Part shown: piece by piece, positions 1-64,000 of the stretch
Numbering within the stretch: position 1 is the first letter of the stretch
Layout of the letters: every line of letters begins with the position of its first letter
Origin: Polyangiaceae bacterium
GTDB lineage: Bacteria > Myxococcota_A > Polyangia > Polyangiales > Polyangiaceae
Assembly (NCBI GenBank): GCA_046351455.1
Contig: JAXLYM010000003.1
Location: 152,364-216,363 of the forward strand
Length of the DNA stretch: 64,000 bases
Reading direction: 5' to 3'
Notes under the pieces: generated by a model
The model's database searches: none
What the model saw: the letters and a program-made list of their open reading frames with translations, nothing else
Told to the model about the DNA's origin: nothing
Program-made: the position numbers and the translations under genes

Positions 1-93
1 ATTCGTGGCATCAGTGATATTATTGGCTGGAAGCGCGACGATGCGTGGACACTCTATGCGTGTGAGACGGCGGCCCAATTCGCAGCTACAATC

Positions 94-1833
94 GTGTCGA
101 CCGGCCTTCTCTGTTGGAGTTCCCGGCAGCCAATCGGTGAGCCAACTCGCTCAGCCCAGGGTGCCTCCCCACCGGAAGCAGGCTCGTCCGTCGGCACGGC
201 CGCACGACAGGTTGAACGTGCGCGCCCCATGTCGAAACATGAGGAACCGAACTCGACCCCTCGACATCCAATTATTCTTAACCCTTTTGGCGAGGGCGAC
301 GTTGCTGGGGAGCTCGACGCTCTTTCTGACCTGTATTTTGTCGATACAGACTTTCCGCGAAAAGCTTTGAGTGACAAGATAAATCTGATCATCGGCCGGC
401 GCGGAGCTGGCAAGACTGCGCTTGCCCACTGGCTCGGGCTGCCGAGGGACGCGACATCAAGATACTACAACATCTATGTAGACGTCAGCAGTTTGGCTCT
501 ATTTGCGCCGACGGTGACAGGCATTGCTGAACGGCTGAGGCAGGAGCATCACGCTACGGAAATCCTTGCTTCAGTGTGGCGGGTAGCCCTCCTACATGCA
601 CTTATGGTTGAGACGCTCAAGGACAAGCACCTCACCAATCGCGCTGGTTCTCTTGACATGGAGCATCATCTAATCAACAAATCGATTCCGAGAACTCAGT
701 CGGCATCACAGGTCGTGCTGCGAGTATTTCAAATCATAGCGAGCGCTCTTGTTCCGAGCATTTCAACTACGGCCAGTCTCGTAACCAGCGTGCAGAGTCT
801 TGAGAATTCACCAGGGTTCGTCGCGTGGCGAAGGGCCCTTCCAGAATACCTCAAAGCAAGCAAACAGCGCGCGGTCATCGTCATAGACACGCTTGAGGAG
901 TATCGGATCAAGGATCATGCTGTTCAGCTATTCATGGCGTCATTGTCCCACGCCGTCAGCGAACTCTCAAAAGCCAGCGGGGCAGAGGGTCTGGAGATCA
1001 AGCTGTTTGTTCCGGCGGAGGTCGCACAGTCTCTCGAGGACACAGCTATCCTGAACATCGGAAAGACTTTTGACCGCGCTCTTTTCATGCATTGGCGAAG
1101 AAAAGACCTTCTTCGACTGATGTGCTGGCGTCTGATGTATCATCTCACAACGAGATTCCCAATGTATTGTCCACCGGAGCTCAAGCGCTACCGCGAACTA
1201 GACTGGTCAGACTATTCGGCAATTGCCAAGCATGTCTGGGACAAGTTCTTTCCAGTAGGCAGCCGCGATCGACATACGATCAGTTCATTTGCACACATTT
1301 CTAGATTTACCCAGCTGCGTCCACGTCAGTTCGTATTGCTGTGTAACGCGATCGCTCAACGTGCTCACGAAAACCGGACATTCCCCAAGATCCAATGGCA
1401 AGATCTCGGCAACGGAATCGCCGATGTTGTTGATACACTTGCAAAGGAGGTGCTTAGCTCCTTCAGGAGTCTATACCCTGACGCTGATAGGATCGTCAGT
1501 ACTCTTGCCACCGCGCGAGACCCACAAGGCCTGTATGTTGGTCTGACCTATGGAAACGTTGACTCGCTCGCTTCGCAGGCCAAAGGCCTGTGTACTCGTG
1601 AAACATTCTGGCGCCTGCTCTTGGAGACAGGTGTGCTTGGCGTCGTGACCGGGGACACAGAACTTTACACCGAGGCTCGGTTTGAATACATCGAGCGTCA
1701 ACCATTGATTCCGGGCATGAATGACAGATTTGTTGTACATCCAATGTTCTACGGTCGGCTAGGAATCAAGCCGCCACGAGAGGCGAAGTGGGTGTTCCCC
1801 ATTGGGCCGGAAGATCTCAGCGTTGACTATTGA
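94..1833 (+). CDS. P-loop NTPase of unclear family (Walker A IIGRRGAGKT, Walker B VIVIDTLEE) with ~350 aa C-terminal region of unknown function; encoded in low-GC island; may be 5'-truncated by window edge
   Basis: Continuous ORF. Frame 1 is open from nt 1 (translation IRGISDIIGWKRDDAW... upstream of the first ATG). GC drops to ~50% from ~230 to ~1860 against a ~70% background. Internal ATG at 229 coincides with the GC drop. Walker A and B motifs were read directly from the translation. Confidence 0.6.
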   Translation: MSTGLLCWSSRQPIGEPTRSAQGASPPEAGSSVGTAARQVERARPMSKHEEPNSTPRHPIILNPFGEGDVAGELDALSDLYFVDTDFPRKALSDKINLIIGRRGAGKTALAHWLGLPRDATSRYYNIYVDVSSLALFAPTVTGIAERLRQEHHATEILASVWRVALLHALMVETLKDKHLTNRAGSLDMEHHLINKSIPRTQSASQVVLRVFQIIASALVPSISTTASLVTSVQSLENSPGFVAWRRALPEYLKASKQRAVIVIDTLEEYRIKDHAVQLFMASLSHAVSELSKASGAEGLEIKLFVPAEVAQSLEDTAILNIGKTFDRALFMHWRRKDLLRLMCWRLMYHLTTRFPMYCPPELKRYRELDWSDYSAIAKHVWDKFFPVGSRDRHTISSFAHISRFTQLRPRQFVLLCNAIAQRAHENRTFPKIQWQDLGNGIADVVDTLAKEVLSSFRSLYPDADRIVSTLATARDPQGLYVGLTYGNVDSLASQAKGLCTRETFWRLLLETGVLGVVTGDTELYTEARFEYIERQPLIPGMNDRFVVHPMFYGRLGIKPPREAKWVFPIGPEDLSVDY

Positions 1834-2025
1834 TCAAGGCTTAAAAAAACACTCGATTGCCTACGTTTCGCCGACTCTCCCGCAACCGAAGATCCTGCAG
1901 GTCAGGAACTCGTTCGCGAGATTCGACGGTTGCTCGGTGGCGCCACTGCCGAGGCTTCGACCTCGGAGCAAACCAACAAAGGTGCTTGAGGAACGGCTCC
2001 GACGTCGCGCCAGCGAGGGTCCAGC

Positions 2026-2304
2026 TTATCGAACGTCCTTCCACGCCGGACGCACGCCGAGGATGTCAATCGACTGTTCTGTGATCATGAAGGTGATTAC
2101 GAGATTCGTCCCTGCCACTGGACGGCTCCAGATGGTCTCGAAGGGTGTCCGCAATGCCTGTTCATCCTCCGGGCCAGGGGCAGGAACACGCTCGTTTGCA
2201 AGGGCTCGCAGTACCCGCCTGACGGCTGCTTCCTCTGACGATCCTGGAGGCGCGTGAACTCGGCGCGTCGCAAAGAATATCGGCTTCAGCCGCAGGAATC
2301 GCAC
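2026..2304 (-). pseudogene. possible frameshifted 3' continuation of the small ORF at 2286..2627
   Basis: The 2026..2304 ORF overlaps the stop of the 2286..2627 ORF in another frame and translates to protein-like sequence (EEAAVRRVLRALANERVPAPGPEDEQALRTPFETIW). It lies next to the low-GC island boundary. Confidence 0.2.
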
Positions 2305-2627
2305 GCGTTCGCCTGTTCCTCAAGAATACCTTCAGCCTCGGCCGCAGAATAACCGAGCTCGGTCAGGTCCTCACGCGTAGCACAACCCTGGAGATATCGG
2401 CACTCCGCCTCCGACATGAGCCCAGCCTGGACGCACTCTTCCACCGTTCGCCCAGGCTCCGACATCGACGCTGCGTACTGCTCAGCGCTCATCCCGAGCA
2501 GCCTCAGATGCTCGGGATCCTCCCGCCCCAGCTTCTCTGCATACTGGCGCAGTAAGTCGACGTGACGGGGATCCTTGGATCCCATGCCGATCAAATCGCC
2601 GTGGTCCAAAGAGTACGCAGTCGCCAT
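2286..2627 (-). CDS. hypothetical small protein (start taken at MATAYSLDHGDL)
   Basis: ORF co-directional with and downstream of the Ser/Thr kinase gene. An internal ATG gives a 74-bp spacer from the preceding ORF. No recognisable motif. Confidence 0.35.
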   Translation of the reverse strand: MATAYSLDHGDLIGMGSKDPRHVDLLRQYAEKLGREDPEHLRLLGMSAEQYAASMSEPGRTVEECVQAGLMSEAECRYLQGCATREDLTELGYSAAEAEGILEEQANACDSCG

Positions 2628-2700
2628 GCAATGACCAATAGCACAGGATGTGCCGGAAAGCGAGCCGCCCACGGGCCCTCCAGAACACGTTCCGATGGGC

Positions 2701-3078
2701 TCAGTCCGGTGACGTCGACACCTTCGAAAGCGGCAACACCTCGTCCAGCGCACGCTTCACGTCCGGCCGATGGAGCACCTCCACGGCGACGATCCGGTCC
2801 TCAACGACATCGAGCACGATGAAGCCAGTCGCCGCGCCGAGGCGAAGATTGAAGTGGCCCTCTCCATAAGCCCCCTTCGGGCGCGGCGCCGTGTAGAAAT
2901 GCGCGCAGTCCGGATCGCCGCAACGACAACGGTCCACCACAGGCAGATCCGCTATCCGGGGCGCGAGATCCGGGCGCTCGGAGGCCGCTAAAAGCTCGGT
3001 CAGCTCGCGCGAAAACGCAGGGAACACCGAACGAATCGTCTGGACCGGACGGGCCTCGCTCACGGTACCTCCAAGCAC
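2701..3078 (-). CDS. hypothetical protein, 125 aa, Cys-rich patch CRCGDPDCAH
   Basis: ORF starting 25 bp downstream of the kinase stop on the same strand. GC3-rich codon usage typical of the host. Confidence 0.45.
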   Translation of the reverse strand: MLGGTVSEARPVQTIRSVFPAFSRELTELLAASERPDLAPRIADLPVVDRCRCGDPDCAHFYTAPRPKGAYGEGHFNLRLGAATGFIVLDVVEDRIVAVEVLHRPDVKRALDEVLPLSKVSTSPD

Positions 3079-3103
3079 GTGCTCGTGCCCCCCTCGACGC
3101 GTT

Positions 3104-6475
<3,372 letters not shown>

Positions 6476-6527
6476 CGCGCGGACAGGGGATTCGAAGGGG
6501 TTTTCCGGTGTGGTCTCGGCGAGGGGA

Positions 6528-7025
6528 CTACTCGTTCCGGAGGATGAGGTGGAAGCCGAACTCGGTCTCGACGACGTCGCTCATCTGGCCGACCGTGAGC
6601 TCCATCGCCGCGTCCGCGAACGGCGGCGCCATCTCGCGGCGCTCCAGCACGCCGACCACGCCGCGGCGATCGGCCGCGCCCGCCTCGTCCGAGTAGGTCT
6701 TCACGACGTCGTCGAAGTCGGCGCCCGCGAGCATCTTGTCGCGCGCCTCCATCGCGCGGAGGCAGGCCTCTTCGCGCGTGCGGGTGATCGTCTCCGGCGC
6801 GTTCTTCGCGCCCTGGTACTTCACGAGGACGTGGCGCACGCCGACCTTGGCGGGCTCGTTCGGCTTGCGCTCGCGCTGGGCGCCCGCGATCGCGAGGCAC
6901 TTCTGCGCGGGCGTCTCGGCCTTCGCTTCGGCCGTGGGGGCGACGTTCGAGGCGTCCTGTTTCTGCGGCGCGCCGCACGCGGCGGTGAGGAGCGAGCACG
7001 TGAGCACGAGAAGGATCCTTCGCAT
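6528..7025 (-). CDS. PpiC/parvulin-type peptidyl-prolyl cis-trans isomerase lipoprotein
   Basis: Signal peptide with lipobox (MRRILLVLTCSLLTAAC). Parvulin motifs VRHVLVKYQGA and GFHLILR. Confidence 0.8.
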   Translation of the reverse strand: MRRILLVLTCSLLTAACGAPQKQDASNVAPTAEAKAETPAQKCLAIAGAQRERKPNEPAKVGVRHVLVKYQGAKNAPETITRTREEACLRAMEARDKMLAGADFDDVVKTYSDEAGAADRRGVVGVLERREMAPPFADAAMELTVGQMSDVVETEFGFHLILRNE

Positions 7026-7079
7026 CGAGGCCCAGGATACGACGAAGCGGCGCGCGGAGACGACGCCGTTCACCGCCGG

Positions 7080-8105
7080 TCACGCGACGATCGCCGCGCA
7101 CCGAAGACCGTCGCGCGAGCTCGTCACCACGAGCGCAGGCCCCGGCGTCTCCGCGCCCACCACGAGGCCCACGAGCAGCGGCACGCTCGCCGCGCCGATG
7201 TCGCCGAGGCGATCCGCAGGATGGAGGAGCACCGGCGTCGCGTGGCGTCCGTAGATCGTCGCGGTCGCTGCGGCGCACCACTCCTTCGCGCGCTCGGCCT
7301 CGCCGTTGAGATCGATCGCGACCGCGCCGATCGTCTGCGCGTCACCGCCCCACCCTTCGAGCGCCTGGCCGATCGCCGCGGCCATCGCGCGGGACGTCGC
7401 GGGCGCCGCCGTCTCCACCTCGATGCCGAGCGCGCGCACCGCACACCCGCGATCGCGCGGCGTCACGGGGCGCACCGCGATCGCGGCGGCCGCCTCTCCC
7501 GGTAAGAATCCGTTCGGGGAGCGGCGCGATCGCAAGAGGCCCAGGCGATCGAGGTGCTCCAGCGTCGCGGGCTCTCCGTGCGTGTCGAGGCCGACGATCA
7601 CCGCCTGCGCGACGAGGCCGCGCTCCAGGAGCTGCGAGGCCGTGCGGAGCGCGAGGACGCCGCTCGCGTGGCCGCGGCGCACGAGGACGCGCGCCGTGTC
7701 GGGGACGGTGGTGCCGCGGGCCTGGATCTCGTTCGCGAGCGCATCCATCACGAGGCCCCACGAATCGAGCGCGCACGCGGCGGACGCGGCCTGTCCGGAC
7801 CTCGCGCCCCACGGGAGCGGCGCGCACACGATGAGCGCCGTCGCGCCCGTGAGCGGGCCCATCTCGTCGAGGCACTCCACGAGCGCCGGCCACGCGAGCA
7901 CCGACGCGCGCGCACAGCCCTCGTGCTCCGCGCGCACCGGGAACGCGAACGCGCCGGTGATGCGGTCGCCCGCGAGGTCCACGAGCTGCGCCCGCCGGAT
8001 CCGACGCGCGCCGGCCGCGAGCGCCGCGATCGTGTTGTTGGTGTCGTCCCCCACGGCCGTCACCATCCCGATCCCCACCACCTGGAGCGCGACGCGCATC
8101 GACAC
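7080..8105 (-). CDS. thiolase-fold 3-oxoacyl-ACP synthase III (FabH)-like protein
   Basis: N-terminus VVGIGMVTAVG is typical of ketosynthases. C-terminal HPADRLGDIGAASVP resembles FabH HQAN...GNTSAASVP. Length 341 aa. Confidence 0.6.
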   Translation of the reverse strand: MSMRVALQVVGIGMVTAVGDDTNNTIAALAAGARRIRRAQLVDLAGDRITGAFAFPVRAEHEGCARASVLAWPALVECLDEMGPLTGATALIVCAPLPWGARSGQAASAACALDSWGLVMDALANEIQARGTTVPDTARVLVRRGHASGVLALRTASQLLERGLVAQAVIVGLDTHGEPATLEHLDRLGLLRSRRSPNGFLPGEAAAAIAVRPVTPRDRGCAVRALGIEVETAAPATSRAMAAAIGQALEGWGGDAQTIGAVAIDLNGEAERAKEWCAAATATIYGRHATPVLLHPADRLGDIGAASVPLLVGLVVGAETPGPALVVTSSRDGLRCAAIVA

Positions 8106-8253
8106 ACCCTCCCCCGAAGACGCACGTCTCTGCGTCCCGGACAGCCACCCTCGTCTCGGGGCCGGAGCGCCAGTCTATCCCCGAAATGAGCCGGCGCCAG
8201 CACAGGAGCGTGCCTGTCCGAACAAGCGCCCACGTTCCATGGAACGCCTTTCG

Positions 8254-9108
8254 TTACTCCAGCCAACCGGAGTTGAGGAGCACGATCCACTCGGCCTTCG
8301 TGGGGTCGAGGACGCCGACCGTCGGCGGATAGAGCAGCACGACCGCGTCGAACAGATAGCCGCCCTTCAAGAGGCCGTCGGGCAGCGCCGTCCCCCACAC
8401 CACGTCCATCGCGGCCTGTTGATCCTGCACGGGCATCACCATTCCGCCGCTGAGGTCCCAACCGCGCGTCCCCGGCGGAGCCGCGGCCGGCACGCACCCG
8501 GCGCCCAGCGTCTCCGGCGGAAGCCACGTCTTCGGGTACGTCATCTGGCCCGTACCGGACCAGACGATGCCGCCGCCGAATACGGTGAGTCCAGTGTCCG
8601 CGCTCACGACGCCGACGCCGCCGAAGTCGCCGGGCGATTCATAGAAGACGAGCTCGTCCATCGGATTGGCACCCGAGAGGAGCTGGCCATTTTGCCCGAA
8701 GCCGGTGTCCGTCTGCGAGGTCGCGCGGGCCTGCGCTTCGGTGACGGCCGCGTATCCGCCGCACACCATCTGCCAGCCTTTGATCGTCCACGTCTGGTAA
8801 TCGAGCCGGACGATCGACGTGCACGCGCTGCCGGCGCCGCCGGTCATCTTCGCGATCGCGTCGGCCGCGGCCACGCACTCGGGGGTGGTGACGGTGGTGC
8901 CGCCCGCGCCGCCGGACGTGGTGGTGACGGTGGTGCCGCCGGTCTCGCCGCCGGTGCCGCCGGTCGTGGCGCCGCCGGTGCCGGTGGTGCCGCCCGTGGA
9001 CGTGGAAGACGTGGTGTTGCCGCCCCCGTCCCCGGAGGTGACGGAGCCTCCGCAGCCGCTGATTGAAGTGAGAGCGAGCCCCAATAGGAAAAGAGAAGTG
9101 TGCTTCAT
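8254..9108 (-). CDS. lipoprotein with Gly/Thr-rich linker (start at MKHTSLFLLGLALTSISGC)
   Basis: Lipobox LTSISGC followed by a GGT-rich low-complexity linker and a globular domain. The upstream extension of the ORF is antisense-like. Confidence 0.65.
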   Translation of the reverse strand: MKHTSLFLLGLALTSISGCGGSVTSGDGGGNTTSSTSTGGTTGTGGATTGGTGGETGGTTVTTTSGGAGGTTVTTPECVAAADAIAKMTGGAGSACTSIVRLDYQTWTIKGWQMVCGGYAAVTEAQARATSQTDTGFGQNGQLLSGANPMDELVFYESPGDFGGVGVVSADTGLTVFGGGIVWSGTGQMTYPKTWLPPETLGAGCVPAAAPPGTRGWDLSGGMVMPVQDQQAAMDVVWGTALPDGLLKGGYLFDAVVLLYPPTVGVLDPTKAEWIVLLNSGWLE

Positions 9109-9139
9109 CCCCGCAGCGTAGCGCCGTTTCGGGTCGGAG

Positions 9140-11164
9140 GTGGATGCTTGTTTCGCGCGGGCCCGCGGCCGGGCATCATGCGGCATGCCCACCGACCCGC
9201 GATCGACTCCGACGCTCGTGCAGGCGGACACGCTCCTCGCGACCGAGACGCCGAATTCCCTCGTGGATGCGGGCAACGGCGCGATCCCGGACCCGAACGG
9301 CGAGCCCCGGTATGCGGGCGGCGCGCTGCTCGGACAGGGCGGCATGGGCGAGGTGCGGCTCTATCGCGATCGGCGCCTCGGGCGCGAGGTGGCGGTCAAG
9401 GTGCTGCGCGTCGAGGACGGGCCCTTTGGGGTGCGCCGCATGCGGTTCGTGCGGGAGGCGCGCGTGCAGGGCCAGCTGGAGCACCCGAGCGTCGTCCCAG
9501 TGTACGATCTCGACGAGACGCCGGAGGGCGAGGCGCGCATCACGATGAAGCGGGTGCGCGGTCACACGCTGGAGAGCGTGCTCGCGGGCCTCGCGACGGG
9601 GGACACGGCGCTCGCGCGGCGGTTCACGCGGAGGCGCCTGCTCACGGCGTTCGTGAGCGTCTGCAGGGCGCTTGAATACGCGCACACCCGGGGCGTCGTC
9701 CACCGCGACGTGAAGCCCGCGAACGTGATGCTCGGCGACTTCGGCGAGGTCCACGTCCTCGACTGGGGCATCGCGCGCGTGGCCGGCAGCAGCGGTGTCG
9801 GAGACATCGAGTCTGGAATCGACTCCTCCACGGCGGAGACGATGGAACAGCCGGCGCCGAAGGAGGAGAGCGCACCCTCCCCTGACCCGGGCGCTCCAAG
9901 GCGCACGCCCGGCTCCGACGGGACGGCGGTGGGCGCGATCCTGGGGACGCCGGCGTACATGTCGCCGGAGCAGGCCAGGGGCCGAGTCGATCTCATCGAC
10001 GCGCGGTCGGACGTGTTCGCGCTGGGAGCGATGCTGTTCGAGATATTGACGCTGACACCGATGCTGACCGGCCGGAGCGCGCACGAGCTCCTGAGCGCGG
10101 CGCGCAGCCCGAAGGAGGCGCGCAGCCCGGCCGTGGAGCACCCGGAGTCCGACGTTCCCCCCGAGCTCGACGAGGCCGTTCGCCGGGCGACCTCCCCCGA
10201 GATCGGAGATCGGTATTCCAGCGCTGGAGCCCTGGCAGAGGCCGTGGATCGTTATCTCGACGGCGACCGCGACATGGCCGCGCGCCGGGCCTTGGCCGGG
10301 GAGCAGCTGGAGCGCGCCCGCGACCTCTTGAAGTCGGGAGAAGGCCCCTCCGAACAGGCCGAGACGCGGGCGGCGGCGGTGCGCACGTTGGCCCGCGCGG
10401 TGGCGCTGGATCCGCACCACGAGGAGGCGTCGGCGATGCTCGGACAGCTCCTCGTGGAGACGCCGCGGGAGCTGCCGAAGGAGGCGGCGGCGGAGCTGTC
10501 GGCGGCGCGCGACGTGGCCAGAAAGACGGCGGCGTGGGGTGGAGTCTACCGGATCGTGGGCGTCTTCGTGCTCACGGGTCTCGGGGCGTGGATGGGAGTC
10601 CGCCGGACGGGGATTGGCATCCTCTCGGTGACGGCCTTGTTCGCCGCGTCGCTCCTCAGCATGACGTGGCTCCGCTCCGGGAGCGAGCGAGCGCGGGAGG
10701 TCATGCGCCTCGCCACGCTCGCGTCGTCGATCGTGGCGCTCACGGCGATGAGCTACGCCCTCGGCCCGGCGTTCCTGGTGCCGACGCTCGCGATGGTGAA
10801 CGGCTTCGTGCTGCTGGGGCAGGCGGATTTCCGCTCGGCGCGCGTGGTGATCGTGGCCAGCACGATCCCTGTGTGGTGGCGATTCGCGCTCGGCGTCGCG
10901 GGCGCGGCGGAGATGCCGTACGAGGTCACGCCGGATCGCGTCGTGATCCCCGCGAGCCTCGTGGGCTTTCCGCCGGTCCTCACGCTGCTCCTCTTGCTCG
11001 GCGTCAGCTTGCTCCAGGTGGCGGCGCCGCTCACGATGATGTCTTTGTTGAGAGAGCGCCTGCGAAGCCTGGAAGAGCGCCTGTTCCTGCACTCCTACCA
11101 CCTCCGCCAACTGGCCACCTCCGCACGGAGAGAGCCCCCCCTAAGCGTGCGGCGCGGCTCCTAA
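9140..11164 (+). CDS. Ser/Thr protein kinase with C-terminal multi-pass membrane domain
   Basis: Kinase motifs AVKVL, HRDVKPANVML, DWGIA, GTPAYMSPEQ. C-terminal ~200 aa is hydrophobic with several predicted TM helices. An alternative ATG lies at 9185. Confidence 0.85.
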   Translation: MDACFARARGRASCGMPTDPRSTPTLVQADTLLATETPNSLVDAGNGAIPDPNGEPRYAGGALLGQGGMGEVRLYRDRRLGREVAVKVLRVEDGPFGVRRMRFVREARVQGQLEHPSVVPVYDLDETPEGEARITMKRVRGHTLESVLAGLATGDTALARRFTRRRLLTAFVSVCRALEYAHTRGVVHRDVKPANVMLGDFGEVHVLDWGIARVAGSSGVGDIESGIDSSTAETMEQPAPKEESAPSPDPGAPRRTPGSDGTAVGAILGTPAYMSPEQARGRVDLIDARSDVFALGAMLFEILTLTPMLTGRSAHELLSAARSPKEARSPAVEHPESDVPPELDEAVRRATSPEIGDRYSSAGALAEAVDRYLDGDRDMAARRALAGEQLERARDLLKSGEGPSEQAETRAAAVRTLARAVALDPHHEEASAMLGQLLVETPRELPKEAAAELSAARDVARKTAAWGGVYRIVGVFVLTGLGAWMGVRRTGIGILSVTALFAASLLSMTWLRSGSERAREVMRLATLASSIVALTAMSYALGPAFLVPTLAMVNGFVLLGQADFRSARVVIVASTIPVWWRFALGVAGAAEMPYEVTPDRVVIPASLVGFPPVLTLLLLLGVSLLQVAAPLTMMSLLRERLRSLEERLFLHSYHLRQLATSARREPPLSVRRGS

Positions 11165-11183
11165 CGACGCGTGGCCTGATCGG

Positions 11184-12074
11184 CTATTGCGCCTGCACGA
11201 GCAACGCGTGGGCCCGCAGCTCTCTCCACCTCTGCTCGACGCTCTTCATCACGTGGGAGACGTCGACGTCCGCCTTTCGGAAGCGGCCCTGAAGCTGCAG
11301 ATAACGCGTCAGCGACTCCGGCGACATCGCGGGCTCCACGTTGATCACCGTCTTCGCGCCGCCGAACACCTCGTACACCGCGAACAGGCCGCTTCGCACC
11401 GCGTGGCGCACGAGCTCGATGCCCTCCGCAGGCTCGCTCTTCCAGCCTGTCGGACACGGGGCCAGGATGTGGAGGAATCGGAATCCCTTCATGTCCAGAG
11501 CGAGCTTCATCTTGCGCATCGTGTCCTCCGGGTGCGCCAGAGAGATGGAAGCCGCATACGGGATCCGGTGCGCCGCCATAATCGCGACGATGTCCTTCTT
11601 CTCGACGTCTTTGCCGAGAGGCGTCGTCGACGTGGCCGCGCCGAACGGCGTCGCGGAGGAGCGCTGTCCGCCGGTGTTGCCGTAGATCTCGTTGTCGTAA
11701 CAGATATACAGCACATCCTCGTTGCGCTCGGCCGCCGCCGACAACGTGGCGAGGCCGATATCGTACGTGCCGCCGTCGCCGGCCCAGCAGATCACGCGCG
11801 TGTCCTCGCCGTTGAGGCGCGCCACGTGCGCGAGGCCCGTCGCCACCGCCGCCGCGGACGCGAACGTGCTCGCGACCGTCGGCGCTCCGTACGCGGAGAA
11901 CGGGAAATTGCCGGCCGTCACGATCGCGCAGCAGGCCGGAATGACCATCTGCACGGGGTGATCCCCGACAGCGCGGCTCAGCATCATGAGGCCGATGGAC
12001 ATGCCGCATCCGCCGCAGTTCGTGTTGCCGGCGCGGAGCAAGGGCTCGCAGCGGTCCGCGTCGGTCTGGGCCAT
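11184..12074 (-). CDS. porB: 2-oxoacid (pyruvate):ferredoxin oxidoreductase beta subunit, TPP-binding
   Basis: Motifs CGGCG, GDGG..DIG and NTGGQ, characteristic of the POR beta TPP/Fe-S subunit. The start at MAQTDADRCEPLL gives 296 aa. Confidence 0.85.
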   Translation of the reverse strand: MAQTDADRCEPLLRAGNTNCGGCGMSIGLMMLSRAVGDHPVQMVIPACCAIVTAGNFPFSAYGAPTVASTFASAAAVATGLAHVARLNGEDTRVICWAGDGGTYDIGLATLSAAAERNEDVLYICYDNEIYGNTGGQRSSATPFGAATSTTPLGKDVEKKDIVAIMAAHRIPYAASISLAHPEDTMRKMKLALDMKGFRFLHILAPCPTGWKSEPAEGIELVRHAVRSGLFAVYEVFGGAKTVINVEPAMSPESLTRYLQLQGRFRKADVDVSHVMKSVEQRWRELRAHALLVQAQ

Positions 12075-12127
12075 GCCGCCGATGACCGGCTCGTGCGCGT
12101 GCAAAACAGGCAAGTGGGGAGTCTGGG

Positions 12128-13291
12128 TCACGGGCCCACCTCGACGATCTGGGGCGCTCCATCGCACTCGCGGGCGACGAGATCCGCTATCACGTTGGTC
12201 ACGTGCGCCGGCCGCACATCCCCGCCGCCGACGCCCATCATGTACCCTTGAACGACCGCGTCGCGCGGCGTCGACGGGCGCACCTCGCTCCACACGATCC
12301 CGCCCATCCCGGGGCAGAGATCGCGATCGATCACGCCCACTTTGCGGCACCCCTTCAGCATCGCGCGCAGCGTCGCCTCCGGGAACGGCCGGAACATGCG
12401 GATTCGCAGACTGCCAATCTTGATACCGCGCTCGCGGGCAAGGTCGACGGCCGCGCGCACCGTGGCCGCCGTCGTGCCCATGGAGACGAGGCAAATCTCC
12501 GCGTCCTCCATCCGATAAGGCACCACCGGATCGGCGAGGTCGCGCCCGAACACCTCCTTGAAAGAGGCCTGCACCTCCTTGTACACCGCCGGCACGCCGT
12601 TCATCGCGGCCTGCAGGTGCTTTCGGTGCACCTCCGTCTCGTGCGGGTTGTCGAGCTGCCCGAGCGCGCGCGGCCGGTTCGTGAGGCGATGCGGCAAGTC
12701 GAGCGGCGGCAGGAAGCGGTCCACGAGGTCCTGCTCCGGGAGGTCCGTCAGCATCATCGTGTGCGACAGGATGAAGGCGTCCTGACAGACCATCACCGGT
12801 AGCAGCACCCTCTTGTCCTCGCCGAGGCGATACGCCGCGAGGATGGAGTCGTGCACCTCTTGATTGTCCTCGCAATAGAGCTGGATCCACCCGGAGTCGC
12901 GGAGCATCAGCGTGTCTCCGTGATCGACCCAGATGTTCCACGGCGGGCCCAGCGTGCGATTGACGGCCATCATCACGATCGGCAATCGATAGAAGGCCGC
13001 CGCGAAGACGTTCTCCGTCATGTACGCGAGCCCGTTCGACGAGCTCGCGGTGAACGAGCGGGCGCCGGCGATCGAGAACCCCATGCACACGGCCATCGCG
13101 GAGTGCTCGCTCTCCACGCGGACGACATGGCCCTTCTCGATCTGGACCTCACAGAGCTTCTCGATGCACTCCGTCTGAGGGGTGATAGGATAGACGCCGC
13201 CGCCGAAGCCGCGGCCGATGCGGTTCGCGCGCGCGGCCTTGATGGTGGCATAGGCCGTCGCGTGGTTCGCGCTCACGAGCTCCATCGTCAT
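12128..13291 (-). CDS. porA: 2-oxoacid (pyruvate):ferredoxin oxidoreductase alpha subunit
   Basis: Translation MTMELVSANHATAYATIKAARANRIGRGF...GYPITPQTE matches the POR/KOR alpha N-terminus. ATGA overlap with the upstream fusion gene. Confidence 0.85.
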   Translation of the reverse strand: MTMELVSANHATAYATIKAARANRIGRGFGGGVYPITPQTECIEKLCEVQIEKGHVVRVESEHSAMAVCMGFSIAGARSFTASSSNGLAYMTENVFAAAFYRLPIVMMAVNRTLGPPWNIWVDHGDTLMLRDSGWIQLYCEDNQEVHDSILAAYRLGEDKRVLLPVMVCQDAFILSHTMMLTDLPEQDLVDRFLPPLDLPHRLTNRPRALGQLDNPHETEVHRKHLQAAMNGVPAVYKEVQASFKEVFGRDLADPVVPYRMEDAEICLVSMGTTAATVRAAVDLARERGIKIGSLRIRMFRPFPEATLRAMLKGCRKVGVIDRDLCPGMGGIVWSEVRPSTPRDAVVQGYMMGVGGGDVRPAHVTNVIADLVARECDGAPQIVEVGP

Positions 13292-15528
13292 GACGCGCTC
13301 ATCTCCATGGCTTTCCGAGGACACTCGGTGACGCAGATGCCGCAGCCCTTGCAGTACGTGTAATCGACCGCGTACGCGAGGTCCTTGCGACGGATGATCC
13401 CCTCCGGACAATACACGAGGCACGTATCACACTGCGTGCATTCTCCACACGAGAAGCAGCGGTGCGCCTCGGCCCCGCTCAAAAGGCCCTGATTGACCTC
13501 CAGGAAGTGGCGCGCTCGCTCCTCTGGAGCCAGGACGCGCTCGGTGGTGGGCGAGGAAGGCTCGAAGTGGTCGAGTCGGATATCGGTGATCGGCACCGCC
13601 TTCGCCCGGTCCGGACGGATGAATTCCGGCACGTCGTCGCCGAGCATCCGCATCGCGCGGGTGGCGGCGCGGCGGCCGTCGCCGATCGCGTGCGTGACCG
13701 TGCCGTCGCCGGTGGAGAGATCGCCCGCGGCCAGCACCGGGAGCGCCTCTTCGCCGCGGAAGACGCGCCCGTCCTTGATCTCCCACCCGGCCGGCAACAG
13801 CGAGGTATCCGCCGACTGACCGAGCGCGAGCAGCACGGTGTCGCACGCGAGCACGCTCTCGTTCTTGGTGACGACAGGCCTCCTCCGACCGCTCTCGTCG
13901 GGCGGCCCCAATTCCACAGCAGCGAGCCGCACGCCGCGAACGCGGGTGTCGCCGACGAATCCGAGGGGGGCTTTCAGGAATTCGAACTGGACGCCTTCCT
14001 GTTCGGCCTCGTGCACCTCTTCGGCGATGGCCGGCATCTCTCCGCGGCTCCGTCGATACGCCACCGTCACGCGGGAAGCGCCCGCGCGCAGCGCGGATCG
14101 TGCGCAGTCCATCGCGGTGTTGCCGCCGCCGAGCACGACCACGTGACCCTCCATCGCGACCGTGCCCGTCATGTTGAGCCGGTGCAAGAACGAGATGCCT
14201 TGTTCCACGCCGGGGAGGTCTCCGCCTGGCCCGTCGAGCCCGCGCAGCTTCTGGAGCCCCGTCGCCAGGATCACCGCGTCGAACTGGCCCGCGAGCGACT
14301 CGATGTCACCGCGCGACAGCCGCTCTCCGAGGACGGTCTTCACGCCGAGCGACAGCACGCCTTCGATCTCGCGATCGAGCACCTCCCGCGGCAAACGGTA
14401 CGTCGGGATGCCCGTGCGCAGGACGCCGCCGAGCGCCGGCTCCGCGTCGAAGATCGTGGCGTCGTGTCCGGCCTTCGCGAGCTCGTAGGCGGCCGAGATC
14501 CCCGCGGGCCCGCCGCCCAGGATCGCCACGCGCTTCGGGCTGGGGTGCTTTCGAGAGGCCTTGTGCGCGACGGGCACCTGGTCGGACACCCATCGTTCCA
14601 GCGCGCGGATATTGACCGCGCCGTCCCACTCCGCGCGATTGCACCCGTGCATACAAGGTGCGGGACAGACTCGCCCGCACACCCCGGCGAGAGGCGTGCT
14701 CTTTCCGAGGATCTCCGCGGCGCCGACTTCGCCTTTGGTGGTGGCCTGAACGAAGCCGATGACGTCGTTCCCGGCCGGACAGAAGGCGCTGCACGGAGCG
14801 AGGTTGTGCACGTACTTGGGCAGCTGCGTGCGCCAGCTCCCGGTGCGGAGCCCTGTCGGCGCGCCCTCGACGTTCTCGATGAGCGGCATCACCGGGAGAG
14901 GCGCGCCCGGCCGGAACACGTGCCCTTCCAGATCGGCCGGCGCCAGAAGCGGTTCGCGCACCTGGACAGCCGCGTACGCCTCTTCGGCGGCGGGCAGGTT
15001 GCTTTGAAAGCCGAGGTGCGCATAGGCCTCTTCGAGCGAGGAGAACGGCAGCCCCACGGCGCGGACGAAGGCCCCGGCGATCGTCGTGTTCACGATGACG
15101 ACGGAGCGAGTGCCGATCTTGCGCCGCCGCGCGATGGCCGTCGCGTCCACGATGGCCAGCTTGAACCGCGGAAAGCGCCCTTCGAACGCGGACAGGGGCT
15201 CCGGCGTGTTGAGCAGCAGCACGCCGCCGTCGCGCAGCCCGGTGAGCACCTCGTCGGAGAGGAGCGTCGGATCCAGCACGAGGAGATGGTGTGGATCGTA
15301 CACTTTGTTACGGTTCTCGATCGGCGCGTCGCTGATGCGCGTATAGGCGCGGACGGGGGCGCCGGAGCGCTCACCGCTGTAATCGCCGAACGTCTGCACG
15401 CTCTTTCCGAGCCCCGCGTACACCGATGCGATGATCTTCGCGCACGTCACGCCCCCTTGTCCGCCGCGACCGTGGAGCCGAATCTCCAGGGCGGAGGGAG
15501 AGTGGTGGTTGTTTCCATCAGGCGTCAT
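13288..15528 (-). CDS. fusion protein: POR gamma domain, GltD-like NAD(P)H:FAD oxidoreductase domain and POR delta (2x[4Fe-4S] ferredoxin) domain
   Basis: N-terminus LHGRGGQGGVTCAKII matches the POR gamma family. The middle domain has the Cys cluster CGRVCPAPCMHGC and two dinucleotide-binding folds (VAILGGGPAG, VVVLGGGNTAMD), as in glutamate synthase small subunit. C-terminus has CFSCGECTQCDTCLVYCP and CKGCGICVTECP ferredoxin motifs. Confidence 0.85.
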   Translation of the reverse strand: MTPDGNNHHSPSALEIRLHGRGGQGGVTCAKIIASVYAGLGKSVQTFGDYSGERSGAPVRAYTRISDAPIENRNKVYDPHHLLVLDPTLLSDEVLTGLRDGGVLLLNTPEPLSAFEGRFPRFKLAIVDATAIARRRKIGTRSVVIVNTTIAGAFVRAVGLPFSSLEEAYAHLGFQSNLPAAEEAYAAVQVREPLLAPADLEGHVFRPGAPLPVMPLIENVEGAPTGLRTGSWRTQLPKYVHNLAPCSAFCPAGNDVIGFVQATTKGEVGAAEILGKSTPLAGVCGRVCPAPCMHGCNRAEWDGAVNIRALERWVSDQVPVAHKASRKHPSPKRVAILGGGPAGISAAYELAKAGHDATIFDAEPALGGVLRTGIPTYRLPREVLDREIEGVLSLGVKTVLGERLSRGDIESLAGQFDAVILATGLQKLRGLDGPGGDLPGVEQGISFLHRLNMTGTVAMEGHVVVLGGGNTAMDCARSALRAGASRVTVAYRRSRGEMPAIAEEVHEAEQEGVQFEFLKAPLGFVGDTRVRGVRLAAVELGPPDESGRRRPVVTKNESVLACDTVLLALGQSADTSLLPAGWEIKDGRVFRGEEALPVLAAGDLSTGDGTVTHAIGDGRRAATRAMRMLGDDVPEFIRPDRAKAVPITDIRLDHFEPSSPTTERVLAPEERARHFLEVNQGLLSGAEAHRCFSCGECTQCDTCLVYCPEGIIRRKDLAYAVDYTYCKGCGICVTECPRKAMEMSAS

Positions 15529-15798
15529 GAGTCCTCACCCGCGCCGGATGCAAGAAGAGTGAACACCCACCGTTTGCCCGAGATCCGCTTGATTTCGAAC
15601 CTTCTGCGCCGCGTCAGGACGCACCCTTTGCATCTCGGTGCGCGCCCGGCTCTCTCCCGCCCTCGGAGACCGCGCGAAAGGCGCGCAAATTAAGCCGGAT
15701 ACGGAGCAAGAAAGGAGTTGCGAGGGCCCCTGTCAAGGCGCCCCGACAGACGGCATCGGGGCCGCGAGATCAGACGCTCGCGGCCCCGAGAGAGGGAG

Positions 15799-16740
15799 TC
15801 AGCGCACGTCGTTCAGCGCGCGCTCGGCGACGGCGGCGACCTCTCGGATGGACTCCAGGGCGCCCAGCGCCTGCGCGTGCACGGCCGCGACCACGGTGCG
15901 ATCGGAGGCTCGGAGGAGCTGCAGGAGGCTGTCCACGTCGACCGGATCGGGCCGGACGTGCGCCGAGACCCAGTTGGGGTGGCCCGGATTGCGGATGTGG
16001 TTCCAGACCTCCGCGTCGATTTTCCCGTGGAGCAGCTTGTAGAGCCAGTAAGGCAGCGTGTTGATCACGCGGCTGTAGAAGCGGTGAGCGTACACCGCGA
16101 CCGCGAGCCCCGATTTATTGCCCGGCACAGCCAGCTTGTCGCTCTCCGCCTTGACTCCCGCCATGCGCCAGCGCTCGAACATCGGCCCGCTCGCCGCGAA
16201 GAACTGCACCTTGTCGATCGTGTGGACGTTGATGCCATTGCGCGCGTCGATCACCACGTCCTCTTTGGCGGTGCTCACGCGGTGCTCCTCGCCCCCGGGC
16301 CACGCCGACGCCGGGCTCACCGCGGAGATCGGCGTCGTGCGGAAGAAGCGGTTCACCGTGCGATCGAAGGCGAGCGTGAACACCGAAGGCGGCCCGCCGA
16401 TGTCGATCACGCTCCCATCGATCGGCACGTACCAGGCCGTCGCCACCACGTCCCCGGCGGGAGTCTTGGTGAGCTTGAAATCGAGATCGTCCGACTCGAA
16501 GACGTCGAGCATCTCCCCGTTCGCCGCGGACACGTTCCAGAAGCAGAATGCATATTGCTTCTTGTCCTTCTCGTGGATCTGCTCCGCCGTGTCGAAATAG
16601 CCCTCGACCGGAGAAGGGTTGAACGATTTGTCGAGCAAGAGGTCCCCGGGCTCTTCGATCGAGACACCATAATAGACCTCGTCACCCCCCACGTCGCCGG
16701 TGAAGGCCGGGATTGTTCGATACTGGATCTTCATTCCCAT
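15799..16740 (-). CDS. hypothetical cytoplasmic protein, 313 aa
   Basis: ORF with start set at MGMKIQYRTIPAF; the upstream part of the track ORF is GC-rich, Arg-rich garbage. No signal peptide or known motif. Confidence 0.55.
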   Translation of the reverse strand: MGMKIQYRTIPAFTGDVGGDEVYYGVSIEEPGDLLLDKSFNPSPVEGYFDTAEQIHEKDKKQYAFCFWNVSAANGEMLDVFESDDLDFKLTKTPAGDVVATAWYVPIDGSVIDIGGPPSVFTLAFDRTVNRFFRTTPISAVSPASAWPGGEEHRVSTAKEDVVIDARNGINVHTIDKVQFFAASGPMFERWRMAGVKAESDKLAVPGNKSGLAVAVYAHRFYSRVINTLPYWLYKLLHGKIDAEVWNHIRNPGHPNWVSAHVRPDPVDVDSLLQLLRASDRTVVAAVHAQALGALESIREVAAVAERALNDVR

Positions 16741-16987
16741 CGCAAAGCTCCTCTCGTCGTCGGCGGTCCTTCGCCGAGCGCGTTCGAGAGGCGGTTTCGC
16801 AACGCGCGTTCCATCATTGAAACGGCCGATTCTGCCGCGTTTCATGCCCCGCACACCCCGCCGCGTGGGACGGCGCGCGGGCGGCCCGCGGGCGCGCGCA
16901 CGAGGGGATGCGCCGGTGGACGAAATCCTCCCCTCGACGGGTGAAGGAGGCTTCCAAGACACCCCGCTTGCCTCGTAGGATGACGGC

Positions 16988-18424
16988 ATGCGCAAGATCC
17001 TTTTTGCTTCGAGCCTGTCTCTGCTGTTCGTCACGTCGGTCGCCTCCGCGGCCACCCTGCAAGTCGGCCCCGGAAAGCCGTATGCTGCGCCGTGCGCCGC
17101 GATCAAGGCGGCCGCCCCGGGCGACACCATCGAGATCGACGCGGCCGGGACGTACCAGGGAGACGTCTGCTACTGGGCCACCGACAACCTCACCATCAAA
17201 GGGGTGAACGGCCGGCCGAAGATCGACGCCGCGGGGCAAAACCAGGGCGGAAAGGCCATCTGGGTCATCGGCGGACAGAACACCTTGATCGACAACGTGG
17301 AGCTCACCGGCGCGACCGTCCCGGACCAGAACGGCGCCGGCATCCGACAAGAGGGCAAGAACCTCACCGTCAAGAACACTTACTTTCACGACAACGAGGA
17401 CGGCATCCTCGCGGGCGACGTCGACGGGAGCGAGATCACCATCGACAGCTGCGAGTTCGCGAACAACGGCTTCGGCGACGGGTATTCGCACAACCTCTAC
17501 ATCAACCACGTCGCGAAGTTCGTCTTCATCTACAACTACACGCACGACTGCAAAGAGGGCCACCTCGTCAAATCCCGCGCGGCGGAGAACTACATCCTCT
17601 ATAACCGCATCACGGAGGAGAACGGCACTGGCAGCTACGAGATCAACCTGCCGAACGGCGGCAAATCGTACGTGATCGGCAACCTGGTGCAACAGGGCCC
17701 CTCGACGCACAACCCGGCGATGCTCTCGTACGGTGAAGAGGGCATGAACGCGAAGAACCCCAGTTTGGAGCTCTTCGTCGTCAACAACACCTTCGTCAAC
17801 GACAAGGGCAGCGGCACGTTCCTCCAGATCGGCAACGCGGTGAGCACGCCCGTCGTCGTGACGAACAACATCTTCAAGGGCGGCGGCACGCTGAGCTCGC
17901 AGGCGAGCGCGGTCCTCTCCGGCAACTTCACCGACGCCGACGGGGACCCGATGCTGGTCAATGCGGCCGCCTTCGACTACCACCTTCAGGACGCCTCTCC
18001 CTGCAAGGACAAGGGCGTGGATCCGGGGATGGGCGCGGGCATGCCGCTGGACCCGGTCGCGGAGTACGTGCACCCGGAGGGCCACGAAGGCCGCATGACG
18101 GTCGGCACCATCGATATCGGCGCCTACGAGATCGGCGGCGCCACGGGCGGAGGCGGCGCCGGCGGAGGCACCGGCGCCACCACCACGGGCGGCTCCTCCG
18201 GCGGAAACGGCACCGGCGGCAACACGGCCACGGGCGGGAGCGGCGGAAACGGCACCGGCGGCTCCTCCGGCGGCAACGGCGGCAGCGGCGCCGGCAACAG
18301 CGGAGGCGACTCCGGCGGATGCGGCTGCCGCACGGCCGGCGGTACGAGCGAATCGAACATGGCAGTCCTGGCGCTCGTTGCAGGCCTCGCGATCGCCGCC
18401 CGCCGTCGCAAGAATACGCGCTGA
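16988..18424 (+). CDS. secreted right-handed beta-helix (pectate-lyase-like) protein with Gly-rich linker and MYXO-CTERM sorting signal
   Basis: Signal peptide MRKILFASSLSLLFVTSVASA. Parallel beta-helix-like repeats (NNTF, NNIF, asparagine ladders). C-terminal GGCGCRTAGG...AVLALVAGLAIAARRRKNTR matches the MYXO-CTERM signature (GC motif, TM helix, basic tail). Confidence 0.85.
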   Translation: MRKILFASSLSLLFVTSVASAATLQVGPGKPYAAPCAAIKAAAPGDTIEIDAAGTYQGDVCYWATDNLTIKGVNGRPKIDAAGQNQGGKAIWVIGGQNTLIDNVELTGATVPDQNGAGIRQEGKNLTVKNTYFHDNEDGILAGDVDGSEITIDSCEFANNGFGDGYSHNLYINHVAKFVFIYNYTHDCKEGHLVKSRAAENYILYNRITEENGTGSYEINLPNGGKSYVIGNLVQQGPSTHNPAMLSYGEEGMNAKNPSLELFVVNNTFVNDKGSGTFLQIGNAVSTPVVVTNNIFKGGGTLSSQASAVLSGNFTDADGDPMLVNAAAFDYHLQDASPCKDKGVDPGMGAGMPLDPVAEYVHPEGHEGRMTVGTIDIGAYEIGGATGGGGAGGGTGATTTGGSSGGNGTGGNTATGGSGGNGTGGSSGGNGGSGAGNSGGDSGGCGCRTAGGTSESNMAVLALVAGLAIAARRRKNTR

Positions 18425-18430
18425 TCTTTT

Positions 18431-18520
18431 GATGCCCACCCCGGGCGCGTGCTCGGCCTACCGGCCTCCGCGCGCGCCCCGCCCCTCCCAAATCGGCTGC
18501 TACGCAGCCTCAGGGAGGGG
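18431..18520. repeat. intergenic hairpin repeat element, inverted copy between convergent genes
   Basis: GATGCCCACCCCGGG...GCCCCTCCCAAATCGGC...CAGGGAGGGG has the same architecture as the 58694 copy. Confidence 0.5.
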
Positions 18521-18540
18521 CGCCGCCGTCACAGACACCG

Positions 18541-20157
18541 CTACTTCGCGAGCAGGATGTTCTCGTGCTCGTGGCGGAGCTTGCTCTTCAGGAACTTGCC
18601 CGTCGACGTGCGCGGGATCTGGGCGATGAAGAGGTATTCGTCCGGGAGCCAGAACTTGGCGAACTTCGACGCGAGGTGCTCCGCGAGCTCCTCCTTCGTC
18701 ACGGAGTGGCCCTCTTTCACGACGATCGCGGCCACCGGGCGCTCGTCCCATTTGCTGTGCTTCGCGGCGAACACCGCGGCTTCGAGCACGGCCGGGTGGC
18801 TCATCAGCGCGTTCTCCAGCGCCACCGAGCTGATCCACTCACCGCCGGACTTGATGACGTCCTTCGCGCGGTCGGTGATGCGGACGTACCCCTCACTGTC
18901 GATCGTCACGACATCGCCCGTGCGGAACCAGCCGTCCTTCGTGAATTTGTCTTCGCCCTCGTCCCCCATGTACGAAGAGGCCACCCACGGGCCGCGCACC
19001 AAGAGCTCGCCCATCGATTGACCGTCCCACGGCAGCGGCTGATCGCGGTCGTCGACGTGCTTCACCTCGAAGAACGGGGCCGCGAATCCCTGCGACGCCC
19101 GGTACGCCAGGCGCTCCTCCGCGCTCTTCGTCGAGAGGTGGTGTTTCACGCGGGCCACGGTGCCGAGCGGGTTCGTCTCGGTCATTCCCCACGCGTGCAG
19201 CACCTCCAGTCCGTGGCGCTGCGAGAAGCCGTCAATCATCGTCGCGGGCGCCGCGGAGCCGCCGATCACCATCGCGCGCACGCTCGACAGGTCCCACTTC
19301 TTCGCGTCCCGATCCAGCATCGCGAGGATGCCAATCCAGATCGTCGGCACGCCGCCCGCGATCGTGATCTTCTCCGCCGCCATCAGATCGAGCAGCGAGC
19401 CGGGATCGAGGTGCGGCCCCGGAAAAACGATCTCCGAGCCGGACAGGACGGCCATGAACGGGAGCCCCCACGCGGCCGCATGAAACATCGGCACGACCGG
19501 CAACACCACATCCGCCTGCCGCACGCCGAGCTCGTCCGGGAGCGCCGCCACGAGCGCGTGCAGCACCGTCGAACGGTGGCTGTAGACAACGCCCTTCGGG
19601 TTGCCCGTGGTGCCGGACGTGTAACAGATCATCGCCGCCGCGGTCTCGTCCAGATGCGGCCAGTCGTACTCCTCCGCTTCCGCCGCGAGCAGCTCCTCGT
19701 AATCCAGGTACTTGTCGCTCACCGGGTTCGCGCTCGCCGGGTCCGGCACGACGATGACGTGCTTGATCGAAGGCACGGTGTCGGCGAACTTCTCGAAGAG
19801 CGGGAGGAGCGAGCGGTCCACGATGACCACCTTGTCCTCCGCGTGCTTCGCGATGTAGCCAATCTCGGAGGGGTGCAGGCGCAGGTTCAACGTGTGGACG
19901 ACGGCGCCCATCGCGGGGACGCCGAAATAAGCCTCCAAGTGCTCGCGGTGGTTCCAGCAGAGGGTCGCGACGCGGTCGCCGGTCTTCACGCCGAGGCGTG
20001 CGAGGGCGTTCGCGAGGCGCGCGCTGCGCTTGTAGAAGGCCTCGTACGTGCCGCGGTGGAGCGTCTTGTCCGTGCGTCGGGAGACGATCTCCACTCCTGG
20101 GTAGTACGTCTTCGCCCGCTGGAGGAGGTGAGTGACCGTGAGAGGGTAATTCATCAT
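18541..20157 (-). CDS. AMP-dependent acyl-CoA synthetase/ligase (fatty-acid-CoA ligase-like)
   Basis: AMP-binding motifs YTSGTTGNPKGV, GWGMTE and GDV..ID..GY. The start at MMNYPLTVTHLLQ gives 539 aa. Confidence 0.85.
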   Translation of the reverse strand: MMNYPLTVTHLLQRAKTYYPGVEIVSRRTDKTLHRGTYEAFYKRSARLANALARLGVKTGDRVATLCWNHREHLEAYFGVPAMGAVVHTLNLRLHPSEIGYIAKHAEDKVVIVDRSLLPLFEKFADTVPSIKHVIVVPDPASANPVSDKYLDYEELLAAEAEEYDWPHLDETAAAMICYTSGTTGNPKGVVYSHRSTVLHALVAALPDELGVRQADVVLPVVPMFHAAAWGLPFMAVLSGSEIVFPGPHLDPGSLLDLMAAEKITIAGGVPTIWIGILAMLDRDAKKWDLSSVRAMVIGGSAAPATMIDGFSQRHGLEVLHAWGMTETNPLGTVARVKHHLSTKSAEERLAYRASQGFAAPFFEVKHVDDRDQPLPWDGQSMGELLVRGPWVASSYMGDEGEDKFTKDGWFRTGDVVTIDSEGYVRITDRAKDVIKSGGEWISSVALENALMSHPAVLEAAVFAAKHSKWDERPVAAIVVKEGHSVTKEELAEHLASKFAKFWLPDEYLFIAQIPRTSTGKFLKSKLRHEHENILLAK

Positions 20158-20254
20158 GCGGGAGGCAAGCACGATCGAGGCTCCTTGTTTCTGGGGCCGA
20201 CGCCGCACGATGGCCGTGCGCCGGCGCTGTTCTGCGAGCGATACGGTCTCTGAA

Positions 20255-22879
20255 TCAGGTCTTGTTTTCGGGCGCGCACTTCGATTTCGCGGCGAGCGCG
20301 CTCTTCGCCATCTCGCGGACGAGGGGCGGCGCGTCGGCCGCCAAGAGAAGCTGAATACGGCTCGCCAGATCCGACGGGGAAAGCTCCCCGAGCGCCGACA
20401 AGGCCGCAGCCCCGAGGCGCCGATCCACGTCGGACGAGAGCGAACGGGCCCCCTGCGCCACGCGCGTGAGCAGGTCCAGACTGCCCTTGTCGCACATGGA
20501 GCCGAGCGCCGTGAGCGCCCGCGCGCGCACGTCCACGAGCTCGTCCGACGCCTCCGCGCGCGCTCGCACCGGGCCCGCGAACGCGACCGCCCGATGCGCC
20601 CCGAGGCCGTCCAGCGCCGCGCCGCGCACGTCCACGGATTTGTCGGACAGGGCACCAGCAAGGGCCTTGTCGGCGACATCGCTCTTCGGCATCGCGGACA
20701 GGGCCTCTGCGGCGCCCACGCGCACGAAGGTCCAGTCGTCGGTCCCGATTCGCGCCACGAGGGCCGTCTCCGCGCCGGCCGGCAACACCGTACCGAGGCC
20801 CGCGGCCGTCGCGAGCGCCCGGACCGCCGCCTCCCGCACGCGAACCTCGGAGTCCGCCGCGGCCGTCACCAGCGCGGGCGCGAGCTTCGGCACCTTCCCG
20901 GCCACCTCCGCCGCGCGCGTCCGCAGGTGCGGATCATCCCCTTTCGCGAGCGCGTCCCGCACCACCGACTCCGCCTCGACATCGCCCTTCGCCGCCAATT
21001 CCGCGGCCGGCGCGAGCAGCAGGTACCGAGTCCGGAAAGGGGCCTCTTTCGTCAACAGACCGAACAGCGCCTTCTTGCCGCCTTCGATCTCCGGCAAGAC
21101 AGGCCCCATGGCTCGGAGCAGATCCACCTTCGCCACGTCGCCGAGCGCCCCGAACTTCGCCGGAACGAGCCAGTCTGCGACTTCACCCTTCGCCTTCGGG
21201 CTGTTCGCGGCGCGCGCGAGGGCGGCCCGCAGATCGCGGCGCACCGGGTCCGGCGCCTTCGGGAGCGCGTCGAGGATCGCGCCGATCGCCTCCCCCGGGG
21301 CCACCAGCGCGAGCTCCTCCGCGGCCACCACCTTGATCGGATCCGCCGCCTCCCGGATCAGCTTCGAGAGCGCGGGCGCCGACGCGCGACCGCACCGGCG
21401 CAGGCGATCGCGCGCGCGCACGACGATCGGCTCCGCCGTCGGCCCGGCCATCTTCTTCCCCTTCGCGGCCGCGAGCCGATCCGCATAAAAAGGAGCCTGA
21501 TCCGAGCACGCGAGGCCGTCGACGACGTCCAGCGCGAGCGCGCGCCCGGCCTCCGTGTAGTGCTCCCACGCCGCGTTGATCGCCGTGACGGCGCGCGCGT
21601 CGCCCTTCGAGAGCATCGCGGCCGCGGCCTTCGATCTGTCGTCGCCCGTCGCCAGCGCGCCCGCGAGCGCGTCGTAGCTCATCGAATCGAGCGCGGTGTG
21701 CGCGGTGATCTCCGCGATCGTCACGCGCGGGTTGTCGACGTCCTTCGGCGTGTGCGCGTCGCCGATCACCACCGCGAGGCACGACGTGCGCACCTCCGCG
21801 GGCAGCTTCACCTCGTAACGAGCGTCCTTGTCGCCCCACGCGCTCTCGGGGATCTCCGCCGCGAAGATCTTCGAATCGGTCGCGAAATAAAGGGTCTTCG
21901 GCGCCGCGCCGCCGCTGATCTCGCCGTCGTCCTGGGGCCGGATCTTCACGGAGAGGCCGGTGATGCCGACGTCGCTCGACGCGGACATGCGCACCCACTC
22001 GCCGTGTCCGTCGCCGATCTTTCCTTCGGTCCACGCGGTCGAGAGATCGCCGTCCGTGAGCGTCGCCATCTTCTTGTCGAGCGCGCTCGACGCGGCGTTC
22101 GCGCGGAGGAGGCGCACCGCCGGGGCCGTCCACGGCGTCGTGTCGCGCGTCGCGATCACCTTCTCGGCGCCCTTGCGCTCGGCTTCGGTGAGGCTGTCCA
22201 CCATCGTGGCCGACGTCTTCGCGAGCGCCACCATGTCGGGATCGACCTCGCGCGCGCTCACGAGCACGGGCCGCCCGCACAGCGTGAGATCCGCGCGCTG
22301 CTCGCCGACGATCACGCGCGACGTCCTCCCGGGCAGAGGCTCGACGCGGATCACGTTCACCGCCTCCTCGCCTTCGAGGCCGCGCGATTGGCCGACGTAG
22401 CCGGTCCACAGCACCACGGCCTTGTCGCTCTTCGTGTACGTGATCGGGGCCGCGAGCAGCGCCGTCCACGTGGACGTCGCGCCGTCCTTGCCGTCGATCG
22501 TCGAGCTGAGCTGCAGCACGTGGCGGCCGTTCTGGAGCTTGATCTGCTGCGCGGTCCACGTCCCCTTGAGCGCCTCCGAGGGCACGTCCGGGATCTTGTA
22601 GGCGGCGCTGATGGGCGAGCCGGAGCACGAGATGGGACATCCTTGCGCGATGATGCCCTCCGGCGTCACCTCGACATGAAGCGTGTCCTGCCCGGCGCCG
22701 GACGGGACATCCACCGTCGACACGGGACGCGGCGCAGGCGGACGCGCAGGCGCCGGCGCATCCGCGCGCGATGCGCACGGCACCGCGAGCGACGCGGCGG
22801 CGAGGAGGAACGAGACGCGACGGGCGAAGGAGCGATCGGAGCGGCCCAAGGTGCGCGCATTGTGCTCGCGCGCGAGCAT
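20255..22879 (-). CDS. secreted protein with discoidin-like central segment and C-terminal HEAT (PBS-lyase-like) repeats
   Basis: Signal-like RRVSFLLAAASLAVPCASRA. Discoidin-like segment TDGDLSTAWTEG...GEWVRM. Repeated VRxAAxxALG motifs at the C-terminus. The ATG start was placed at 22879. Confidence 0.7.
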   Translation of the reverse strand: MLAREHNARTLGRSDRSFARRVSFLLAAASLAVPCASRADAPAPARPPAPRPVSTVDVPSGAGQDTLHVEVTPEGIIAQGCPISCSGSPISAAYKIPDVPSEALKGTWTAQQIKLQNGRHVLQLSSTIDGKDGATSTWTALLAAPITYTKSDKAVVLWTGYVGQSRGLEGEEAVNVIRVEPLPGRTSRVIVGEQRADLTLCGRPVLVSAREVDPDMVALAKTSATMVDSLTEAERKGAEKVIATRDTTPWTAPAVRLLRANAASSALDKKMATLTDGDLSTAWTEGKIGDGHGEWVRMSASSDVGITGLSVKIRPQDDGEISGGAAPKTLYFATDSKIFAAEIPESAWGDKDARYEVKLPAEVRTSCLAVVIGDAHTPKDVDNPRVTIAEITAHTALDSMSYDALAGALATGDDRSKAAAAMLSKGDARAVTAINAAWEHYTEAGRALALDVVDGLACSDQAPFYADRLAAAKGKKMAGPTAEPIVVRARDRLRRCGRASAPALSKLIREAADPIKVVAAEELALVAPGEAIGAILDALPKAPDPVRRDLRAALARAANSPKAKGEVADWLVPAKFGALGDVAKVDLLRAMGPVLPEIEGGKKALFGLLTKEAPFRTRYLLLAPAAELAAKGDVEAESVVRDALAKGDDPHLRTRAAEVAGKVPKLAPALVTAAADSEVRVREAAVRALATAAGLGTVLPAGAETALVARIGTDDWTFVRVGAAEALSAMPKSDVADKALAGALSDKSVDVRGAALDGLGAHRAVAFAGPVRARAEASDELVDVRARALTALGSMCDKGSLDLLTRVAQGARSLSSDVDRRLGAAALSALGELSPSDLASRIQLLLAADAPPLVREMAKSALAAKSKCAPENKT

Positions 22880-23116
22880 GCCCCGCAACGGTGCACGCGA
22901 GGGCGACCGCAGAAACCACGGCTCGTCGTGGTGTGCCTCTTGCTCTGTCCGGAGGACGGATGGCGGTTCGCCGCGAAACAGCGATTCGCCCGACTGGCCC
23001 CCACGACAGCGCGATCCGACGGCGGCACAAACTGGCATGCTGACAGTCGACGAGCGTGGAGGACCCTCCCGAAACAACCACTCTGCGGCAACGATTGCCG
23101 GGTAAGGACTCCCCCC

Positions 23117-23995
23117 ATGAAACGGCCCCTCCTCTTCCTCCTCGGCGCCGCGACGCTCAGCACGACGGCGTGCAACATCGTGCAATCGGGGGGCGCCGGC
23201 GGGACGGGCGGCTCCACCGAGACGAGCTACACGGACACGACCAACACGACCTATTCGGATCCTCTCTCGAGCACGCCCACGATCACGACGTACGACACCT
23301 TCCCGAACACCGACGCGTCGTGCGTGCCCCCGCCCGGGTTGTTCCTTCAGTTCTCGTTCACCGACGAATTCGGGGAGACGCACGCGTGCGACGGCACCGA
23401 CACCAGCACGCCGGACCCGTTCGACGGCGTGGTGACCGGCGTCGAGGGGAACGACCTCCTCATCGACAAGTGCCTCCCCGGGACGGCCTGCGATCCGACG
23501 ATCGTGAAGGTCTTCCTGCAAGGCCAGTCTCTGCCGCCGAAGATCCCGACTGGCACCTTCGTGCACGTGACGGACATCATCGACGCCTTCGTCGCGTCGG
23601 GCTGCGTGGACGGCCTGGAGATCGCCAATCTGCCGGAGCTGAACGGCGTCACGAACCCCACGTCGACACGGCCGCTCATCTGGTTCCGTGGCCGGAAGGA
23701 CGCCGGCGGCCCGCCCGACCCGGACAAGGACTTCGGCATCACGAGCACGCTCGTGCAGGGTTGTCACCCGGGCGAGCCCGACTTCGTCCCCGTGAACTAC
23801 ACGCTGTTCGATCCCGTGCACCCCGAGCTCGCGACGGTGGTGCACGTCGGAGAGATGGGCGCGATCCAGGTGATGCGCGACGGCGGCGTGGAGACATGGA
23901 AGCTCGCGAACGTCTCGGCCGGCTGCCTGAGCGTGACCGGCTGCATCAACGGCGAGCACTTCACGGACTATGCGATGATGGTCCCCAACCCCTAG
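23117..23995 (+). CDS. lipoprotein, Cys-rich C-terminal domain
   Basis: MKRPLLFLLGAATLSTTAC lipobox, then a Gly/Thr linker. Only the 3' third of the long track ORF 20156..23995 is coding; the rest is antisense of the HEAT gene. Confidence 0.75.
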   Translation: MKRPLLFLLGAATLSTTACNIVQSGGAGGTGGSTETSYTDTTNTTYSDPLSSTPTITTYDTFPNTDASCVPPPGLFLQFSFTDEFGETHACDGTDTSTPDPFDGVVTGVEGNDLLIDKCLPGTACDPTIVKVFLQGQSLPPKIPTGTFVHVTDIIDAFVASGCVDGLEIANLPELNGVTNPTSTRPLIWFRGRKDAGGPPDPDKDFGITSTLVQGCHPGEPDFVPVNYTLFDPVHPELATVVHVGEMGAIQVMRDGGVETWKLANVSAGCLSVTGCINGEHFTDYAMMVPNP

Positions 23996-24054
23996 AAATG
24001 AAGCGAGGGAAGGGTGACAGTCACCCTTCCCTCACCCGTCACAGCGGACGTCTC

Positions 24055-24885
24055 CTAGTATTCCCTCTCCCAGCCGCGCGGGATGCTCGGCGGGAAGCCC
24101 CAGACGTGCACGCCGTCGTGATCCGCGACGTACAGACCGCCCTGGGCCTCGTTCTCGTAGCCGACCCACGCCGGGAACTGGATCTGGTTCAGCGAGTCGC
24201 CGAGGAGGACCGTCTTGGTCTTCTTGTTCGGGTCCTTCGCCAGCTCCGCGCGATCCGCGTGGAAAATGGCCTCCGCGACGAGGTGGCGCATGTCCGAGCG
24301 GACCTCCGCGAACATCACCTGACGGAACACCTTGCCCGGACGGTGGGTCGCATACCACGCGTATTCTGCCGGCGTCAGGTTCGAGTACACGAGCATCTCG
24401 ACCGGGCCGATCGTCATGTAGAGGCGCGGCTTGCGGGCGGCGGGCTCCGCGTGGCCGATCGTCTTCGCGATCTCGGCCGGGCTCATCTCGTCGTGGCAGT
24501 CGTGGTTCGTGAACGTCGCCAGGGGGGCGCCCGCGGACATGTGCAGCGCCGCGCCGCCCGTCTTCACGAGGTAGATGTCGCGGTACGCGGAGACTGGCGT
24601 GCACGAAAAGGCGTTGTTGGAGAGGGCCGTCTTGGTCTTCTTGCCCTCGTGGTGCGTCGCCTTCAGCGCGGTCGCCGCGTCGGCGTTGGCGTCGCGCCAG
24701 CCGCCCTCATCGAGGAAGCGGAACGACGGCTTGTCGCCCTCCTGCGCGAGCGTCACGAGCACCGTGCGCCCGTGGAAGTACTTGCCCGAACCCGGGCTGC
24801 GGTGCTTCGCGAAACCCTCGACGCTGAGGCTGGTCGCGGTCAGGATTCCATGCGGCAAACTGAGGATCAGGCGGCTCTCGGCCAT
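24055..24885 (-). CDS. hypothetical protein, 276 aa
   Basis: ORF with start set at MAESRLILSLPHG. Contains His/Asp-rich motifs (HDCHDE, VADHDGVHVWG). Function unknown. Confidence 0.55.
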   Translation of the reverse strand: MAESRLILSLPHGILTATSLSVEGFAKHRSPGSGKYFHGRTVLVTLAQEGDKPSFRFLDEGGWRDANADAATALKATHHEGKKTKTALSNNAFSCTPVSAYRDIYLVKTGGAALHMSAGAPLATFTNHDCHDEMSPAEIAKTIGHAEPAARKPRLYMTIGPVEMLVYSNLTPAEYAWYATHRPGKVFRQVMFAEVRSDMRHLVAEAIFHADRAELAKDPNKKTKTVLLGDSLNQIQFPAWVGYENEAQGGLYVADHDGVHVWGFPPSIPRGWEREY

Positions 24886-25017
24886 CGGAACGGACTCTCC
24901 TTCGGGCACGCGGCCCCGCGGGTTACTGTCCCCGGAGCCACGCCACGCGGCCACCCTACTTGCCCCCGGCGCGCGTGACAACCCCACGTAGCACGCACAA
25001 TTGACTGGATCGGCGCC

Positions 25018-26073
25018 TCAGCTCTTCGGTACGTCGGACGAGAGGATCCAGAAGCCGCCGTCGCTGGGCGCGGTGAAGCCGAGGTTCTTCGGCAAGATGT
25101 TCGCCCAGCCCACGATCGTCTCCATCACGTAGAACTCGGCGCCGGTCTCGATGGTGCCAATCGTCTTTTCCTTCTCGTCGCGGCGCACGCGGATCGGGAT
25201 GTCCTTCGTCGCCTTGAGGAGCGTCGGGGTCTTGTCGAACGCGAGCTGCGCGCCCCCCACGGCGGACGATCCGGGGATCGCCTGGTCGAGCATCTCCCCT
25301 TTCTTGAGCGGGTTCAGCGCGCTCCACTTGGCCCACGCGTCGATCACGAGGTCGCCGCGCATCTGCACGTGGACGAAGCCGACCTTCGACTCCGTGCTCC
25401 AGAAGAGCTGGCCCGTCCCTTCGAGCATGTTGAGCGAGAAGACGTTCGTGCCGTTCGCGTCGTCGTAGAGGTCCAGCGTGGTCGACTTCATCTGGTAGCC
25501 GCGGCCGTTGCCCGGCACCGTGAACGTGGTCGCGGTCCCCTTCTCCAGCGCGAACGCGTCGCACGCCGCCGTGCCCTTCGCGGTCTGGCTCTGCGACCCG
25601 GCGATCGTGATCTCCGCGGTGAGCGTCGACGCCTGCGCGCTCGTCAGCTTCACCTTCTGGCCGTCCGAGATCCACACGTGCCCGGCGTAGATCGGCACGT
25701 CTTTCACCGAGTAAACGGAGAACGCGGTCGGCGCCGCGAACCCGTCGATCCGCACCGTCGCCGCGCCGTTCGACGTCGCGATCTTCGCGCGCCCCGTCGT
25801 CGGATCCGCGGGCAGCTCCGAGATTTGCAGCGGGATCACCGCGCCCGTCGCCTCCGCGATCACGCGGCCGCCGCTCACGGCGTCGTAGATCTGCGTGCCC
25901 TTCGGCGGGGGCTGCGATCCCTTGATCACGCAGCTCGACACCGGCTGCGCGGTCGTGGCCGTCGCGGTGGTGGACGGCGTCGGATCGTCGGCGCTCGCGA
26001 CCGCTGCGATCGACGCGGCGGCGGAGGCGAAAGCGAGGGGGGCGAGGAAACGTGCGAACGAGGGCGGTGTCAT
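25018..26073 (-). CDS. secreted hypothetical protein
   Basis: N-terminal signal peptide FLAPLAFASAAASIAAVASA and a Thr-rich linker. Confidence 0.7.
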   Translation of the reverse strand: MTPPSFARFLAPLAFASAAASIAAVASADDPTPSTTATATTAQPVSSCVIKGSQPPPKGTQIYDAVSGGRVIAEATGAVIPLQISELPADPTTGRAKIATSNGAATVRIDGFAAPTAFSVYSVKDVPIYAGHVWISDGQKVKLTSAQASTLTAEITIAGSQSQTAKGTAACDAFALEKGTATTFTVPGNGRGYQMKSTTLDLYDDANGTNVFSLNMLEGTGQLFWSTESKVGFVHVQMRGDLVIDAWAKWSALNPLKKGEMLDQAIPGSSAVGGAQLAFDKTPTLLKATKDIPIRVRRDEKEKTIGTIETGAEFYVMETIVGWANILPKNLGFTAPSDGGFWILSSDVPKS

Positions 26074-26160
26074 GCTGCTATATCCCCGGTGCTGCCACGG
26101 TCTGGAACGGTTCGTTGAGAGTCTAGCGAATCCTGTTCAGACGGGCGCACCTCGGCACGC

Positions 26161-27087
26161 ATGCAACCTTCTCCGTCCGACTTCCAGCTCGCGTTCGCTA
26201 CCCCCCGAAAGCTCCCGAAGGTGCGCGATCTCGCGGGCCGCGTCGTGGTGCTCGACATCGCCTTCGTGTCGGAGGCCGGCGGTCAGAGCTTCGAGAAGCT
26301 GACGCTGCCCTTCATCACGAGCCTCGGCTCGCGGTTGGCCGCGTGGGTGGATCACCACGACAGCGCGCACCACGCTCGTTTCGAAGGCGATCCGCGATTT
26401 TTGCTGACGACGAAGGCGGAGCACGGCGCCTGCCCGGAGCTCGTGACGCCGGAGGTCGTGGCGCGCGCCGGCAAGGTGGACACGATCGTCTGCCACGGCG
26501 ATTTCGACGGCCTCGCGAGCGCCGCGAAGTGGATGCGCGGCGGTGAGGAGCCGTACGCGGGGTGCGACGACGACGCCCGCGCGATCGACACGCGCCTCGG
26601 GATCCCGAGCCCGATCGCGGCCCGGTTCGATCGCGCGATCCGGGCGCGCGGACGGGATCATTCGCTGTCGGGCCTCATCGTGCGTCACCTCGCGACGGGC
26701 CTGCGCGACGCTTCTTTGTGGGGCCCCATCGACGAGGCCGGCGCGCAGATCGCCCCGCTGGAGGAGCGCGCGCGCAAGATCGCCCGCAAGTACGAGCGCG
26801 TGGAGCCGGACCTCGCGGTCGTGGACGCCACGGACTCGCAGGCGGACGGCCCGTACGACAAGACGTTGCTGCTGTTGCTCGGCCAGGAGAAGGCGCGCGC
26901 GGCGTGCGTGATCGACGGGGAAAACGCGACGTTCGCGGCGCGGTTCGACAGCGGCCTCAACTTCCTCACGCTGTTCGGCCTCTCCGGGGGGATGCCGACG
27001 GTGCTCTCGATTCAGCGCTCGCGGCTCCGGGACGCGCTCGGCAAGCTCGGCGTGAGCGAGGGCGACATCCGGCGGATCACGGCGTGA
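26161..27087 (+). CDS. hypothetical protein (WVDHHD and CHGDFDG His/Asp motifs), probably co-transcribed with the M50 protease gene
   Basis: ORF ending 29 bp before the protease gene on the same strand. Confidence 0.6.
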   Translation: MQPSPSDFQLAFATPRKLPKVRDLAGRVVVLDIAFVSEAGGQSFEKLTLPFITSLGSRLAAWVDHHDSAHHARFEGDPRFLLTTKAEHGACPELVTPEVVARAGKVDTIVCHGDFDGLASAAKWMRGGEEPYAGCDDDARAIDTRLGIPSPIAARFDRAIRARGRDHSLSGLIVRHLATGLRDASLWGPIDEAGAQIAPLEERARKIARKYERVEPDLAVVDATDSQADGPYDKTLLLLLGQEKARAACVIDGENATFAARFDSGLNFLTLFGLSGGMPTVLSIQRSRLRDALGKLGVSEGDIRRITA

Positions 27088-27116
27088 TTTCGTGCTAATC
27101 CCACGAAGAGGATCCC

Positions 27117-27770
27117 GTGTTCGATAGTGGCTATTTCAGGCTCGGCAGGTTCGGCGGCGCGCCGATCCGCATCCACTGGAGCGCGCCGATCGGAGCGTTT
27201 CTGTTCTGCGGGATGGGCTTTTATCCCGGCGCCTGGGTGGCCTTCCTGCTCTTGATTCTGGCGCACGAGATCGGCCACGCGGTGATGGTGCGGCTCTTCC
27301 GCATGCACGTCGTCTCGGTGGACGTGCACGGCCTCGGGGGACTGTGCCAGTTCGTCGGGAGCACCTCGCAGATGGGCCGTTCGCTCATCGCGTGGGGCGG
27401 CGTGCTCGGCCAGCTCGTGATGCTGGCGATCGCGGGCTTGCTGTGGCTGGTCCTCCCGCGCTTCCACAACATCTATTTCTGGGAGGGCATGGGGATGTTC
27501 TTCCGCCCGAATCTGATGTTGATGGCGCTCAACCTCTTGCCGGCCCCCGGCTTCGACGGTCAAGAGGCCTGGAAGCTGTTCGGCAGTGAGGGCCTCCCCG
27601 CGTGGTGGCGCCGCCGCAAGTCGCAGAAGGCCCGCGTCGAGTCGAAGGGCGGAGTCGTCCGCCCGATGCCCCAGAAAAAGCAGCGCTTCGTGAGCAACCG
27701 AATCGAGGACGAAATCCTCGAAAAGACGCCCACGAGCACGAAGCGGCCGCCCCCGCACATGCTCAATTAG
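27117..27770 (+). CDS. peptidase M50 family (site-2 protease-like) membrane zinc metalloprotease
   Basis: HExxH in a TM helix (LILAHEIGHAV), multiple hydrophobic segments and a NLLPAPGFDG motif (LDG-like) typical of S2P/SpoIVFB-type proteases. Confidence 0.75.
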   Translation: MFDSGYFRLGRFGGAPIRIHWSAPIGAFLFCGMGFYPGAWVAFLLLILAHEIGHAVMVRLFRMHVVSVDVHGLGGLCQFVGSTSQMGRSLIAWGGVLGQLVMLAIAGLLWLVLPRFHNIYFWEGMGMFFRPNLMLMALNLLPAPGFDGQEAWKLFGSEGLPAWWRRRKSQKARVESKGGVVRPMPQKKQRFVSNRIEDEILEKTPTSTKRPPPHMLN

Positions 27771-27938
27771 GCGGGGTTCGCTCGCTTCGGGGACGGGCCC
27801 ATGCCAACATCTTCGGTGCTCAGCGTACCCGAGTGCGCTTCCGCGCCGAAAATGCCGGCCTGGACCCGTCTCCTGCGCGATCGATCCCCCGCTGGGAGGG
27901 TAGTAGTGCTCGATTCGAAACGGAATTGCTAGAAGCGG

Positions 27939-29171
27939 TCATTTCACTTTGCAGCCGGCGCCGTTCGTGAGGCCCTTCTTCTTCGCGAGATCGTCAATCT
28001 CGATCAGGGCGTCTTTCAAGCGCGGATCCGCCGGATCGATCGCGTGCACCTTCACGTAGGCGTCGCACGCGTCGGTGAATTTCTCCTGCGCGCCGTACGC
28101 GTTGCCGAGGTTGATCCAGGCGCTCACGAGCTTCGGGTTCTTCTGCGTGGCCTGCTTGTAGTAGTCGATGGCCTTCGCGAGATCGCCGCGGAGCGACCAG
28201 GCATATCCGAGGTTGCTCTTGTAACTGGCGTTCTCCGGATCCGCCGACACGGCCTTTTCCAGGTGCGGTGACGCCTTCACCGGATCGCCGAGCCCGAGCA
28301 GCGCCGTGCCGAGCCCGTTCTCCGCGCGCGCGTCCCCGGGGCTGATCCGCAAGGCCTTCTCGAACACGGGCGCCGCGTCCCCCGGTTTGCCGGCCGCGAG
28401 GAGCACCGTCCCCAGGTTGAGCTGACGCCCGAAATCGCCGCCCGCGAGCTGCACCGATTTCTGGAACGACGCGAGCGCCCGCGCCACATCGCCCGTCGCG
28501 AGCATCGCCACGCCGAGAGCCGAGTGCGCCTCCGCGTCGTTCGGAGAGAGCTCGGTCCCTTTCTTCGCGGCCGCCACCGCCTCTTCGGCCTTCCCGAGCA
28601 CGAGGAGCGCCTTCGCGAGCTCCGTCTGCACAGGCCCGTACGCCGCGTCGAGCTTCGCGGCCTTCGCGAGATCCGCGGCCGCCGCCTTCGCGACCTTGTC
28701 GTCCGGCGCGCTCCCGAACCCCTCCGGCACGTTGCCTTTCCCGAGCCGCGCCCGCGCGAGCCCCACCGCCGGCGCCGGGTCCTTCGGAGCGAGCCTCTGC
28801 GCCTTCAGATAAGCCTTCTCGGCGCCCGCATAATCGGCCTTCGCGAACGCCGTGTCCCCTTCGACCAGGGCCTTGTCCGCGGGCGTATCCACGCCACGCG
28901 CCACGTGCGGAGGCGGGCTCGGCGGCGGAATCGGCTCCGGCGCAGGCTCCGCGACCGGCGCGCTCGTCCCCGTGGCGGTCGGAACAGGCACCGTCGTCAT
29001 CGAAGCCGTCCCGCTCGTCGAGGCCGTCGCCACCGTCGCCGTGGGCTGCGGCGCGTTCATCGGCTGCGGCCCCTGATCGGGATTCGGGCCGCACCCGGTC
29101 GCGACGGTCAGCGCGACGACGCCACCTATCCACGAACCAAGGACCATGACGGAGCGGACCTGCGGGGCCAT
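27939..29171 (-). CDS. TPR-repeat lipoprotein
   Basis: Lipobox LTVATGC, Pro/Thr linker, then 8 or more TPR-like repeats (AxxxYxxA patterns). Confidence 0.8.
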   Translation of the reverse strand: MAPQVRSVMVLGSWIGGVVALTVATGCGPNPDQGPQPMNAPQPTATVATASTSGTASMTTVPVPTATGTSAPVAEPAPEPIPPPSPPPHVARGVDTPADKALVEGDTAFAKADYAGAEKAYLKAQRLAPKDPAPAVGLARARLGKGNVPEGFGSAPDDKVAKAAAADLAKAAKLDAAYGPVQTELAKALLVLGKAEEAVAAAKKGTELSPNDAEAHSALGVAMLATGDVARALASFQKSVQLAGGDFGRQLNLGTVLLAAGKPGDAAPVFEKALRISPGDARAENGLGTALLGLGDPVKASPHLEKAVSADPENASYKSNLGYAWSLRGDLAKAIDYYKQATQKNPKLVSAWINLGNAYGAQEKFTDACDAYVKVHAIDPADPRLKDALIEIDDLAKKKGLTNGAGCKVK

Positions 29172-29267
29172 AAATATATCTTTTTCCTGAGAGGATTCGG
29201 GCAGGCGGGGGAGTGATACGAGGGGGCGGAGCCCCCTTGTAAGATCACGTCTGTCTGCCTGTGCTCG

Positions 29268-30824
29268 TCAGACCTTGTAGGCGACCGTGGAGTGATCCTT
29301 GCCGTCGAACCGCAGGAGCACGCTCTTTCCGTCCACCTTCGTGGAGACGAGCACAGGCCGCTTCCAGAGCCGCACGAGGGATGCGAGCGTCTCCCGCGCG
29401 TAATCGCTCTTGAGCTCCATGCCGTTCCACTTGTGCTCGAGGAGCAGCTCCCCACGATTGCCGTAGTTCGCGTCGATCACCTGGATCAACGGATCGCCGA
29501 AGTTCGTGAGCTGGAAGAGGAGCTTCTCCTTCACCTCCTTGAACTCGCGGCTCTCGATCTCGTACCGGTCATTGCGGCCCGAGTACCCGAACGTGTACAT
29601 CTTGGCGTCGAACACGAAGTCCGGCGTGAGGAATTCGTCGAGGAACGTGACGTCGTTGTAGAGCGACCGCACCTGGAAGATCTTCTGCCGCCCGAGGCCG
29701 AGTCGAAGGTCCCAGTTGCGGCGAGCGTCCATGTCCGTGCACTCGTCCCAGTCCTTGCCGAACTGGCCTTTGTCCCACCGTTCTTCGATGTAGCGGAACA
29801 GCTCCACGCCGAGCTTGTACGGGTTCAATCGGCCGGGCGCCGTCGCCATGACTCCCGCGTTGTTCTCCGCGTAATCGATGATCTCCGAGGCGTCGAGCAC
29901 CTTCTCGGTCATCATCTTCGAGTGCCAGTAGGCCGCCCACCCCTCGTTCATGATCTTCGTCTGGCGCTGAGGCAGGTAGTAATAAGCCTCGTCGCGGATG
30001 ATTTCGAGGATGTCGCGCTCCCACCGCTCGAGCGGCGCGTGGTCGAGCAGGAATTTGAGGATGTCGCGCTCCGGACGCTCGGGCACCTTGCGCTCGGGGC
30101 GCTGCTTTTCGAGCATCTTCTTCTTCTGCGCCTCGACGTACTCCTCGGGGTTGATGAAGGCGTCCATGTACTCCTTCGCCTGGAGCTTGGGCACCTCGAG
30201 GGGCTTGTCGTCGTCCTCGACAGGGGGCTTCACCCGGCCGGAGAAAGGGGACCACGGGTCGATGAGGTTCTCCAGCGAGAGGCAATGATCGATGAACTGC
30301 TCGATCTTCGCGATGCCGTGCCGCTCCACGTGGCGCGCGACGCGGGCCCCGTGATTGGCCATCTTGTCGATCCAGCGGCGATCCGGCTCGTACGGCTCCT
30401 GCTTCTTGATGGGATCCGTGACGGGTCCTTGCCTGTCGAGGTCCGTCGACTTGAAGCAGAAGTTGTTCTTGAAGAAGTCCACGTGACCGAACACGTGCGC
30501 CATCACGAGCTTCTGGTCGGTCAGCGAGTTCCCTTCGAGCAGGTACGCGTACGAAGGGTTGTTGTTGATGACCATCTCGTAGATCTTCGAGAGGCCGTAT
30601 TCATAGCTCTTCGAGAGCTGCTCGTACTCCATCCCGAAGCGCCAGTGCGGATACCGCGTCGGGAAGCCGCCGTACGCGGCGATCTCGTTCATCTGGTCGT
30701 ACGTCAGGATCTCGAAGATGACCGGGAACAGATCCAGGCCATAGTCGCGCGCGATCTTCTCGATGCGCTCCTGCTGCTCGCGCAGGTACCGGGGAAGCGT
30801 GGTGTTGAGTGCGAACTTGCTCAT
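29268..30824 (-). CDS. spoVR: SpoVR family protein
   Basis: Strong family match, including [15 protein letters not shown]. The start at [10 protein letters not shown] gives 518 aa. Confidence 0.9.
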
Positions 30825-30831
30825 GGCCCGC

Positions 30832-31941
30832 TCACTTCCCCTTCCCGAGGAAGTCCTTGATGCTCCCCACGATCGCGTCCTTGTCGCGGATCTCGCTCGT
30901 GACGACCCGCTCGTCCTTGTTGAAGTGCTCGCGCAGATCCTTGATGAACTGGCCGGAGCCATACGGGCTCTCGACCTGGCCGTAGGCGAACATGTTCACG
31001 CGTGGGAGGAGGCTCTTCTTGAGGATGTCGACGCAAGACAGGGTGTCATCCATCGACCAGTTGTCGCCGTCGGAGAAGTGGAATGGATAGATGTTCCACT
31101 CGGCCGCGGGGTAGCTGTCGTCGATGATCTGCGCGCACAATTTATAGGCGCTGGAGATCATCGTGCCGCCCGACTCCCGCGTGTGGAAGAAGGTGTCGCG
31201 GTCGACCTCGCGCGCGACGGCGTCGTGGATGATGAAGCGCGACTCCAGCCCTTTGTATTGCTTGGTCAGCCACGCGTCGATCCAGAAGCTCTCGATGCGC
31301 ACGATCTCCTTCTGCTCGTCCCCCATCGAGCCGGAGACATCCATCATGTAGATGATGACCGCGTTCGTCACGGGCTCGTTGATGGTCTTCCACGAGCGGT
31401 AACGCTTGTCCTCCCGGATGGGGACGACCACGGGCTGGTCCGGCGCGAACGTGCCGCTCGAGATCATGCGCTTCAGCGCCTCGCGGTACGTGCGCTTGAA
31501 ATGGCGCAGCGACTCGGGGCCGACGCGGCGGATGCCCGAGTACCGATCGTGCGCGCTGGAGACGGTGTTCTTGCCCTTGTCCTGGATGTCGGGCAGCTCC
31601 AGCTCCTCGCCGAGGATCGCCGCCAGCTCGTCGAGCGTGACGTCCACTTCGAGGTTGTGCTCGCCTTGATCCTGGCCGGCCTGGCCCTTCCCCGGCTGCT
31701 TCTCTTCGCCGCCGTTCAAAGGGTCGCCGGGCTTGCCGTCACCCTGGCCGACGCCCCCCTTCTGCTTGTCGCCGAAGCGGAAGCGCGGGATGTCGATCTG
31801 CGGGATGGGGATCGACACGCGATCCTTTCCTTGCCGGCCGATCAGCTCTCCCTGGGAGATGTACTTGCGCAGGTTCTGGCGGATCTTCCCCCGCACGATC
31901 TGTCGGAACCGCCCGTGGTCCTGGTCGATCTTCAGTGACAC
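30832..31941 (-). CDS. yeaH: YeaH/YhbH family protein (DUF444, vWA-like)
   Basis: Motifs [18 protein letters not shown] and [14 protein letters not shown] match the YeaH family. 7 bp upstream of spoVR. Confidence 0.9.
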
Positions 31942-31960
31942 CGCGCGGAGGATAGCAGGC

Positions 31961-32818
31961 CTAGCCGCTCGCGAAACCCATGTCGAGGGCGGCCATCATC
32001 GCGGCGTACCCTTCCTCGCGGGGCACAGCCCACTGACGGATGCCCTCCATTTCGAGGACCTTCTTGTGGGCCGGGTTCTTCGCCGTCATGCCGAGGAGCA
32101 CGCGCTGGAACGCGTCCGCCTTCGGGGCCGCGAGCGTCGGCAAGGCGTCGAACACGCGGAGATCGAAGGTCGGCGTCGTCCACAAAACTTCGGTGCGGTG
32201 CGGATCGACGCGGCTCGCGGCGTTCTCGATGCTCCAGATGCGCGTGCCCACCACGCCGGCGTGCGCGCGGCCGTCGTGCACCGCCGCCAGCACCATCAGC
32301 TCCGCGTCGGTCGTGTCCCCGTGCTTGCCGACGTGCACGTCGAACGGCACGAGCTCCACCTTCGCGAGCTCCACGCCCGCCTGCGACAGGTAGTACAAAG
32401 GCAGGATCCGCGAGGGCGCCGAGTCCTTCGAGCCGACCGCGAGCCGCTTGCCGTGCAGCGCCGTGAACGCGCGGATGTCGGCGTCCCGGCGCACGATGAT
32501 CTTCGACGACGCGCCGCGATCGACGTCGGCCGCGGCGAGCGTGATCGAGCGACCCTCGGTGCGCTTCTTCACCCGAGCGTGCGAGAGCGGCGAGTCGTAC
32601 GCGACGTCGATGTGACCGAGGAGGAGCGACTCCACCTGCCGCTCGTACGACGAGAAGAGCGCGTACTCGATCGCGACGTTCTGCGCGCGAAAGTGCTCGA
32701 TCATCGCCTCCCAGAAGGGGACGACCCGGGGGCTACTGGCGACGGCGCCGACGAGAATGGCTGAATCGGACATGGCTCGCTGCGGTGATGCGAGGTCTAC
32801 GTTCACGTTCGCGTTCAC
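31961..32818 (-). CDS. PhnD/SsuA-type periplasmic-binding-protein-like domain protein, apparently without signal peptide
   Basis: Similarity pattern to phosphonate-binding PhnD ([27 protein letters not shown]-like YYLSQAG). No N-terminal hydrophobic signal. Confidence 0.65.
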
Positions 32819-32897
32819 GATGTCAAAAAGAATCGGCGGGCGCCGGTGCGCGGCGGCGTTTCGGAACGGTTGTGCGGTGCGCTAAGGTCTTCGGGCC

Positions 32898-33683
32898 ATG
32901 TCCGCAGGATCCGCCGAATACGACGATTTCAAGCTCCACCTCCACGTCCTCGGGCAAGACCACGAGATCGCGTCGCGCGCGCACGTCGGGCCCACGCGGG
33001 CGCAAGAGCTGTTGCCGCTCGCGCGGGCGATCTCGGAGGGCGTGACGGCGATCGCGGTCGCGCACGAAGAGGCTGAAGGAAAGCGGATCTCGTGCGCGAA
33101 GGGCTGCGGCGCGTGCTGCCAGCAGCTCGTGCCCGTGTCACCGCTGGAGGCCGCGCGGCTCGCGGAGGTCGTCGAAGCAATGCCGCGCGAGCGCCGCCGC
33201 GAGATCGTGAAGCGCTTCGAAAAGGCCGTGAAGAGGCTCGAACAGGTGGGCTTGCTCGATCCGCGGAGGCCCCGCGGAGAGGCTGCGCTCGTCTCGACGA
33301 AGACGGACCCGAAGGAGGCGTGGGAGGACGCGAGCCGCCGCTATTTCGAGGCGAAGATCCCGTGTCCGATGCTCGAGGACGGCGCGTGCAGCATCTATCC
33401 GGAGCGGCCGACGGTGTGCCGCGAGTACCTCGTGACGACGCCGGCCGAACGGTGCGCGACGCTCGGCGAGGGCGTGCGCACGACGCCGCGCCCGCTGCGG
33501 ATGCACGAGGCGCTGACGGCGACGACGAACGAGCTCTTCGGGCGCGAGGACGTGGGGCTGCCGCTCACGCTCTCGCTCGAGTGGGCGGCGGCGCACCGCG
33601 ACGCGTTCCGCGGGGAGGGCGACGGCGAAGAGATGGCGATGGCCCTCGTCGCGGCGATCCAGTCCGCCGACGAAGAGGCCTGA
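32898..33683 (+). CDS. YkgJ-family Cys-cluster (putative Fe-S/zinc) protein
   Basis: CAKGCGACCQQ motif and a second Cys pair (CPMLEDGACSIYPERPTVC). Confidence 0.7.
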   Translation: MSAGSAEYDDFKLHLHVLGQDHEIASRAHVGPTRAQELLPLARAISEGVTAIAVAHEEAEGKRISCAKGCGACCQQLVPVSPLEAARLAEVVEAMPRERRREIVKRFEKAVKRLEQVGLLDPRRPRGEAALVSTKTDPKEAWEDASRRYFEAKIPCPMLEDGACSIYPERPTVCREYLVTTPAERCATLGEGVRTTPRPLRMHEALTATTNELFGREDVGLPLTLSLEWAAAHRDAFRGEGDGEEMAMALVAAIQSADEEA

Positions 33684-35078
33684 TCAGGCCTGCTGCTGCG
33701 CGCGCGATCGAAGGACGCGCGATTGCAGGAATTGGTAGAGGATCTTGATCGCGTCGAAGGAGCCGACGTGGCTCTCTTTGATGACCTGGCTCACGGTGCG
33801 CTGGCCGTTCACCGCCTCGAGCACGAGCTTCTCCGGCCGCGTGAGCTTGTCCTCGCCGAGCGAGTCGAGCGCCGCCGGATCCACGTAGACCACCTGATCG
33901 AAGTTGATCGTGGTCTCCATCAGCCGCCACTCGTCGACGCGGCGGAACCCTTCGAGCACGAGCGCCGCGACGCTGAGGCCGAGGCGCGCGGCCTCCGCCT
34001 CGGGACGGAAGGCCTCCCGCGTGAAGGAGAAGCGGCCGTACGCCCAGCGCAGCATGTCGTAGACGAGCTCGCTCGACTGCCGCTCCAGCGCCTCCTGCAC
34101 CTCTTCGGGCTTCACCTTGCCGCTCAGTACGAGGCTCTCGCCGATGAGCTTCTCGCCTTCGCGCGAGTCCTTGAGGATGTCCTCCAGCTCGTCGCGGTGC
34201 ACGTGGCCCTTCTCGATGAAGTAGCGGCCGAGCCGGAACTCCTCCGCGAGGCCGCGCGACTGCACGAGATCGATCAGGCCCTGGCGCAGGTAGATCGTGA
34301 CGGCGCTCTTCTGGTTGGAGATGCGGATCACGCCCGTTTGCCGCTGCATCTGCAGGACCTGGAGCACCTCGGCGAGCGGGATGGCCGCGATGTCGCCGGT
34401 GAGCACCTCGCGCGAGGTGCCCTCCTGATCCATGTCGCGCAACGTCATCACGAGCGAGCCCATCACGTCGCTGGTGAACGAGCGCACGATCGTCGTGAGC
34501 AGCGCCGCCTCGTTTCCGCGGTCCCCTTGCGGGAGCGCGAGCAGGCTCGGCACGACGGCGGCGGCGATCTGCTGCGCGAACTGGATGGCGGCGCGCTGCT
34601 TCTGGCCCTTCGCCATCGCCTGCGGGCGCACGCTGTCCTGGATCGTGTCCTCGTCGGGCATCGCCTGCCCTTCGGGGACGGGGCGCGCGCGGCCCTCCGC
34701 GGTCTTCGCGAGCGCGCCCTCGATCACCGCGACGAGCGCGCGCGCGTCGAATGGCTTCGTGATCGCGTCGACCGCGCCCGTCTGCTGGACGAACTGCCCG
34801 CGGATCTTGTCGCCCTTCGCGCTCATCAGCACGACGGGCAGCGAGCGGTGCGCCGGGTTCGACCGCAGCTCGCGGCAGAACTGGTAGCCGTTCATCCGTG
34901 GCATCACGAAATCGAGCAGGACGAGGTCGAATTTCGGCCCCCGCTTGATCATGTCGATGCCGGCGATTCCGTCGCGCGCGACCGCGGCCTCGTACCCGTT
35001 GCGGGTGAGGATGGCGCTCACGACCTTCAGGATGGTCGGGCTGTCATCAACGATCAGGACGCGCGCGGGCGAGGCCAT
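33684..35078 (-). CDS. response regulator: receiver domain plus DUF4388-like domains
   Basis: Receiver motifs LIVDDS, DLVLLDFVMP (phospho-acceptor Asp) and SAKGD. The C-terminal half has DUF4388-like segments. Confidence 0.75.
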   Translation of the reverse strand: MASPARVLIVDDSPTILKVVSAILTRNGYEAAVARDGIAGIDMIKRGPKFDLVLLDFVMPRMNGYQFCRELRSNPAHRSLPVVLMSAKGDKIRGQFVQQTGAVDAITKPFDARALVAVIEGALAKTAEGRARPVPEGQAMPDEDTIQDSVRPQAMAKGQKQRAAIQFAQQIAAAVVPSLLALPQGDRGNEAALLTTIVRSFTSDVMGSLVMTLRDMDQEGTSREVLTGDIAAIPLAEVLQVLQMQRQTGVIRISNQKSAVTIYLRQGLIDLVQSRGLAEEFRLGRYFIEKGHVHRDELEDILKDSREGEKLIGESLVLSGKVKPEEVQEALERQSSELVYDMLRWAYGRFSFTREAFRPEAEAARLGLSVAALVLEGFRRVDEWRLMETTINFDQVVYVDPAALDSLGEDKLTRPEKLVLEAVNGQRTVSQVIKESHVGSFDAIKILYQFLQSRVLRSRAQQQA

Positions 35079-35134
35079 GGAGGGAGGTCAGCGGCGAACG
35101 GTAACAGAAAGTGCGGGCGCGGTGAGCGATCGGC

Positions 35135-37057
35135 TCAATACCCCTGATCGTCTTTTGTGACGGGGGCCGGCTCCGCGAGGCTCTTCAGCGCCACTTCCGC
35201 GAGCTGCCCCGGATCCACGGTGACGGGGGCGCCGGTCATCTGATCGGTCCCCTGGTTGGTCTTCGGGAAGGGGATGACGTCGCGGAGGTTGGGCGCGCCG
35301 GTCAGCAGCATGACGAGGCGATCCATGCCGAACGCGATGCCGCCGTGCGGCGGGGCGCCGGATTTGAGCGCGTCGAGGAGGAACCCGAACTTCTCCCGCG
35401 CGCTCTCGATGGAGAGGCCCAGCGTCGCGAACACCTTCTGCTGCACCTCGGGATCGTGCAGACGCACCGACCCGCCGCCCAGCTCGAAGCCGTTCAGCAC
35501 GAGGTCGTAGCGGTAGCAGAGCACGCGCGCCGGATCGCTCTCCAGGTACTGGATGTGCTCGTCGACGGGCCGCGTGAACGCGTGGTGCGCGGCGGCCCAC
35601 GTGCCGTGCTCCTCGTCGTACTCGAAGAGCGGCGGGTTCACGACCCAGAGGAACTTCCATTTCCCGCCGTGCCCGTATTCGGGGATGAGGCCCATCTTCT
35701 TCGCGACGTCGACGCGGAGCCGCGCCATCACGGTGTGCACCACGTCGGTCTTGCCGAACTGGAAGAAGATGAAGTCACCGGGCTTGGCGCCGACGGCCTC
35801 GTTGATGCGAGCGCGCGCCTCGGGCGTGATGCTCTTGGACAGCGGCGACTGCGCCCACGATCCGTCCTCCGCGATCTTCGCGCGGGCGAGCCCCTTGAAG
35901 CCCTTGATGTCGCGGAGCCCCTTCTCCAGCTCCTCGGCCTGCGGACGCGACAGGTTCGCGCTCGCCGGCACGACGAGGGCCTTCACGATCTCGGGCTTGA
36001 TGTCCTTGCGGAAGGTGCCGCTCTTGAACTTGCTCGCGAGCTCGTGCCAGAACGGCACGCCGCCGCCGTCGAGCTCGATGATGAGCTCGGTGAGATCGAC
36101 GTGCGGCAGATCGAAGCGCATGTCCGGCTTGTCGTTGCCGTACTTGTCCATCGACTCCGCGAACGGGAGCTGCGGGAAGCGCCCGCTCGGATAGATCTCG
36201 TGCAGATCGATCCCGAGCGCCTGCTTCATGACGGCGAAGACGAGGCCCTCCATCAGCTTGAAGATGTCGTCCTGGTTCACGAACGACATCTCGACGTCGA
36301 TCTGCGTGAATTCCGGCTGCCGATCGATGCGGAGATCCTCGTCGCGGAAGCACTTCACGATCTGGAAGTACCGATCGAAGCCCGACACCATGAAGAGCTG
36401 TTTGTAGAGCTGCGGGCTCTCCGCGAGGGCGTAGAACTTCCCCGGAGAGAGGCGCGCGGGCACGAGGAAGTTGCGGGCGCCGCCCGGCGTGTACTTGACG
36501 AGGAACGGCGTCTCCAGCTCCAGGCAGCCCTGGTCGGAGAGGTAGTTGCGCGTGGCGCGGTTGATCTCGTGGCGGAGCCGCAGCGTGCGCTGGAGCGGGG
36601 CGCGGCGCAGATCGACGTAGCGGTACTGGAGGCGGATCTCCTCGCGCGTGTCGATCTGGTCGGCGACCTCGAAGGGCGGCGTCTCGGCCTTGTTGAAGAC
36701 GGTGGCCTCGTGCACCACGATCTCGATCTCCCCGGTCGGGAGCTTCGGGTTGGTGGCGCTCACCAGCTTGTTCTCCTTCTTGCTCCACTGCTCCCCGCGC
36801 GAGCGCACGGTGCCGCGGACGCCGACCACCCACTCGCCGCGCATCGCCTCGGCGAGGTCGTGCGCCTCCTTGGCGACGTCGGGATCGAACACGATCTGGG
36901 TGAGGCCGTCGCGATCTCGGAGATCGATGAAGATGAGGGCGCCGTGGTCGCGGCGGTTCTGCACCCACCCGAACAGCACGACCTCCTTGCCGATGTCGGC
37001 CGCGCGGAGATCTCCGCAGCGATGCGTGCGCTTCAGCTCATCGATGAAACGAGACAT
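35135..37057 (-). CDS. aspS: aspartate--tRNA ligase
   Basis: Full-length class II aaRS. N-terminal OB-fold (VLFGWVQNRRDHGALIFIDLRDRDG), motifs 1-3 including QLYKQLLM and GGGIGIDRL-like GIAFGMDRLVML. Confidence 0.95.
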   Translation of the reverse strand: MSRFIDELKRTHRCGDLRAADIGKEVVLFGWVQNRRDHGALIFIDLRDRDGLTQIVFDPDVAKEAHDLAEAMRGEWVVGVRGTVRSRGEQWSKKENKLVSATNPKLPTGEIEIVVHEATVFNKAETPPFEVADQIDTREEIRLQYRYVDLRRAPLQRTLRLRHEINRATRNYLSDQGCLELETPFLVKYTPGGARNFLVPARLSPGKFYALAESPQLYKQLFMVSGFDRYFQIVKCFRDEDLRIDRQPEFTQIDVEMSFVNQDDIFKLMEGLVFAVMKQALGIDLHEIYPSGRFPQLPFAESMDKYGNDKPDMRFDLPHVDLTELIIELDGGGVPFWHELASKFKSGTFRKDIKPEIVKALVVPASANLSRPQAEELEKGLRDIKGFKGLARAKIAEDGSWAQSPLSKSITPEARARINEAVGAKPGDFIFFQFGKTDVVHTVMARLRVDVAKKMGLIPEYGHGGKWKFLWVVNPPLFEYDEEHGTWAAAHHAFTRPVDEHIQYLESDPARVLCYRYDLVLNGFELGGGSVRLHDPEVQQKVFATLGLSIESAREKFGFLLDALKSGAPPHGGIAFGMDRLVMLLTGAPNLRDVIPFPKTNQGTDQMTGAPVTVDPGQLAEVALKSLAEPAPVTKDDQGY

Positions 37058-37219
37058 TTGACCGGTGCTCCTCTTCGGTTCCAGGGAGCCCGCGCCGCGA
37101 TCTGCGCGTCGAGACGAACGAGATGGGCCGGGCGGCGCGCACCATACAGCGCGGCGCGCCGTCGGTACAGAACGTCCGCCGCCTTTGCAGTTGGCTCGTC
37201 CTTGCTATCCTTCGCGACC

Positions 37220-37549
37220 ATGGCGCAGAGCCCCCGTGAAGGACTCGACGACGACTCCGCGATCAAGACCGAGTCGAAGAAGAAGACCGAGAAGGTCCGC
37301 AGGTGGCAGGTCGTCCTCCACAACGATGACTACACGACCATGGAATTCGTGGTCTTCATCCTCATGAAGTTCTTCCACAAGAGCGAGACCGAGGCGACGC
37401 ACATCATGCTCAGCGTGCACCACATGGGCCGCGGCGTCGCCGGCGTGTACACGAAGGACGTCGCGGAGACGAAGGTGAAGGAGGTCTCCGACTACGCGAA
37501 GGAGCGCGGCATGCCGCTGCGTCTCACGGCGGAGCCGGCCGACGAGTAG
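37220..37549 (+). CDS. clpS: ATP-dependent Clp protease adaptor ClpS
   Basis: VVLHNDDYTTMEFVVFILMKFF and HHMGRGVAGVYTKDVAETK match the ClpS family. Directly upstream of clpA. Confidence 0.9.
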   Translation: MAQSPREGLDDDSAIKTESKKKTEKVRRWQVVLHNDDYTTMEFVVFILMKFFHKSETEATHIMLSVHHMGRGVAGVYTKDVAETKVKEVSDYAKERGMPLRLTAEPADE

Positions 37550-37651
37550 ATCGCGTCGGGAGCGGTGGGGGCTGGCGAAGGCCCGTCCGCCGCTTCATGT
37601 TCGTTGCGTTTCGCACCCGCCCCAGAAGTCCGAATCACCCCCAAGGACATC

Positions 37652-39955
37652 ATGCGTATCAGCCCCGAGGTCGAAGTCGCTTTCTCCCTGGCCACGCGGG
37701 AAGCCGCCCGCCGCAAGCACGAATACGTGACGCTGGAGCACCTGCTCTACGCGCTGCTCTTCGACACCGACACCGCCGGCGCCGTGAAGCACGCGGGCGG
37801 TGATGTCTCCAAGATCAAGACGCGCCTCGTCGCCTACCTCGACAACGAGGTGGAGCAGCTGAAAGAGGAGACGCAGCCGAGCTTGTCGCTCGGGTTCCAG
37901 CGCGTGGTCGGCCGCGCGGCGATGCACGTGCAGACGTCGGGAAAGAACGAGCTGAAGGGCGTCAACGTCCTCGTGGCGATGTTCGCGGAGCGCGACTCCC
38001 CGGCCGCGGCGATCCTGGACGAGCTCGGGGTCACGCGGTTCGACGTCGTGAACTTCATCTCGCACGGCATCTCGAAGACGGGCCAGGACGACGTCGCGCG
38101 CGAAGAGGCGCCGGGCGCGGATCAGCCGCAGGGCGACGACGACGACGCGGCGCCGGTGAAGGACCCGCTCGCCGCCTACACGCTGAACCTCAACAAGGAG
38201 GCGGCGGAGGGCCGCATCGATCCTCTGGTGGGCCGCGAAAACGAGGTCGAGCGCACGATTCAGGTGCTCGCGCGCCGCCGCAAGAACAACCCGCTCCTCA
38301 TCGGAGACGCGGGCGTCGGCAAGACGGCGATCGTGGAGGGCCTCGCGCAGAAGATCACGAAGGGCGAGGTGCCGGAGGCGATCAAGGGCTCCACGGTCTA
38401 CTCGCTCGACATGGGCGCGCTGCTCGCGGGCACGCGCTTCCGCGGCGACTTCGAGAACCGGATGAAGGCCGTGTTGAAGGCGCTGGAGAAGCAGCCGGGC
38501 GCGGTCCTCTTCATCGACGAGATCCACACGATCATCGGCGCCGGCGCCGCGAGCGGCGGCACCATGGACGCGTCCAATCTATTGAAGCCGGCGCTCGCGT
38601 CGGGCCGTCTGCGCTGCATCGGCGCGACGACGTTCCAGGAGTACCGCGGCCATCTGGAGCGGGACAGCGCGCTCGCACGCCGCTTCCAGCGCATCGAGGT
38701 GAACGAGCCTTCGATCGACGAGACGATCAAGATCCTCCAGGGCCTGATCAAGCACTACGAGTCGTTCCACAAGGTGAAGTACACGACGGAGGCGATCGAG
38801 GCCGCGGCGCGCCTGGCGGGCCGGTATCTGCAGGACCGCAAGCTGCCGGACAAGGCGATCGACCTCATCGACGAGAGCGGCGCGTCGAAGCGCCTCGCGG
38901 TGGGCAACGGCGGCACGGTGGAGGTCGGCGACATCGAGAAGATCGTCGCGAAGATGGCGCAGATCCCGCCGCGCCAGGTCAGCTCGGACGACAAGAGCCA
39001 GCTGCGCCACCTGGAGGACACGCTGAAGGGCGCGATCTTCGGTCAGGACGACGCGGTGAAGCAGCTCGCGGCGGCGATCAAGGTGTCGCGCGCCGGCCTC
39101 CGCGCGCAGGAGAAGCCGATTGGCTCCTTCCTGTTCACGGGCCCGACGGGCGTCGGCAAGACGGAGCTGGCCAAGCAGCTCGCGAAGGCGCTCGGCATCT
39201 CGTTCCTGCGATTCGACATGAGCGAGTACCAGGAGCGTCACACGGTGTCGCGACTCATCGGCGCGCCCCCCGGATACGTGGGATTCGACCGAGGAGGCTT
39301 GTTGACGGAGGCGGCGGCGAAGACGCCTCATGCGGTGTTGTTGCTCGACGAGATCGAGAAGGCGCACCCGGACATCTTCCAGGTGCTCCTCCAGGTGATG
39401 GATCACGGCACGTTGACCGATAACAACGGCAAGAAGAGCGATTTCCGCCACATGGTGCTCATCCTGACGAGCAACGTCGGCGCGCGGGAGCTGACTCAGG
39501 TCCGGGTCGGCTTCGGCGATCGGGGCGTCTCGGGCGACGACGACAAGGCCTACAAGAACGTGTTCAGCCCCGAGTTCCGCAATCGATTGGACGCGCGCAT
39601 CATGTTCAAGGCGCTGGACCCGTCGATCATGGGCAGCATCGTAGACAAGTTCGTCAAGGAGCTCGGAGAGCGTTTGGCGGACCGCAAAGCCACGTTGTCC
39701 GTCACGGAGGCGGCCCGCAACTACCTTGCTGAGAAGGGGTATGACCCCCAGTTCGGCGCGCGGCCGCTGGCCCGAGTCATCGAGAACGAAGTGACACGGA
39801 AGCTCACGGACGAGATCTTGTTTGGCGCGCTGGAGAACGGCGGCCACGTCGAGGTCGGACACGACGGCAAAGAGCTGCAGTTCACGTTCACGGCCGCGAA
39901 GGAAGAAGGCGAAGAGAAGAAGCCGGTCAAGCCGGAAGTCTCCCCGCTCAACTGA
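37652..39955 (+). CDS. clpA: ATP-dependent Clp protease ATP-binding subunit ClpA
   Basis: Two AAA+ modules with Walker A GDAGVGKT and GPTGVGKT, Clp N-domain, and sensor motifs. Start set at [11 protein letters not shown]. Confidence 0.95.
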
Positions 39956-39969
39956 CGCGCACGAACACA

Positions 39970-39992
39970 ACGCTCCGGAGACTCCGGAGCGT
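39970..39992. terminator. perfect GC-rich palindrome/hairpin (ACGCTCCGGAG-A-CTCCGGAGCGT) between convergent clpA and downstream gene
   Basis: Inverted repeat read directly from the sequence. No U-tract, as usual in high-GC genomes. Confidence 0.35.
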
Positions 39993-40032
39993 CCCCCTCC
40001 CCACCGTCCCCTCCCCCAACAGTCCTCTTCCG

Positions 40033-40061
40033 CTGCGCACCCACAACAAGCTGGGTGCGCA
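40033..40061. terminator. second hairpin (TGCGCACCC-loop-GGGTGCGCA) in the same convergent intergenic region
   Basis: Inverted repeat with 9-bp stem. Confidence 0.3.
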
Positions 40062-40071
40062 ACGGCGTGCG

Positions 40072-40584
40072 TCACCCCGCGCGCTGACTGAGGATGTTCG
40101 GCGTCCGCATCGCCAGCGCATCCATGCGGTCCTTCGCGGTCTTCCCGAGCGGCACAAGCTCATCCGGCAACTTCGCGAAGAACGTCTTCACGATCTCCGG
40201 CGGCGGCTCCGTGACCACGGCGTCCGCCGGGGGCGTCACATACACCTTGATCGAGATCTTCGTCACGCCGCCGATCGGCAGCGGCGCCTCCTCCGGGAAC
40301 GTCTTGTCGAAGGCCGCGAGCGCTCCCACGAGCAGCGCGCCCCGCAACGCCGCGTCTCCGGAGTCCGTGTATTCCTCCACGCGGAACGGGGGCGCATAGG
40401 CCTTGTCGAAGCGGGTCCGGAGGAGCGCTGTCGCCTCCGGTCGGGCGATCAACACGTCCGACTCGTACCCTTGGCCCGGAGGGCCGCCGCGGTCCCAGTA
40501 ATCGACGCCGAGCCTGCCCGGATCACCGCTCGTCACCGCCTCGCGCAGCTTCGTGAGGATCTCGTCTCGGGCTTGGTCGCTCAT
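40072..40584 (-). CDS. hypothetical small protein; candidate immunity protein for the adjacent PAAR-metalloprotease
   Basis: 170-aa ORF starting 16 bp downstream of the PAAR-toxin gene on the same strand. No signal peptide. Confidence 0.55.
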   Translation of the reverse strand: MSDQARDEILTKLREAVTSGDPGRLGVDYWDRGGPPGQGYESDVLIARPEATALLRTRFDKAYAPPFRVEEYTDSGDAALRGALLVGALAAFDKTFPEEAPLPIGGVTKISIKVYVTPPADAVVTEPPPEIVKTFFAKLPDELVPLGKTAKDRMDALAMRTPNILSQRAG

Positions 40585-40600
40585 CTTCGTGGCTCTCTGT

Positions 40601-41620
40601 TCAAGGCAGGCCGTAGTTGGTCAGGATCTGCTGATACTGGTCGTCGTACGGGTGGGGGGCGGCTCCATTGCTCGGCCACGTCTGCGACATGATGTTGTTG
40701 GTCTTGCTCGGGTCATTGGGGACGCTGCCATTGAATTTGCGCGGCGGCCAGCCCCACTGCCACGAATAATCATCGTGGTACTCGTCCTGCAAACCGAGCG
40801 AATGGCCATATTCGTGCGCCGCCACGTAGTTGTTGGCGTTCGCGTCGGCCGAAGTCTGATGCCCGTCGCCGTCGCCGTACAAGCTCTGGTTCGACCGCGT
40901 GGTGGAGTCGTCCACGATGATCTGGTCGTACCCCGGCGTCGCGGACGTGCCCGGACCCCGGTATTGCGACGTGACATCCACGTTGACCGTGTACGTCTCC
41001 CCGTTGATCGTCGTCGTGCGGCCGCCCCACATCGCCTCGATCTGCGCCTCCGCGCGGGCCGCGTACTCCGGAGATGCGTTCGGGCCGGAGTATTCGAGGA
41101 ACGAGAGGATATAGATGTTGTGCGTCTCGGTGCTGATCGCCACCAGCGAGTTGCCCGCGCGCGAGCCCGGCGTCCACCCCGGATGCGCCTTGAATTTCAG
41201 CGTCGGACCGCCGATCTCCACCGTGGCCGCGCCCTGCGTGATCTCTCCGGTGCAGAGGGATTGATCCGTCTTTCGGGACGCGAATCGGCCCTCGATCATC
41301 ACCGTCTCGCTGCCCCACGCGATCGGGTTCGGGCCGTGGAACCACTGCTTGCAGTCGTTCGTGTCCGTCACGCGCGCGGCTGGGAGACCCTCGATGTCGG
41401 TCTTCTGGGCGCACGGGACGGTGATCTCGCTGCCGGAAGAATGCGAGGTGTCATCGGTCTTGCGGGCTGCAGGCAGGGACGGCACGACATCACCTCGGCG
41501 CGGTCTCGACTCGAAAGCGGCGAGGCTATCCGATCCGGCGAGGTCGGAGAAGAGCGGGGCACCTCTCCGCTTGCGAGCCCCGCGAAACTGAGGCAAGCCG
41601 CGCTGGATGCTCTCCGGCAA
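40601..41620 (-). CDS. PAAR-domain protein with C-terminal zinc metalloprotease domain (HExxHxxGxxD, snapalysin-like)
   Basis: Three PAAR-type repeats (SLPAARKTDD, GLPAARVTDTNDC, RFASRKTDQSLC) followed by AAHEYGHSLGLQDEY. The ATG at 41620 overlaps the divergent kinase start; an in-frame GTG at 41485 (DVVPSLPAAR) is an alternative start. Confidence 0.75.
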   Translation of the reverse strand: MPESIQRGLPQFRGARKRRGAPLFSDLAGSDSLAAFESRPRRGDVVPSLPAARKTDDTSHSSGSEITVPCAQKTDIEGLPAARVTDTNDCKQWFHGPNPIAWGSETVMIEGRFASRKTDQSLCTGEITQGAATVEIGGPTLKFKAHPGWTPGSRAGNSLVAISTETHNIYILSFLEYSGPNASPEYAARAEAQIEAMWGGRTTTINGETYTVNVDVTSQYRGPGTSATPGYDQIIVDDSTTRSNQSLYGDGDGHQTSADANANNYVAAHEYGHSLGLQDEYHDDYSWQWGWPPRKFNGSVPNDPSKTNNIMSQTWPSNGAAPHPYDDQYQQILTNYGLP

Positions 41621-43415
41621 GGTGCGGTGGCGGGAAGTGGCGCTCTACGCGCTGTTCGCGCTCGTACCCGCCGTGAGCCTCGCCGTGCTGGCGCTGTCGG
41701 CCGTCGGGAGCGCGGAGGCCGCCGCGCAACGCGAGGTCGCCGCCATGGTCGCGGGCGCCGCCGAACGATCGCAGCGCACCCTCGACGGCGCGCTTCGGGA
41801 CGCGGAGCGCGCGCTCGGCAAGAGCGCCCTCGACGACGAGGATCCGGCGCGCTTCGAGGACGATCTGCGCGGGCTCTCGCCGGTGTTCGCGGACGCCGTC
41901 GCGATCGCGCCGGACCGCTCGTTTCGATTCCCACGCGCGCAAGCCGCCGGGCCCGCGGTGCGCGACGCGGCGTGCGACGACGAGGGCGCGAAGCTCGCCG
42001 CCGCCACCTCCGCGGACGAACGGCGCGCGTCGCGAAAACGGCTGCTCTCAGCCTGTCGCGAGGCGCGCGCGGGCTCGGGGCGCATGTGGTGGCCGCTCGT
42101 CGCGATCGACGCGCTGCGGGACGGCGACGGCGATGGAGCGGCGCTCGCGGAGTGGATCGACGCGCACGCGGCCGCGCTCTCCCCGCTGGAACGGCGCGCG
42201 ACGGCGCTCGACGTGGAGGCGCTCCCGAACCTCGCGGACGAGGTCAAACAACGCATCGCCTCGGCCCTCGCGTCGCCCCGCTCACGGCGCGACGATCTGG
42301 CGCGGGAGCTCGACGCCCCCGAGGCGCGCGCGGCGATCGAGCGGGCGCAGCGATCTTCGCTCGTGGTGCCGTGGAAGAGCGCGACGGCCAGCGGCGCCGT
42401 GCGCGTGACTGGCGATCACACCGTGTGCGGGTACGTGGTGCACGAGGGCTCGCTCTCCGACGCGATCGCGCAGGGGAGGCTTGAAATCCCGGGCGATCTG
42501 CGCGCGGAGGTCGCGGCGAGCGGCGCGCTGCCCCGCGGCGTGCCGGCGGCCTCCGTCGAGGTGGCGCCTTCCTTGTTCGTGCGGTTCGCCCCGCGCGATC
42601 CGGGGATCGTCGCGCGGCAGGCGCGGCGGAGCCGTCTCGTGTTGGGCGGCGTGGGCATCGGATCCACCTTGTTCGCGTGCGTGCTCGCGTGGCTCCTGTA
42701 CCGGCGAATGCGCGCGGTGGAGCGCCTCAGCGATCTGCGGACCGATTTCGTGTCGGCCGTCTCGCACGAGCTGCGCACGCCGATCGCGTCGGTCCGGATG
42801 CTGGCGGAGCTGCTCGAAGAGGGCCGCGTGGAGGCGGGCGAACAGGCCGAGATCTACGAAGCGCTGGCCCGCGAAGCGCGCCGCCTCGGCGACACGGTGG
42901 ATCGACTGCTCGGCTTCAGTCGGATGGCCGCGGGGCGCTACAAGGTCGAGCGGCGCCGCGCGAACGTGGCGTCCGCGGTGACCGCCTCTCTCGCCGCCTT
43001 CGAGGAGCAGAATCCGGCCGGCCCGAGCGTGGAGCGCGATCTCGACGCCTCGATCGAAGCGGACATCGACGCAGGCCAGATCCAGCTCGCCGTCGACAAC
43101 CTCCTCGCGAACGCGAAGAAGTACGCGCCCGACGGCGGCCCGTACCGCGTGACCGTCGCGCGCCACGAGGGCGGCGTCGCGATCCGCGTGAAAGACAGCG
43201 GCCCCGGCGTCGAGCCGCGCGATCAAAAGCGCATCTTCGAGCCGTTCGAGCGCGCCGACGATCGCCTGAGCCGCGCCACGGAGGGCAGCGGAATCGGCCT
43301 CTCGCTGGTGGCGCACGTCGCGAGGGCGCACGGCGGCCGCGCCTGGGTCGAGAGCGCACCAGGCAAAGGCGCCACGTTCCACGTCTGGATTCCGGCCCCG
43401 GAGGGTACCCCATGA
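41607..43415 (+). CDS. sensor histidine kinase
   Basis: HisKA motif SHELRTPIASV and HATPase motifs (N box LLANAKKYAP, G boxes DSGPGV, GSGIGLSLV). Start uncertain (alternative ATG at 41745). Confidence 0.8.
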   Translation: MLSGKVRWREVALYALFALVPAVSLAVLALSAVGSAEAAAQREVAAMVAGAAERSQRTLDGALRDAERALGKSALDDEDPARFEDDLRGLSPVFADAVAIAPDRSFRFPRAQAAGPAVRDAACDDEGAKLAAATSADERRASRKRLLSACREARAGSGRMWWPLVAIDALRDGDGDGAALAEWIDAHAAALSPLERRATALDVEALPNLADEVKQRIASALASPRSRRDDLARELDAPEARAAIERAQRSSLVVPWKSATASGAVRVTGDHTVCGYVVHEGSLSDAIAQGRLEIPGDLRAEVAASGALPRGVPAASVEVAPSLFVRFAPRDPGIVARQARRSRLVLGGVGIGSTLFACVLAWLLYRRMRAVERLSDLRTDFVSAVSHELRTPIASVRMLAELLEEGRVEAGEQAEIYEALAREARRLGDTVDRLLGFSRMAAGRYKVERRRANVASAVTASLAAFEEQNPAGPSVERDLDASIEADIDAGQIQLAVDNLLANAKKYAPDGGPYRVTVARHEGGVAIRVKDSGPGVEPRDQKRIFEPFERADDRLSRATEGSGIGLSLVAHVARAHGGRAWVESAPGKGATFHVWIPAPEGTP

Positions 43416-43473
43416 GGCTTATCGAAACTGCCACTTTGATAGCTGGCGAGACAGCCACTCTGGAGGCCGCACG

Positions 43474-44199
43474 ATGAGCGCCGCCGAAGGACGTCAAGAG
43501 GTGGTGCTGGTCGTCGAGGACGATCCGACGTTGCGCCTCGGCCTCACCAAGACCCTTCGTTCGGAGGGGTTTCGCGTGGAGACGGCGAAGACGGGGCCCG
43601 AGGGCATCGAGATGGCGCGCGCGTCGCGGCCGGACCTCGTGTTGCTGGATGTCATGCTGCCGGGGCTCAATGGCTTCGAGGTGTGCGAGGAGCTGCGGCG
43701 GCTCGACGCGGATCTGCCCATCTTGATGGTGACGGCCAAAGGGGAGGAGCAGGACAAGGTCCGCGGGCTCAAGCTCGGGGCCGACGACTACATCGTGAAG
43801 CCGTTCGGGGTGGCCGAGCTGTGCGCCCGCGTGCACGCCGCCCTGCGCCGCAAGCGCGCCCGCGAGGCCGAGAGCACCCTGATCACGTTCGCGGACGTCA
43901 CGGTCGACTTCCGCGCTCACCGCGTCACCCGCGCGGGCGCCCCGGTGGAGATGACCGCGCTGGAGGTCCGCCTCCTCCGCTTCCTCATCGAGCGAGAAGG
44001 CACCTTGTTGCCGCGCCAGCGCATCCTCGACGGGGTGTGGGGCGCCGACTATTTCGGCACCGAGCGCACCGTCGACAACTTCGTGAACCGCCTGCGAACG
44101 AAGCTGGAAGCGGACCCGAAGAGGCCCTGTCACATCGTCACCGTCCGCGGCGCGGGATACCGCTTCTCGCGAACCCCCGATCCGCAAGACGGAGGATGA
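43474..44199 (+). CDS. OmpR-family two-component response regulator
   Basis: Receiver domain (VLVVEDD, DLVLLDVMLP, TAKG) plus winged-helix trans_reg_C domain (LLRFLIEREG...VRGAGYRF). Confidence 0.9.
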   Translation: MSAAEGRQEVVLVVEDDPTLRLGLTKTLRSEGFRVETAKTGPEGIEMARASRPDLVLLDVMLPGLNGFEVCEELRRLDADLPILMVTAKGEEQDKVRGLKLGADDYIVKPFGVAELCARVHAALRRKRAREAESTLITFADVTVDFRAHRVTRAGAPVEMTALEVRLLRFLIEREGTLLPRQRILDGVWGADYFGTERTVDNFVNRLRTKLEADPKRPCHIVTVRGAGYRFSRTPDPQDGG

Positions 44200-44202
44200 G
44201 GC

Positions 44203-44378
44203 CCCTCCCCTCCTTGAGGCCGTGAAACGGCCGATTTGGGAGGGGCGGACTGGCCGCCACTGGGAGGACAGAGTCCGCTCGGCGTAGGCGGAGCGGAGCC
44301 TGGCTCCGCGGAGTCCGTAGCTGAGTGGACGCCGCCCTCGACGTTGTGTTCGCGCAGCGAAGGCCGGGGGTGGGCACC
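44203..44378. repeat. intergenic hairpin repeat element, long copy (CCCCTCCC...GGCCGTGAAACGGCC...GGGAGGGG ... GGGGGTGGGCACC)
   Basis: Shares 30-40-nt cores with the copies at 58810..58892, 58694..58768 (inverted) and 18431..18520 (inverted). Nested stem-loops. Confidence 0.6.
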
Positions 44379-44512
44379 TTGGCTGTGCTTGATCTTTCTT
44401 CTGGCGGCCGGTGACACAACGGTGACATGGCGTGGATAAAACCAACACCTCGGTGATTCATCTTCGGTCCTGTCACGGGCGGTCACCCGCTAGCCCGCCC
44501 AGGAGGACTCTC

Positions 44513-45757
44513 ATGCTCCGTCTTCGCTCCATCGTCCCCGTGTTCGCTCTCGCGATCTCCGCCTCGGCCTGCAACCAGCCGGACGTGGACACGAGCACCC
44601 CCGACGACACCACCGCGGCGAAGCCCACCTCCACCGAAGGCGCCTCCGTCCGCGTGGAGCAGGCCGAGCGCGCGCTCGACGTGGGGCGCGACGTGGCCGG
44701 AGCCCGCGCGACGCTCGAAGGGATCGTGAAGGACACCAGCGTCCCCGCCGACGTCCGCGAGCGCGCGTCCTTCGCTCTCTCGCGCGCGTTCGAGGCGCAG
44801 AAGGACACGGAAGGGGCCATTCGTACCATCGAGTCGCTCCTCGCCGCGCACGCCGAAGACCGCAGCTGGCCCGCGCAGGAACAGGCCGAGAAGCGGCTCC
44901 GCAAGCTGCTCACCGGCAAGGAAGACAGGCCCTCTCCGCTCCGCCGGCCGGAGGAGAAGGTCGCGCCCGTCGCGCGCGCGCTGGCCGCGTATTTCCCGGC
45001 GAAGAAGGACGGGCCGACCGTGATCGATCTCCGGATGTTCGGCGGCGACATGGGGGTGTCCGAGGGGCTCGGCACGTTCCGCATCGGCGACGCCCTGCGC
45101 GAGATCGCCGACGAATCGTGCCCTCTTTGCGACACCAAGGTGAAGGTGCAGACGAGCTCTTCGCGCTCCGGCGGCTGGACGTCCATCCCCGGCGAGAGGC
45201 CGCGGCTCGCCAGCGCTCTGACCGTGTTCTACACGCACCTCGGCGACCCCATCCCCGCGCGGTACGACGACGTGCTGCCGGTGCCGATGAGCGAGGTGCT
45301 CGGTCACCTGCAGAAGGGCGAAGGCGTCGTGATCGCCAAGGAGCGGACGGGTGCGCCGCCTTCGATCCTGCTCGCGGCCCCGCGGGAGGCGCAGCTCGCG
45401 GAGGTGGAAGAGGCCTTCTCGAAGATGGCCAGTCTGCCGGGCTCGCTGACCGTCATCAAGGTGAGCGCCGGCCTCAAGAACGAGGAGATCCGGTCGACCA
45501 TGCGCGCGAACGGGATGCCCGCGTTCAAGAAGTGCTACGACGAGCTGCTCAAGCGCTCTTCGACCGCGACGGGGCGCACGGAGATCGCGTTCACGATCAA
45601 GGGCGACGGCGCGCTCGACGACGTGCACGTGGACGCGACGGACGGGCTCAAAGAGGGCACGTTCCAGCGCTGCATGGAGGCCGCGATGAAGACGATCTCG
45701 TTCCCGGCCACCAGCCAGTCGACGACCGTGAAATACCCGATGACGTTCACGCCGTGA
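44513..45757 (+). CDS. lipoprotein with C-terminal AgmX/PglI-like domain
   Basis: Lipobox ALAISASAC. C-terminal FKKCYDELLKRS...VHVDATDGLKEGTFQRCMEAAMKTISFPA...VKYPMTFTP resembles the myxobacterial AgmX/PglI C-terminal domain. Confidence 0.7.
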   Translation: MLRLRSIVPVFALAISASACNQPDVDTSTPDDTTAAKPTSTEGASVRVEQAERALDVGRDVAGARATLEGIVKDTSVPADVRERASFALSRAFEAQKDTEGAIRTIESLLAAHAEDRSWPAQEQAEKRLRKLLTGKEDRPSPLRRPEEKVAPVARALAAYFPAKKDGPTVIDLRMFGGDMGVSEGLGTFRIGDALREIADESCPLCDTKVKVQTSSSRSGGWTSIPGERPRLASALTVFYTHLGDPIPARYDDVLPVPMSEVLGHLQKGEGVVIAKERTGAPPSILLAAPREAQLAEVEEAFSKMASLPGSLTVIKVSAGLKNEEIRSTMRANGMPAFKKCYDELLKRSSTATGRTEIAFTIKGDGALDDVHVDATDGLKEGTFQRCMEAAMKTISFPATSQSTTVKYPMTFTP

Positions 45758-45895
45758 CAGGGGGCCTCTTCGGCGGGGGGCGTAGCGGGGGAGCACCCCC
45801 GCAACCCCCCCACAAAGAAGCGCCGCGAACCTCGATGTCGCCTGCACGAAGGAGAGGCTTGCTCGCACCTCGGATCTGAGGCAAAGCCGCGCGCG

Positions 45896-46756
45896 ATGCC
45901 TCGCCCGTTCGCGCCCGTCGACGCCGTTCCCCTCCCCGAACAACAAGGTCAGAGCTTCCCGCGCGCGGTGGAGCTGATGCAGCGCCTCCTCGCGCCCGAC
46001 GGCTGCCCGTGGGACCGCGAGCAGGACTTCAGCTCGCTGCGACGCTTCGTGCTGGAAGAGGCGTGCGAGGTCATCGACGCCATCGAGCACGGCGACAAGA
46101 AAGAGCTGTGCGGGGAGCTCGGAGACCTCCTGTTCCAGGTCGTCTTTCAGGCGGAGCTCGCGCGCAAAGAAGGCTCCTTCGGGCCCGACGACGTCGTGAA
46201 GGCCATCTGCGACAAGCTCGTTCGACGCCACCCGCACGTGTTCGCGGACACCACGATCGAGGGCGGCTCCACCGAGGTGCTGCAGAACTGGGAGCGCATC
46301 AAGGCCGCCGAGCGCGCCGCGAAGGGCGAAGCGGAGAAGGCAAAAGGCGTCCTCGGGAGCGTCGCGAAGAGCCTGCCGGCCCTCACGCGGGCCCAGCGCG
46401 TGGGCGAAAAGGTGGCGCGCGTCGGCTTCGACTGGCCGGACGCCCGCGGCTCCCGCGCGAAGGTCACCGAGGAATTGGGGGAGCTGGACCACGCCATCGA
46501 GTCCGGCGACGCCGATCGTATCGAGGCCGAGATGGGCGATGTGCTGTTCGCCCTCGTCAACCTGTCCCGGCACCTGCACCTGGACCCCGAAGGCGCCCTC
46601 CGCCGCACCATCGATAAGTTCACGCGCCGCTTCGAGATCGTCGAAAAGCGAGTGCACGAGAAGCACGGCGGCTGGCCCACCTCCTCCACCGATGAGCGCC
46701 TCTCTCTGGAAGAGCTGGACAGCTACTGGGAAGAAGCCAAGCGCGCCGGGATCTGA
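45896..46756 (+). CDS. mazG: nucleoside triphosphate pyrophosphohydrolase MazG (tandem MazG domains)
   Basis: EEAYEVLDA-like EEACEVIDAIE with ELGDLLFQVVF, and a second EELGELDHAIE with EMGDVLFALVNLSRHL. Confidence 0.9.
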   Translation: MPRPFAPVDAVPLPEQQGQSFPRAVELMQRLLAPDGCPWDREQDFSSLRRFVLEEACEVIDAIEHGDKKELCGELGDLLFQVVFQAELARKEGSFGPDDVVKAICDKLVRRHPHVFADTTIEGGSTEVLQNWERIKAAERAAKGEAEKAKGVLGSVAKSLPALTRAQRVGEKVARVGFDWPDARGSRAKVTEELGELDHAIESGDADRIEAEMGDVLFALVNLSRHLHLDPEGALRRTIDKFTRRFEIVEKRVHEKHGGWPTSSTDERLSLEELDSYWEEAKRAGI

Positions 46757-46947
46757 CGATTACGGACCGCCTGTCCCGAGCTGAAGCTCGACTGTCACGT
46801 TTTTACGCGATCGTGGCTTGTTGCGACACTTCGCAAGAGGCAGTCTCACGATCTGCCGCATATTTCAACGGCACGACTTTCGCACATTCCGAAGGAGGAA
46901 CAATGTGGGCCGCCGGGTCTCCGGCGGCGGGCTGGAGGTGAGTCATC

Positions 46948-47607
46948 ATGAAGAGCACTTCGCTTGGGCTCTCAATCGTGCTGGTGTCCGCGATGGCGGT
47001 CGCTTGCACTCAAGCGGAACAGAATGTCCAGGGCGGATCCAGCGGTGAGACCGGCGGATCAGGCCCCGGATTGACGATCTACCCCCTGCCCGACGGTGGA
47101 GGCGATACCGGAGGGAGCAACACGGGTGGAACCGATACGGGAGGCGCGCCGGGCGGACCCTGCGGAGGGACCGAGCACGCGCAATGCCTCGACGGCGAAT
47201 ACTGCGACTTCCCGTCCGACGTGTGTGGACAGGACGGCATCGACGGCACATGTACGCCGAAGCCGGACACGTGCTCCAACGAGTACAACCCGGTCTGCGC
47301 CTGCGACGGGCGGGTCTACGACAACATCTGCATCGCCCAGATGTCAGGCATCGACATCCAGATGCTGGGCGGCTGTCCCCCCGGGGACGGCCAGTTCCCC
47401 TGCGGCGCGGAGATCTGCACCGCGGCGGACGAATACTGCCAGATCGACCTGCCCACCGAGCCGGGCGATCCCACGGTGTACGCCTGCGCGCCTCTGCCGC
47501 CGAACTGCCAGGCCGAGGGCGCGACGTGCGCGTGCCTCGCGGACCTGCCGTGCGCGAAATCGTGCGAGCAGGACACGCAAGGCGGATTCACGCTGACGTG
47601 CCCTTGA
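46948..47607 (+). CDS. secreted Cys-rich lipoprotein with Kazal-type protease-inhibitor-like domain
   Basis: Lipobox AMAVAC. Segment CSNEYNPVCACDGRVYDNIC fits the Kazal C-x-P-V-C-x-x-D-G-x-x-Y-x-N-x-C pattern. About 20 further Cys. Confidence 0.7.
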   Translation: MKSTSLGLSIVLVSAMAVACTQAEQNVQGGSSGETGGSGPGLTIYPLPDGGGDTGGSNTGGTDTGGAPGGPCGGTEHAQCLDGEYCDFPSDVCGQDGIDGTCTPKPDTCSNEYNPVCACDGRVYDNICIAQMSGIDIQMLGGCPPGDGQFPCGAEICTAADEYCQIDLPTEPGDPTVYACAPLPPNCQAEGATCACLADLPCAKSCEQDTQGGFTLTCP

Positions 47608-47628
47608 GAGGGCGTGTCCGAGGAGGAT

Positions 47629-49656
47629 TCAGGGGAGGATGCCGAGCCGGCTGAAGAAGCCGTAGCTCCCGACTACGAGCGCCTTCATGTCCTCGAAGGT
47701 GCCCTGTTGCATCTCCATGCCGATGTCGAGCCGGGTCATCGTGCCGTTCGCGGACGCGTTCTCCGTGAGGACGACCGGCGTCATTCCCTTGTTCGGCAGG
47801 GACAGGAGCGACTGCGCGAGCTTCAGGTCGTCGGCGTTCATGAACTGGGGGCTGGCCAGCGCGAGGCCGGAGAGCAGATTGCCCACCTTGTCGCCCGGCA
47901 GAGAGGCCGACACGAAGCCTCCGAACATCTGCTTTCCGTTCTTCAGCGTGTCGAGCCCCGCGCGCGCGCCGAGCTGGCCCTTGTCGTCCGCCCCTTGTTT
48001 CACGGCGAGGAGGCGCTTCACGACCTCGTCCTTCGCGGCGCCGAACGCGAGCCACGAATTGTCGCCGTCGCCCATCACGAAGATGTAGAGCTTGGCGGTC
48101 ATCCTGGTCTGGCCTTGTTTCGAGTCGTCCTCGAACGGGGCCTCCAGGTTGGGGATCGAGATCTCGACTTGCTCCGCGCCCGCGCCGAGAGAGGCCGGGG
48201 CGCCGCCGGTCTTCACGACGGGGAGTGACTTCGCGTCCGTCGGCCCGAGCTCCTTCTTGAGAGAGGCCTGCACGGAAGCGGATTTGTACGCGTCGACCCA
48301 CGCTTTGAGCTGCTTCTTCATCGCGGCGGGGCCCTCGTCCGCGCCGATCAGCGTCCAGCCGACCATGCGCTGGAGCATCGCTTCGGAGGCCTTCACGGCG
48401 TTGGCCTTCGTGGTGTCCGCGGGCATCGGCACGTTCGTCGGGCCGTGCGACACGACCACGTGGGTGTCCTTGCCGAAGGGCAGATCGAGGAGCTGCGCGA
48501 TCTTCGTCCGGTCCGCGGCGCTCGCGAAATTCTCCGTCGCCATCGCGGCGCTGAGCAGATCGCGCGCCTTGCCGAGGACGCCCGTGAACCGCGACGAATC
48601 CACGCCGCGGCCGTAAAAGGCACCTTGGCTGTCCGCGGGCTGGCGCCAGTAAATCGCGGGCGGCGGGCCGCTGCGGGCCATCCGGTCGGTGAGCGTGCCG
48701 GCGATGAACGAGGACGTGCTGGCCAGATCCACGTTGGCGGTGGCGCGCAGACAGGCGCCGCGCGTCTCGGTCTTCGCGTCGATCGTGACGCGGTGGAGAT
48801 CGCCCCACAGCTTCGTCACGTCGTCCTGCACGGCGGAGGCCGCCTCGAACGCGAGGCCGTCGAAGCGCTTGTCGCCCGAGGAGCCGTACTCCGTGACGAG
48901 CGCCCCGGACAGGGCCTTCAGGTAATTGGGGCCGAGCGTCGGATACCGCTTCTTCAGCACGTCGAAGCGACCCTCGAACCGCATGTCGGAGGTGCCGAGA
49001 TCGACGCTCGGGGCGGTGCGCGCGAGATAAGGAGCCAGCGCCTCCAGGCTCTTTTCGCTCTCCGCGCACACGAGGCGGGCCGGGGTCGCGCCCGCGCTCG
49101 CCGCGACGCCGCACGCGATGCCGCGCTTGCCTTTCTGGCCCCACAGGCCCGGGGTGATCTCCGCCGGCTCCTGGCCTTCCGGGGTGATCGCGACCTTCGC
49201 GCTGTCCAGCGACGTGAGGCCCATCGCGACCGCGACCATCGGCGGACGCACTTTTGCGCCTGGATCCAGCGAGGCGACGACGTCCACCGGGGCGTCGAGG
49301 GCGACGAGGCTCGCGACCTTGCGCACGTCCACGGGGCGGCGGAGGACCTCTTGAAGGACCATGTTCACGGCCATGCGCGCGTTCACCTCGACGATGACCG
49401 GGGCCACGCCCGCGCACGACGCGAGGTTCGAGGCGGTGGCGATCGGGCTCTTCCAGCGGGCGATCGCGACGACGTCGCTCGGCTCCGCGACGGGGCTCAG
49501 GTCCGGACCGGCGGCGACGGAGGCGGTGGGGGCGGCCGTCTCGACCGGCTTCACCGAGGCCGTCGGCGTGGGCGGCGGCTGAGGAGCGGGGGCAGGGCCG
49601 CACCCGCAGAGTCCGAGGATGGCCAGCGAAACGGCGCCAAAACGGCTCTTGCGCAT
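47629..49656 (-). CDS. large lipoprotein of unknown function
   Basis: Lipobox AILGLCGC, Pro-rich linker, then a 640-aa globular region. Confidence 0.75.
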   Translation of the reverse strand: MRKSRFGAVSLAILGLCGCGPAPAPQPPPTPTASVKPVETAAPTASVAAGPDLSPVAEPSDVVAIARWKSPIATASNLASCAGVAPVIVEVNARMAVNMVLQEVLRRPVDVRKVASLVALDAPVDVVASLDPGAKVRPPMVAVAMGLTSLDSAKVAITPEGQEPAEITPGLWGQKGKRGIACGVAASAGATPARLVCAESEKSLEALAPYLARTAPSVDLGTSDMRFEGRFDVLKKRYPTLGPNYLKALSGALVTEYGSSGDKRFDGLAFEAASAVQDDVTKLWGDLHRVTIDAKTETRGACLRATANVDLASTSSFIAGTLTDRMARSGPPPAIYWRQPADSQGAFYGRGVDSSRFTGVLGKARDLLSAAMATENFASAADRTKIAQLLDLPFGKDTHVVVSHGPTNVPMPADTTKANAVKASEAMLQRMVGWTLIGADEGPAAMKKQLKAWVDAYKSASVQASLKKELGPTDAKSLPVVKTGGAPASLGAGAEQVEISIPNLEAPFEDDSKQGQTRMTAKLYIFVMGDGDNSWLAFGAAKDEVVKRLLAVKQGADDKGQLGARAGLDTLKNGKQMFGGFVSASLPGDKVGNLLSGLALASPQFMNADDLKLAQSLLSLPNKGMTPVVLTENASANGTMTRLDIGMEMQQGTFEDMKALVVGSYGFFSRLGILP

Positions 49657-49883
49657 GCGGGGCTTATATTGTGCAGTCCCGGGGCTGTCATGCGCAAAGC
49701 ACGGCAGACCGCGCCCACATCAACGCAAACGGCGCGCGCTGCCGCGCAAATGCTATGCGGATGAGCCCCTCGACGCAGGCCTCTTCGAAGAGTGTGACGG
49801 GAACGAAGAGCCGCGGAGAGGGTCGCAAGCGTCATCAGCACAAGCGCCGTTCCTTCTTGGACAAGTTGAGGCACGAAAGACCC

Positions 49884-50609
49884 ATGATCACGACCTCGCG
49901 ATCGTTTCTGTTCTGCGCACTTTCCCTCGCCGCGCCGCTCGTCGCGGTCGCGTGCAGCGACACCCCGTCCGCGAGCGCGCCGCCGCAGGCCACGGGGGAG
50001 ACCACGACGGCCGCGGCCGAGACGGGCATGACGGCCGCGCCGACGGCCACGGCGGAGGCGGCTCCGACGGCCGAGCCGACCGCGGCGCCCACCGCGAGCG
50101 CGACGGCGGCGGCGACGGCGGACAAGCCGAAGCCGAGCGGCCGCCCCCCGGTGCTCCTCGCGAATGCGAAGTCCATCACCGACACGTTCGGCTTCTCGCC
50201 GGGCGCCCGGCTGGAGCTCGGAGACAAGTCGGTCGCGACGTTGCGCATCCCCGAGGGTGCGTTCACGCAGGCGACGAACGTGACGTTCGAGCTCGACTCG
50301 AAGTGCAAGACGACGGGCCTCGTGATGGGCTCGGTCTACAAGGTGACGCCGACGTTGCCTCCCGCGACGACCCCGGCGTCGGTGGCCTCGAACAACGGCT
50401 CGCCGTTCGTGTTCATCATGCCGACGAACAAGAAGGCGGGCCTGAACATGGCGATTGGCACCTTCGGCAAGGACGCGAAGGGCAACGACACGATGACGTT
50501 CAAGATCGTCGCCCCGAAGTCGACCGACGACGCGAACGGAACAGCCACCTTCGAGCTGGACACGCTGCCCGACGGGTGCCTGCACCTGACCACGAAGAAC
50601 CCGAGCTAA
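49884..50609 (+). CDS. lipoprotein with Ala/Thr-rich linker
   Basis: Start set at MITTSRSFLFCALSLAAPLVAVAC (lipobox). The upstream part of the track ORF is not protein-like. Confidence 0.65.
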   Translation: MITTSRSFLFCALSLAAPLVAVACSDTPSASAPPQATGETTTAAAETGMTAAPTATAEAAPTAEPTAAPTASATAAATADKPKPSGRPPVLLANAKSITDTFGFSPGARLELGDKSVATLRIPEGAFTQATNVTFELDSKCKTTGLVMGSVYKVTPTLPPATTPASVASNNGSPFVFIMPTNKKAGLNMAIGTFGKDAKGNDTMTFKIVAPKSTDDANGTATFELDTLPDGCLHLTTKNPS

Positions 50610-51559
50610 CTCGATAGCTCCACGTACGTGATGGGCAGATCGCGGAGCCACGTGCGCTGGCGCCGGACGAAGGTGCGAGTCGCGCGGATCACGGCGGTGG
50701 CCAGATCCGGGTCCGGCGGACTGCCCTCCACGAACGACTGCACCTCTCGGTAGCCGACCGACTTCATCGCTCGCGACTCCCCATAACCGCGGGCGAGCAG
50801 ATCCTTCACCTCGTCGATCCAGCCTGTCTCCAGCCATGTCCGCGTGCGCCGCGCGACGCGCTCGTCGAGGTCCTCGGGCGCGCGGCGGGGGGCCACGAGA
50901 TGTGCCTTGTGGCGCGGCTCCCGAAAGCCGTGCTCCGACTGCCACTCTGTCATCGTGCGGCCGGAGAGCGCGTGCACCTCCAGCGCGCGGCTCACGCGGA
51001 CGAGATCGTTCGGCGACAGCCGCTCCGCAGACGCGGGATCGATCGCCGCGAGCCTCGCGTGGAGCGCCGCGCGACCTTCGCTCTCCGCGATGCGCTGGTG
51101 CTCGGCGCGGATCCGCGCGTCGCCGGGCGGCATCGGCGCGAGGCCCCACACGAGCGCCTTCACCCACAAGAACGTGCCGCCGCAGACGATCGGCAAGCGG
51201 CCGCGCGCGCGGATGTCTCGGATCGCCTCTTCGGCGAGATCGGCCCAGCGCTGGGCTTCGATCGGCTCCAGCGGATCCGCGATGTCGAGGAGGTGGTGCG
51301 GCGCGCGCGCGCGCTCCTCGGCGGTCGGCTTGCCGGAGCCGATGTCGAAGCCGCGGTAGATCTGCACGCTGTCGGCGCCGATGATCTCGCCTCCGAGCCT
51401 CTCCGCGAGCCGGATCGCGAGCTCCGTCTTCCCGCTCGCGGTGGGTCCGACGACGACGAGCAGCGTGTCCGCGGGCGGCGCTTCGATCGCGGTCCACGGG
51501 GGCGCGCCCTCGGGAAACGAAGCGGCGCGCGCGCGCGACATGGGTCGAGGGCGGCTCAT
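50606..51559 (-). CDS. miaA: tRNA dimethylallyltransferase
   Basis: P-loop GPTASGKT, DSVQIYRG, DIG and CGGTFLW motifs match the MiaA family. ATGA overlap with the mutL stop. Confidence 0.9.
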   Translation of the reverse strand: MSRPRPMSRARAASFPEGAPPWTAIEAPPADTLLVVVGPTASGKTELAIRLAERLGGEIIGADSVQIYRGFDIGSGKPTAEERARAPHHLLDIADPLEPIEAQRWADLAEEAIRDIRARGRLPIVCGGTFLWVKALVWGLAPMPPGDARIRAEHQRIAESEGRAALHARLAAIDPASAERLSPNDLVRVSRALEVHALSGRTMTEWQSEHGFREPRHKAHLVAPRRAPEDLDERVARRTRTWLETGWIDEVKDLLARGYGESRAMKSVGYREVQSFVEGSPPDPDLATAVIRATRTFVRRQRTWLRDLPITYVELSS

Positions 51560-53577
51560 CTCCGGCCGACGCGCAGCTCGAGCTCCGCGTAGCTCACGCG
51601 GTGCACGACGGGGCGGCCGTGCGGGCAGTGACCTGCGAAGTCCACCTCGTCGAGCGCCTGCAGCAGCGCCGCCGCCTCGTCCGGCGGGATGCGCTCGCCC
51701 GCGCGCAGCGAGCCGTGGCACGCCATCGTCGCCAGCGCGAGATCGATCGCCCCCGAGAACGCGCGCTCGCCTGCGTGGCTCACCTCGGCGAGGAGATCGC
51801 GCACGAGGCGCTCCGGCGAGGCGCGCGCGAGCAACTGCGGCACCGCGTGCACCGCGACGTGCGTGGGGCCCGCGGGGCGCAGCTCGAAGCCGGCCGCGAG
51901 CACCGCCTCCTCGCCCTCCTCGACGAGCGCGACCTCGCCGGCCGACACGCTCACGATCACCGGGAAAAGAAGCGTTTGCCGCGCGACCGCGCGCGAGCCG
52001 TACGCCGCGCGGAGGCGGTGGTACGTCACGCGCTCGGCCGCCGCGTGCTGATCGAGGATGTAGAGGCCGTCGTCGCCCTCGCAGAGGAGGAACGTGGCGC
52101 GGAGCTGCGCGAGGTACCGCAGCGATCCGAACGGCGTGCGCTGCTCCATCGTGAGGTTCGCGACGGGCGTGGAGGCGTCGGGCTCCGGGTGACGGCCGTA
52201 CGGGATCGGCGGCGGACGCGGCGGGAGGCCCGCGCGGCTCGCGTCGAAGAGGAGCCCCGCGAGCAGAGGGTCGCGCGGGACGGCGTCGCGATGCGGCCCC
52301 GATTCGCCTTGTTTCGAAGGCGACTCCTGCGTGCGCTCGGCCCCTTCGATCGGCATCACCGCGCTCATCGGAGGCGCCGGCGTGCCATCGGAGATCGGAG
52401 ACGCGGGCCTCTCGGTCGCGGTCGGAGACGCAGGCATCCCGCCGGAGATCGGAGGCCCCTCGGTCGAGCCTCCGGACCACACCCACGCGGCGCTCTCGCT
52501 CGGCACCTCGGCGGGCTTCTGTTTGTAGTGGTGCTGCGCGCCGGGGAGGCGCGACTCGGGCAGGCCGAACGCGCGCGTCAGCGCCTCCGCGAGGATGCGG
52601 TACATCGCGTCGGCGGCCGCGCGGCCGTCCGCGAAGCGCACCTCGGCCTTCTGCGGGTGCACGTTCACGTCGACGAGGTGCGCCGGCAAATCCAGGTGCA
52701 CGACGCCGATCGGGTAGCGGCCCGGCTCCAGCACGCTGCCGTACGCGAGGGCCACGCTGCGCGCGAGCGAGCGGTCCTTCACCACGCGACCGTTCACGAG
52801 GAGCGTGAGGCCGACGGCGCCGGATCGCGCGCGCTCCGGCCGCGACAGGAGCGCCTCCACGCGCAGCGGACCGCGCTCGCCGCGGCACAGCGCGAGCTCC
52901 TCGCCCGCGTGGATCTGGCGCGCGCGCTCTTCGCGCGAGGACGCCCGCAGCCACTCGCGCGCCACGCGCCCGTCGCGCGACAACGTCACCGAGACGTGGT
53001 GCGCGCCGAGCGCCATCGACTGCACGACGTCGGTCACGTTCGCGCTCTCGGTCGCGGGCGCGCGCAGGAATTTGCGGCGCGCCGGCACGTTGAAGAAGAG
53101 GTCGCGCACCTCCACCACCGTGCCCACCGCGACGCCGATCGGCGCGATCGCGGCGGGGCCGCCGCCTTCCACGCGCACCTCGGTTCCTTCCGCGTCCTCG
53201 GCGCGGCGCGTGCGCAGCGCGAGCCGGCTCACGGACGCGATGCTCGGCAGCGCCTCCCCGCGGAACCCGAAGCTCTCGACCGCGGCGAGATCGTCGAGCG
53301 ATTCGATCTTGCTCGTGGCGTGTCGCACGAGCGCGAGCGTCGCGTCCTCGCGATCCATGCCGACGCCGTCATCGGCCACGCGCACGAGCCCGATGCCGCC
53401 GCCTTCGATGTCGACGCGGACCTTACGAGCGCCGGCGTCGAGCGCGTTCTCGACGAGCTCCTTCACGACGCTCGCGGGCCGCTCCACGACCTCGCCCGCG
53501 GCGATCTGGTTCGCGAGATCGTCGGGCAGCACCCGCACCTTGCGGCGCGCGTTCGGCGGATTCGGCGTGGACGACAC
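51556..53577 (-). CDS. mutL: DNA mismatch repair protein MutL
   Basis: GHKL ATPase N-terminus (LANQIAAGEVVERPASVVKELVENALDAG) and a C-terminal dimerisation domain (CPHGRP). Confidence 0.95.
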   Translation of the reverse strand: MSSTPNPPNARRKVRVLPDDLANQIAAGEVVERPASVVKELVENALDAGARKVRVDIEGGGIGLVRVADDGVGMDREDATLALVRHATSKIESLDDLAAVESFGFRGEALPSIASVSRLALRTRRAEDAEGTEVRVEGGGPAAIAPIGVAVGTVVEVRDLFFNVPARRKFLRAPATESANVTDVVQSMALGAHHVSVTLSRDGRVAREWLRASSREERARQIHAGEELALCRGERGPLRVEALLSRPERARSGAVGLTLLVNGRVVKDRSLARSVALAYGSVLEPGRYPIGVVHLDLPAHLVDVNVHPQKAEVRFADGRAAADAMYRILAEALTRAFGLPESRLPGAQHHYKQKPAEVPSESAAWVWSGGSTEGPPISGGMPASPTATERPASPISDGTPAPPMSAVMPIEGAERTQESPSKQGESGPHRDAVPRDPLLAGLLFDASRAGLPPRPPPIPYGRHPEPDASTPVANLTMEQRTPFGSLRYLAQLRATFLLCEGDDGLYILDQHAAAERVTYHRLRAAYGSRAVARQTLLFPVIVSVSAGEVALVEEGEEAVLAAGFELRPAGPTHVAVHAVPQLLARASPERLVRDLLAEVSHAGERAFSGAIDLALATMACHGSLRAGERIPPDEAAALLQALDEVDFAGHCPHGRPVVHRVSYAELELRVGRR

Positions 53578-53614
53578 GTGGCCTCCGCGCGCTGGTTACC
53601 ACGACGAGAGCGGG

Positions 53615-54208
53615 TTAGGGCTCTTCTTCCGCGCCGTCGGCCGCGGCGGCGACCTCTTCGAAGTACGTCTTCGTGCGGGGGCGCGTGAGGGCCAGCGCTG
53701 CCAAGAGCGGCACGCCCAGCTCGAAGAACGCGAGCTTCGTGCGCTCCACCCAGAAGCCCCAGAACTGCATGAAGGCGACCGGCCCCTCGGGCACCGTGGG
53801 GTCCTGGATGATGACCGCCGCGCGCGAGGCCATGTCGATCCATGCGCCGCGCGCATGTCGGAGAAGCAAGAATTCGAGGAGAGCGAAAGCTGCGTTGAGG
53901 CCGAGGGCCTGGAGGGCGAACGTGCGCGAGGATGGGCGGCCGACGAGGACCAGCGTGCTCGCGAGGACGAGCGTGCTCGCGAGGAGCGCGCGCGCCACGC
54001 TCAATGGGAAGGCGAGATTTGGGATCGCGCCGAGCACCACGAGCCGCGCCGACATCAGAACTGGGACGAATACGTCGTGGAACTCGCCCGCGCCTGCGCC
54101 GCTCCGCGCGACCGCGTCGACGTCCGGGAACGAGCCTTCGCGAAGGATCATCGCCGTGGAGCCGCCCGCGAGGAGGCTCTGGACCCCGAGGATCCACACG
54201 AGCACCAT
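53615..54208 (-). CDS. hypothetical membrane protein (4-5 TM helices) upstream of mutL; contains 18-bp in-frame tandem duplication (ASTLVL x2)
   Basis: Hydrophobic ORF. Start set at MVLVWILGV; the upstream part of the track ORF is antisense to the sigma-factor gene. Duplication CAGCGTGCTCGCGAGGAC x2 at about 53948..53983. Confidence 0.45.
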   Translation of the reverse strand: MVLVWILGVQSLLAGGSTAMILREGSFPDVDAVARSGAGAGEFHDVFVPVLMSARLVVLGAIPNLAFPLSVARALLASTLVLASTLVLVGRPSSRTFALQALGLNAAFALLEFLLLRHARGAWIDMASRAAVIIQDPTVPEGPVAFMQFWGFWVERTKLAFFELGVPLLAALALTRPRTKTYFEEVAAAADGAEEEP

Positions 54209-54428
54209 CGCCGCGACGAGATAAAACGGACGCTGGACGTGCCGCTCATGCAAAGGTGCCGGTCGTTCTGATTCCACGATCGCCTCAGCAGGGGCACTTA
54301 GCACGCTTCGGAGCGGCCGCGTACCGCCACGGTCCTCGATCGAGCGCCGGATCGCGACTCGACGCGCCTCGGCCCCTGGCATCCCGCTCGGAACGTGGAT
54401 AGAAAAGCAGACTCTGCGAGGTCGAAGC

Positions 54429-55733
54429 GTGACGAAGGACAATGGCGAGGGCCCGGCGAAGCGTCCTCTCTCGGTAAGCGAAGACGCCACCGGCACGGAC
54501 ACCGTGCCGCCCCGGGCCACCCGAGGACGACCCCGCGCGAACGCGGGTGCCCCCAAGACGAAGGGTGCCGACGCACCGAAGAAAGAGAAGGCCCCCGCCG
54601 CAGCGAAGACCGCGGCCGGTCGCGGCGGTCGCAAGAGCGCGATGGACTCCGAGGCGCCGCGCTCCGAAGAGGACGACGAGGAGCGCTCGCGGGACGACTC
54701 GGACGAGGACGCGGACGAGCGTGAAGACGGCGACGAGCCGGTCGACGCCGACGGCGACGTGATCGACGTCGCGGGAGAGATCGTCGACGAAGAGATGAGC
54801 GCCGATACGGACGTCCCCGCGAAGCCGGCGAACCGCGCGTTCAAGAGCGAGACGCCGGCCGACCACGACGACTCGGTCGCGCTCTCGCGGACGGACCCGC
54901 TCCAGGCGTACCTGCGCGAGGTGCAGCGCCACAAGCTGCTCACGCCGGACGAGGAGAAGGAGCTCACGCAGAAGTTCGAGAAGACGCAGGACCCGCGCAC
55001 CGCCGCGCGCCTCGTCACCGCGAACCTGCGCCTCGTGGTGAAGCTCGCGTACGAGTATCGCCGCGCCTACAAGAACATCATGGACCTCATCCAGGAGGGC
55101 AACATCGGCCTGATGCAGGCCGTGAAGCGCTACGATCCGTACCGCGGCGTGAAGCTCTCCTCGTACGCCGCGTGGTGGATCCGCGCCTACATTTTGCGGT
55201 TCATCCTCAACAACTGGCGCCTCGTGAAGCTCGGCACGACGCAGGCGCAGCGGAAGCTCTTCTTCAACCTCAACAAGGAGAAGGCGAAGCTCGCGGCGAT
55301 GGGCATCGAGCCGGAGGCCGCGGAGATCGCGAAGCGCCTCGGCGTCGAGGAGAAGGAGGTCATCGACATGGACCGCCGCCTCTCCTCGGGCGAAGCCTCG
55401 CTGGACGCGCCGGTCGGCGACTCGGACGGCCGCGCGGTCTCGCGCCTCGACATGATGCCGTCGATGAGCAGCGGACCGGACGTCGCCTTCGAGCAGGAGG
55501 AGATGGGTCAGCTCGTGAAGGAGCGCCTGCAGGAGTTCCGCAAGACGCTCAAGGGCAAGGACGTCATCATCTTCGACAAGCGCATGGCCGCGGACGAGCC
55601 GCTCACGCTGCAGGAGCTGGGCGACGAATTCGGCATCTCCCGCGAGCGCGTCCGCCAGCTCGAAGCGCGGCTCACCCACAAGCTGCGCATCTACCTCAAG
55701 CAGGAGTTCGGGGACGCCGTCGACGCCAGTTGA
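54429..55733 (+). CDS. RpoH-like (sigma-32 family) RNA polymerase sigma factor with ~150-aa acidic/disordered N-terminal extension
   Basis: Region 2 (DLIQEGNIGLMQAVKRYD), RpoH box QAQRKLFFNL, and region 4 (LQELGDEFGISRERVRQLEARL). Confidence 0.9.
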   Translation: MTKDNGEGPAKRPLSVSEDATGTDTVPPRATRGRPRANAGAPKTKGADAPKKEKAPAAAKTAAGRGGRKSAMDSEAPRSEEDDEERSRDDSDEDADEREDGDEPVDADGDVIDVAGEIVDEEMSADTDVPAKPANRAFKSETPADHDDSVALSRTDPLQAYLREVQRHKLLTPDEEKELTQKFEKTQDPRTAARLVTANLRLVVKLAYEYRRAYKNIMDLIQEGNIGLMQAVKRYDPYRGVKLSSYAAWWIRAYILRFILNNWRLVKLGTTQAQRKLFFNLNKEKAKLAAMGIEPEAAEIAKRLGVEEKEVIDMDRRLSSGEASLDAPVGDSDGRAVSRLDMMPSMSSGPDVAFEQEEMGQLVKERLQEFRKTLKGKDVIIFDKRMAADEPLTLQELGDEFGISRERVRQLEARLTHKLRIYLKQEFGDAVDAS

Positions 55734-55788
55734 CGGCGGACCGGGGGGTGTGAGGCGGTGACAGGCCTCCTCGACGGGAGGCCCCTCG

Positions 55789-56379
55789 TCAGTAGCAGCT
55801 CGTGCGCGGCTCGAAGCGGCCGTGGTAGTTCCAGCCCCAGTTGGAGTCCCACTGGCCGTGCGACTCCGCAGCGACCTCGATGTCCCAGGCGTTCTGACCG
55901 CTGTAGTCGTTGAAGGCCCAGAAGAAGATGTCCTGCTCGTCCGCGCTCGGGCCCTCGCAGGCCCAGTTTCCGGGCGATCCGCCGTTCGCGAGGTAGGTGT
56001 CGCAGGTCGTCGAAGGACCGTAGTAGCTCGGGCAGATGAGGCACGCTCGCGGGCCCGCGTTCAGGTACACATACGCGTCGTTGTTCGCGCCCTGACTGGC
56101 ATTGACGAAGATGTCACTCCCGTTCAGGCGGATGTAGAGGTGAATCTCGTTGTCCGGGTAATACGCCCGCAGATAACCGCGGTACGAGACGGTGAGCTGC
56201 GCGTTGTGGCCGTAGGGGTTCTTCGTGTCCTTGATCAGCTCGAACGGGCCGGTCGTCTGCGTGTCGCGCGCAGAGCACATCGGGTAATCCGGCGGGTAGA
56301 AGGAAGCGCCGCTGTCCTCCGTGACGGAGACGGCGACGAGGGCACAGGCGGCGGCGACGGCGAAGGTGGAGGCTTTCAT
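55789..56379 (-). CDS. secreted hypothetical protein, Trp-rich C-terminus
   Basis: Start set at MKASTFAVAAACALVAVSV (signal peptide). The upstream extension is Arg/Gly garbage. Confidence 0.55.
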   Translation of the reverse strand: MKASTFAVAAACALVAVSVTEDSGASFYPPDYPMCSARDTQTTGPFELIKDTKNPYGHNAQLTVSYRGYLRAYYPDNEIHLYIRLNGSDIFVNASQGANNDAYVYLNAGPRACLICPSYYGPSTTCDTYLANGGSPGNWACEGPSADEQDIFFWAFNDYSGQNAWDIEVAAESHGQWDSNWGWNYHGRFEPRTSCY

Positions 56380-56544
56380 GACGGGCGCCGCTTCAGCAAG
56401 CGACGGGCCGCCCGCATACGCCGCGTTTCGTGGGGAATTCGGCCTCACTGCGACTCGCGCGTCGCAACGGACCGGCCGAGAGGTGCGACAGCCGGGACCA
56501 AAAGTTGCCCGTTTCGGGCGGTTTCTGGCATCGGGCCGTGAACC

Positions 56545-58671
56545 GTGCCCGATCTCGCAAAAGGCCCCGATGCTCCCTCCCCCGCGGCGGAACAAGCCAC
56601 CTCCGCGGCGGCGAAACAGGCACGCGGTGTCCCGCCGTCGAAAGAGGCTGTCTCCGCGACCAAAGACACCGGCTCCTCGAAACAGGCGGCCTCTGCCCCG
56701 AAGGAGGCCGGGCGCGGCGCGAGCTTGCTCGAACAAGGGCTCGGCGTGCTCGTGGCGGCGCTGCCGTTCGGAGTGGCCATCTCGCGCGCGGCGGCGACCG
56801 GGCAGTGGCGCGACGACCTCACCGCCGTCCGCGATCTCGGGCTCGTGAGCGTCGGAGTGTCGGGCGGGCTGTCCACGATCACGGCGCAGATCGCGGCGCT
56901 GTTGCCGCTCGGGAGCCGCACGTTCCGCACGTCCGCGGCGTCGGCCGTCGCGCTCGGGCTCGCGGCGTACCTCACGTACCGGCTCGCGCTGCGCGTGCTG
57001 CGGGCCACGTTGCCTCTGCCGATCCCGCCGAAGAAAGGCGCGCCCACGGCGGCGGACGGGACGCCGCGCGCGACGTCGCGGCTGCTCGCGCTGGTGTCGG
57101 CGATCGCGGCGCTCACGGCCTCGCTGTCGCCTGCGTGGCAGCTCGAAGGCACCGTCGGCGGCGGCGCGATGTGGGCCACGTGCGCGGTGCTCGCGGCGGT
57201 GTCGGTCGCGCTGCGCATCGGCGCACCCGGAGCTTCAGATCAAGGCAATTCACGCTCTCAGGGAGTGCGACCGTTCCTCGCGTTCGGGGCGCTCGCGGGC
57301 GCGGCGTTCGCGGAGCAGCCGACCGCCGGCCTCTGCGCGGGCGCGGCGCTCGCGGCCGTGCTGCTCGTGCCGCGGCTCCAGACGGCGGTGCTCGATCGCG
57401 CGGATCGAGCCGTTTCCAAGCTCCTCAAGCGCCGCGTGGAGCCTTCGTTCGCGCGGCCCGCGACGGCGGCGCCCGGCGTGACCGAGCTCGTGGCGGCCCT
57501 CGTGGCCGCGGTGATCGTCGCGTCGCTCCTGCTCGCGCCCGTCGTGCTGCGGCCGCTGGCGCCGCGCGCGTGGGCGGATCTCGGGCGGTTCGTGTCGTCC
57601 GCGAGCGTCGCGGCGATGGATACGCCCGCGCAGGAGACGGCGGCGCTCGCCGCGTGGGGTCGCGAGATCGGCTTCCTTTCGCTGGCGATCGCGCTCACGG
57701 GCGCGGGGCTCGGCGTGCTGCGGGCGCGGACGCGGGGCCCCATCGCGGCGCTGCTCGCGCTCGTGATCCTCGACACGCTGATGCCGGCGCGGCTCGCTTC
57801 GTTCCTCACGGCGGATCCGCTGGCGCCTCTCCGCTGCATCGCGATCGCGGCGCTCTCGGTGGGCTCCGCGTTCGGCGTGCACGAGATCACCGTGGCGCTG
57901 CGGCGCTCGCGCGTGCGGTTCGCGAGGCCGGCGAGCGTGCTCGTCGTGATGTTCCACGTGACGTTGATCGCGCTCACCTCGGAGGAGGCGGCGGTCACCG
58001 CGGATCGCGAGCAGCAGGTCGCGGCCGAGGTGTGGACGGACGAGGCGCTCGGCGCGCTGCCGTTCCGCTCGGCGGTGCTCGTGCGATCTCCCGCGATCGC
58101 CTGGCGTTTGTGGGCCGCGCGCGCGACGCGGGGCGAGCGGCCGGACGTGCTCGTGGTGCCGGCGCCGCTGCTCGCGCGGGGCACGGTGGCGCGGGTGCTC
58201 CTCTCGAACGAGCGCGCGGCGAGCCTCTTGTTGCGCGACATGGCCCTCACCGGCGCGCCGAGCGAGCACGCGTTGTCGACGCTCGCGGACGCGCGCCCCC
58301 TCTTCGCGGAGCTGTTCCCGGGCTGGAATCCGCGGCTCTTCAAGCACCTCGCGGTGAACGGGATGTGGCTGGGTTACGCGGCGGAGCCCCGCGGCCCCTC
58401 GGATCGCAAGATCGCTCTGCTCGCGCAGGCGGCGCCTCTCGGCCGGGTGCTCCGCGCCGTCGGCCAAGCCGCGGAGTCGGATCCGTCGACGGGCGCCGTG
58501 CTCGCGGACAGCCTGAAAGGCCAGGCGGCCTTGCTGATCGCGCTCGGCGAAGCGGAGACCGCGCAGACGTTCTTGATGAAGGTGAACGAGCTCACGCCGA
58601 AGAAGGCCGCCGTCATGGCCGGCCCGACCCGCGCGACGCTGAAGCCCCCGAGCGACGGCCGTTCGCGATAG
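56545..58671 (+). CDS. polytopic membrane protein of unknown function (more than 10 TM helices)
   Basis: Long Ala/Leu-rich hydrophobic ORF. The N-terminal ~60 aa are polar, so the true start may be later. Confidence 0.65.
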   Translation: MPDLAKGPDAPSPAAEQATSAAAKQARGVPPSKEAVSATKDTGSSKQAASAPKEAGRGASLLEQGLGVLVAALPFGVAISRAAATGQWRDDLTAVRDLGLVSVGVSGGLSTITAQIAALLPLGSRTFRTSAASAVALGLAAYLTYRLALRVLRATLPLPIPPKKGAPTAADGTPRATSRLLALVSAIAALTASLSPAWQLEGTVGGGAMWATCAVLAAVSVALRIGAPGASDQGNSRSQGVRPFLAFGALAGAAFAEQPTAGLCAGAALAAVLLVPRLQTAVLDRADRAVSKLLKRRVEPSFARPATAAPGVTELVAALVAAVIVASLLLAPVVLRPLAPRAWADLGRFVSSASVAAMDTPAQETAALAAWGREIGFLSLAIALTGAGLGVLRARTRGPIAALLALVILDTLMPARLASFLTADPLAPLRCIAIAALSVGSAFGVHEITVALRRSRVRFARPASVLVVMFHVTLIALTSEEAAVTADREQQVAAEVWTDEALGALPFRSAVLVRSPAIAWRLWAARATRGERPDVLVVPAPLLARGTVARVLLSNERAASLLLRDMALTGAPSEHALSTLADARPLFAELFPGWNPRLFKHLAVNGMWLGYAAEPRGPSDRKIALLAQAAPLGRVLRAVGQAAESDPSTGAVLADSLKGQAALLIALGEAETAQTFLMKVNELTPKKAAVMAGPTRATLKPPSDGRSR

Positions 58672-58693
58672 GACATCTTCCGAAATCGCAAGC

Positions 58694-58768
58694 GATGCCC
58701 ACCCCCGGCCTTCGCTACGCGAAGTCCGCCCCTCCCAAATCGCTCTCTTCGTTCGCGAAGGGAGGGGA
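58694..58768. repeat. intergenic hairpin repeat element, inverted short copy
   Basis: GATGCCCACCCCCGG...GCCCCTCCCAAATCG...GGGAGGGG is the reverse complement of motifs in the 44203 and 58810 copies. Confidence 0.55.
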
Positions 58769-58809
58769 CCATTCCGTGATCTTGAACGGTGTTCCGAATG
58801 ACGCAACGT

Positions 58810-58892
58810 CCCCTCCCTGAGGCCGTGAAACGGCCGATTTGGGAGGGGCAGGCCGCGCGCAGCGAAGCGAGCACGGACTGGGGGTGGGCACC
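58810..58892. repeat. intergenic hairpin repeat element, direct short copy
   Basis: CCCCTCCCTGAGGCCGTGAAACGGCCGATTTGGGAGGGGC ... GGGGGTGGGCACC is nearly identical over ~40 nt to 44207..44246. Confidence 0.6.
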
Positions 58893-58917
58893 ATCCCGCG
58901 ATCCGAATCGGCTTGGA

Positions 58918-59304
58918 TCAGAGCAGGTTCAGGAACTTCTTCGCGCGCTGGTTCGCGTACGCGATGATCTCGTTCGCCTCTTCTTCGGGGAGGCCGCAGC
59001 GCTTCGCGAGGTGGGAGAGGAGGGCTTTTTCGTCGTCGTGCTGCTCGCCGTCGACCCAGGTCATCAGCGTCGCGTGCTGCAAGAGGACGCGCACGTCGTC
59101 GTCGGAGAGGTCCTCCACCGGCACGTCTTCGATCGTCTTCTTCTCCGCGGCGTACGCGCGGATCTCTTTGGCCTGCGCGTCGTCCGCGTCGAAGCTTTCG
59201 ATGAGCGCGTCGATCATCTCACGCTCCTTGTCGGCGAGGTGTCCGTCGGCCCACGCCATGCAAACGAGGCCCTTGAGGAGGATCTTGTTCTCTTCGCGCA
59301 TCAT
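58918..59304 (-). CDS. TerB-like (tellurite-resistance TerB/DjlA-N family) small protein
   Basis: Start set at MMREENKILL. Pattern LKGLVCMAWADGHLADKEREMIDALI plus a second LLQHATLMTWVDGEQHDDEKALL repeat, typical of TerB-like domains. Confidence 0.6.
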   Translation of the reverse strand: MMREENKILLKGLVCMAWADGHLADKEREMIDALIESFDADDAQAKEIRAYAAEKKTIEDVPVEDLSDDDVRVLLQHATLMTWVDGEQHDDEKALLSHLAKRCGLPEEEANEIIAYANQRAKKFLNLL

Positions 59305-59451
59305 GGTGGCGCGCACCTTGTCCAATGCGAGCGCAGGCGTCAATCGCCCCCTCTCCGCACGTCGGACTGGCCCTCTCCGCAGCCCGCGAAATCGGCGCAT
59401 GGGCGGCACGGCGCGGTGGACCGCGGAGCGCGACAGGCGCATCCTCGGGCG

Positions 59452-60108
59452 ATGAAGAAGCGCGCCACTCTGGTCCTCGCGTCGGCTCTCCTCTTCGGAT
59501 GTGGGGGCAACGTGGATATCTCCAGCGGGAGCACCGCGGGCTCCGGCGGGGGCGGCGGCTCCACGACCGGCAGCACCAGCACGACCTCCGCACAGGGCGG
59601 CACCACGTCGCAAGGCGGCTCCGGCGGCGCGCTCCTCGGCGGAACGGGCGGCGGCACCACGACGAGCGAGATGGGGTGCAGCGTCGTCCTCGACAAAGGC
59701 TGGTTCGTCGACTTCGCCGTCGACGGTGGCCCGACCACCGAATACACGCAGTATTGCGATGGACCGGGCGACGGGATGGGGCCCGGAGCGATCATGTTCC
59801 ACGGCAAGGGCGGCCCCGGGAACTTCGACATCTTCGCCTGTCCCGAGACCGGGATCTCGCAGCCTCGGATCTCGCTCAACGTGGATGATCCGACGGTGCC
59901 GGACAGCGTGACCATCCTCGACGTCATCGACCAGAGCGGCACGGCGCTCCACGCGGACACCGCCGCGACCACGTTCACGGCATGGGGCCCCGAGTGGACG
60001 AACGTGGCCGGCGCCTTCAACGGCAAGGTCACGGGCGCGGACGGCACGGTCAAGGTGGTGACCGGCACGTTCCTCGTGTGCCGGCGGCCCGACGTCTACG
60101 CGCCGTAG
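59452..60108 (+). CDS. lipoprotein with Gly/Ser/Thr-rich linker
   Basis: MKKRATLVLASALLFGC lipobox and a GGS/GGT linker. ORF start placed at the ATG at 59452. Confidence 0.7.
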   Translation: MKKRATLVLASALLFGCGGNVDISSGSTAGSGGGGGSTTGSTSTTSAQGGTTSQGGSGGALLGGTGGGTTTSEMGCSVVLDKGWFVDFAVDGGPTTEYTQYCDGPGDGMGPGAIMFHGKGGPGNFDIFACPETGISQPRISLNVDDPTVPDSVTILDVIDQSGTALHADTAATTFTAWGPEWTNVAGAFNGKVTGADGTVKVVTGTFLVCRRPDVYAP

Positions 60109-60206
60109 ACGCGCTCCTATCGATTCATCCCGGATGTGATCGGGGTCGCGGCGAGACGTCGCTCTTCGCCCGGCGCCTCCTGGCACGCACTGTCTCGGCC
60201 CGTCCT

Positions 60207-60254
60207 CCCGCCGCTGTCATCGCCTGTCATCCCGCCGCTGTCATCGCCTGTCAT
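60207..60254. promoter_or_regulatory. 24-bp tandem direct repeat (CCCGCCGCTGTCATCGCCTGTCAT x2) giving four CTGTCATC boxes 45-95 bp upstream of lipoprotein gene start
   Basis: Boxes at 60213, 60224, 60238 and 60248, spaced 10-14 bp apart. A TGGCAC motif follows at about 60296. Confidence 0.3.
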
Positions 60255-60300
60255 CCACTGCCTGCTTGACAGGGACGTTCGAGATCGATTGTCTGGCACC

Positions 60301-60987
60301 ATGTCGCTCCACCGCATCCTCGCTGTCATGCTCGCAGGCACGGCGATCGCCGCCTGCACGACGACCACCACCGTTCCGCCGGCGACGCCCGAGGCAGGCT
60401 CCACGAGCGAGCCCGCGACCACGGCGGCCCCCGCCGCGACGGCAGAGTCCACCGCCGCGCCCGCGACCACCGCCGCCCCCACCGCGACGGCGCAGGCGAA
60501 CACGCCTGTTCCGGAGGGCGCGACCTGCACCGGCCGCGTCGACGCGCCGCCGAAGGGGCTCTCTGCCTCGGAGGAGGCGGCGCCGTCGTTCGCCATCGGA
60601 CAGCCGGGCAAGGGCGCTCTCTGCGAAGGCAAGGTGTTCACCGCGAAGGAGCCTGTCACGGTCTACCGCGTCTTCAGCGCCGATTACGCGACCTCCAAGC
60701 AGGCGGGCCCCCTCGGCGCCTACTGGACCTTCGCGAAGCCGACCGGCAAGCAGGCGGATTACCGCGCGACCTACGAGATCTGCACCGAATGGAACAAGCT
60801 CGACACGCTCAATGAATGCACGGTGGACGTGGGCGCCAAGATCGTCCTCGGCCCCGGCCAGAGCGCGACCTGCGACGGCGGCAAGGAGTACGCGCAGTCC
60901 GCCGCGAATCAGGTGCTCATCGTCAAGGTGGACGGCAAAGTGCCCGTCTCGAACTGCAAGCAATCGCCCGTGAAGTGGGCCCATTGA
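60301..60987 (+). CDS. lipoprotein with Ala/Thr/Pro-rich linker
   Basis: MSLHRILAVMLAGTAIAAC lipobox. The upstream part of the track ORF is the repeat region. Confidence 0.7.
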   Translation: MSLHRILAVMLAGTAIAACTTTTTVPPATPEAGSTSEPATTAAPAATAESTAAPATTAAPTATAQANTPVPEGATCTGRVDAPPKGLSASEEAAPSFAIGQPGKGALCEGKVFTAKEPVTVYRVFSADYATSKQAGPLGAYWTFAKPTGKQADYRATYEICTEWNKLDTLNECTVDVGAKIVLGPGQSATCDGGKEYAQSAANQVLIVKVDGKVPVSNCKQSPVKWAH

Positions 60988-61256
60988 TCCGGCGCTGAGC
61001 CGCCCCGGCGCTGAGCCGCCCCGCCCCACGCCGACGACGGACCGTTGCCGGCGACAACGCGGTGTTGCGATCGGCAACACCCCCGCGCGGACAGCCTCCC
61101 TCCGAGCCGTCAACCCGCGGTCACGCCTCCTGCCCCGACAGGCCTCCTCGGCCCCGGATCGAGAACAACCATTCACGATCCGGGGCCTGGTACGGGCGCT
61201 GCAATCGGGTCCTGGCGTCACCGCACCAACGAAACCCTCGGAAAAGGAAGCTTGCC

Positions 61257-62099
61257 ATGAACCTCCGCCCCTTCGTCGCCGCCGCCTTCGTCGTCCTCGT
61301 GCCCGCCGCGATCACCGGCTGCCCCGACGCCGAGATGACCACCGCCGAAGCCGGACAGGCCCTCGAAGAGTCCGGCTCGGAAGCGCAGGCCTCGGCCGCG
61401 GTCAACACCACCATCGACATCACCACCAACTTCACGATCGGCCAGGCCGTCGAGAAGGCCGCGGACGAGCTCAAGACCTTCGTCCAGACGCAGCTCCCGT
61501 GCGCCGAAGTGACGGTCGCGAACCACACGCTGACGATCGAATACGGCGTGAACCCCGGCAACTGCACGTACAAGGGCCAGACGTATACAGGCACGCACAC
61601 GGTCACCATCTCGAAGGACGACGCCGGCGAGGTCGTGGTGGAGCACACCTGGGACAAGCTCCAGAACCAGCGCGTCAGCGTGTCCGGCACCGCCACCGTG
61701 ACGTGGAACCTGCAGGATCCGTCGCGCCATGTCGTGCACGACCTCACGTGGACGCGCCTTTTGGATGGGCGCACCGGCGAGGGGACCGGCGACGTCGTGC
61801 AGAAGCCGCTCGCGGCGGGGCTCAAAGAGGGCATCTCCGTGGACGGAGAGCGCCAGTGGAGCGGCCAGAAGGGTGACTGGGACCTCGCCATCAACAACGT
61901 GGAGATGCGCTGGGCCGACCCGATCCCGCAGGCCGGCTCCTACGAGCTCACGAACCCGGCCGGGAAGACCGCCACGCTGACGTTCACGCGCGTGGACGCG
62001 GACACGATCGAGGCCGATCTCGTGACCGGGAAGAAGACGTACAAGTTCCTCGTGAGCAAGGACGGCTCCGTCCAGGCCGACGGCGCCAACGGCTCCTAG
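61257..62099 (+). CDS. lipoprotein of unknown function
   Basis: MNLRPFVAAAFVVLVPAAITGC lipobox. 280 aa. Confidence 0.7.
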   Translation: MNLRPFVAAAFVVLVPAAITGCPDAEMTTAEAGQALEESGSEAQASAAVNTTIDITTNFTIGQAVEKAADELKTFVQTQLPCAEVTVANHTLTIEYGVNPGNCTYKGQTYTGTHTVTISKDDAGEVVVEHTWDKLQNQRVSVSGTATVTWNLQDPSRHVVHDLTWTRLLDGRTGEGTGDVVQKPLAAGLKEGISVDGERQWSGQKGDWDLAINNVEMRWADPIPQAGSYELTNPAGKTATLTFTRVDADTIEADLVTGKKTYKFLVSKDGSVQADGANGS

Positions 62100-62180
62100 T
62101 AGCTCCTGGCGCAAACATCTCGGGCGCGCCGCTGACAACGCTCTTGCGGCGCGCGGGGCACCTCGGCATTTTGCCCCGCC

Positions 62181-64000
62181 ATGTCGTCCGCACGAACACT
62201 GGGTTTGCTCCTCGGCCTCGGGAGCACGGCGATCGCCTGTGGTCCCGCCACGCCGGATCCTGCCGCGCCCGCGAAGGGCACCACCGTCGCCACCGCGTCG
62301 CCGACCGCGAACGCCGCGACCTGCGCCGAGGGCAAAGGCGAGTGCGACGGCGACGCCAAGACCTCGTGCGAGACGGACCTCACGTCCTCGACGGCGAACT
62401 GCGGCGCGTGCGGGAACGCGTGCGCGGCCGGTCAGAGCTGCGTCGCGGGCGGGTGCCGCGCGGGCCAGTCGATCTCCGCGAGCGGCGCGGACACGTGCGT
62501 CGTCTCCGGCGGCCACGTGATGTGCTGGGGCGACAACTCGTACGGCCTCATCGCGCGCGGATCCAAGGGCGCGAAGGCCACGCCGGTGAAGATCGCGGGC
62601 ATCGACAACGCCGCGCTCGTGCGCGCCGGATCGCGCGTCGGGTGCGCCGTCACGACCGAAGGCAAGGTGCAGTGCTTCCACGAAGGCGAGGCGCACGAGC
62701 TGCCCCTCGTGAGCGACGTCGTGGACCTCGCGATGCAGGACTCGACGGTGATCCTCGTGCACAAGGACGGCAAGGTCGGCGCCGTCGACGTCGGCGACAG
62801 CGGCCGCGATCTGCGCCCCGCGGAGCTGCCGCCCGGCGTGAAGGAGGCGTCGCAGGTCGTCGCCTCGCCGTACCACGCGTGCGCGCTGCTGAAGAGCGGC
62901 GAGGTCGCGTGCTGGGGTGACCCCGCGTACACCGGCCAGGGCAAGGACGTCAGCAACCTCGACTGGAACGTGCGCGAGGAGATGGGCAAGAAGGTCACGC
63001 GCGTGAAGGACATCAAGGACGCGGTGCAGCTCTCCGCGTCCGGCACGCACACGTGCGCCGTCCGCAAGACGAAGCAGATCATGTGCTGGGGCTCCAACTG
63101 GTCGGGGGAGCTCGGCGACGGCAGCAGCGATCATCGGTACGCGCCGGTGGCCGTGCAGCTCCTCGACGACGCGGTGGAGGTGGCGACCGGCTACCACCAC
63201 TCGTGCGCCCGGCGCGCGGGCGGCAAGGTCGTGTGCTGGGGCGAGGGCGCCTCCGGGCAGCTCGGCGGCGGCGTCTCCGGGCAGCGCGGCATGATCGAGG
63301 TGCAGGGCATCGCCGACGCGACGGCGATCACCGCGGGCGACGAGGTGTCGTGCGCGGCGCGCGCGGCGGGCGGCGTGTCGTGCTGGGGCGCGGCGTCGCG
63401 CGGGCGGCTCGGCAACGGCACCGTGTCGGACTACACGACGCCGCAGCCGGTGAAGGGGATCGCGGGGGCCACGGCGCTCGCGCTCGGCGACCGGATTTCG
63501 TGCGCGATCGACGGGACGAAGCACCTGTCGTGCTGGGGCCTCCCGAGCACGTTCGAGGTGGAGCCGGGCACGCGCGCCGACGCGCCGAAGCCGGTGGCCC
63601 TCGGCGAGGTCGAGAGCGTCACCGCGCGCGACTCGTTCCTCTGCGCGACGGAAAAATCGGGCGACGTCTCGTGCGAGTCCACCTACAAATTCCTGAAGAG
63701 CCCGCAGAAGCAGGCGCTCGGCAAGGTGAAGTTCGTGCGCGGCGGCACCTCGCAGGGGATCGCGCTCACGCCGAGCGGACAGGCGGTCCTGTGGGCGCGC
63801 AACTGGGAGAAGCCGGGCGAGGTCTTCAAGATGAACCTCTCCGGCCTCACCGACGTGTCGTCCGTCGCGATCGACTCGTCGGCGGTGTGCGGCGTGAAGA
63901 AGAGCGGCAAGGTCGGGTGCGTCGGCCTCAGCTACCGCTCGTTCGAGAAGAAGGATCCGATCAAGCCGACAGGCATGATCGAGGTGCCGGGCCTCACGGA
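62181..64000 (+). CDS. RCC1 (regulator of chromosome condensation)-repeat lipoprotein, 3'-partial at window end
   Basis: ATG at 62181 with lipobox LGSTAIAC. Frame open to the window end. Repeated CWG(D/S)N..GQLG-type blades (VMCWGDNSYG, VACWGDPAYTGQG, IMCWGSNWSGELGDG, VVCWGEGASGQLGGG, VSCWGAASRGRLGNG). Not in the supplied ORF track because it has no stop. Confidence 0.8.
   Translation, partial: MSSARTLGLLLGLGSTAIACGPATPDPAAPAKGTTVATASPTANAATCAEGKGECDGDAKTSCETDLTSSTANCGACGNACAAGQSCVAGGCRAGQSISASGADTCVVSGGHVMCWGDNSYGLIARGSKGAKATPVKIAGIDNAALVRAGSRVGCAVTTEGKVQCFHEGEAHELPLVSDVVDLAMQDSTVILVHKDGKVGAVDVGDSGRDLRPAELPPGVKEASQVVASPYHACALLKSGEVACWGDPAYTGQGKDVSNLDWNVREEMGKKVTRVKDIKDAVQLSASGTHTCAVRKTKQIMCWGSNWSGELGDGSSDHRYAPVAVQLLDDAVEVATGYHHSCARRAGGKVVCWGEGASGQLGGGVSGQRGMIEVQGIADATAITAGDEVSCAARAAGGVSCWGAASRGRLGNGTVSDYTTPQPVKGIAGATALALGDRISCAIDGTKHLSCWGLPSTFEVEPGTRADAPKPVALGEVESVTARDSFLCATEKSGDVSCESTYKFLKSPQKQALGKVKFVRGGTSQGIALTPSGQAVLWARNWEKPGEVFKMNLSGLTDVSSVAIDSSAVCGVKKSGKVGCVGLSYRSFEKKDPIKPTGMIEVPGLT

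What the first reader, a model, noticed from the sequence alone, without database searches (positions are those of the whole stretch)
1..1870. Low-GC island encoding a P-loop NTPase, possibly the 3' part of a larger horizontally acquired defence/Abi-like gene
Positions ~230-1860 are ~50% GC in a ~70% GC genome, and the first 40 nt of the window are also AT-rich. The single gene has clear Walker A (IIGRRGAGKTALAHWL) and Walker B (VIVIDTLEE) motifs. The ~350-aa C-terminal region matches nothing I recognise. The reading frame is open back to nt 1 with protein-like translation (GISDIIGWKRDDAWTLY) and a GC-rich low-complexity linker at 41-228. The product may therefore be a multidomain protein whose N-terminal domain, and perhaps partner genes, lie upstream of the window. 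A solitary NTPase of foreign composition next to a disrupted-looking host ORF (2026..2627) is the classic signature of an anti-phage or abortive-infection insertion.
Basis: partly seen in the sequence, partly recalled or inferred. Interest (0 to 1): 0.65.

Follow-up and report, generated by a model that had tools for sequence, protein, structure and literature searches.

The report
Nucleosidase fused to uncharacterised immune-type ATPase
The low-GC stretch is the last 610 codons of an 853-codon, horizontally acquired gene that joins a nucleotide-cleaving "suicide" enzyme domain to an uncharacterised ORC/Cdc6-like ATPase, which is the layout of a one-protein antiviral sensor, though its function has not been tested.

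Summary
Nt 229-1833 are 52.6% GC (GC3 56%), against 68% for the window and GC3 91% for the adjacent kinase gene. Frame 1 is open from nt 1, and both Walker motifs are real. The frame-1 translation is identical to the C-terminal 610 aa of an 853-aa protein (MFO0587074.1, Polyangiaceae MAG). The missing 243 aa, together with window nt 1-126, form an MTA/SAH-nucleosidase-like PNP domain. Its best profile match is the Cap17-type CBASS effector model, and its catalytic Asp249 lies at window nt 16-18.

A disordered linker joins the PNP domain to a full-length "Sll1717-family" P-loop ATPase (NCBIfam, 154.7 bits, cut-off 75). A confident AlphaFold model shows an AAA+ protein of the ORC/Cdc6-STAND type with no close solved relative. 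The two nearest homologues carry EAD5 or EAD1 adaptor domains in place of PNP. Other family members carry CHAT protease domains, and most are standalone proteins of about 520 aa. The family is remotely related to DS-41, a validated single-gene E. coli anti-phage ATPase.

The best reading is an Avs/NLR-like single-chain abortive-infection or conflict protein. Defence activity is inferred, not shown. The "disrupted host ORF" is wrong: it is a conserved pair of overlapping small genes.

The parts
1..1833 (+). The 3' 1,833 nt (codons 244-853 plus the stop) of an 853-codon gene, U0441_06040 / MFO0587074.1. The gene starts 729 nt upstream of the window.
   Evidence: The frame-1 translation is an exact suffix of P0001 starting at aa 244.
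1..126 (+). The C-terminal end of the PNP_UDP_1 (MTA/SAH-nucleosidase-like) effector domain. It holds the invariant motif R-G-I-S-D-I-x-G, with the catalytic Asp249 at nt 16-18, and the clade-specific residues R255 (nt 34-36) and W259 (nt 46-48).
   Evidence: Pfam PF01048 covers aa 53-271 of P0001. The PADLOC Cap17-type 'Effector PN-superfamily' model gives E=3e-23. Alignment to solved MTAN structures puts 'irgisdiig' on 'iralsdiag'.
127..282 (+). A low-complexity, GC-richer linker (aa 286-337). It includes Met320 (ATG at nt 229), which is the likely vestigial start codon of the ancestral standalone ATPase.
   Evidence: No family profile covers this stretch. AlphaFold pLDDT is below 50 for the first 11 residues after Met320. 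P0002 and P0003 have comparable linkers and a Met 14-19 aa before the PFG motif.
286..1752 (+). The Sll1717-family P-loop ATPase module. It has an AAA+ core with a ~120-aa helical insertion, a lid, and a C-terminal winged-helix-like and beta-rich region.
283..291 (+). The family-specific N-terminal P-F-G motif (P338 F339 G340).
   Evidence: These columns are invariant or nearly invariant. The DS-41 protein has 'NPF' at the equivalent position.
394..417 (+). Walker A motif GRRGAGKT (K381 of the full protein).
   Evidence: These are invariant columns. The sequence was read directly.
874..900 (+). Walker B strand plus acidic residues, VIVIDTLEE (D539, E542, E543). The pattern hhhhDxhEE resembles the NACHT-type DGLDE motif.
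   Evidence: D539 is invariant and T540 nearly invariant. The motif lies on strand beta3 of the model. The comparison with NACHT is inference.
1093..1329 (+). Lid region with the conserved W-R-x-K-D-L motif (W608 at nt 1093-1095) and the T-Q-L-R-P-R-Q motif (nt 1309-1329). These are candidate arginine-finger and sensor-2 elements.
   Evidence: The columns are invariant or nearly invariant. DS-41 shows collinear matches, 'isWnndeL' and 'PRELIKLC'. The functional assignment is inferred.
1549..1830 (+). C-terminal winged-helix-like and beta-rich region (aa 760-853). It is the candidate sensor or ligand-binding surface.
   Evidence: The secondary structure runs H441-450, H457-466, E470-476, E480-484, E500-503, E521-524, with pLDDT around 90. 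The conserved motifs EAxFEY and HPMF lie here. The role is inferred.
2026..2304 (-). Neighbour, not part of the system. This is a conserved 92-aa ORF B that overlaps ORF A by 19 nt.
   Evidence: It is 81.5% identical over all 92 aa, in the same overlapping arrangement, in L090-L092. A truncated remnant is present in L088/L089.
2286..2672 (-). Neighbour, not part of the system. This is the intact conserved small gene ORF A (U0441_06045). NCBI calls a 128-aa product, and the conserved core is 113 aa (nt 2286-2627).
   Evidence: P0298 is 100% identical. Ten homologues are 65-81% identical, and most are 113 aa long.

Best explanation
The window starts inside a single 853-aa gene acquired by horizontal transfer. 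The gene encodes a one-protein immune or 'conflict' device with three parts. The N-terminus is a PNP-family nucleosidase effector related to the Cap17/DtcC class that cleaves the base from (d)ATP. A roughly 50-aa disordered linker follows. The C-terminus is an Sll1717-family AAA+ ATPase of the ORC/Cdc6-STAND type.

Proposed mechanism:
- The ATPase module is an NTP-dependent switch, and its lid and C-terminal winged-helix/beta region senses an invader-derived cue.
- ATP-dependent oligomerisation brings the N-terminal PNP domains together.
- PNP-family enzymes are obligate oligomers with active sites at subunit interfaces, so proximity would switch the enzyme on.
- The activated nucleosidase depletes purine nucleotides, most likely ATP/dATP, which arrests the infected cell (abortive infection).

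Shown: the domain architecture, intact catalytic and ATPase motifs, module swapping in the closest relatives, and foreign base composition.

Inferred: the trigger, oligomerisation, the substrate and the defence phenotype.
For: Architecture. The window translation is aa 244-853 of P0001. The protein contains PNP_UDP_1 (Pfam E=4e-13) and the Sll1717 ATPase (NCBIfam 153-155 bits, cut-off 75, full-length).

Effector identity.
- The best profile match is PADLOC PDLC00759, the CBASS 'Effector, PN-superfamily' model (506 positions), at E=3e-23 and 80 bits. I equate this model with Cap17 from its length, description and effector class, not from any label in the PADLOC output.
- The protein fails the housekeeping MtnN equivalog (53.5 bits against a cut-off of 169).
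- The residues E17, GIAGG, E224-M225-E226 and S248-D249 are invariant across 26 clade members and align to the MTAN catalytic residues.
- The closest PNP relatives sit directly upstream of a NACHT+HEAT STAND protein (L083) or are fused to TIR_2, a kinase, Clp_N or WD40 domains.
- Cap17-clade PNP domains are ATP nucleosidases and occur at the N-termini of Avs/NLR proteins (bioRxiv 10.1101/2023.01.24.525353).

ATPase.
- All 25 invariant family columns are intact in the window protein.

Module swapping. P0002 (74% identical) has EAD5 and P0003 (58% identical) has EAD1 in place of PNP. Other members carry an N-terminal CHAT domain, or EAD1 at the N- or C-terminus. This is the 'EAD principle' of NTP-dependent conflict systems (PMC7159879, PMC8195603).

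Sporadic, horizontally spread distribution. There are 187 relatives among 185,579 species genomes, with no neighbour gene conserved across phyla. GC3 is 56% against 91% for the host gene next door.
Against: - No experiment exists for any member of the Sll1717 family, and a literature search for 'Sll1717' found nothing.
- Most family members (about 510-535 aa) have no effector domain and no conserved partner gene, so the family's output is unknown.
- Immediate neighbours of 80 family loci show only scattered matches to defence HMMs (mad2 x4, mad3 x2, AriA x2, and singletons, out of 149 proteins). No background rate was computed, so defence-island enrichment is not demonstrated.
- No cognate EAD1-effector gene was seen within 10 kb of the EAD1 homologue.
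- The protein lacks the large repeat sensor typical of Avs/NLR proteins. It does not reach the threshold of any Pfam STAND model (AAA_16 at 21 bits against 32.6).
- Homology to DS-41 is weak. hhalign aligns only 48 N-terminal columns at 45% probability.
- No relatives were found in IMG/VR viral contigs.
- The upstream DNA and any partner genes could not be retrieved.
Confidence: 0.6

Rival explanations
1. The architecture is the same, but the PNP domain acts as a signal generator rather than a depleting effector. On activation it releases a free base or a ribose-phosphate derivative, which serves as a second messenger for a separate downstream effector encoded elsewhere.
For: [quoted passage not shown] Many close PNP homologues are fused to TIR domains, which can produce signalling molecules.
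Against: The PNP domains tested experimentally (Cap17, DtcC and eukaryotic NLR- or Death-fused versions) deplete ATP/dATP and are toxic on their own. The position occupied by PNP in this protein is taken in relatives by EAD1 and EAD5, which are described as recruiting effectors, and by a CHAT protease. No candidate receptor gene lies in the visible neighbourhood.
Confidence: 0.12
2. The protein works in self/non-self or developmental cell-death control in a multicellular myxobacterium (kin conflict or programmed lysis), not specifically in phage defence. It would use the same switch-plus-nucleosidase logic.
For: The family is concentrated in filamentous or multicellular lineages. Of the 80 loci, 33 are from Cyanobacteria, 18 from Chloroflexota and 17 from Acidobacteriota. 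EAD-type systems are reported as enriched in multicellular prokaryotes (PMC7159879). Evidence for defence-island context is weak.
Against: The gene has foreign composition and is a database singleton for this fusion, which argues against a core developmental role. The nearest validated relative, DS-41, is an anti-phage system in unicellular E. coli.
Confidence: 0.12
3. The protein is a housekeeping nucleoside-salvage or MTA/SAH-recycling enzyme whose activity is regulated by an attached ATPase.
For: The best solved-structure relatives of the PNP domain are MTA/SAH nucleosidases, and the catalytic residues are conserved.
Against: The protein scores 53.5 bits against a cut-off of 169 for the MtnN equivalog. 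It scores higher against the Cap17-type effector model. GC3 of 56% in a GC3 ~90% genome is unlike a core gene. The closest PNP relatives are linked to NACHT, TIR and kinase domains. The closest ATPase relatives carry EAD adaptors instead of PNP.
Confidence: 0.03
4. The gene is a decaying or silent relic of a transferred element, or an ATPase associated with a mobile element (TnsC/MuB-like target-selection protein) that has no role in immunity.
Against: The ORF is intact over 853 codons, and every invariant residue of both domains is preserved. No transposase is conserved next to the 80 family loci. The structural hits are generic to the ORC/Cdc6 clade, with low TM-scores of about 0.3.
Confidence: 0.08

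Closest known systems
Avs / bacterial NLR-like STAND proteins with an N-terminal PNP (ATP-nucleosidase) effector (Rousset et al. 2023; Gao et al.; Lee et al. 2026)
DS-41 ('AAA2', WP_033812887.1), a single-gene anti-phage system validated in E. coli (DefensePredictor, PMC13092281)
   Same: DS-41 is a ~500-aa ATPase, like the standalone members of this family. It shares collinear motifs: N-terminal PF, G(R/Q)RGAGK(T/S)A, hhhhDxL(E/D)E, WxxxxL and PRxxxxLC. The NCBIfam DS41_1 model hits the N-terminal region of all family members tested.
   Different: The relationship is very remote. The window protein scores 23 bits against a cut-off of 370, and hhalign aligns only 48 columns. DS-41 has no PNP domain, and its mechanism is not described in the text read.
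NTP-dependent conflict systems with effector-associated domains (EADs) (Kaur, Burroughs, Iyer & Aravind 2020, 2021)
   Same: The N-terminal position varies between close relatives: PNPase here, EAD5 in P0002, EAD1 in P0003 and P0191, and CHAT in P0162. The phyletic bias is towards Cyanobacteria, Chloroflexota and Myxococcota.
   Different: The core NTPase is not one of the MoxR-vWA, iSTAND or GTPase cores described in the sections read. No adjacent cognate EAD-effector gene was found next to the EAD1 homologue.
CBASS Cap17 and Detocs DtcC ATP nucleosidases
   Same: They share a homologous PNP effector domain with the conserved catalytic Asp. D472 of Cap17 and D353 of DtcC were the residues mutated in that study. 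Asp249 is the equivalent here, judged by the MTAN alignment.
   Different: Activation in those systems is by a cyclic-oligonucleotide sensor domain (Cap17) or a phosphorylated receiver domain (DtcC). Here the partner is a fused AAA+ ATPase.
Archaeal Orc1/Cdc6 and the SSO1545/PAB2304 'archaeal ATPase' proteins; BREX BrxC
   Different: Sequence identity is 10-14% and TM-scores are about 0.3. They lack the PFG motif, the helical insertion and any effector fusion, and they have different biology (replication initiation, BREX).

Membership tests
NCBIfam NF047389, P-loop ATPase, Sll1717 family | Whole-protein score above the curated cut-off, with end-to-end coverage of the profile | tested here: met
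   154.7 bits against a cut-off of 75, E=4e-45, covering profile positions 1-451 of 454. P0001-P0004, P0013 and P0031 give the same result.
NCBIfam NF047389, P-loop ATPase, Sll1717 family | Family-invariant motifs: PFG, GRRGxGK, DT(L)E, W-R-x-K-D-L, T-Q-x-R-P-R-Q, EAxFEY and HPMF | tested here: met
   All 25 invariant and 36 near-invariant columns are present in the window protein.
Cap17-like immune PNP / ATP-nucleosidase clade | PNP_UDP_1 fold with the catalytic Glu and Asp residues intact | tested here: met
   Pfam PF01048 scores 49.6 bits (cut-off 25.1). E17, E224-M225-E226 and S248-D249 are invariant and align to the MTAN active-site motifs.
Cap17-like immune PNP / ATP-nucleosidase clade | Phylogenetic placement in the Cap17 clade rather than in the DeoD, XapA, Udp or MtnN clades | tested here: inconclusive
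   The PADLOC CBASS PN-superfamily effector HMM (taken to be the Cap17-type effector) gives E=3e-23 and 80 bits. The protein fails the MtnN equivalog (53.5 against 169). Relatives are linked to NACHT, TIR and kinase domains. No tree was built against the published data set.
Cap17-like immune PNP / ATP-nucleosidase clade | Cleaves ATP/dATP to adenine plus (deoxy)ribose-5'-triphosphate | not testable with these tools
   A biochemical assay is needed.
STAND / Avs (bacterial NLR-like) | AAA+ NTPase of the Orc/Cdc6-STAND clade, followed by helical and winged-helix domains | tested here: met
STAND / Avs (bacterial NLR-like) | Matches a STAND sequence model (NACHT, NB-ARC, nSTAND, AAA_16) above threshold | tested here: not met
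   AAA_16 scores 21.4 bits (cut-off 32.6) and NPHP3_N 16.4 (cut-off 24.8). There is no NACHT, NB-ARC or nSTAND hit for the window protein.
STAND / Avs (bacterial NLR-like) | Large C-terminal repeat sensor (TPR, WD40, HEAT, usually 400 aa or more) | tested here: not met
   Only about 190 aa follow the lid. These are helices plus a small beta region, with no repeats.
STAND / Avs (bacterial NLR-like) | N-terminal effector domain that is swapped between relatives | tested here: met
   PNP here, EAD5 and EAD1 in P0002 and P0003, and CHAT in P0162.
DS-41 (NCBIfam NF053860 DS41_1_antiphage) | Score above the curated cut-off | tested here: not met
   23.4 bits against a cut-off of 370, covering only profile positions 5-58.
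DS-41 (NCBIfam NF053860 DS41_1_antiphage) | Homology over the whole ATPase (shared motif set in the same order) | tested here: inconclusive
EAD-coupled NTP-dependent conflict systems (Kaur et al. 2020) | An EAD or an effector domain fused to the core NTPase at an equivalent position in relatives | tested here: met
   EAD5 (E=2e-14) and EAD1 (E=9e-9, 1.5e-15, 1e-17).
EAD-coupled NTP-dependent conflict systems (Kaur et al. 2020) | A cognate EAD-effector protein encoded by an adjacent gene | tested here: not met
   No second EAD1 protein lies among the called genes within 10 kb of P0003 in L081. The P0002 contig is too short to judge.
Housekeeping MTA/SAH nucleosidase (MtnN) | Reaches the equivalog cut-off, with host-like composition and conserved synteny | tested here: not met
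   53.5 bits against 169 (NF004079) and 26.8 against 73.8 (TIGR01704). GC3 is 56% against about 90% for host genes.

The most novel reading that the evidence does not exclude
The Sll1717 family has about 4,100 clusters at 50% identity and is mostly found in filamentous Cyanobacteria, Chloroflexota, Acidobacteriota and Myxococcota. It may be an unrecognised class of compact 'mini-NLR' immune ATPases, homologous to the validated but mechanistically unexplained DS-41. Such proteins would sense invaders without any repeat sensor, perhaps by binding nucleic acid through the Orc/Cdc6-like winged helix. The PNP, EAD1, EAD5 and CHAT fusion series found here would then be a natural experiment that shows the family's output logic, with this PNP fusion as the most directly testable member.
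Probability: 0.4. Interest if true: 0.65.

Novelty: new variant of a known kind. Interest (0 to 1): 0.5.

Why it matters
If the reading is right, three things follow.

- An annotated but unstudied ATPase family gains a functional handle. Most members are bare ATPases of about 520 aa with no clue to their output. This gene and its two closest relatives show that the N-terminus is an effector or adaptor slot (nucleosidase, EAD1, EAD5, CHAT).
- The family becomes linked to DS-41, an E. coli anti-phage gene that was validated recently.
- The known partners of the ATP-nucleosidase effector extend beyond CBASS, Detocs, pAgo and classical Avs proteins, to an Orc/Cdc6-like switch that lacks a repeat sensor. 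That raises the question of how such a small protein recognises infection.

This is not a new principle. Fusions of an effector to an NTPase switch are well established.

Tried and rejected
- Retrieving the upstream DNA failed. Exact-protein look-ups found nothing for the two in-window start choices or for P0001. The source MAG is not among the GTDB representative genomes scanned, where the best hit was 32% identical. A Logan contig that carries the neighbouring gene is identical to window 2045-3750 and stops there, so it gives no border or polymorphism information.
- A conserved partner gene was sought by clustering ORFs within 5 kb of 80 family loci. Only lineage-specific synteny within one cyanobacterial clade appeared.
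- A PADLOC scan of 149 immediate neighbours gave only scattered hits and no background rate, so defence-island enrichment is inconclusive.
- No relatives were found in IMG/VR viral contigs, and there was no DNA match in plasmids.
- The window has no tRNA genes, and the promoter and terminator scans were at chance level.
- Sequence search of the PDB with the ATPase profile returned only generic P-loop hits. No Cap17-type structure was found with the PNP profile, only MTANs.
- The afdb50 fold library was unavailable.
- The 'frameshifted host ORF' reading of nt 2026-2627 was rejected.
- The idea that translation starts at ATG 229 to give a standalone ATPase was rejected as the main product. The frame is open upstream, and the deposited 853-aa product matches it exactly. 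An internal start as a minor isoform cannot be excluded.
- A combined MSA for a full-length model was built, but it misaligned the ATPase homologues into the PNP region, so the second structure job was not run.
- The second lower-GC stretch, around 29-32 kb, encodes proteins that by eye resemble conserved SpoVR- and YeaH/YhbH-family proteins (no profile search run). It is ordinary.
Full report
OBSERVATION

Nt 229-1833 are 52.6% GC with GC3 of 55.9%. The window as a whole is 68.3% GC, and the adjacent Ser/Thr-kinase gene (3104-6475, minus strand) has GC3 of 90.7%. This is the lowest-GC 1.6-kb stretch in the 64 kb, about 4.5 sd below the mean. Nt 1-40 are 50% GC and nt 41-228 are 65% GC. Frame 1 is open from nt 1 to the stop at 1831-1833. 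The Walker A motif (GRRGAGKT, nt 394-417) and Walker B motif (VIVIDTLEE, nt 874-900) fall on invariant columns of the family alignment. GC3 climbs stepwise through the three small ORFs that follow (0.62, 0.70, 0.75) before reaching host level, so the right-hand border is gradual.

WHAT THE GENE IS

A search of 5.8 billion proteins found an 853-aa protein from a Polyangiaceae MAG (MFO0587074.1, locus tag U0441_06040, on a 626-kb contig). It is 100% identical to the query. The 610-aa frame-1 translation of window nt 1-1830 is exactly its residues 244-853. The gene therefore starts 729 nt upstream of the window.

The domain scans give the following layout:
- aa ~7-275: PNP_UDP_1, the phosphorylase superfamily, MTA/SAH-nucleosidase-like (Pfam E=4e-13).
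- aa ~286-337: a low-complexity linker.
- aa 339-827: 'P-loop ATPase, Sll1717 family' (NCBIfam NF047389, 153-155 bits against a cut-off of 75, profile positions 1-451 of 454).

A full-text search for 'Sll1717' found no paper.

THE NUCLEOSIDASE DOMAIN

The best profile match is the PADLOC CBASS 'Effector, PN-superfamily' model (506 positions, E=3e-23, 80 bits). I take this to be the Cap17-type effector from its length, description and effector class. The domain fails the housekeeping MtnN equivalogs (53.5 bits against 169, and 26.8 against 73.8).

An alignment of 26 clade members leaves several residues invariant: E17, G87-I88-x-G90, E224-M225-E226, R245, S248-D249, R255 and W259. Alignments to solved MTA/SAH nucleosidases place 'EME' and 'RGISD' on the enzyme's active-site motifs. 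Asp249 lies inside the window at nt 16-18.

The closest relatives of this domain are not salvage enzymes:
- The best full-length match (65-68% identical) is a standalone PNP directly upstream of a NACHT+HEAT-repeat STAND protein (L083).
- Another (81% identical over the N-terminal half) has an unrelated C-terminus.
- Many relatives at 35-40% identity are fused to TIR, kinase, Clp_N or WD40 domains.

Rousset et al. showed that the Cap17 clade of PNP domains cleaves ATP/dATP, is toxic when expressed alone, and sits at the N-termini of Avs/NLR-type proteins. The assignment to that clade here rests on HMM scores and context, not on a tree.

THE ATPASE MODULE

An AlphaFold2 model built from a 28-sequence alignment is confident (pLDDT 87, pTM 0.87). 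It shows four elements:
- a five-stranded P-loop core, with a ~120-aa helical insertion between strand 2 and the Walker B strand;
- a helical lid that carries the invariant W-R-x-K-D-L and T-Q-L-R-P-R-Q motifs;
- further helices;
- a C-terminal winged-helix-like and beta-rich region.

THE FAMILY

An exhaustive profile search of 1.84 billion cluster representatives found 4,145 proteins at E<1e-3 and 676 at E<1e-30. Most of the best 150 are 510-535 aa long and begin about 10-20 residues before the PFG motif.

Among 185,579 species genomes, 187 encode a relative. Of the 80 loci fetched, 33 come from Cyanobacteria, 18 from Chloroflexota, 17 from Acidobacteriota, and a few from Planctomycetota, Myxococcota and other phyla. 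No neighbour gene is conserved across phyla.

The informative exceptions are the fusions:
- The two closest homologues of the window protein carry EAD5 (P0002, 74% identical) and EAD1 (P0003, 58% identical) where this protein has PNP.
- Further members carry an N-terminal CHAT protease (P0162), EAD1 at the N- or C-terminus (P0191, P0193), a MarR-like wHTH, or a tandem second ATPase module.

Replacement of an N-terminal effector by an EAD adaptor between close relatives is the 'EAD principle' described for NTP-dependent conflict systems, in which PNPase is a recurrent effector (PMC7159879, PMC8195603).

LINK TO A VALIDATED SYSTEM

The NCBIfam model for DS41_1 ('anti-phage protein') weakly hits the N-terminal region of every family member tested (E from 2.5e-5 to 2e-9, far below its cut-off of 370). 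DS-41 is 'AAA2' (WP_033812887.1), a single 502-aa gene that protected E. coli against several Bas phages in the DefensePredictor study.

The first 399 residues of DS-41 are printed in that paper's supplement. Against them, the Sll1717-family HMM aligns in three collinear segments that contain the PF motif plus Walker A, the Walker B DxL(D/E)E motif, WxxxxL and PRxxxxLC (13.4 bits, E=1e-6 for this single comparison). hhalign supports only the first 48 columns, at 45% probability. I regard distant homology as likely but not proven.

MECHANISM

Shown:
- The protein is one intact polypeptide that joins a nucleosidase with complete catalytic residues, through a flexible linker, to an ATPase with complete Walker A and B motifs and all conserved family motifs.
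- The N-terminal slot is exchangeable in relatives.
- The base composition is foreign.

Inferred, by analogy with Avs/NLR proteins and the Cap17/DtcC nucleosidases: the ATPase is a nucleotide-dependent switch whose lid and winged-helix region detects an infection cue. Oligomerisation brings the PNP domains together. PNP-family enzymes are obligate oligomers with active sites at subunit interfaces (established knowledge for MTAN and PNP), so this would activate them. Purine nucleotides, most likely ATP/dATP, are then destroyed, which aborts the infection.

I put about 0.6 on the general model and less on ATP as the specific substrate.

EVIDENCE AGAINST, AND GAPS

- No family member has been tested experimentally.
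- The standalone majority has no visible effector.
- Immediate neighbours of the 80 loci show only scattered defence-HMM hits, with no background rate.
- No cognate EAD1-effector gene lies next to the EAD1 homologue.
- No relatives were found in viral contigs.
- The upstream DNA could not be obtained.
- The protein fails two defining features of classical STAND/Avs proteins, namely sequence-model membership and a large repeat sensor. I therefore describe it as working like an Avs protein rather than as a member of that group.

THE NEIGHBOURHOOD

The gene is convergent with three small minus-strand ORFs.

- The 'disrupted ORF 2026..2627' is not disrupted. ORF A (2286-2627; NCBI calls 2286-2672 as U0441_06045) has ten homologues at 65-81% identity, most of them exactly 113 aa long.
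- ORF B (2026-2304) is 81.5% identical over all 92 aa to a gene that follows ORF A with the same 19-nt overlap on three other contigs, in unrelated surroundings. One ORF A homologue carries an 'Unstab_antitox' domain, so the pair may be a toxin-antitoxin-like cassette. This was not resolved.
- Neither ORF accompanies the ATPase homologues in L081 or L082.
- Beyond 3.1 kb the window is typical high-GC Polyangia sequence with Ser/Thr kinases.

VERDICT

The effector is now identified and one side argument is corrected.

In kind, this is a new variant of a known design, an N-terminal immune effector plus an NTPase switch. It is built on an uncharacterised Orc/Cdc6-like ATPase family. The PNP fusion was the only one of its kind among the hits examined.

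Interest is moderate. The finding offers a concrete, testable entry point into a family of about 4,000 clusters and a possible link to DS-41, but it does not overturn anything.

Noticed in passing
window 2026-2672 (minus strand): This is a conserved two-gene cassette. ORF A (113-aa core) and ORF B (92 aa) overlap by 19 nt. The same pair, with the same overlap, occurs on three other contigs in different surroundings, and a truncated ORF B is present in two Polyangiaceae MAGs. One ORF A homologue (P0306) carries PF09720, Unstab_antitox. By eye, the C-terminus of ORF B looks RelE/ParE-like, but no profile matched. The pair may be a toxin-antitoxin-like module.
   Followed up: partly
window 229-231 (ATG, Met320 of the full protein); P0002 and P0003: All three N-terminally fused proteins (PNP, EAD5, EAD1) keep a Met 14-19 residues before the PFG motif. 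That is where standalone family members start, so it is a likely vestige of the ancestral start codon. It could allow an internal-start ATPase isoform. No Shine-Dalgarno-like sequence is evident upstream of ATG 229.
   Followed up: no
window 3104-6475 (minus strand): This is a 1,123-aa protein with a Ser/Thr kinase domain at aa 41-306 only. The remaining ~800 aa have no Pfam match.
   Followed up: no
window 2701-3078 (minus strand): This 125-aa ORF has intermediate GC3 (0.75) and a Cys-rich motif (CRCGDPDCAHFY). It has no hit in Pfam, NCBIfam or PADLOC, and no homologue in the related loci examined.
   Followed up: partly
L083:381-4237: The closest standalone PNP homologue (65-68% identical) lies 60 nt upstream of a NACHT+HEAT-repeat STAND gene on a 55% GC contig. 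This looks like a two-gene version of the effector-plus-NTPase design.
   Followed up: partly
P0013, P0016, P0018 and loci L013, L014, L022, L024, L035 (Blastocatellia): A subgroup of the ATPase family has a ~60-aa N-terminal extension with a zinc-ribbon-like CPxC...FC motif (YCPKCQQRYS...FCRTDGS).
   Followed up: no
P0166, P0169, P0174; three of the 80 loci: Some family members have two ATPase modules in tandem, either fused or as adjacent genes. The second module matches Pfam PF24389 'ORC-CDC6-like' at its N-terminal 58 positions.
   Followed up: no
window ~29100-31950: This is a second, milder dip in GC (about 61%). It covers a 564-aa ORF and a 369-aa ORF whose sequences, by eye, resemble conserved SpoVR-like and YeaH/YhbH (DUF444)-like proteins (no profile search was run). 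It appears ordinary.
   Followed up: partly
L087 (Logan SRR26348423), equal to window 2045-3750: A read-level assembly contig is identical to the window and ends at nt 2045, just at the edge of the low-GC gene. This could reflect a coverage or strain-variation break at the island border, but it is uninformative on its own.
   Followed up: partly

Follow-up and report, generated by a model that had tools for sequence, protein, structure and literature searches.

A PorG-flavoprotein-PorD fusion with a circularly permuted NfnB-like module in a probable pyridine-nucleotide-linked 2-oxoacid oxidoreductase operon of an uncultured Polyangiaceae bacterium

Within the window, that is, the whole stretch of 64,000 nucleotides analysed, which comes from a metagenome-assembled genome (MAG) of an uncultured "Polyangiaceae bacterium", a three-gene operon is located on the minus strand in the order fused gene 1, porA and porB. 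Its features are the following.

15529..15798, minus strand: upstream intergenic region of the operon (sequence inspection)
13288..15528, minus strand: gene 1, 746 aa, ATG start (NCBI MFO0587084.1); PorG, permuted GltD/NfnB-like flavoprotein and PorD
14959..15489, minus strand: PorG part (OFOR gamma / domain III), approximately aa 14-190; PF01558, TIGR02175 above cutoff
14830..14958, minus strand: linker, approximately aa 191-233; poorly conserved, pLDDT <50 at 199-233
14569..14829, minus strand: GltD-type Fe-S domain, approximately aa 234-320; PF14691 profile positions 30-108
13645..14538, minus strand: FAD and NAD(P)H binding domains, approximately aa 331-628; PF07992, alignments to NfnB, StnC, GltD and DPD
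13441..13566, minus strand: permuted segment, aa 655-696 ('APEERARHFLEV...EAHRCFSC'), corresponding to the N-terminus of canonical NfnB/GltD
13291..13440, minus strand: PorD part (OFOR delta / domain V) with two [4Fe-4S], aa 697-746; Fer4 families, TIGR02179
12128..13291, minus strand: porA, OFOR alpha, 387 aa; POR_N and PFOR_II, YPITP at aa 34
11184..12131, minus strand: porB, OFOR beta, 315 aa from GTG, with TPP and one predicted [4Fe-4S]; TPP_enzyme_C

The upstream region contains a GC-rich hairpin just past the stop of the upstream gene, and the ATG of gene 1 is preceded at about 5 nt by a GAGGA ribosome-binding site. A scan of this region found neither a sigma-70 consensus promoter nor an intrinsic terminator. 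The stop of gene 1 and the ATG of porA overlap in ATGA, and the stop of porA and the start of porB in GTGA; the ATGA coupling proposed for the operon in an earlier note thus holds for the first junction and not for the second.

Gene 1 had been read as PorG, a GltD-like module and PorD in series, and the domain searches bear this out. In Pfam, PF01558 (POR-gamma) covers aa 22-185 (E 5e-27), PF14691 (Fer4_20) aa 244-318 (E 1.5e-13), PF07992 (Pyr_redox_2) aa 333-615 (E 7e-24) and the Fer4 dicluster families aa 696-741; a cytochrome-P450-reductase-like FMN/FAD domain is absent from the Pfam matches of the operon proteins. In NCBIfam, TIGR02175 (PorC_KorC) scores 132 bits (cutoff 81), TIGR02179 (PorD_KorD) 57.9 bits, under its cutoff of 60.05, and NF009410/PRK12771 covers aa 219-744 end to end with 483.5 bits, under its curated cutoff of 516. 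The motifs quoted earlier, i.e., RGGQGG, the Cys cluster, two GxGxxG and two CxxCxxCxxxCP, are all present, with RGGQGG at 21-26, CGRVCPAPCMHGC at 284-296, GGGPAG at 338-343, GGGNTA at 467-472 and the ferredoxin motifs at 697-708 and 726-737. The PorG part matches PDB 9bt4_E and 2raa_A, and the PorD part 9bt4_G. The linker (aa 191-233) shows no conservation across the 139-sequence alignment; it stays in frame, with a coding-type GC3 of 0.85. The structure model of gene 1 has a pLDDT of 81.9 and a pTM of 0.70, with low confidence in the C-terminal ferredoxin part (pLDDT 53-60).

The flavoprotein module is circularly permuted, and its first Cys pair, C691 and C694, comes after the FAD domain. 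In detail, the permuted segment aligns to PfNfnI-L residues 10-45 and TmNfnB residues 9-42, and C691/C694 are the equivalents of Cys42/Cys45 in PfNfnI. In an un-permuted construct the Fer4_20 score rose from 52.5 to 68.9 bits (reversed control, 52.6) and the profile coverage was extended from 30-108 to 15-108. Within C691-x2-C694-x2-C697, the Cys pair of the distal GltD cluster lies three residues from the first PorD cysteine; the permutation puts C691/C694 beside the PorD cysteines and so joins the modules into a single wire. The description of the middle module as GltD-like is right as regards relatedness, but its order is permuted and its nearest relative is the NADP(H) subunit of NfnABC/StnABC, not GltD proper.

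Conservation was assessed on an alignment of 139 full-length homologues (31-95% identity), in which the 16 cluster ligands, the FAD GxGxxG and the NADPH-type GGGNTAMD...YRR...MPA are kept at no less than 98-100%. The ligands of the GltD-type Fe-S domain (C246, C250, C288, C292, C296 and E311) are at least 98% conserved and the PorD cysteines (C697/700/703/707 and C726/729/732/736) are invariant (n=139). Besides GGGPAG, the FAD/NAD(P)H domains carry GGGNTAMD (467-474), Y491-R492-R493, R429 and R548. E311 aligns with Glu126 of PfNfnI-B, a site-differentiated cluster ligand, and R429, R493 and R548 are the equivalents of Arg253, Arg325 and Arg382, three NADP(H)-contacting residues of that protein (PMC12221290). 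The Arg333 position is occupied by Ile501, which all 64 of the closest homologues share and at least 90% of the 139-sequence family keep. The earlier note had named a middle domain lacking FAD/NAD(P)H-binding residues as the outcome that would speak against it; these motifs are intact, and its suggestion that the enzyme would be a pyridine-nucleotide-linked 2-oxoacid oxidoreductase is supported.

The best solved relative of porA is 9bt4_B, the PFOR alpha subunit of M. acetivorans, and porB, with its GDG-x26-N motif and Cys39/42/67-68/226, matches PDB 9bt4_C. The first in-frame start of porB is GTG, and an ATG follows 19 codons further in, but homologues align from residue 13-14. Among the substrate-type models, PorA_Arch is the best for alpha and a VorB-type model for beta, all under their cutoffs.

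The architecture of gene 1 is common to 138 other full-length proteins (31-95% identity) from independent assemblies, and a survey of its distribution, as had been proposed, finds the PorG-fused form in many Myxococcota and Planctomycetota MAGs. The order fusion-porA-porB is kept in 11 of the 11 genome loci. In unfused relatives, porG and porA-porB flank a gene for a GltD-PorD protein (NF009410, "NAD(P)-binding protein"; about 585 aa); this order, porG-gltD/delta-porA-porB, is found in all eight sampled unfused loci and is collinear with the window proteins. Nearly all of 77 GltD-PorD representatives (about 530-625 aa) contain CxxCxxCxxCxxCxxxCP...CxxCxxCxxxCP. The GltD-delta gene is widespread on its own and only the porG fusion is lineage-specific. 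The view that GltD was inserted between gamma and delta has to be reversed, as GltD-delta is a common stand-alone gene (8/8 contexts) which porG has joined. Related GltD-PorD genes also precede nifJ on two alphaproteobacterial plasmids, of Phenylobacterium and Methylovirgula. These genera are taken to be aerobic, which makes GltD-delta genes in bacteria of this kind unexceptional; since the source is an uncultured MAG, the surprise at such an operon in an "aerobic myxobacterium" is unfounded. The literature consulted yielded no biochemical study of fused or unfused POR/VOR-type members; for the enzyme type that the note called poorly characterised, the 2-oxoglutarate:NADP+ oxidoreductase discussed below is a precedent. 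The operon belongs, in fused form, to an enzyme family that is very large and catalogued but barely studied, and is for this reason moderately interesting and not strange.

The operon probably encodes a 2-oxoacid oxidoreductase with a heterotrimeric protomer, belonging to the pyruvate/2-oxoisovalerate four-subunit lineage and hard-wired to a pyridine nucleotide. Judging from the sequence, its most likely function would be ferredoxin-independent, non-bifurcating 2-oxoacid:NADP+ oxidoreduction. PorA and PorB would form the TPP site, at which a 2-oxoacid and CoA would be oxidatively decarboxylated, and the [4Fe-4S] of PorB would take the electrons away one by one. From there they would pass to the two PorD clusters and on to the two GltD-type clusters, the distal one ligated by C691, C694, C246 and C296 and the proximal one by C250, C288, C292 and E311. 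The FAD would gather two electrons and hand them as a hydride to NADP+ (less likely to NAD+); it is predicted to act as a plain two-electron/one-electron converter and not to be a bifurcating site. The fusion of PorG to the N-terminus would fix only stoichiometry and assembly. The 2-oxoacid/acyl-CoA couples lie at about -500 mV and NADP+/NADPH at -320 mV, and the reduction of NADP+ is therefore strongly favourable; we infer that the enzyme works in the oxidative direction. External ferredoxin may be reduced in parallel, as has reportedly been described for the Azoarcus evansii enzyme. The preference for NADP+ is suggested by motif conservation, in which YRR is not a safe nucleotide predictor because the EbN1 and Phenylobacterium relatives lack it.

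An NAD+-linked enzyme, i.e., a soluble, PDH/BCKDH-like producer of NADH comparable to phenylglyoxylate:NAD+ oxidoreductase, is unlikely. Pad-type OFOR models match gamma, alpha and beta, though more weakly, and the nucleotide motif varies among relatives, but the family retains YRR as well as the three arginines for NADP(H) contact, as does the NADPH-specific NfnB, and the Pad FAD subunit is not among the best 25 NCBIfam matches and so is not closely GltD-like. Furthermore, the sole biochemically studied OFOR with a GltD-like subunit is said not to reduce NAD+. Bifurcation or confurcation, in which the NfnB-like FAD would couple the oxidation of a 2-oxoacid or NADPH to two acceptors that differ in potential, with a partner encoded elsewhere, is very unlikely, even though the NfnB to which the module is homologous has a bifurcating FAD and the module retains the Glu ligand E311 and, in permuted form, the NfnB-typical "extended N-terminus" segment. 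Against it, the Arg333 equivalent is Ile501, conserved in the family, and no nfnA-like gene adjoins the operon, occurs elsewhere in the 64-kb window or is a conserved feature of 11 related loci. Structurally, the module comes closest to the NADP(H) subunits of NfnABC/StnABC, complexes in which bifurcation is assigned to the NuoF-like subunit, and NADP+-linked 2-oxoacid oxidation requires no energetic coupling.

An NADPH-driven 2-oxoacid synthase, in which the module would feed the OFOR backwards and acyl-CoA would be reductively carboxylated, is highly improbable. OFOR reactions are reversible in principle and the GltD-like modules of GltS, DPD and Fnor normally pass NADPH electrons into Fe-S chains; by established thermodynamics, however, this reaction would have to run some 180 mV uphill per electron pair unless a coupling site were present, no bifurcation partner was found and the neighbourhood of the operon contains no carbon-fixation genes. 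There is next to no chance that a misassembly or frameshift created the fused ORF from a separate porG and gltD-delta. The source is a MAG and the unfused gene pair is commoner, but independent fused homologues refute such an origin (the 138 further fusions, one of them 95% identical, and the 11 genome loci), and the in-frame, coding-type linker also speaks against it.

The preferred reading, a 2-oxoacid:NADP+ oxidoreductase, can be compared with several known systems. The unfused porG/GltD-PorD/porA/porB operons share with the window the permuted GltD-like module, the C-terminal PorD dicluster and the gene order, with identities of 42-48% for gamma (PorG part against separate porG genes), 37-43% for GltD-delta, 44-48% for alpha and 44-51% for beta. 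Their PorG is a separate protein of about 182-192 aa encoded immediately upstream, whereas in the window a linker of some 40 residues joins it to the flavoprotein module. The 2-oxoglutarate:NADP+ oxidoreductase (KGOR) of A. evansii is likewise an OFOR with an FAD subunit grouped with GltD-like proteins and is the biochemical precedent for a GltD-linked NADP+-reducing OFOR; Ebenau-Jehle, Boll and Fuchs reportedly described it in 2003 as an NADP+-specific enzyme with FAD and three subunits of 63, 62 and 37 kDa. A matching gene trio, putatively orthologous to that of this enzyme, is present on plasmid 2 of Aromatoleum aromaticum EbN1, where EBN1_RS21825 (595 aa), a permuted GltD-delta gene, overlaps downstream korA-korB-type genes. 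Its order is that of the window protein (CxxxCP, GRVC..C..C, GGGNTAMD, EAERCLNC and two ferredoxin motifs), but it shares only 30% identity with the window module, lacks YRR and has a variant FAD motif. The catalytic subunits of the trio are of the two-subunit KorA (622 aa, gamma fused to alpha) and KorB type, in contrast to PorA/PorB in the window.

The best sequence and fold matches to the module are the NADP(H) subunits of NfnABC/StnABC (9n5u_A, 9bov_A and 8oh5_C; E 1e-87 to 5e-70, Foldseek E about 1e-42), followed among solved structures by NfnB, DPD and GltD. These subunits are permuted as in the window, with EAxRCxxCG after the flavoprotein domain, but they carry Lys at the position of the Glu ligand, a formate-dehydrogenase-like domain comes after the module, and the complex in which they work is bifurcating, of the Bfu type, and has no OFOR partner. 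NfnB, GltD, N-terminal DPD and the Cac_0764-type Fnor similarly combine Fer4_20 and Pyr_redox_2 with two [4Fe-4S], one of them Glu/Gln-ligated, FAD and NADPH, and the monofunctional Fnor class resembles the window module in lacking both Arg333 and an nfnA neighbour. Their order, however, is linear and unpermuted, and they are free-standing or have other partners, none being OFOR-coupled.

Regarding the OFOR parts, the delta subunit of the Moorella thermoacetica oxalate oxidoreductase (5c4i_B) has gamma and delta in one chain and matches both ends of gene 1 (NF045790), and for alpha, beta, gamma and delta alike the best solved relatives come from the archaeal four-subunit PFOR 9bt4; unlike the enzyme predicted here, both are ferredoxin-dependent and have no flavoprotein module. 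Phenylglyoxylate:NAD+ oxidoreductase (PadEFGHI, Azoarcus/Thauera) belongs to the POR-type OFORs; its additional FAD subunit, which reduces a pyridine nucleotide, is a separate protein, in contrast to the fused module of the window. The PadE, PadG and PadI models match gamma, alpha and beta more weakly than the Por/Vor models; PadF, at about 100 aa, is too small for the FAD subunit and would be the delta ferredoxin. In eukaryotic PNO (Euglena, Cryptosporidium), a single-chain PFOR is fused to an FMN/FAD cytochrome-P450-reductase-like domain. The predicted chemistry is the same, OFOR electrons passing to NADP+ via a fused flavoprotein, and the proposal that the operon is an analogue of PNO built from different parts is supported as a purely functional one.

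The operon lies on the reverse strand and is composed of three overlapping genes, the first of which carries four Pfam domains.

15528..13288, reverse strand: gene 1, 746 aa
gene 1, aa 22-185: POR-gamma (PF01558)
gene 1, aa 244-318: Fer4_20
gene 1, aa 333-615: Pyr_redox_2
gene 1, aa 696-741: dicluster ferredoxin
13291..12128, reverse strand: porA, 387 aa, start in an ATGA overlap with gene 1
12131..11184, reverse strand: porB, 315 aa, GTG start in a GTGA overlap with porA

The Pfam and NCBIfam searches bear out the earlier note's reading of gene 1 as a fusion of PorG, a GltD-like flavoprotein and PorD, and all motifs quoted for it are found in the sequence. In detail, the N-terminus matches the NCBIfam model PorC_KorC (TIGR02175) with 132 bits, over the cutoff of 81, and the C-terminus scores just under the cutoff of PorD_KorD (TIGR02179; 57.9 vs. 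60.05 bits), with both CxxCxxCxxxCP delta motifs intact and invariant in an alignment of 139 full-length proteins. The proposed ATGA coupling holds for the gene 1/porA junction, whereas the porA/porB junction is GTGA. Residues 219-744 of gene 1 span positions 23-563 of the 566 in the profile NF009410 (PRK12771; 'NAD(P)-binding protein', the GltD-PorD subunit), although the score of 483.5 bits is under the curated cutoff of 516. Architecture and synteny agree fully with those of the members of this family. In the NCBI annotation of the metagenome-assembled genome (MAG), gene 1 is MFO0587084.1, a '2-oxoacid:acceptor oxidoreductase family protein'.

Gene 1 is preceded by 270 bp of intergenic sequence with a GC hairpin and with GAGGA as the ribosome-binding site. 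A GC-rich inverted repeat, GGGGCCGCGAG-N8-CTCGCGGCCCC (15770-15800, reverse strand), is located directly 3′ of the upstream gene's stop codon; because it lacks a T-tract, the terminator scan missed it. The promoter/terminator scan of the operon's upstream region returned no matches, and neither did the tRNA and Rfam scans.

The GltD/NfnB-like module of gene 1 consists of Fer4_20 and Pyr_redox_2 with eight cluster ligands, seven Cys and one Glu. Each of these ligands (C691, C694, C246, C250, C288, C292, C296, and E311) is conserved in at least 98% of the 139 full-length proteins. In the same alignment, the eight Cys of the two CxxCxxCxxxCP motifs, GGGPAG, GGGNTAMD, Y491-R492-R493, and M498-P499-A500 are invariant or nearly so. 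The FAD motif GxGxxG is represented by GGGPAG (338-343), and the NADPH site by GGGNTA (467-472), Y491, R492, R493, R429, and R548. The residues for FAD and NAD(P)H binding are therefore intact in the middle domain. The clusters were assigned with the help also of the structure of dihydropyrimidine dehydrogenase (DPD): by analogy, the distal cluster would be held by C691, C694, C246, and C296, and the FAD-proximal one by C250, C288, C292, and E311. The cofactor residues of P. furiosus NfnI (PfNfnI-B) used for the mapping are those listed in PMC12221290. The AlphaFold model of the gene 1 product has a pLDDT of 81.9, with a disordered linker at residues 199-233.

The sequence supports a circular permutation of this flavoprotein module. 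HMMER alignments to solved structures show 'ERxRxFxEV...EAxRCxxC' directly before 'PCxxxCP' in NfnI-L of P. furiosus and in NfnB of T. maritima. The equivalent RCxxC segment of gene 1 is placed at residues 655-696, C-terminal to the FAD/NADPH domains, which rules out the canonical linear order with this segment N-terminal to PCxxxCP. When the module was un-permuted (residues 655-694, a linker and 243-640), Fer4_20 scored 68.9 bits instead of 52.5 and was covered at profile positions 15-108 instead of 30-108; the control with the segment reversed gave 52.6 bits. The permuted order is shared with the GltD-like NADP(H) subunits of T. sibiricus NfnABC, C. saccharolyticus Nfn-ABC, and S. ovata StnABC, and subunits of these three types are also the best sequence and fold matches of the module. 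C697, the first ferredoxin ligand of PorD, follows C694 by three residues, and thus the module's exit cluster and the first cluster of delta share one continuous Cys-rich stretch.

The porA product shows POR_N (PF01855, E 8e-57) and PFOR_II (PF17147, E 2e-26) in Pfam, with the substrate/TPP motif YPITP at residue 34, and its best PDB match is 9bt4_B. The porB product contains PF02775, the TPP-binding GDG at 118 followed by YDNE..., and Cys 39, 42, 67/68, and 226, that is, four Cys for one [4Fe-4S] cluster. Judged by these domains and motifs, the operon carries the predicted alpha, beta, gamma, and delta features of the pyruvate/2-oxoisovalerate lineage of four-subunit 2-oxoacid oxidoreductases (OFORs), and the closest solved relative of its catalytic subunits is the four-subunit PFOR of M. 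acetivorans. Among the curated NCBIfam models, no substrate-specific equivalog (POR, VOR, KOR, IOR, OOR, or Pad) was above cutoff for the operon proteins (PorA_Arch 365/550, VorB-type 315/405, PorB 287/405). With all scores under cutoff, the alpha subunit is nearest to archaeal PorA and the beta subunit to the VorB-type model. A substrate clue was also sought among the operon's neighbors in the window (protein kinases, an AMP-binding enzyme, a HEAT/TPR protein, and proteins without a family match), and none was found.

The best-supported reading of these sequences is that the operon product is a predicted ferredoxin-independent 2-oxoacid:NADP+ oxidoreductase. Electrons would leave TPP for the cluster of PorB, pass to the two clusters of PorD and then to the two GltD-type clusters, and reach NADP+ through FAD. 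NADP(H) is favored because R429, R493, and R548 align to Arg253, Arg325, and Arg382, the residues of PfNfnI-B in contact with NADP(H); the YRR motif, though, is not universal among relatives. An alternative fate of the electrons is bifurcation at the FAD of the module, as in NfnB, but this seems unlikely for three reasons. Arg333 (PfNfnI-B numbering), located beside the FAD, aligns to Ile501 of gene 1, which is invariant in the 64 closest homologs and kept in at least 90% of the 139 family members. An nfnA-type partner is missing, since the part directly upstream is PorG, and an FNR-like or DHODB_Fe-S_bind protein is neither present in the window nor conserved in the related loci. Finally, the oxidation of 2-oxoacids by NADP+ is strongly exergonic. 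The direct, non-bifurcating transfer to NADP+ is thus the preferred reading.

The fusion is not confined to this window. Among the matches listed by a word-indexed search, at least 120 clusters have the identical full-length architecture (61-95% identity), with Myxococcota, 'Deltaproteobacteria', and Planctomycetota MAGs as their named sources. An exhaustive representative search added approximately 18 further 50%-identity clusters of fused proteins, down to 31-34% identity, and the relatives found in the scan of species-representative genomes all come from MAGs. In all 11 genome loci, porA and porB come after the fused gene. This arrangement, together with the many independent clusters, excludes an assembly artefact as the source of the fusion. 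When the ORFs of 12 loci were compared all against all, no other gene was conserved beside these three.

The representative search also retrieved many proteins of ~560-590 aa with the permuted GltD module and PorD but without PorG, and a profile built from 40 such proteins had 7,996 or more matches at E≤1e-30. In all eight loci looked up, the GltD-PorD gene is flanked by a separate porG (181-192 aa) on one side and by porA-porB (384-403 and 288-314 aa) on the other; in one of these, the MAG locus L021, porB was uncalled yet detected by tblastn. The window proteins are collinear with these unfused porG/GltD-delta/porA/porB operons. Hence the GltD module was not inserted between gamma and delta, as had been proposed, because GltD-delta is commonly a gene of its own. 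In a very large OFOR family, a GltD-like module is part of the delta subunit, and in the lineage of the window the neighboring porG was fused onto it. In a rough neighbor-joining tree of the GltD-delta core, gamma-fused forms appear at several positions among the unfused ones; this tree, crude, with long branches and without support values, only hints at repeated origins of the gamma fusion.

Other arrangements were also met. Seven GltD-PorD proteins (P0243, P0235, P0244, P0159, P0232, P0153, and P0259) have N-terminal extensions of ~340-600 aa, with total lengths of 850-1170 aa. In L021, a KorA/KorB-type pair (462-3082) precedes the porG-gltD/delta-porA-(porB) cluster, and genes for an NfnA-like protein (DHODB_Fe-S_bind) and a canonical Fer4_20/Pyr_redox_2 protein follow it (8340-9764), so that three different Fe-S/flavin redox modules stand side by side.

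Plasmid relatives of GltD-PorD were found by tblastn, with three informative cases. On plasmid 2 of Aromatoleum aromaticum EbN1 (4890-9594 of the locus), a 595-aa 'FAD-dependent oxidoreductase' with a permuted layout like that of gene 1 overlaps a 622-aa '2-oxoacid:acceptor oxidoreductase subunit alpha', followed by a 351-aa beta subunit. This trio, which adjoins acyl-CoA dehydrogenase genes, is probably a plasmid copy or paralog of the NADP+-dependent 2-oxoglutarate oxidoreductase (KGOR) type. The KGOR of Azoarcus evansii, reportedly described by Ebenau-Jehle and colleagues in 2003, is said to have subunits of 63, 62, and 37 kDa, to contain FAD, TPP, and Fe-S, to use NADP+ and not NAD+, and to correspond to three adjacent ORFs of EbN1. 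By analogy, it is the biochemical precedent for the proposed NADP+-linked mechanism. In a 2023 phylogeny of GltD-like proteins, a subunit of the A. evansii 2-oxoglutarate:NADP+ oxidoreductase clusters with T. litoralis NsoC.

In the plasmids of Phenylobacterium zucineum and Methylovirgula sp. HY1, a 546-556-aa 'NAD(P)-binding protein' of the GltD-PorD type is placed directly before nifJ (single-chain PFOR), which is followed by a 'dihydroorotate dehydrogenase-like protein' (4983-11272 and 4905-11231 of the respective loci). From this gene order, the product may be a PFOR linked to NAD(P), or the three genes may form a DPD-like trio. Neither YRR nor GGGNTA is present in the P. zucineum protein. 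Taken with EbN1, these cases present GltD-delta as a general adaptor for four-subunit, two-subunit, and single-chain OFORs. The earlier note's surprise at such an enzyme in an 'aerobic myxobacterium' is baseless, since the source organism is uncultured and related modules exist in Phenylobacterium and Methylovirgula, both presumably aerobic.

Several other features of the window are tabulated here. Of these, the kinases, the SpoVR-like and DUF444 genes, and the PAAR-motif protein are ordinary Myxococcota-like content, unrelated to the operon, as are a sigma-70 factor, MutL, and a ClpB-like ATPase elsewhere in the window.

94-1833, forward strand: ORF, 579 aa, Walker-A GRRGAGKT
3104-6475 and 9140-11164: Ser/Thr kinases, among several
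15799-17130, reverse strand: ORF, 443 aa, coding-type GC3
16988-18424, forward strand: ORF, 478 aa, coding-type GC3
18541-20679: AMP-binding enzyme
29268-31941, reverse strand: adjacent SpoVR-like and DUF444 (YeaH-like) genes
40601-41620: PAAR-motif protein

The first 2000 nt have a low GC content (0.54 vs. ~0.69 in the remainder), and the ORF at 94-1833, with only faint AAA_16/NPHP3_N-type matches, may be a horizontally acquired STAND-like NTPase. The two ORFs between the operon and the AMP-binding enzyme gene partially overlap on opposite strands, with no Pfam match and no conservation in the related loci.

The enzyme family and its principle are already known or catalogued. The gamma-GltD-delta fusion, the POR/VOR-type version, and the circular permutation are undescribed as far as the literature could be searched: full-text searches found no description of a PorG-GltD-PorD fusion or of a GltD-PorD subunit in POR/VOR operons, and a 2021 review of GltD-like modules names only GltS, DPD, Nfn, and AegA. 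A paper on R. palustris AadN and a preprint on class II benzoyl-CoA reductase deal with other enzymes, and OFOR papers checked for NADP or FAD links were irrelevant.

We give about even weight to the wider proposal that the window protein is a fused member of a huge POR/VOR-type class, with thousands of sequences in the databases, of ferredoxin-independent 2-oxoacid:NADP+ oxidoreductases, in which delta would be replaced by a circularly permuted GltD wired to the ferredoxin domain. If so, a widespread OFOR group makes NADPH directly, without ferredoxin, and many bacteria, among them some Myxococcota, Planctomycetota, Chloroflexota, and KSB1, would have an unrecognized route from pyruvate or branched-chain 2-oxoacids to acyl-CoA that yields NADPH, beside the lipoamide dehydrogenase complexes. 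This would alter the reconstruction of redox balance from genomes and MAGs, where such genes are now read as a 'pyruvate:ferredoxin oxidoreductase' next to a 'NAD(P)-binding protein' or 'glutamate synthase small subunit' taken to be unrelated. The permuted GltD-ferredoxin joint is a compact natural wiring of a one-electron Fe-S enzyme to a two-electron nicotinamide carrier and could be of use in engineering. The gamma fusion itself offers little gain beyond a fixed stoichiometry.

Compared with known systems, the likeness to the eukaryotic PFOR-CPR fusion, pyruvate:NADP+ oxidoreductase (PNO), pointed out in the earlier note as an analog built from different parts, is upheld: the predicted overall outcome is alike, but none of the reductase parts of PNO is shared, as Pfam detected no flavodoxin-like or FNR-type domain in the operon proteins. 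Moreover, PNO is a single-chain PFOR fused to an FMN/FAD NADPH-cytochrome P450 reductase domain, whereas the catalytic subunits of the operon are separate. With the A. evansii-type KGOR the principle is alike but the catalytic core differs, being PorA (387 aa), PorB (315 aa), and a gamma of the separate type in the window but a KorA/KorB core of the two-subunit type in the KGOR, with a KorA-type alpha of 622 aa in EbN1; the GltD-delta subunit type is common to both. Set beside the widespread por operons that contain NF009410, the window enzyme is a fused version.

Follow-up and report, generated by a model that had tools for sequence, protein, structure and literature searches.

A PAAR-metzincin protein and its conserved downstream partner: a probable effector-immunity cassette in a Polyangiaceae bacterium

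Two adjacent genes were found on the minus strand of a 64-kb window, by which we mean the whole stretch of DNA analysed in this work, which comes from a soil myxobacterium of the Polyangiaceae. The first (40601..41485(-), GTG start at 41485, TGA stop at 40601..40603) encodes a 294-aa protein composed of an N-terminal PAAR domain (residues 1-91; 41213..41485(-)) and a zinc-peptidase domain of metzincin fold (residues 92-294, 203 residues; 40604..41212(-)). Its product is 100% identical to the NCBI protein MFO0587104.1, which is annotated as 'PAAR domain-containing protein [Polyangiaceae bacterium]'. The second gene, at 40072..40584(-), begins 16 nt after the stop codon of the first and encodes a candidate immunity protein of 170 aa without a signal peptide.

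In the ORF listing the longest form of the effector frame is 40601..41620(-). A preliminary description of this DNA had taken the start of the long form to be ATG, while the first possible start is in fact TTG at 41620. The same description had pointed to a 14-bp overlap between this start and that of a divergent histidine-kinase gene, which agrees with the kinase ATG at 41607, and had favored GTG at 41485. Judged from the sequence, the GTG is the real effector start, because the nearest homologs are all 294 aa long and begin with MPLLPAARKTDD, because a Shine-Dalgarno-like GAGGTGAT (41489..41496(-)), which we take to be complementary to the 3' tail of 16S rRNA, lies 3 nt 5' of it, and because the NCBI protein is identical. 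The same three lines of evidence also led us to reject TTG 41620. The 5' extension (41486..41620(-)) is found in no homolog of the family alignment; it corresponds to the divergent intergenic/promoter region shared with the histidine-kinase gene and is probably untranslated. Terminator-like or sigma-70 promoter-like sites were not detected by a scan that is uninformative for this lineage.

Three PAAR repeats had been proposed for the N-terminus, and all were found. The repeats are LPAARKTDD (41453..41479(-)), LPAARVTDTNDC (41351..41386(-)) and RFASRKTDQSLC (41252..41287(-)), and Pfam PF05488 (PAAR_motif) is matched over profile positions 4-68 of 70, the score being 42 bits (gathering cut-off 27; E = 1.1e-10). 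Read according to the PAAR/DxxxH zinc-ligand motif (PMC7773334), the domain contains three PAAR + DxxxH/C units, PAARKTDDTSH, PAARVTDTNDC and FASRKTDQSLC, the third of which is degenerate. The candidate zinc ligands H15, C45, H50 and C78 are kept in nearly all PAAR-containing rows of our alignment (A1). The N-terminal AARKTDDTSH matches the AARxxDxxxH pattern, but the protein does not belong to the prePAAR/Eag-dependent type, as it has no transmembrane segment and there is no Eag gene in the window. The NCBIfam model of T6SS PAAR proteins (NF033420) gives 31.8 bits, below its curated cut-off of 124; by this score it does not count as an equivalog of the canonical stand-alone protein.

Among PDB sequences, those closest to the PAAR domain are the T6SS PAAR proteins 4jiw (E = 1.1e-5) and 4jiv (~1e-5) and the effector Tre23 (1.3e-5). 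The eCIS tip protein SalCis10 is a weaker match (E = 1.3e-3), about 100-fold behind the T6SS PAAR proteins. PAAR subtypes are common to both systems: they can serve either T6SS or eCIS, and their sequences do not separate the two clearly (PMC8651086). One may ask whether the protein tips an eCIS/PVC-like particle or another phage-tail-like device, its protease being aimed at eukaryotic or other prey. We return to this explanation, which we consider unlikely, with the relatives of the toxin domain.

The C-terminal domain carries the zinc motif AAHEYGHSLGLQDEY. Its zinc-binding/catalytic part, HEYGHSLGLQDEY (40778..40816(-)), comprises H224, E225, H228, G231 and D234 of the 294-aa protein, and HEYGHSLGLQD conforms to the extended metzincin motif HExxHxxGxxH/D. 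All 17 sequences of the toxin-domain alignment share the H, E, H, G, D, E and Y of the motif without exception, and in a set of 88 remote relatives its H, E, H, G and D are conserved to more than 90%. The same holds for Met266 in NNIMSQ (40688..40690(-); 17/17 and more than 90%, respectively). In the alignment with InhA2 this residue falls in the Met-turn region, and it may therefore form the Met-turn. The structure of the domain was predicted with confidence, and a fold search identified it as a metzincin catalytic domain; thus, the HExxHxxGxxD zinc peptidase recognized earlier at the C-terminus stands. Directly after the third zinc ligand, the clade has a Trp-rich insertion of its own, about 11 residues long (SWQWGWPPRKF; 40733..40765(-)). 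The complete insertion occurs in the window protein and P0001-P0004 alone; P0006/P0007 have a shorter, different one, and all other sequences lack it. In the model it forms a beta-hairpin, predicted less confidently than the rest (pLDDT ~70).

It had been suggested that the domain represents the snapalysin (M7) branch of metzincins, and this assignment had to be abandoned. The window protein has no match at E<=1 to Pfam M7 (PF02031, gathering threshold 25 bits), and adamalysins and ulilysin are structurally closer to it than snapalysin; we rejected membership in M7 on the missing Pfam match together with these better fold matches. The family member P0013 reaches an M7 score of 18.4 bits, and only one of the 88 remote relatives has an M7 match at E<1e-3. 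Snapalysin (PDB 1c7k, 4hx3) is a Sec-secreted stand-alone enzyme of ~130 aa, whereas the window domain comprises 203 aa, is fused to PAAR and has extra N-terminal strands.

The scores for M6 are slightly above those for M7. The window protein remains below both M6 thresholds (PF05547, 18.3 against 22 bits; TIGR03296, 20.1 against 110.8), while P0013 exceeds the Pfam one (24.3 against 22 bits); by these near-threshold Pfam scores the family lies next to M6 but outside it. The nearest sequence relative among solved structures is an M6 peptidase, immune inhibitor A/thuringilysin (4yu5; E = 0.005 over 60 residues), with an alignment that starts at the HExxHxxGLPDEY motif and takes in the Met-turn region. 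Tox-MPTase2-5 and DUF4157/eCIS_core gave no Pfam match at E<=1. As far as profile searches tell, the toxin domain is thus a family of its own, captured by neither Pfam nor NCBIfam.

The resemblance of the motif to secreted M6/M7 peptidases raises another explanation, that the protease is a housekeeping or predatory secreted metzincin, a true M7 or M6 peptidase with a chance PAAR-like fusion, and that the downstream protein is an inhibitor keeping it latent inside the cell, comparable to the staphostatins of staphopains. Many remote relatives in Bacteroidota are indeed signal-peptide or T9SS-exported lipoproteins. The window protein itself, however, has neither a signal peptide nor a hydrophobic segment (maximum 15-residue hydropathy 0.84), the M7 and M6 thresholds of Pfam are unmet, and the close family (E<1e-30) is, where the N-terminus is complete, mostly PAAR-fused.

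The 88 remote relatives scanned included 16 proteins with PAAR, two with Tox-PAAR-like domains, one VgrG fusion (P0060), nine with eCIS_core/DUF4157 at the N-terminus and several in which the domain forms the C-terminal tip of an Rhs protein. Such a mix of carriers (PAAR, VgrG, Rhs and the eCIS marker) is, at the level of domain composition, the signature of a polymorphic-toxin module. The distant homolog P0013 contains a Gly-zipper, transmembrane-like insertion after the AARxxDxxxH motif and is preceded by a gene for DcrB/DUF1795, an Eag-type T6SS chaperone (30.2 bits, cut-off 27.2). It therefore combines all three prePAAR/Eag features (AARxxDxxxH, transmembrane-like insertion and adjacent DUF1795 gene), an architecture described previously (PMC7773334). 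It should be mentioned that Myxococcota were represented in the genome scan only by loci L011 and L012.

These data bear on whether the PAAR protein tips an eCIS. The eCIS marker on nine of the relatives and the weak SalCis10 match speak for it; on the other side stand the closer match to T6SS PAAR proteins, the T6SS chaperone and split-PAAR layout of P0013 and the lack of any eCIS gene in the 64-kb window. In addition, a dedicated, co-inherited immunity gene suits contact-dependent kin killing better than particles aimed at eukaryotes.

The 170-aa ORF had been singled out earlier for its effector-immunity geometry, on the same strand and 16 bp downstream; the gap is confirmed and the pairing proved to be conserved. 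A homolog of the partner follows the toxin in the window and in L001, L006-L009, L092, L002-L005, L012 and L091, that is, in each of the homolog loci read at the DNA level, in at least five unrelated neighborhoods and even where the toxin homolog is only 39% identical. Partners that accompany toxins of 39-59% identity have dropped to 29-44% themselves, so that the two diverge roughly in step. Because synteny is kept in unrelated contexts and behind distant homologs, the ORF is, on comparative grounds, a conserved partner that behaves as cognate. Its family is small, with 23 clusters in a set of 5.8 billion proteins. In the window clade the partner is cytoplasmic, and in the sister clade, to which the pair P0015 and L091:1089-1700 belongs, it carries lipoprotein signal peptides; a hidden signal peptide on the window protein was ruled out by an in-frame stop 12 codons upstream.

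The fold predicted for the partner is nearest to Mago nashi and matched no known protease inhibitor. Searches that included Pfam and NCBIfam detected no relation to known immunity or protease-inhibitor families, and the partner does not resemble TIMPs, serralysin inhibitors or sermetstatin. Mago serves as a platform for protein binding. This likeness, the absence of detectable inhibitor relatives and the adaptor-like cytoplasmic location in the window clade would all fit a loading adaptor, chaperone or co-effector of the PAAR protein instead of an immunity protein. We nevertheless find such a role quite improbable. Known adaptors (DUF4123, DUF2169, DUF1795) are usually encoded upstream of the effector; the P0013 locus has a real Eag-type chaperone gene upstream and the partner still downstream; the partner diverges along with the toxin; and the lipoprotein signal peptides of the sister clade are incompatible with cytoplasmic loading and typical of immunity proteins. 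The same lipoproteins indicate defence against an incoming toxin and so weaken the case for a secreted metzincin with a latency inhibitor. Although the window-clade partner could protect only the cytoplasm of the producer, we give that explanation, too, very little chance.

Analysis of the surrounding DNA revealed no T6SS structural genes among the GC3-supported ORFs of at least 100 aa in the 64-kb window, which contains no vgrG, hcp, tss or Eag genes and no PAAR motifs beyond those of the effector. The neighbors of the cassette are housekeeping genes, and the view that it is an orphan cassette holds. Its GC content (62-69%) is inside the local variation, and mobility is suggested solely by the differing neighborhoods across loci. 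A position away from the T6SS cluster is shared with other myxobacterial PAAR-CTD cassettes: in Myxococcus xanthus all PAAR genes, which kin discrimination requires, have toxin-immunity genes as neighbors and lie apart from the only T6SS locus (PMC12077131). The highest PAAR copy number (35) was reported for a Polyangiaceae genome, that of Chondromyces apiculatus (PMC8651086).

Thus, we interpret the two genes, with a probability of roughly 0.7, as an effector-immunity cassette that serves a contractile injection system, the most likely one being a T6SS encoded elsewhere in the Polyangiaceae genome. According to this model, the PAAR cone (residues 1-91) would cap the VgrG spike, and the whole effector would be fired with it into a neighboring cell. 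The 203-residue C-terminal domain would act there as a metzincin-fold zinc endopeptidase, with zinc bound by H224, H228 and D234, E225 serving as the catalytic base and M266 as the Met-turn. Its cleavage of one or more proteins would be toxic to the recipient. The 170-aa protein, presumably co-transcribed, would attach to the protease and inhibit it, both in the producer and in its sister cells. Since the partner of the window clade has no signal peptide, neutralization, and probably the action of the toxin, would take place in the cytoplasm. We propose this compartment tentatively, because the partner is cytoplasmic here and a lipoprotein in the sister clade.

The layout of an N-terminal PAAR, a C-terminal toxin and an immunity gene directly downstream is also that of Tse6 of Pseudomonas aeruginosa and of the PAAR-CTD nucleases of M. 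xanthus (PMC12077131, PMC7773334). The window toxin differs from them in being a metzincin-fold zinc peptidase and not a nuclease or NADase, and in its unsplit PAAR without a transmembrane segment or Eag gene; in its family, a split PAAR with these additions is seen only in the distant homolog P0013.

A functional parallel is provided by VgrG2b of the P. aeruginosa H2-T6SS, a spike-borne, antibacterial HExxH zinc peptidase with the immunity protein PA0261 and an unidentified substrate (PMC6899460). Both are HExxH peptidases borne on a spike component, with a small downstream immunity ORF, a candidate one in our case. The VgrG2b domain, however, is thermolysin-like with Glu as the additional ligand, bears the annotation DUF4157 and exerts its effect in the periplasm (PMC6899460), whereas the window domain has Asp as the third ligand, a candidate Met-turn, a metzincin fold and no PF13699 match, and its partner has no signal peptide.

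Small zincin domains also end polymorphic toxins of the Rhs, PAAR and PVC-delivered kinds (Tox-MPTase1-5, HopH1/NleD M91, ALF-MPTase; Zhang et al. 2012, PMC3482391), and an Rhs-M91 metallopeptidase toxin has been described (PMC13556075). The concept is alike, but these families are zincin-like and Wss1-related by description (PMC3482391), not metzincins with an Asp ligand and a Met-turn, and the window domain has no Pfam match to any of them at E<=1. The earlier remark that the fold is uncommon among T6SS toxins is true of metzincins, since no metzincin or snapalysin toxin of T6SS or PAAR type was found in the searchable literature, while metallopeptidase T6SS toxins as such are known (VgrG2b, Rhs-M91, the Tox-MPTases).

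PAAR-toxin/immunity cassettes are well known and occur by the dozen in myxobacteria, so the architecture itself is unsurprising and the type of weapon ordinary; both protein families of the cassette are undescribed. The toxin domain is confidently modelled as a member of a clan without a characterized T6SS toxin in the literature searched, and if the partner inhibits it directly, this would be a new way of blocking a metzincin. It can tentatively be hypothesized, although we hold this broader proposal to be rather doubtful, that the domain founds an unrecognized metzincin toxin family on PAAR, VgrG, Rhs and DUF4157-eCIS carriers, delivered to the cytoplasm in the window clade, and that the Mago-nashi-like partner is a new structural class of metzincin inhibitor that has switched between cytoplasmic and lipoprotein forms. 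If this is true, the switch would mean that a single protease family is able to kill from both sides of the inner membrane.

Given its recurrence on VgrG, Rhs, eCIS-marker and T9SS carriers, an HMM of the toxin domain could annotate several hundred proteins. The small, soluble toxin-partner pair may also offer a tractable model, because VgrG2b, the characterized T6SS metallopeptidase toxin, has no identified substrate, and the cytoplasmic and lipoprotein partners represent a natural experiment on the site of action of such proteases.

The toxin gene (40601..41485, minus strand) lies in a window with 68% GC from a Polyangiaceae metagenome-assembled genome. Its 294-aa product is identical to NCBI MFO0587104.1 ('PAAR domain-containing protein [Polyangiaceae bacterium]'), which is encoded on a contig of 626 kb. 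The longest ORF in this frame, 339 aa, overlaps the ATG of the divergent histidine kinase gene (41607) by 14 bp, as stated in the preliminary description, but it starts with TTG at 41620 and not with ATG. The GTG at 41485, also proposed there, is the correct start: the three nearest homologs have 294 aa, nearly all complete homologs begin with M-x-x-LPAAR, inspection of the sequence revealed GAGGTGAT 3 nt upstream of this codon, and the NCBI protein begins at it.

The expected PAAR domain was recognized at the N-terminus by Pfam PAAR_motif (42 bits, threshold 27). All three predicted motifs were found, each followed by a DxxxH/C element (PAARKTDDTSH, PAARVTDTNDC and FASRKTDQSLC), and the candidate zinc ligands H15, C45, H50 and C78 are kept in nearly all PAAR-containing rows of the family alignment. 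The first element fits the AARxxDxxxH 'prePAAR' pattern (Ahmad et al., 2020; PMC7773334), and since it is contiguous with the remaining domain, the PAAR of this toxin is unsplit. With the NCBIfam equivalog model of stand-alone T6SS PAAR proteins the toxin scored 31.8 bits, far under the cut-off of 124. Among PDB sequences the best matches were two T6SS PAAR proteins, 4jiw and 4jiv, together with Tre23, a PAAR effector (E ~1e-5), while the match to SalCis10, the tip protein of an extracellular contractile injection system (eCIS), was ~100-fold weaker. That this PAAR serves an eCIS instead of the T6SS that we favor seems to us improbable, though it keeps some weight because PAAR subtypes can also serve eCIS (PMC8651086).

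The C-terminal part (residues 92–294) gave only sub-threshold Pfam matches around the zinc motif (M64, 18.4 bits; M6, 18.3; M10, 16.0; Reprolysin_3, 14.1) and none to M7 at E ≤ 1. Among 5.8 billion protein clusters, a word-indexed search revealed only 17 relatives, 12 of them with a recorded PAAR domain and several others truncated N-terminally; in their alignment H224, E225, H228, G231, D234, E235, Y236 and M266 are invariant. An AlphaFold2 model built from this alignment (pLDDT 91.6, pTM 0.87) predicts a beta-sheet with a backing helix, then the HExxH active-site helix and a small C-terminal subdomain with a final helix, which in the model is the order expected of a metzincin. Structure comparison gave 9.7 for ADAM22, 9.5 for ulilysin, 8.6 for mirolysin, 8.4 for CpaA, 8.3 for snapalysin (116 of 134 residues aligned, 18% identity), 8.2 for astacin, 5.4 for IgA peptidase and 5.3 for InhA2. 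Against PDB sequences, the family profile matched InhA2 (M6) across the motif and the Met region (E=0.005) and snapalysin in the motif only (E=0.03); one family member, P0013, passed the Pfam M6 threshold. Thus, the domain is a metzincin with Asp as the third ligand, as first suggested, but its placement in the M7 branch is not demonstrable, and it makes up a separate family that borders on M6. It should be mentioned that the third zinc ligand is directly followed by a Trp-rich insertion of ~11 residues (SWQWGWPPRKF; 40733–40765, minus strand). Besides the window protein, only its four nearest relatives have this insertion in full; it may shape the substrate cleft.

The candidate immunity gene (40072..40584, minus strand; 170 aa; MFO0587103.1, hypothetical protein, of the same 626-kb contig) begins 16 nt past the toxin stop, as described earlier, and is not extendable because of an in-frame stop 12 codons upstream. 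Its product has no match in Pfam or NCBIfam; the family is very small, with 12 clusters recovered when a single sequence served as query and 23 with a profile, and its invariant residues include W30, G33-G34, P36-G37, R58, D60 and P65-P66. At every locus read, a partner homolog lies directly behind the toxin homolog (also at locus L092), whether between clpA and a two-component system (the window), after an FGE-sulfatase gene (L001) or with ychF on one side and a guanylate cyclase gene on the other (L006–L009). Partners also lie behind the distant toxin homologs P0013 (L002; partner identity 44%), P0015 (L091; 31%) and L012 (29%). The proposed effector-immunity geometry holds across unrelated neighbourhoods, which is the strongest evidence that toxin and partner form a functional, mobile unit.

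Other genes of the window include aspS, clpA, mazG, mutL, PFOR subunits and those of a histidine kinase with a response regulator, a sigma-70 factor and Ser/Thr kinases. Adjoining SpoVR-like and DUF444 genes (29268–31941, minus strand) resemble the PrkA-YeaH-YcgB-type stress module; no prkA was identified among the window ORFs scanned. A 219-aa ORF (46948–47607, plus strand) has a borderline Kazal-type serine-protease-inhibitor match (PF00050, 21.3 bits, cut-off 21, E=2.8e-4). Long high-GC3 ORFs (308–708 aa) at 44432–45757, 47629–49656 and 56545–58671 have no Pfam match at E ≤ 0.01, and 24055–27087 has none at E ≤ 1e-5. Since no GC3-supported ORF of 100 aa or more matched T6SS or eCIS families and no further PAAR motif occurs in the window, the cassette was rightly called an orphan. 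Such a position is usual in myxobacteria: the PAAR genes of M. xanthus are all located beside a toxin-immunity pair and apart from its one T6SS locus, and kin discrimination depends on them (PMC12077131); a Polyangiaceae genome holds the highest known PAAR copy number, 35 (PMC8651086).

At the P0013 locus (L002:4397–6498, also L003–L005) a DcrB/DUF1795 gene (Eag-type chaperone; 30.2 bits against 27.2) precedes the gene of a split-PAAR effector, and a partner homolog follows it. In P0013 a Gly-zipper, transmembrane-like insertion of ~50 residues separates AARxxDxxxH from the remaining PAAR. This locus, unlike the window, has the exact Eag-chaperone and split-PAAR layout of known T6SS effectors (PMC7773334) and lends independent support to the T6SS link. 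We give a probability of roughly 70% to the following mechanism: the PAAR cone would mount on VgrG, the toxin would be fired into a neighbour and its metzincin domain would cleave one or more target proteins there, while the partner would block this domain in the producer and its kin.

Window-clade partners (motif WDRGGPPGQGYESD, n=13 sequences; 40072–40584) have no signal peptide, whereas those of a sister clade (motif WQHGGGPGxGFTSD; L091:1089–1700, P0187–P0189, P0192, P0194, P0196), which go with P0015-type toxins, bear clear lipoprotein signals, e.g., MKRRTAMLAAMAAAGAWIVGC. The P0013 partner has a hydrophobic, coding N-terminus (GC3 0.93). Therefore, one PAAR-metzincin family seems to be neutralized in different compartments; the action of the window pair is tentatively placed in the cytoplasm. 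For the partner homolog at L012:10573–11136, NCBI annotates a 139-aa protein starting at an internal ATG; with a GTG as start the ORF would be longer and its product would gain a leader with a lipobox-like ...ACATLGC, and GC3 (0.70 vs 0.79) does not decide between the starts.

When 1.84 billion representative proteins were searched exhaustively with an HMM, 514 matched the toxin domain with E<1e-3, 65 with E<1e-10 and 19 with E<1e-30. The motif HExGHxxGLxDxY, of a domain covered by no Pfam model, is common to all 88 relatives scanned. Among these, 16 carry PAAR, 2 Tox-PAAR-like, 1 a complete VgrG fused to the toxin domain (P0060), 9 an N-terminal eCIS_core/DUF4157 with the toxin domain C-terminal, 7 a T9SS sorting tail and 12 HEAT repeats; several others are Rhs/YD C-terminal tips. 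Its occurrence on PAAR, VgrG, eCIS_core/DUF4157 and Rhs carriers therefore marks a polymorphic-toxin module. Relatives with the toxin domain at the C-terminus of a VgrG, of DUF4157/eCIS_core proteins and of Rhs/YD tips, or in secreted HEAT-repeat/T9SS-tailed Chitinophagaceae proteins, are P0060, P0078, P0081, P0082, P0089, P0092, P0094, P0101, P0102, P0106, P0110, P0114 and P0119. In species-representative genomes the close family occurs at only two Myxococcota loci, L011 (71% identity) and L012 (39%), the other matches being distant Chitinophagaceae proteins (~28%); the PAAR-fused form is a small, mostly Polyangiaceae clade.

Metallopeptidase toxins of T6SS and polymorphic systems are already known: VgrG2b (thermolysin-like, Glu ligand, DUF4157-annotated, periplasmic; PMC6899460), Rhs-M91 (PMC13556075), Tox-MPTase1-5 and HopH1 (PMC3482391) and PAAR-associated M35-like peptidases (PMC8651086). 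None of these families matched the window toxin in the Pfam scan. A T6SS or PAAR toxin of metzincin or snapalysin type did not come up in full-text literature searches. The cassette belongs to a known type of system, and the two protein families that compose it are undescribed; its PAAR toxin-immunity architecture is routine, and its value lies in the toxin family, the partner family and the compartment puzzle.

What the first reader, a model, noticed from the sequence alone, without database searches (positions are those of the whole stretch)
44203..44378. Family of GC-rich intergenic hairpin repeat elements (at least four copies in 64 kb)
Near-identical 30-40-nt cores occur at 44203..44246 and 58810..58850 (CCCCTCCC-TGAGGCCGTGAAACGGCCGATTT-GGGAGGGG, a hairpin containing a nested GGCCG-TGAAA-CGGCC stem-loop). 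An associated arm GGGGGTGGGCACC follows at variable distance. Inverted versions occur at 58694..58768 and 18431..18520. All copies sit in intergenic DNA at gene 3' ends, three of four between convergent genes. The 44203 copy carries a ~110-bp structured insert with a further palindrome (GGAGCGGAGCCTGGCTCCGCGGAGTCC). This looks like a REP/MITE-like element family, or a conserved terminator/small-RNA module specific to this lineage.
Basis: seen in the sequence. Interest (0 to 1): 0.5.

Follow-up and report, generated by a model that had tools for sequence, protein, structure and literature searches.

The report
Two-hairpin palindromic repeat family of Polyangiaceae
The four GC-rich hairpins are real copies of a previously undescribed, roughly 85-base non-coding repeat that is scattered through the giant genomes of Polyangiaceae (Sorangium and relatives). 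It behaves like the REP-type "junk or helper" palindromes of other bacteria, but it lacks their usual transposase partner.

Summary
The window holds exactly four copies: A 44202-44378 (+), B 58810-58892 (+), C 58694-58767 (-) and D 18431-18520 (-).

Each unit has four parts:
- an invariant stem, CCCCTCCC/GGGAGGGG;
- inside that stem, TGAG, a variable hairpin and GATTT;
- a second variable hairpin;
- an invariant tail, GGGGGTGGGCAYC.

The same unit occurs in 29 Polyangiaceae/Polyangiales assemblies, including Sorangium, Byssovorax and Minicystis. Both variable hairpins keep their pairing through compensatory changes. Most of their loops are C(GNA)G triloops, on one strand only.

Copies sit just after stop codons. 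They are enriched between convergent genes and almost absent between divergent genes, and they show no orientation bias relative to transcription. One filled/empty orthologous pair shows a clean insertion of about 88 nt, and 49 copies show no target-site duplication.

No Rfam family matches, and I found no paper describing the element. A RAYT-like transposase clade is not associated with it (0 of 84 loci). Unexpectedly, an IS5-family insertion sequence carries the unit just inside both of its ends; about 9 of 55 copies are of this kind.

Best reading: a REP/BIME-like, non-autonomous palindromic element. It is tolerated, or used as a hairpin, at gene 3' ends. The enzyme that moves it is unknown.

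The parts
58810..58892 (+). Copy B, the archetype unit. P1 5' strand CCCCTCCC 58810-58817; TGA 58818-58820; inner hairpin P1a GGCCGT-GAA-ACGGCC 58821-58835; GATTT 58836-58840; P1 3' strand GGGAGGGG 58841-58848; second hairpin P2 58849-58879; tail GGGGGTGGGCACC 58880-58892.
   Evidence: Sequence. Folds. Covariance-model score 89.3 bits, E 6e-12.
58694..58767 (-). Copy C, inverted, short form. Tail (reverse complement) 58694-58706; P2 (CGGACTTCGCG-TAG-CGAAGGCCG, reverse complement) 58707-58728; P1 strands 58729-58736 and 58760-58767; degenerate P1a. The tail lies 22 nt after the stop codon of the + gene that ends at 58671.
   Evidence: Covariance-model score 65.3 bits.
58694..58892 (.). Head-to-head inverted pair C+B with a 42-nt spacer between the P1 stems. 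It forms a REPIN/BIME-like 199-bp palindrome that fills most of the spacer between the convergent genes 56545-58671(+) and 58918-60186(-).
   Evidence: the repeat finder I2. As single-stranded DNA it folds into one long hairpin: -70.8 kcal/mol, z = -8.4, 0 of 200 shuffles as stable.
18431..18520 (-). Copy D. Tail (reverse complement) 18431-18443; P2 18444-18481; P1 strands 18482-18489 and 18513-18520; P1a GGCTGC-GTA-GCAGCC. It fills the 116-nt spacer between the convergent genes 16988-18424(+) (beta-helix protein) and 18541-(-) (AMP-dependent ligase). It lies 6 nt and 20 nt from the two stop codons.
   Evidence: Covariance-model score 76.2 bits. The orthologous site is filled in L048 and empty in L056 and L050.
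44202..44378 (+). Copy A, long form. Duplicated P1 5' strand CCCCTCCCCTCCT 44202-44214; P1a 44218-44232 (identical to that of B); GATTTGGGAGGGG 44233-44245; expanded P2 44246-44365; tail 44366-44378. It starts 2 nt after the TGA (44197-44199) of the response-regulator gene. The next gene starts near 44513.
44252..44348 (+). Unique 98-nt self-folding insert inside the P2 of copy A. It contains the palindrome GGAGCGGAGCC-TGG-CTCCGCGGAGTCC.
   Evidence: The alignment with copy C places it between CGGACT and TTCGCGCAGCGAAGGCCG. It folds as its own long hairpin. BLAST finds no other copy in the window or in 57 loci.

Best explanation
The four sequences belong to a family of small non-coding palindromic DNA units. 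Units are 68-176 nt long, with a median of 85. The family is specific to Polyangiaceae/Polyangiales and works like the REP/BIME class of bacterial interspersed repeats.

Shown:
- Each unit is a discrete module with sharp ends, from CCCCTCCC to GGGTGGGCAYC.
- It has an invariant C4TC3 / G3AG4 / G5TG3 triad.
- It has two hairpins whose sequences drift while pairing is kept.
- It is present or absent at orthologous sites as a clean block of about 88 nt, with no target-site duplication.
- It sits in the short spacers just after stop codons, most often between convergent genes.
- It occurs singly, as inverted pairs and as partial tandems.
- It is also a fixed subterminal component of both ends of an IS5-family insertion sequence.

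Inferred:
- It spreads as a non-autonomous element through a single-stranded hairpin intermediate. The folded strand is the one reading CCCCTCCC to GGGTGGGCA, because only that strand carries the very stable C(GNA)G triloops and the G.A mismatches.
- An enzyme I could not identify recognises the invariant motifs.
- Copies persist at gene 3' ends because insertions there are harmless, or useful as strong hairpins that work in either orientation. Such hairpins could block read-through between convergent genes, protect mRNA 3' ends, or insulate the insertion sequence from outside transcription.
For: Family and distribution:
Of these, 42 are true units that carry the tail, from 29 assemblies of Sorangium, Byssovorax, Minicystis and Polyangiaceae/Polyangiales MAGs.
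- The window itself comes from a Polyangiaceae MAG.
- Density is 4 copies in the 64-kb window, about 9 extra copies in about 310 kb of flanks, and 1 in about 37 kb of unselected Polyangiaceae sequence.

Structure:
- With a manual structure on 48 copies, 85.5% of cells are paired, against 74.5% in shuffles (0 of 500 reach the observed value) and 35-49% when partners are slid.
- 16 pairs have double-sided changes. All 6 P1a pairs and 10 of 16 P2 pairs covary.
- C(GNA)G triloops make up 27 of 52 P1a loops and 34 of 53 P2 loops on the + strand; none of the complementary type occur.
- Imperfections are conserved at fixed positions: C.A at columns 72-100, G.A at 77-97 and a purine-purine mismatch at 68-105.

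Constraint: the D orthologues in the window and in L048 (flanking protein 97% identical) differ at 3 of 93 nt, all in loops or bulges, while the adjacent spacers cannot be aligned.

Mobility:
- L048 is filled, CCTTCGAAggcg[unit]cCCAATCA. L056 is empty, CCTTCGAAactgCCAATCT. In L050 the two syntenic genes overlap and there is no unit.
- No target-site duplication of 2-9 bp appears at any offset in 49 copies; at most 2-3 copies match.

Context:
- Among copies with both neighbours called, 15 are convergent, 18 tandem (10 versus 8 by orientation) and 2 divergent. The background is 39, 126 and 39.
- About 15 of 55 copies lie within 25 nt of a stop codon.

Link to the insertion sequence:
- An IS5-family transposase (NF033581, 252 bits against a cutoff of 140) is bracketed by inverted units in L014 (87 nt, 99% identical) and in the contiguous L041+L037.
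- The true tips, CTAG|CAGGGTGGTGAAAAAG, lie 30-95 nt outside the tails.
- End-specific hairpin sequences are shared between MAGs.

Not already known: Rfam gives no match and no description turned up in the papers searched.
Against: - The mobilising enzyme is unidentified.
- Only one filled/empty pair was found, and at 91% protein identity the junctions are uncertain by about 4 nt.
- Some identical copies within a Sorangium genome share flanks. They sit behind paralogous toxin/immunity-like cassettes, so they reflect segmental duplication rather than transposition.
- P1 is invariant partly because the search pattern demanded it, so its pairing has no covariation support.
- Copy number per genome was never counted directly, because the scan was truncated.
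- Invariance of the unpaired motifs across genera is stronger than usual for REP families. It could instead point to a host function.
- No expression or termination data exist.
Confidence: 0.55

Rival explanations
1. The units are ends of the IS5-family insertion sequence. Free-standing copies would then be MITEs or solo-end relics, made and moved by the IS5 DDE transposase.
For: - About 9 of 55 copies (L005, L010, L014 x2, L019, L034, L037, L040, L041) lie 1-4 nt from the transposase stop, or about 80 nt from its start, with the IS tip ..CACCCTGCTAG 30-95 nt beyond the tail.
- L010:5502-5951 is a 450-bp MITE of this kind with CTAG on both sides.
- The pyrimidine-rich stretch after the tail of free copies resembles the spacer between tail and tip in the insertion sequence.
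Against: - None of the other 46 copies, including all four in the window, has a tip within 200 nt even with 2 mismatches allowed.
- There is no target-site duplication at any offset.
- The filled/empty pair shows that only the unit itself was inserted.
- A DDE transposase needs two tips, and most copies are single.
Confidence: 0.13
2. The unit is above all a functional cis-acting transcript element. It would act as a lineage-specific terminator in either orientation, or as a 3'-UTR stabiliser or insulator. Selection would maintain it, and it would be copied along with genes, cassettes and insertion sequences rather than moving on its own.
For: - It is placed right after stop codons and is enriched between convergent genes.
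- It sits at the 3' end of the IS transposase gene and of the toxin/immunity-like cassettes.
- Canonical hairpin-plus-T-run terminators are not enriched in the window: 4 against 8.4 expected, and 15 against 8.7.
- A T/C-rich tract follows the tail: pyrimidine fraction 0.65 against 0.52, p = 2e-6, with T reaching 0.54 per position in a 68%-GC window.
- Structure is conserved and orthologous copies are under constraint.
Against: - No U-run directly follows either stem; 13 G-rich bases intervene.
- A terminator does not need invariant unpaired motifs or an identical sequence at hundreds of loci.
- The loop and mismatch asymmetry marks one strand, yet the unit is used in both orientations relative to upstream genes (10 versus 8).
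- The clean insertion at an orthologous site shows that it arrives as a block.
Confidence: 0.15
3. It is a canonical REP/REPIN mobilised by a RAYT (REP-associated tyrosine transposase).
For: - The unit is extragenic and palindromic, it forms inverted pairs, and it lacks a target-site duplication.
- Y1_Tnp/RAYT-like genes exist in these genomes. Two of them (L014:1756-2328, L010:6408-7001) lie 85-460 nt from a unit.
Against: - In both of those cases the nearby unit belongs to an IS5 copy or MITE, and it lies on one side of the gene only.
- Four RAYT-like genes on long Polyangiaceae contigs have no unit within 3 kb, with filters off. One of them has its own, different 50-nt inverted repeats.
- 80 further RAYT-relative loci (275 kb) give 0 hits.
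- There is no GTAG-type 5' tag.
- The unit is 2-4 times longer than a REP.
- The NCBIfam RAYT model scores below its cutoff.
Confidence: 0.07
4. It is a double-stranded or structured DNA site for a conserved host protein, such as a nucleoid-associated or supercoiling-related factor. It might involve a switch between hairpin and G-quadruplex formed by the G3AG4 and G5TG3 tracts.
For: - The three C3NC3/G3NG3 motifs are invariant across genera while the hairpins drift.
- Four G3 tracts are always preserved, even in tail variants (L007, L019, L028).
- The unit is present at both ends of the insertion sequence, where host-factor sites are common (established knowledge of IS biology).
Against: - No protein partner is identified.
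- A plain duplex binding site would not select for compensatory changes in the stems or for GNA loops.
- ViennaRNA predicts only local two-layer quadruplexes in the tail and cannot model the long-loop form.
Confidence: 0.08
5. The similarity between GC-rich spacers is due to chance.
For: None.
Against: - There are four exact 13-mers, each with the two other motifs in the right order.
- Covariance-model E-values run from 1e-5 to 6e-12.
- The same unit occurs in 29 other assemblies.
Confidence: 0.01

Closest known systems
REP / BIME elements of Enterobacteria and REPINs of Pseudomonas (RAYT-associated)
   Same: - Small non-coding imperfect palindromes, confined to extragenic DNA and especially to gene 3' ends.
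- They occur singly and as inverted pairs (window C+B, 199 bp).
- Mismatches are conserved and distinguish the two strands.
- No target-site duplication.
- Inherited within a lineage.
   Different: - 68-176 nt with two hairpins and a G-rich tail, rather than one 20-40-nt hairpin.
- No GTAG/CGTC tag.
- The invariant motifs are shared across genera.
- The RAYT-like genes I tested are not flanked by it (0 of 84).
MITEs derived from insertion sequences, such as Correia/NEMIS of Neisseria
   Same: - Short, non-autonomous and intergenic, with the potential to act on transcripts.
- A genuine MITE form with IS5 tips and CTAG exists (L010:5502-5951).
   Different: - Most copies, including all four in the window, lack the IS tips and any duplication and are single units. 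A DDE transposase cannot move them as they stand.
IS200/IS605-type ends and their miniature derivatives (PATEs), moved as single-stranded DNA by Y1 HUH transposases
   Same: - Strand-specific hairpins near both ends of a short unit.
- Insertion without duplication.
- Structure conserved through compensatory change.
   Different: - There is no strongly conserved target tetranucleotide 5' of the unit; only a weak G/C-C/G-A/G preference appears.
- No partner Y1 transposase has been found.
- Orientation relative to replication could not be tested.
IS5-family insertion sequences (CTAG target)
   Same: - The transposase next to 9 of the copies meets the NCBIfam IS5 model.
- Its tips and CTAG target are typical of the family.
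   Different: - To my knowledge, a roughly 90-nt structured module at both subterminal positions, with end-specific and covarying hairpins, is not a described feature of IS5-family elements.
Intrinsic (Rho-independent) terminators
   Same: - GC-rich hairpins directly downstream of stop codons, followed somewhere by a pyrimidine/T-rich tract.
   Different: - No U-run abuts a stem.
- Sequence, and not only shape, is conserved.
- The same strand polarity is used in both orientations.

Membership tests
REP/REPIN-RAYT system | Short (20-40 nt) imperfect palindrome with a conserved 5' tetranucleotide tag (GTAG or CGTC type) | tested here: not met
   The unit is 68-176 nt (median 85) and has two hairpins. 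The conserved unpaired motifs are TGAG, GATTT and GGGGGTGGGCAYC. There is no GTAG.
REP/REPIN-RAYT system | Many extragenic copies per genome | tested here: inconclusive
   All 55 copies are extragenic or overlap only stop-codon regions. Density is about 1 per 15-40 kb in the sequence sampled.
REP/REPIN-RAYT system | Inverted pairs (REPIN/BIME arrangement) | tested here: met
   Head-to-head pairs occur in the window (C+B) and at L031. A tail-to-tail pair occurs in L001 and a partial tandem in L047. Pairs are a minority of copies.
REP/REPIN-RAYT system | A RAYT gene flanked on both sides by the repeat | tested here: not met
   No unit lies near 4 + 80 RAYT-like loci. The two adjacencies seen (L014, L010) are one-sided and belong to an IS5 copy or MITE. 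Only one RAYT-like clade was tested.
MITE of the IS5-family insertion sequence | Terminal inverted repeats matching the tips of the parent insertion sequence | tested here: not met
   The tip ..CACCCTGCTAG was found beyond 7 copies only. It is absent (2 or fewer mismatches, 200 nt) from the rest, including all window copies.
MITE of the IS5-family insertion sequence | Target-site duplication (CTAG or another fixed length) | tested here: not met
   No duplication of 2-9 bp at any offset in 49 copies. The filled/empty junctions show none.
Intrinsic terminator | GC-rich stem-loop followed within 0-2 nt by a U-run | tested here: not met
   P2 is followed by GGGGGTGGGCAYC. The T/C-rich tract starts about 15 nt after the stem. 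The consensus scan flags only a weak tail hairpin at 44371-44391.
Any described RNA family (Rfam 15) | Covariance-model match at the gathering score | tested here: not met
   No hits at gathering score across the window. Only sub-threshold chance matches to eukaryotic miRNA/lncRNA models at 58650-58930.
IS200/IS605-type single-strand elements (PATE) | Insertion without duplication, 3' of a conserved target tetranucleotide, strand-specific, with a Y1 transposase partner | tested here: inconclusive
   The absence of duplication and the one-strand hairpin features are met. The target motif is only weak. No partner was found, and replication-strand bias cannot be tested with the sequence held.

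The most novel reading that the evidence does not exclude
The unit is a new class of structured mobile module.
- It would be a two-hairpin single-strand element defined by a C4TC3 / G3AG4 / G5TG3 triad.
- The triad could switch between hairpin, long-range helix and G-quadruplex.
- A conserved Polyangiaceae factor that is neither a RAYT nor the IS5 transposase would recognise and insert it without duplication.
- An IS5-family insertion sequence would have recruited it secondarily as a subterminal insulator or host-factor site.
Probability: 0.15. Interest if true: 0.7.

Novelty: new variant of a known kind. Interest (0 to 1): 0.5.

Why it matters
Polyangiaceae have the largest bacterial genomes known (12-16 Mb), and their repeat content is essentially undescribed.

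- **A test of the REP model.** This family probably numbers hundreds of copies per genome. It keeps sequence motifs across genera, keeps structure by compensation, and inserts without duplication, yet it has no RAYT nearby. It therefore tests the current view that REP-like repeats depend on RAYTs.
- **An unreported pairing.** To my knowledge, a fixed subterminal position in a DDE-type IS5 element is an unreported relationship between an insertion sequence and a palindromic repeat.
- **Practical uses.** The units explain some assembly breaks. They are ready-made markers for strain typing. They are also candidate portable hairpin terminators or insulators for engineering Sorangium, where genetic parts are scarce.

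Tried and rejected
- **Known RNA family.** Rfam at gathering score and at E <= 10 gave nothing meaningful.
- **Small peptide on the reverse strand.** I considered a start at the NTG in G-NTG-CCCACC. I rejected it because all four bases occur at N and hairpin lengths vary by non-multiples of three.
- **Sigma-54 promoter in the tail (TGGGCA..).** The spacing and sequence do not fit the GG-N10-GC consensus (from the sequence).
- **Choosing the folded strand by minimum free energy.** This was not informative: 32 versus 22 copies, p = 0.06. Mismatch types are mixed, with 59 A.C against 7 G.T but many G.A. Loop type was what decided it.
- **G-quadruplex.** ViennaRNA models only short-loop quadruplexes, so this is untestable here.
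- **RAYT association.** One suggestive contig (L014) led to 84 further loci, all negative. The last contig look-up returned no DNA.
- **Phage carriage.** No pattern hits in viral contigs.
- **P2-type motif on its own** (GCGCAG..GAGCAC). The 5 hits in the window are all inside coding sequence and form no hairpin, so they are treated as codon-composition chance.
- **Identical copies in one Sorangium genome as proof of transposition.** Rejected, because they share flanks and sit in duplicated cassettes.
- **Replication-strand bias.** With 8 positions in complete genomes and an unverified origin, no conclusion is possible.

Full report
**Observation.**
- The 13-mer GATTTGGGAGGGG occurs four times in the window with no mismatch, twice on each strand.
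- Each occurrence is preceded 18-23 nt upstream by CCCCTCCC.
- Each is followed 23-121 nt downstream by G(G/C)GGGTGGGCA(C/T)C.
- The repeat finder recovers the same relationships on its own.
- A covariance model run with filters off finds these four copies and no others in the 64 kb.

The copies are A 44202-44378(+), B 58810-58892(+), C 58694-58767(-) and D 18431-18520(-). B, C and D lie between convergent genes. A starts 2 nt after the stop codon of an OmpR-type response regulator.

**Anatomy.** I write the unit in the orientation of A and B. In order, it consists of:
- stem P1, CCCCTCCC paired with GGGAGGGG;
- inside P1, TGA(G), a variable 5-7-bp hairpin (P1a) and GATTT;
- one base;
- a second, irregular hairpin P2 of 20-40 nt (120 nt in A);
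- the tail GGGGGTGGGCAYC.

A is a mosaic. Its P1a is identical to that of B. Its P2 is that of C, interrupted after CGGACT by a unique 98-nt self-folding insert. C and B lie head to head, 42 nt apart, and as single-stranded DNA they fold into one 199-nt hairpin (z = -8.4).

**Distribution.** I scanned one genome per species for CCCCTCCC-N(10-40)-GATTTGGGAGGGG.
- 42 blocks carry the complete unit with the tail. They come from 29 assemblies of Sorangium (six strains), Byssovorax, Minicystis rosea and Polyangiaceae/Polyangiales/Myxococcota MAGs.
- The 5 blocks from other phyla, or lacking the tail, are chance matches.
- The window's own source is a Polyangiaceae MAG, shown by a 100% protein match on a 626-kb contig.
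- A model built from 48 copies finds 55 copies in the 377 kb held. These include diverged copies the pattern missed.
- No copy occurs in viral contigs.
- Density in the sequence sampled is about one per 15-40 kb. That would mean hundreds per 12-16-Mb genome, but this was not counted directly.

**Structure is under selection.** I scored a manually defined structure on the 48-copy alignment.
- 85.5% of cells are standard pairs, against 74.5% in column shuffles (0 of 500 reach the observed value) and 35-49% when partners are slid by 1-3 columns.
- All six P1a pairs and 10 of 16 P2 pairs show changes on both sides.
- P1 never varies, partly because the search pattern demanded it, so it has no covariation support.
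- Three imperfections sit at fixed positions: C.A, G.A and a purine-purine mismatch.
- Of the hairpin loops, 27 of 52 (P1a) and 34 of 53 (P2) are C(GNA)G triloops on this strand. None are the complementary type.

From established knowledge, GNA triloops and sheared G.A pairs make unusually stable DNA and RNA mini-hairpins. This marks the CCCCTCCC-to-GGGTGGGCA strand as the one selected to fold. Whole-unit free energies do not separate the strands.

The orthologous D copies in the window and in a relative (flanking protein 97% identical) differ at only 3 of 93 nt, all in loops or bulges. The few spacer bases beside them cannot be aligned.

**Context.** I used a GC3-based gene caller.
- Copies with both neighbours called are convergent 15, tandem 18 and divergent 2. 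The background in the same loci is 39, 126 and 39.
- In tandem contexts the two orientations are equally frequent (10 versus 8). This argues against a strand-specific role in the upstream gene's transcript.
- About 15 of 55 copies lie within 25 nt of a stop codon on at least one side. Several fill the whole spacer between convergent genes.
- Sequence upstream of the head is unconserved.
- Downstream of the tail there is a pyrimidine- and T-rich stretch of about 20 nt (0.65 against 0.52, p = 2e-6).
- No shared promoter-like flank exists.

**Mobility.**
- The D site is filled in the window and in L048.
- It is empty in L056 (flanking protein 91% identical). There the spacer reads CCTTCGAAactgCCAATCT, against CCTTCGAAggcg[CCCCTCCC...GGGCATC]cCCAATCA in L048.
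- In L050 (flanking proteins 81% and 69% identical) the same two genes overlap and there is no unit.
- The unit therefore arrives as a clean block of about 88 nt, with exactly the boundaries that conservation defines and with no duplication.
- Across 49 copies, no duplication of 2-9 bp is detectable at any offset.

Some identical Sorangium copies are not independent insertions. They follow paralogous ~350-aa orphan genes that sit behind PT-TG pre-toxin proteins. These are duplicated toxin/immunity-like cassettes. The same gene family precedes the unit in Byssovorax cruenta.

**Who moves it?** Contig L014 looked like a REP-RAYT locus. It has two inverted units and a Y1_Tnp gene whose relatives JGI names RayT. 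The link did not hold.
- The two units bracket an IS5-family transposase gene (NF033581 above cutoff).
- They lie inside that element. The true tips, CTAG|CAGGGTGGTGAAAAAG, are 40-85 nt further out.
- The RAYT-like gene lies outside the insertion sequence.
- Four RAYT-like genes on long contigs have no unit within 3 kb. One of them has its own, different inverted repeats.
- 80 more RAYT-relative loci from metagenomes (275 kb) have none.
- This test covers one RAYT-like clade only.

**The insertion-sequence link.** This link is solid.
- A second complete copy, about 1.4 kb, spans the contiguous L041+L037.
- End fragments occur in M. rosea (L005) and in L019, L034 and L040.
- L010 carries a 450-bp MITE with CTAG on both sides.
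- Upstream-end and downstream-end units differ in hairpin sequence but keep the structure, and each type is shared between MAGs. The unit is therefore a long-standing functional part of that insertion sequence.
- The other 46 copies, including all four in the window, have no tips. The DDE transposase cannot be what spreads them.

**Interpretation.** The family works like REP/BIME repeats. It consists of discrete, non-coding, structured palindromes that insert without duplication, accumulate at gene 3' ends, and form singles and inverted pairs. It fails the defining tests for a REP-RAYT system, for a MITE and for a canonical intrinsic terminator (see the membership table).

I consider a single-strand, hairpin-recognising mechanism the most likely mode of spread. 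This is inferred from the one-strand loop and mismatch signature, the sharp ends and the lack of duplication.

I consider the most likely reason for persistence to be a hairpin role at transcript 3' ends that works in either orientation: blocking read-through, protecting 3' ends, or insulating the insertion sequence. This is inferred from placement, from its use at both IS ends and after cassette genes, and from the scarcity of canonical terminators.

The cross-genus invariance of the C4TC3/G3AG4/G5TG3 triad and of TGAG/GATTT is not explained by either idea. It implies a conserved trans-acting partner that remains unknown.

**Prior knowledge.** No Rfam family matches. Full-text searches, and checks of the main REP/RAYT surveys, found no description of such repeats in Sorangium or other myxobacteria. 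Subscription-only literature was not searchable.

**Verdict.** This is a real and well-defined feature: a new variant of the REP-like class of interspersed palindromes. It is of moderate interest (0.5) for three reasons: its unusual conservation, the missing mobilising enzyme, and the unreported pairing with an IS5-family element.

Noticed in passing
L014:185-1671 (whole contig DATJYG010000521.1); also L041:7718-8000 + L037:1-1133: Complete copies, about 1.4-1.5 kb, of an IS5-family insertion sequence. Tips are CTAG|CAGGGTGGTGAAAAAG, and the repeat unit sits in inverted orientation just inside both ends. The transposase stop codon lies 1-4 nt from the unit, or inside it.
   Followed up: yes
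L010:5502-5951: A 450-bp non-autonomous derivative (MITE) of that insertion sequence, with CTAG on both sides. It carries one intact and one degenerate unit. A RAYT-like ORF (6408-7001, -) lies about 460 nt beyond its tip.
   Followed up: partly
L015:4796-8000, L047:2719-5978, L025:2373-3413, L027:313-3245; B. cruenta L042/L007: In Sorangium and Byssovorax the unit follows, by 52-62 nt in Sorangium, a family of ~350-aa orphan proteins (54-56% identical to each other, no Pfam or NCBIfam hit). In L015 and L047 these genes sit behind proteins with weak PT-TG pre-toxin hits; L027 carries a PT-TG protein followed by a separate 384-aa ORF. They look like duplicated polymorphic-toxin/immunity cassettes.
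   Followed up: partly
L007, L011, L042, L046 (B. cruenta short contigs): A conserved leader of about 200 nt, then the unit, then a CT-rich tract, then a Shine-Dalgarno sequence and the ATG of a paralogous secreted-protein gene. This composite repeat probably breaks the assembly.
   Followed up: partly
L055:2581-2630 and 3739-3788: A Byssovorax RAYT-like gene is bracketed by its own 50-nt inverted repeats (AATGCCGGGCG..CGCCCGGCATT). This is a different, more classical REP-type hairpin in the same lineage.
   Followed up: no
L053:2227-2298 and 2574-2690: (TTTCGGC)n-like and (TGAGAC)n microsatellites in the 840-nt gap upstream of another RAYT-like gene.
   Followed up: no
L043:5270-5340: The 23-nt tail segment GGCCGGGGAGGGCAGGTGCAAGC is repeated three times in tandem at the end of a diverged unit. 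The P1 of that unit has an uncompensated change (CCCCGCCC).
   Followed up: no
window 58918-60186 (-): This ORF has a TerB/DUF533-like C-terminus (Pfam). It found no homologue at E <= 1e-30 among 8000 word-sharing candidates. It is probably a low-complexity or fast-evolving N-terminal region.
   Followed up: no
window 60393-60488; 18199-18282; 8887-9016: In-frame tandem duplications within coding sequence, with periods of 48 nt and 42 nt, plus GGTG-rich 36-42-nt repeats. These are low-complexity Gly/Thr/Pro-rich protein segments and are unrelated to the hairpin family.
   Followed up: no
window 10000-29999 and 42000-61999: Canonical hairpin-plus-T-run terminator matches are no more frequent than in shuffled sequence (4 against 8.4; 15 against 8.7). 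No sigma-70 consensus promoters were found. Transcription signals in this organism are evidently not of the E. coli type.
   Followed up: no
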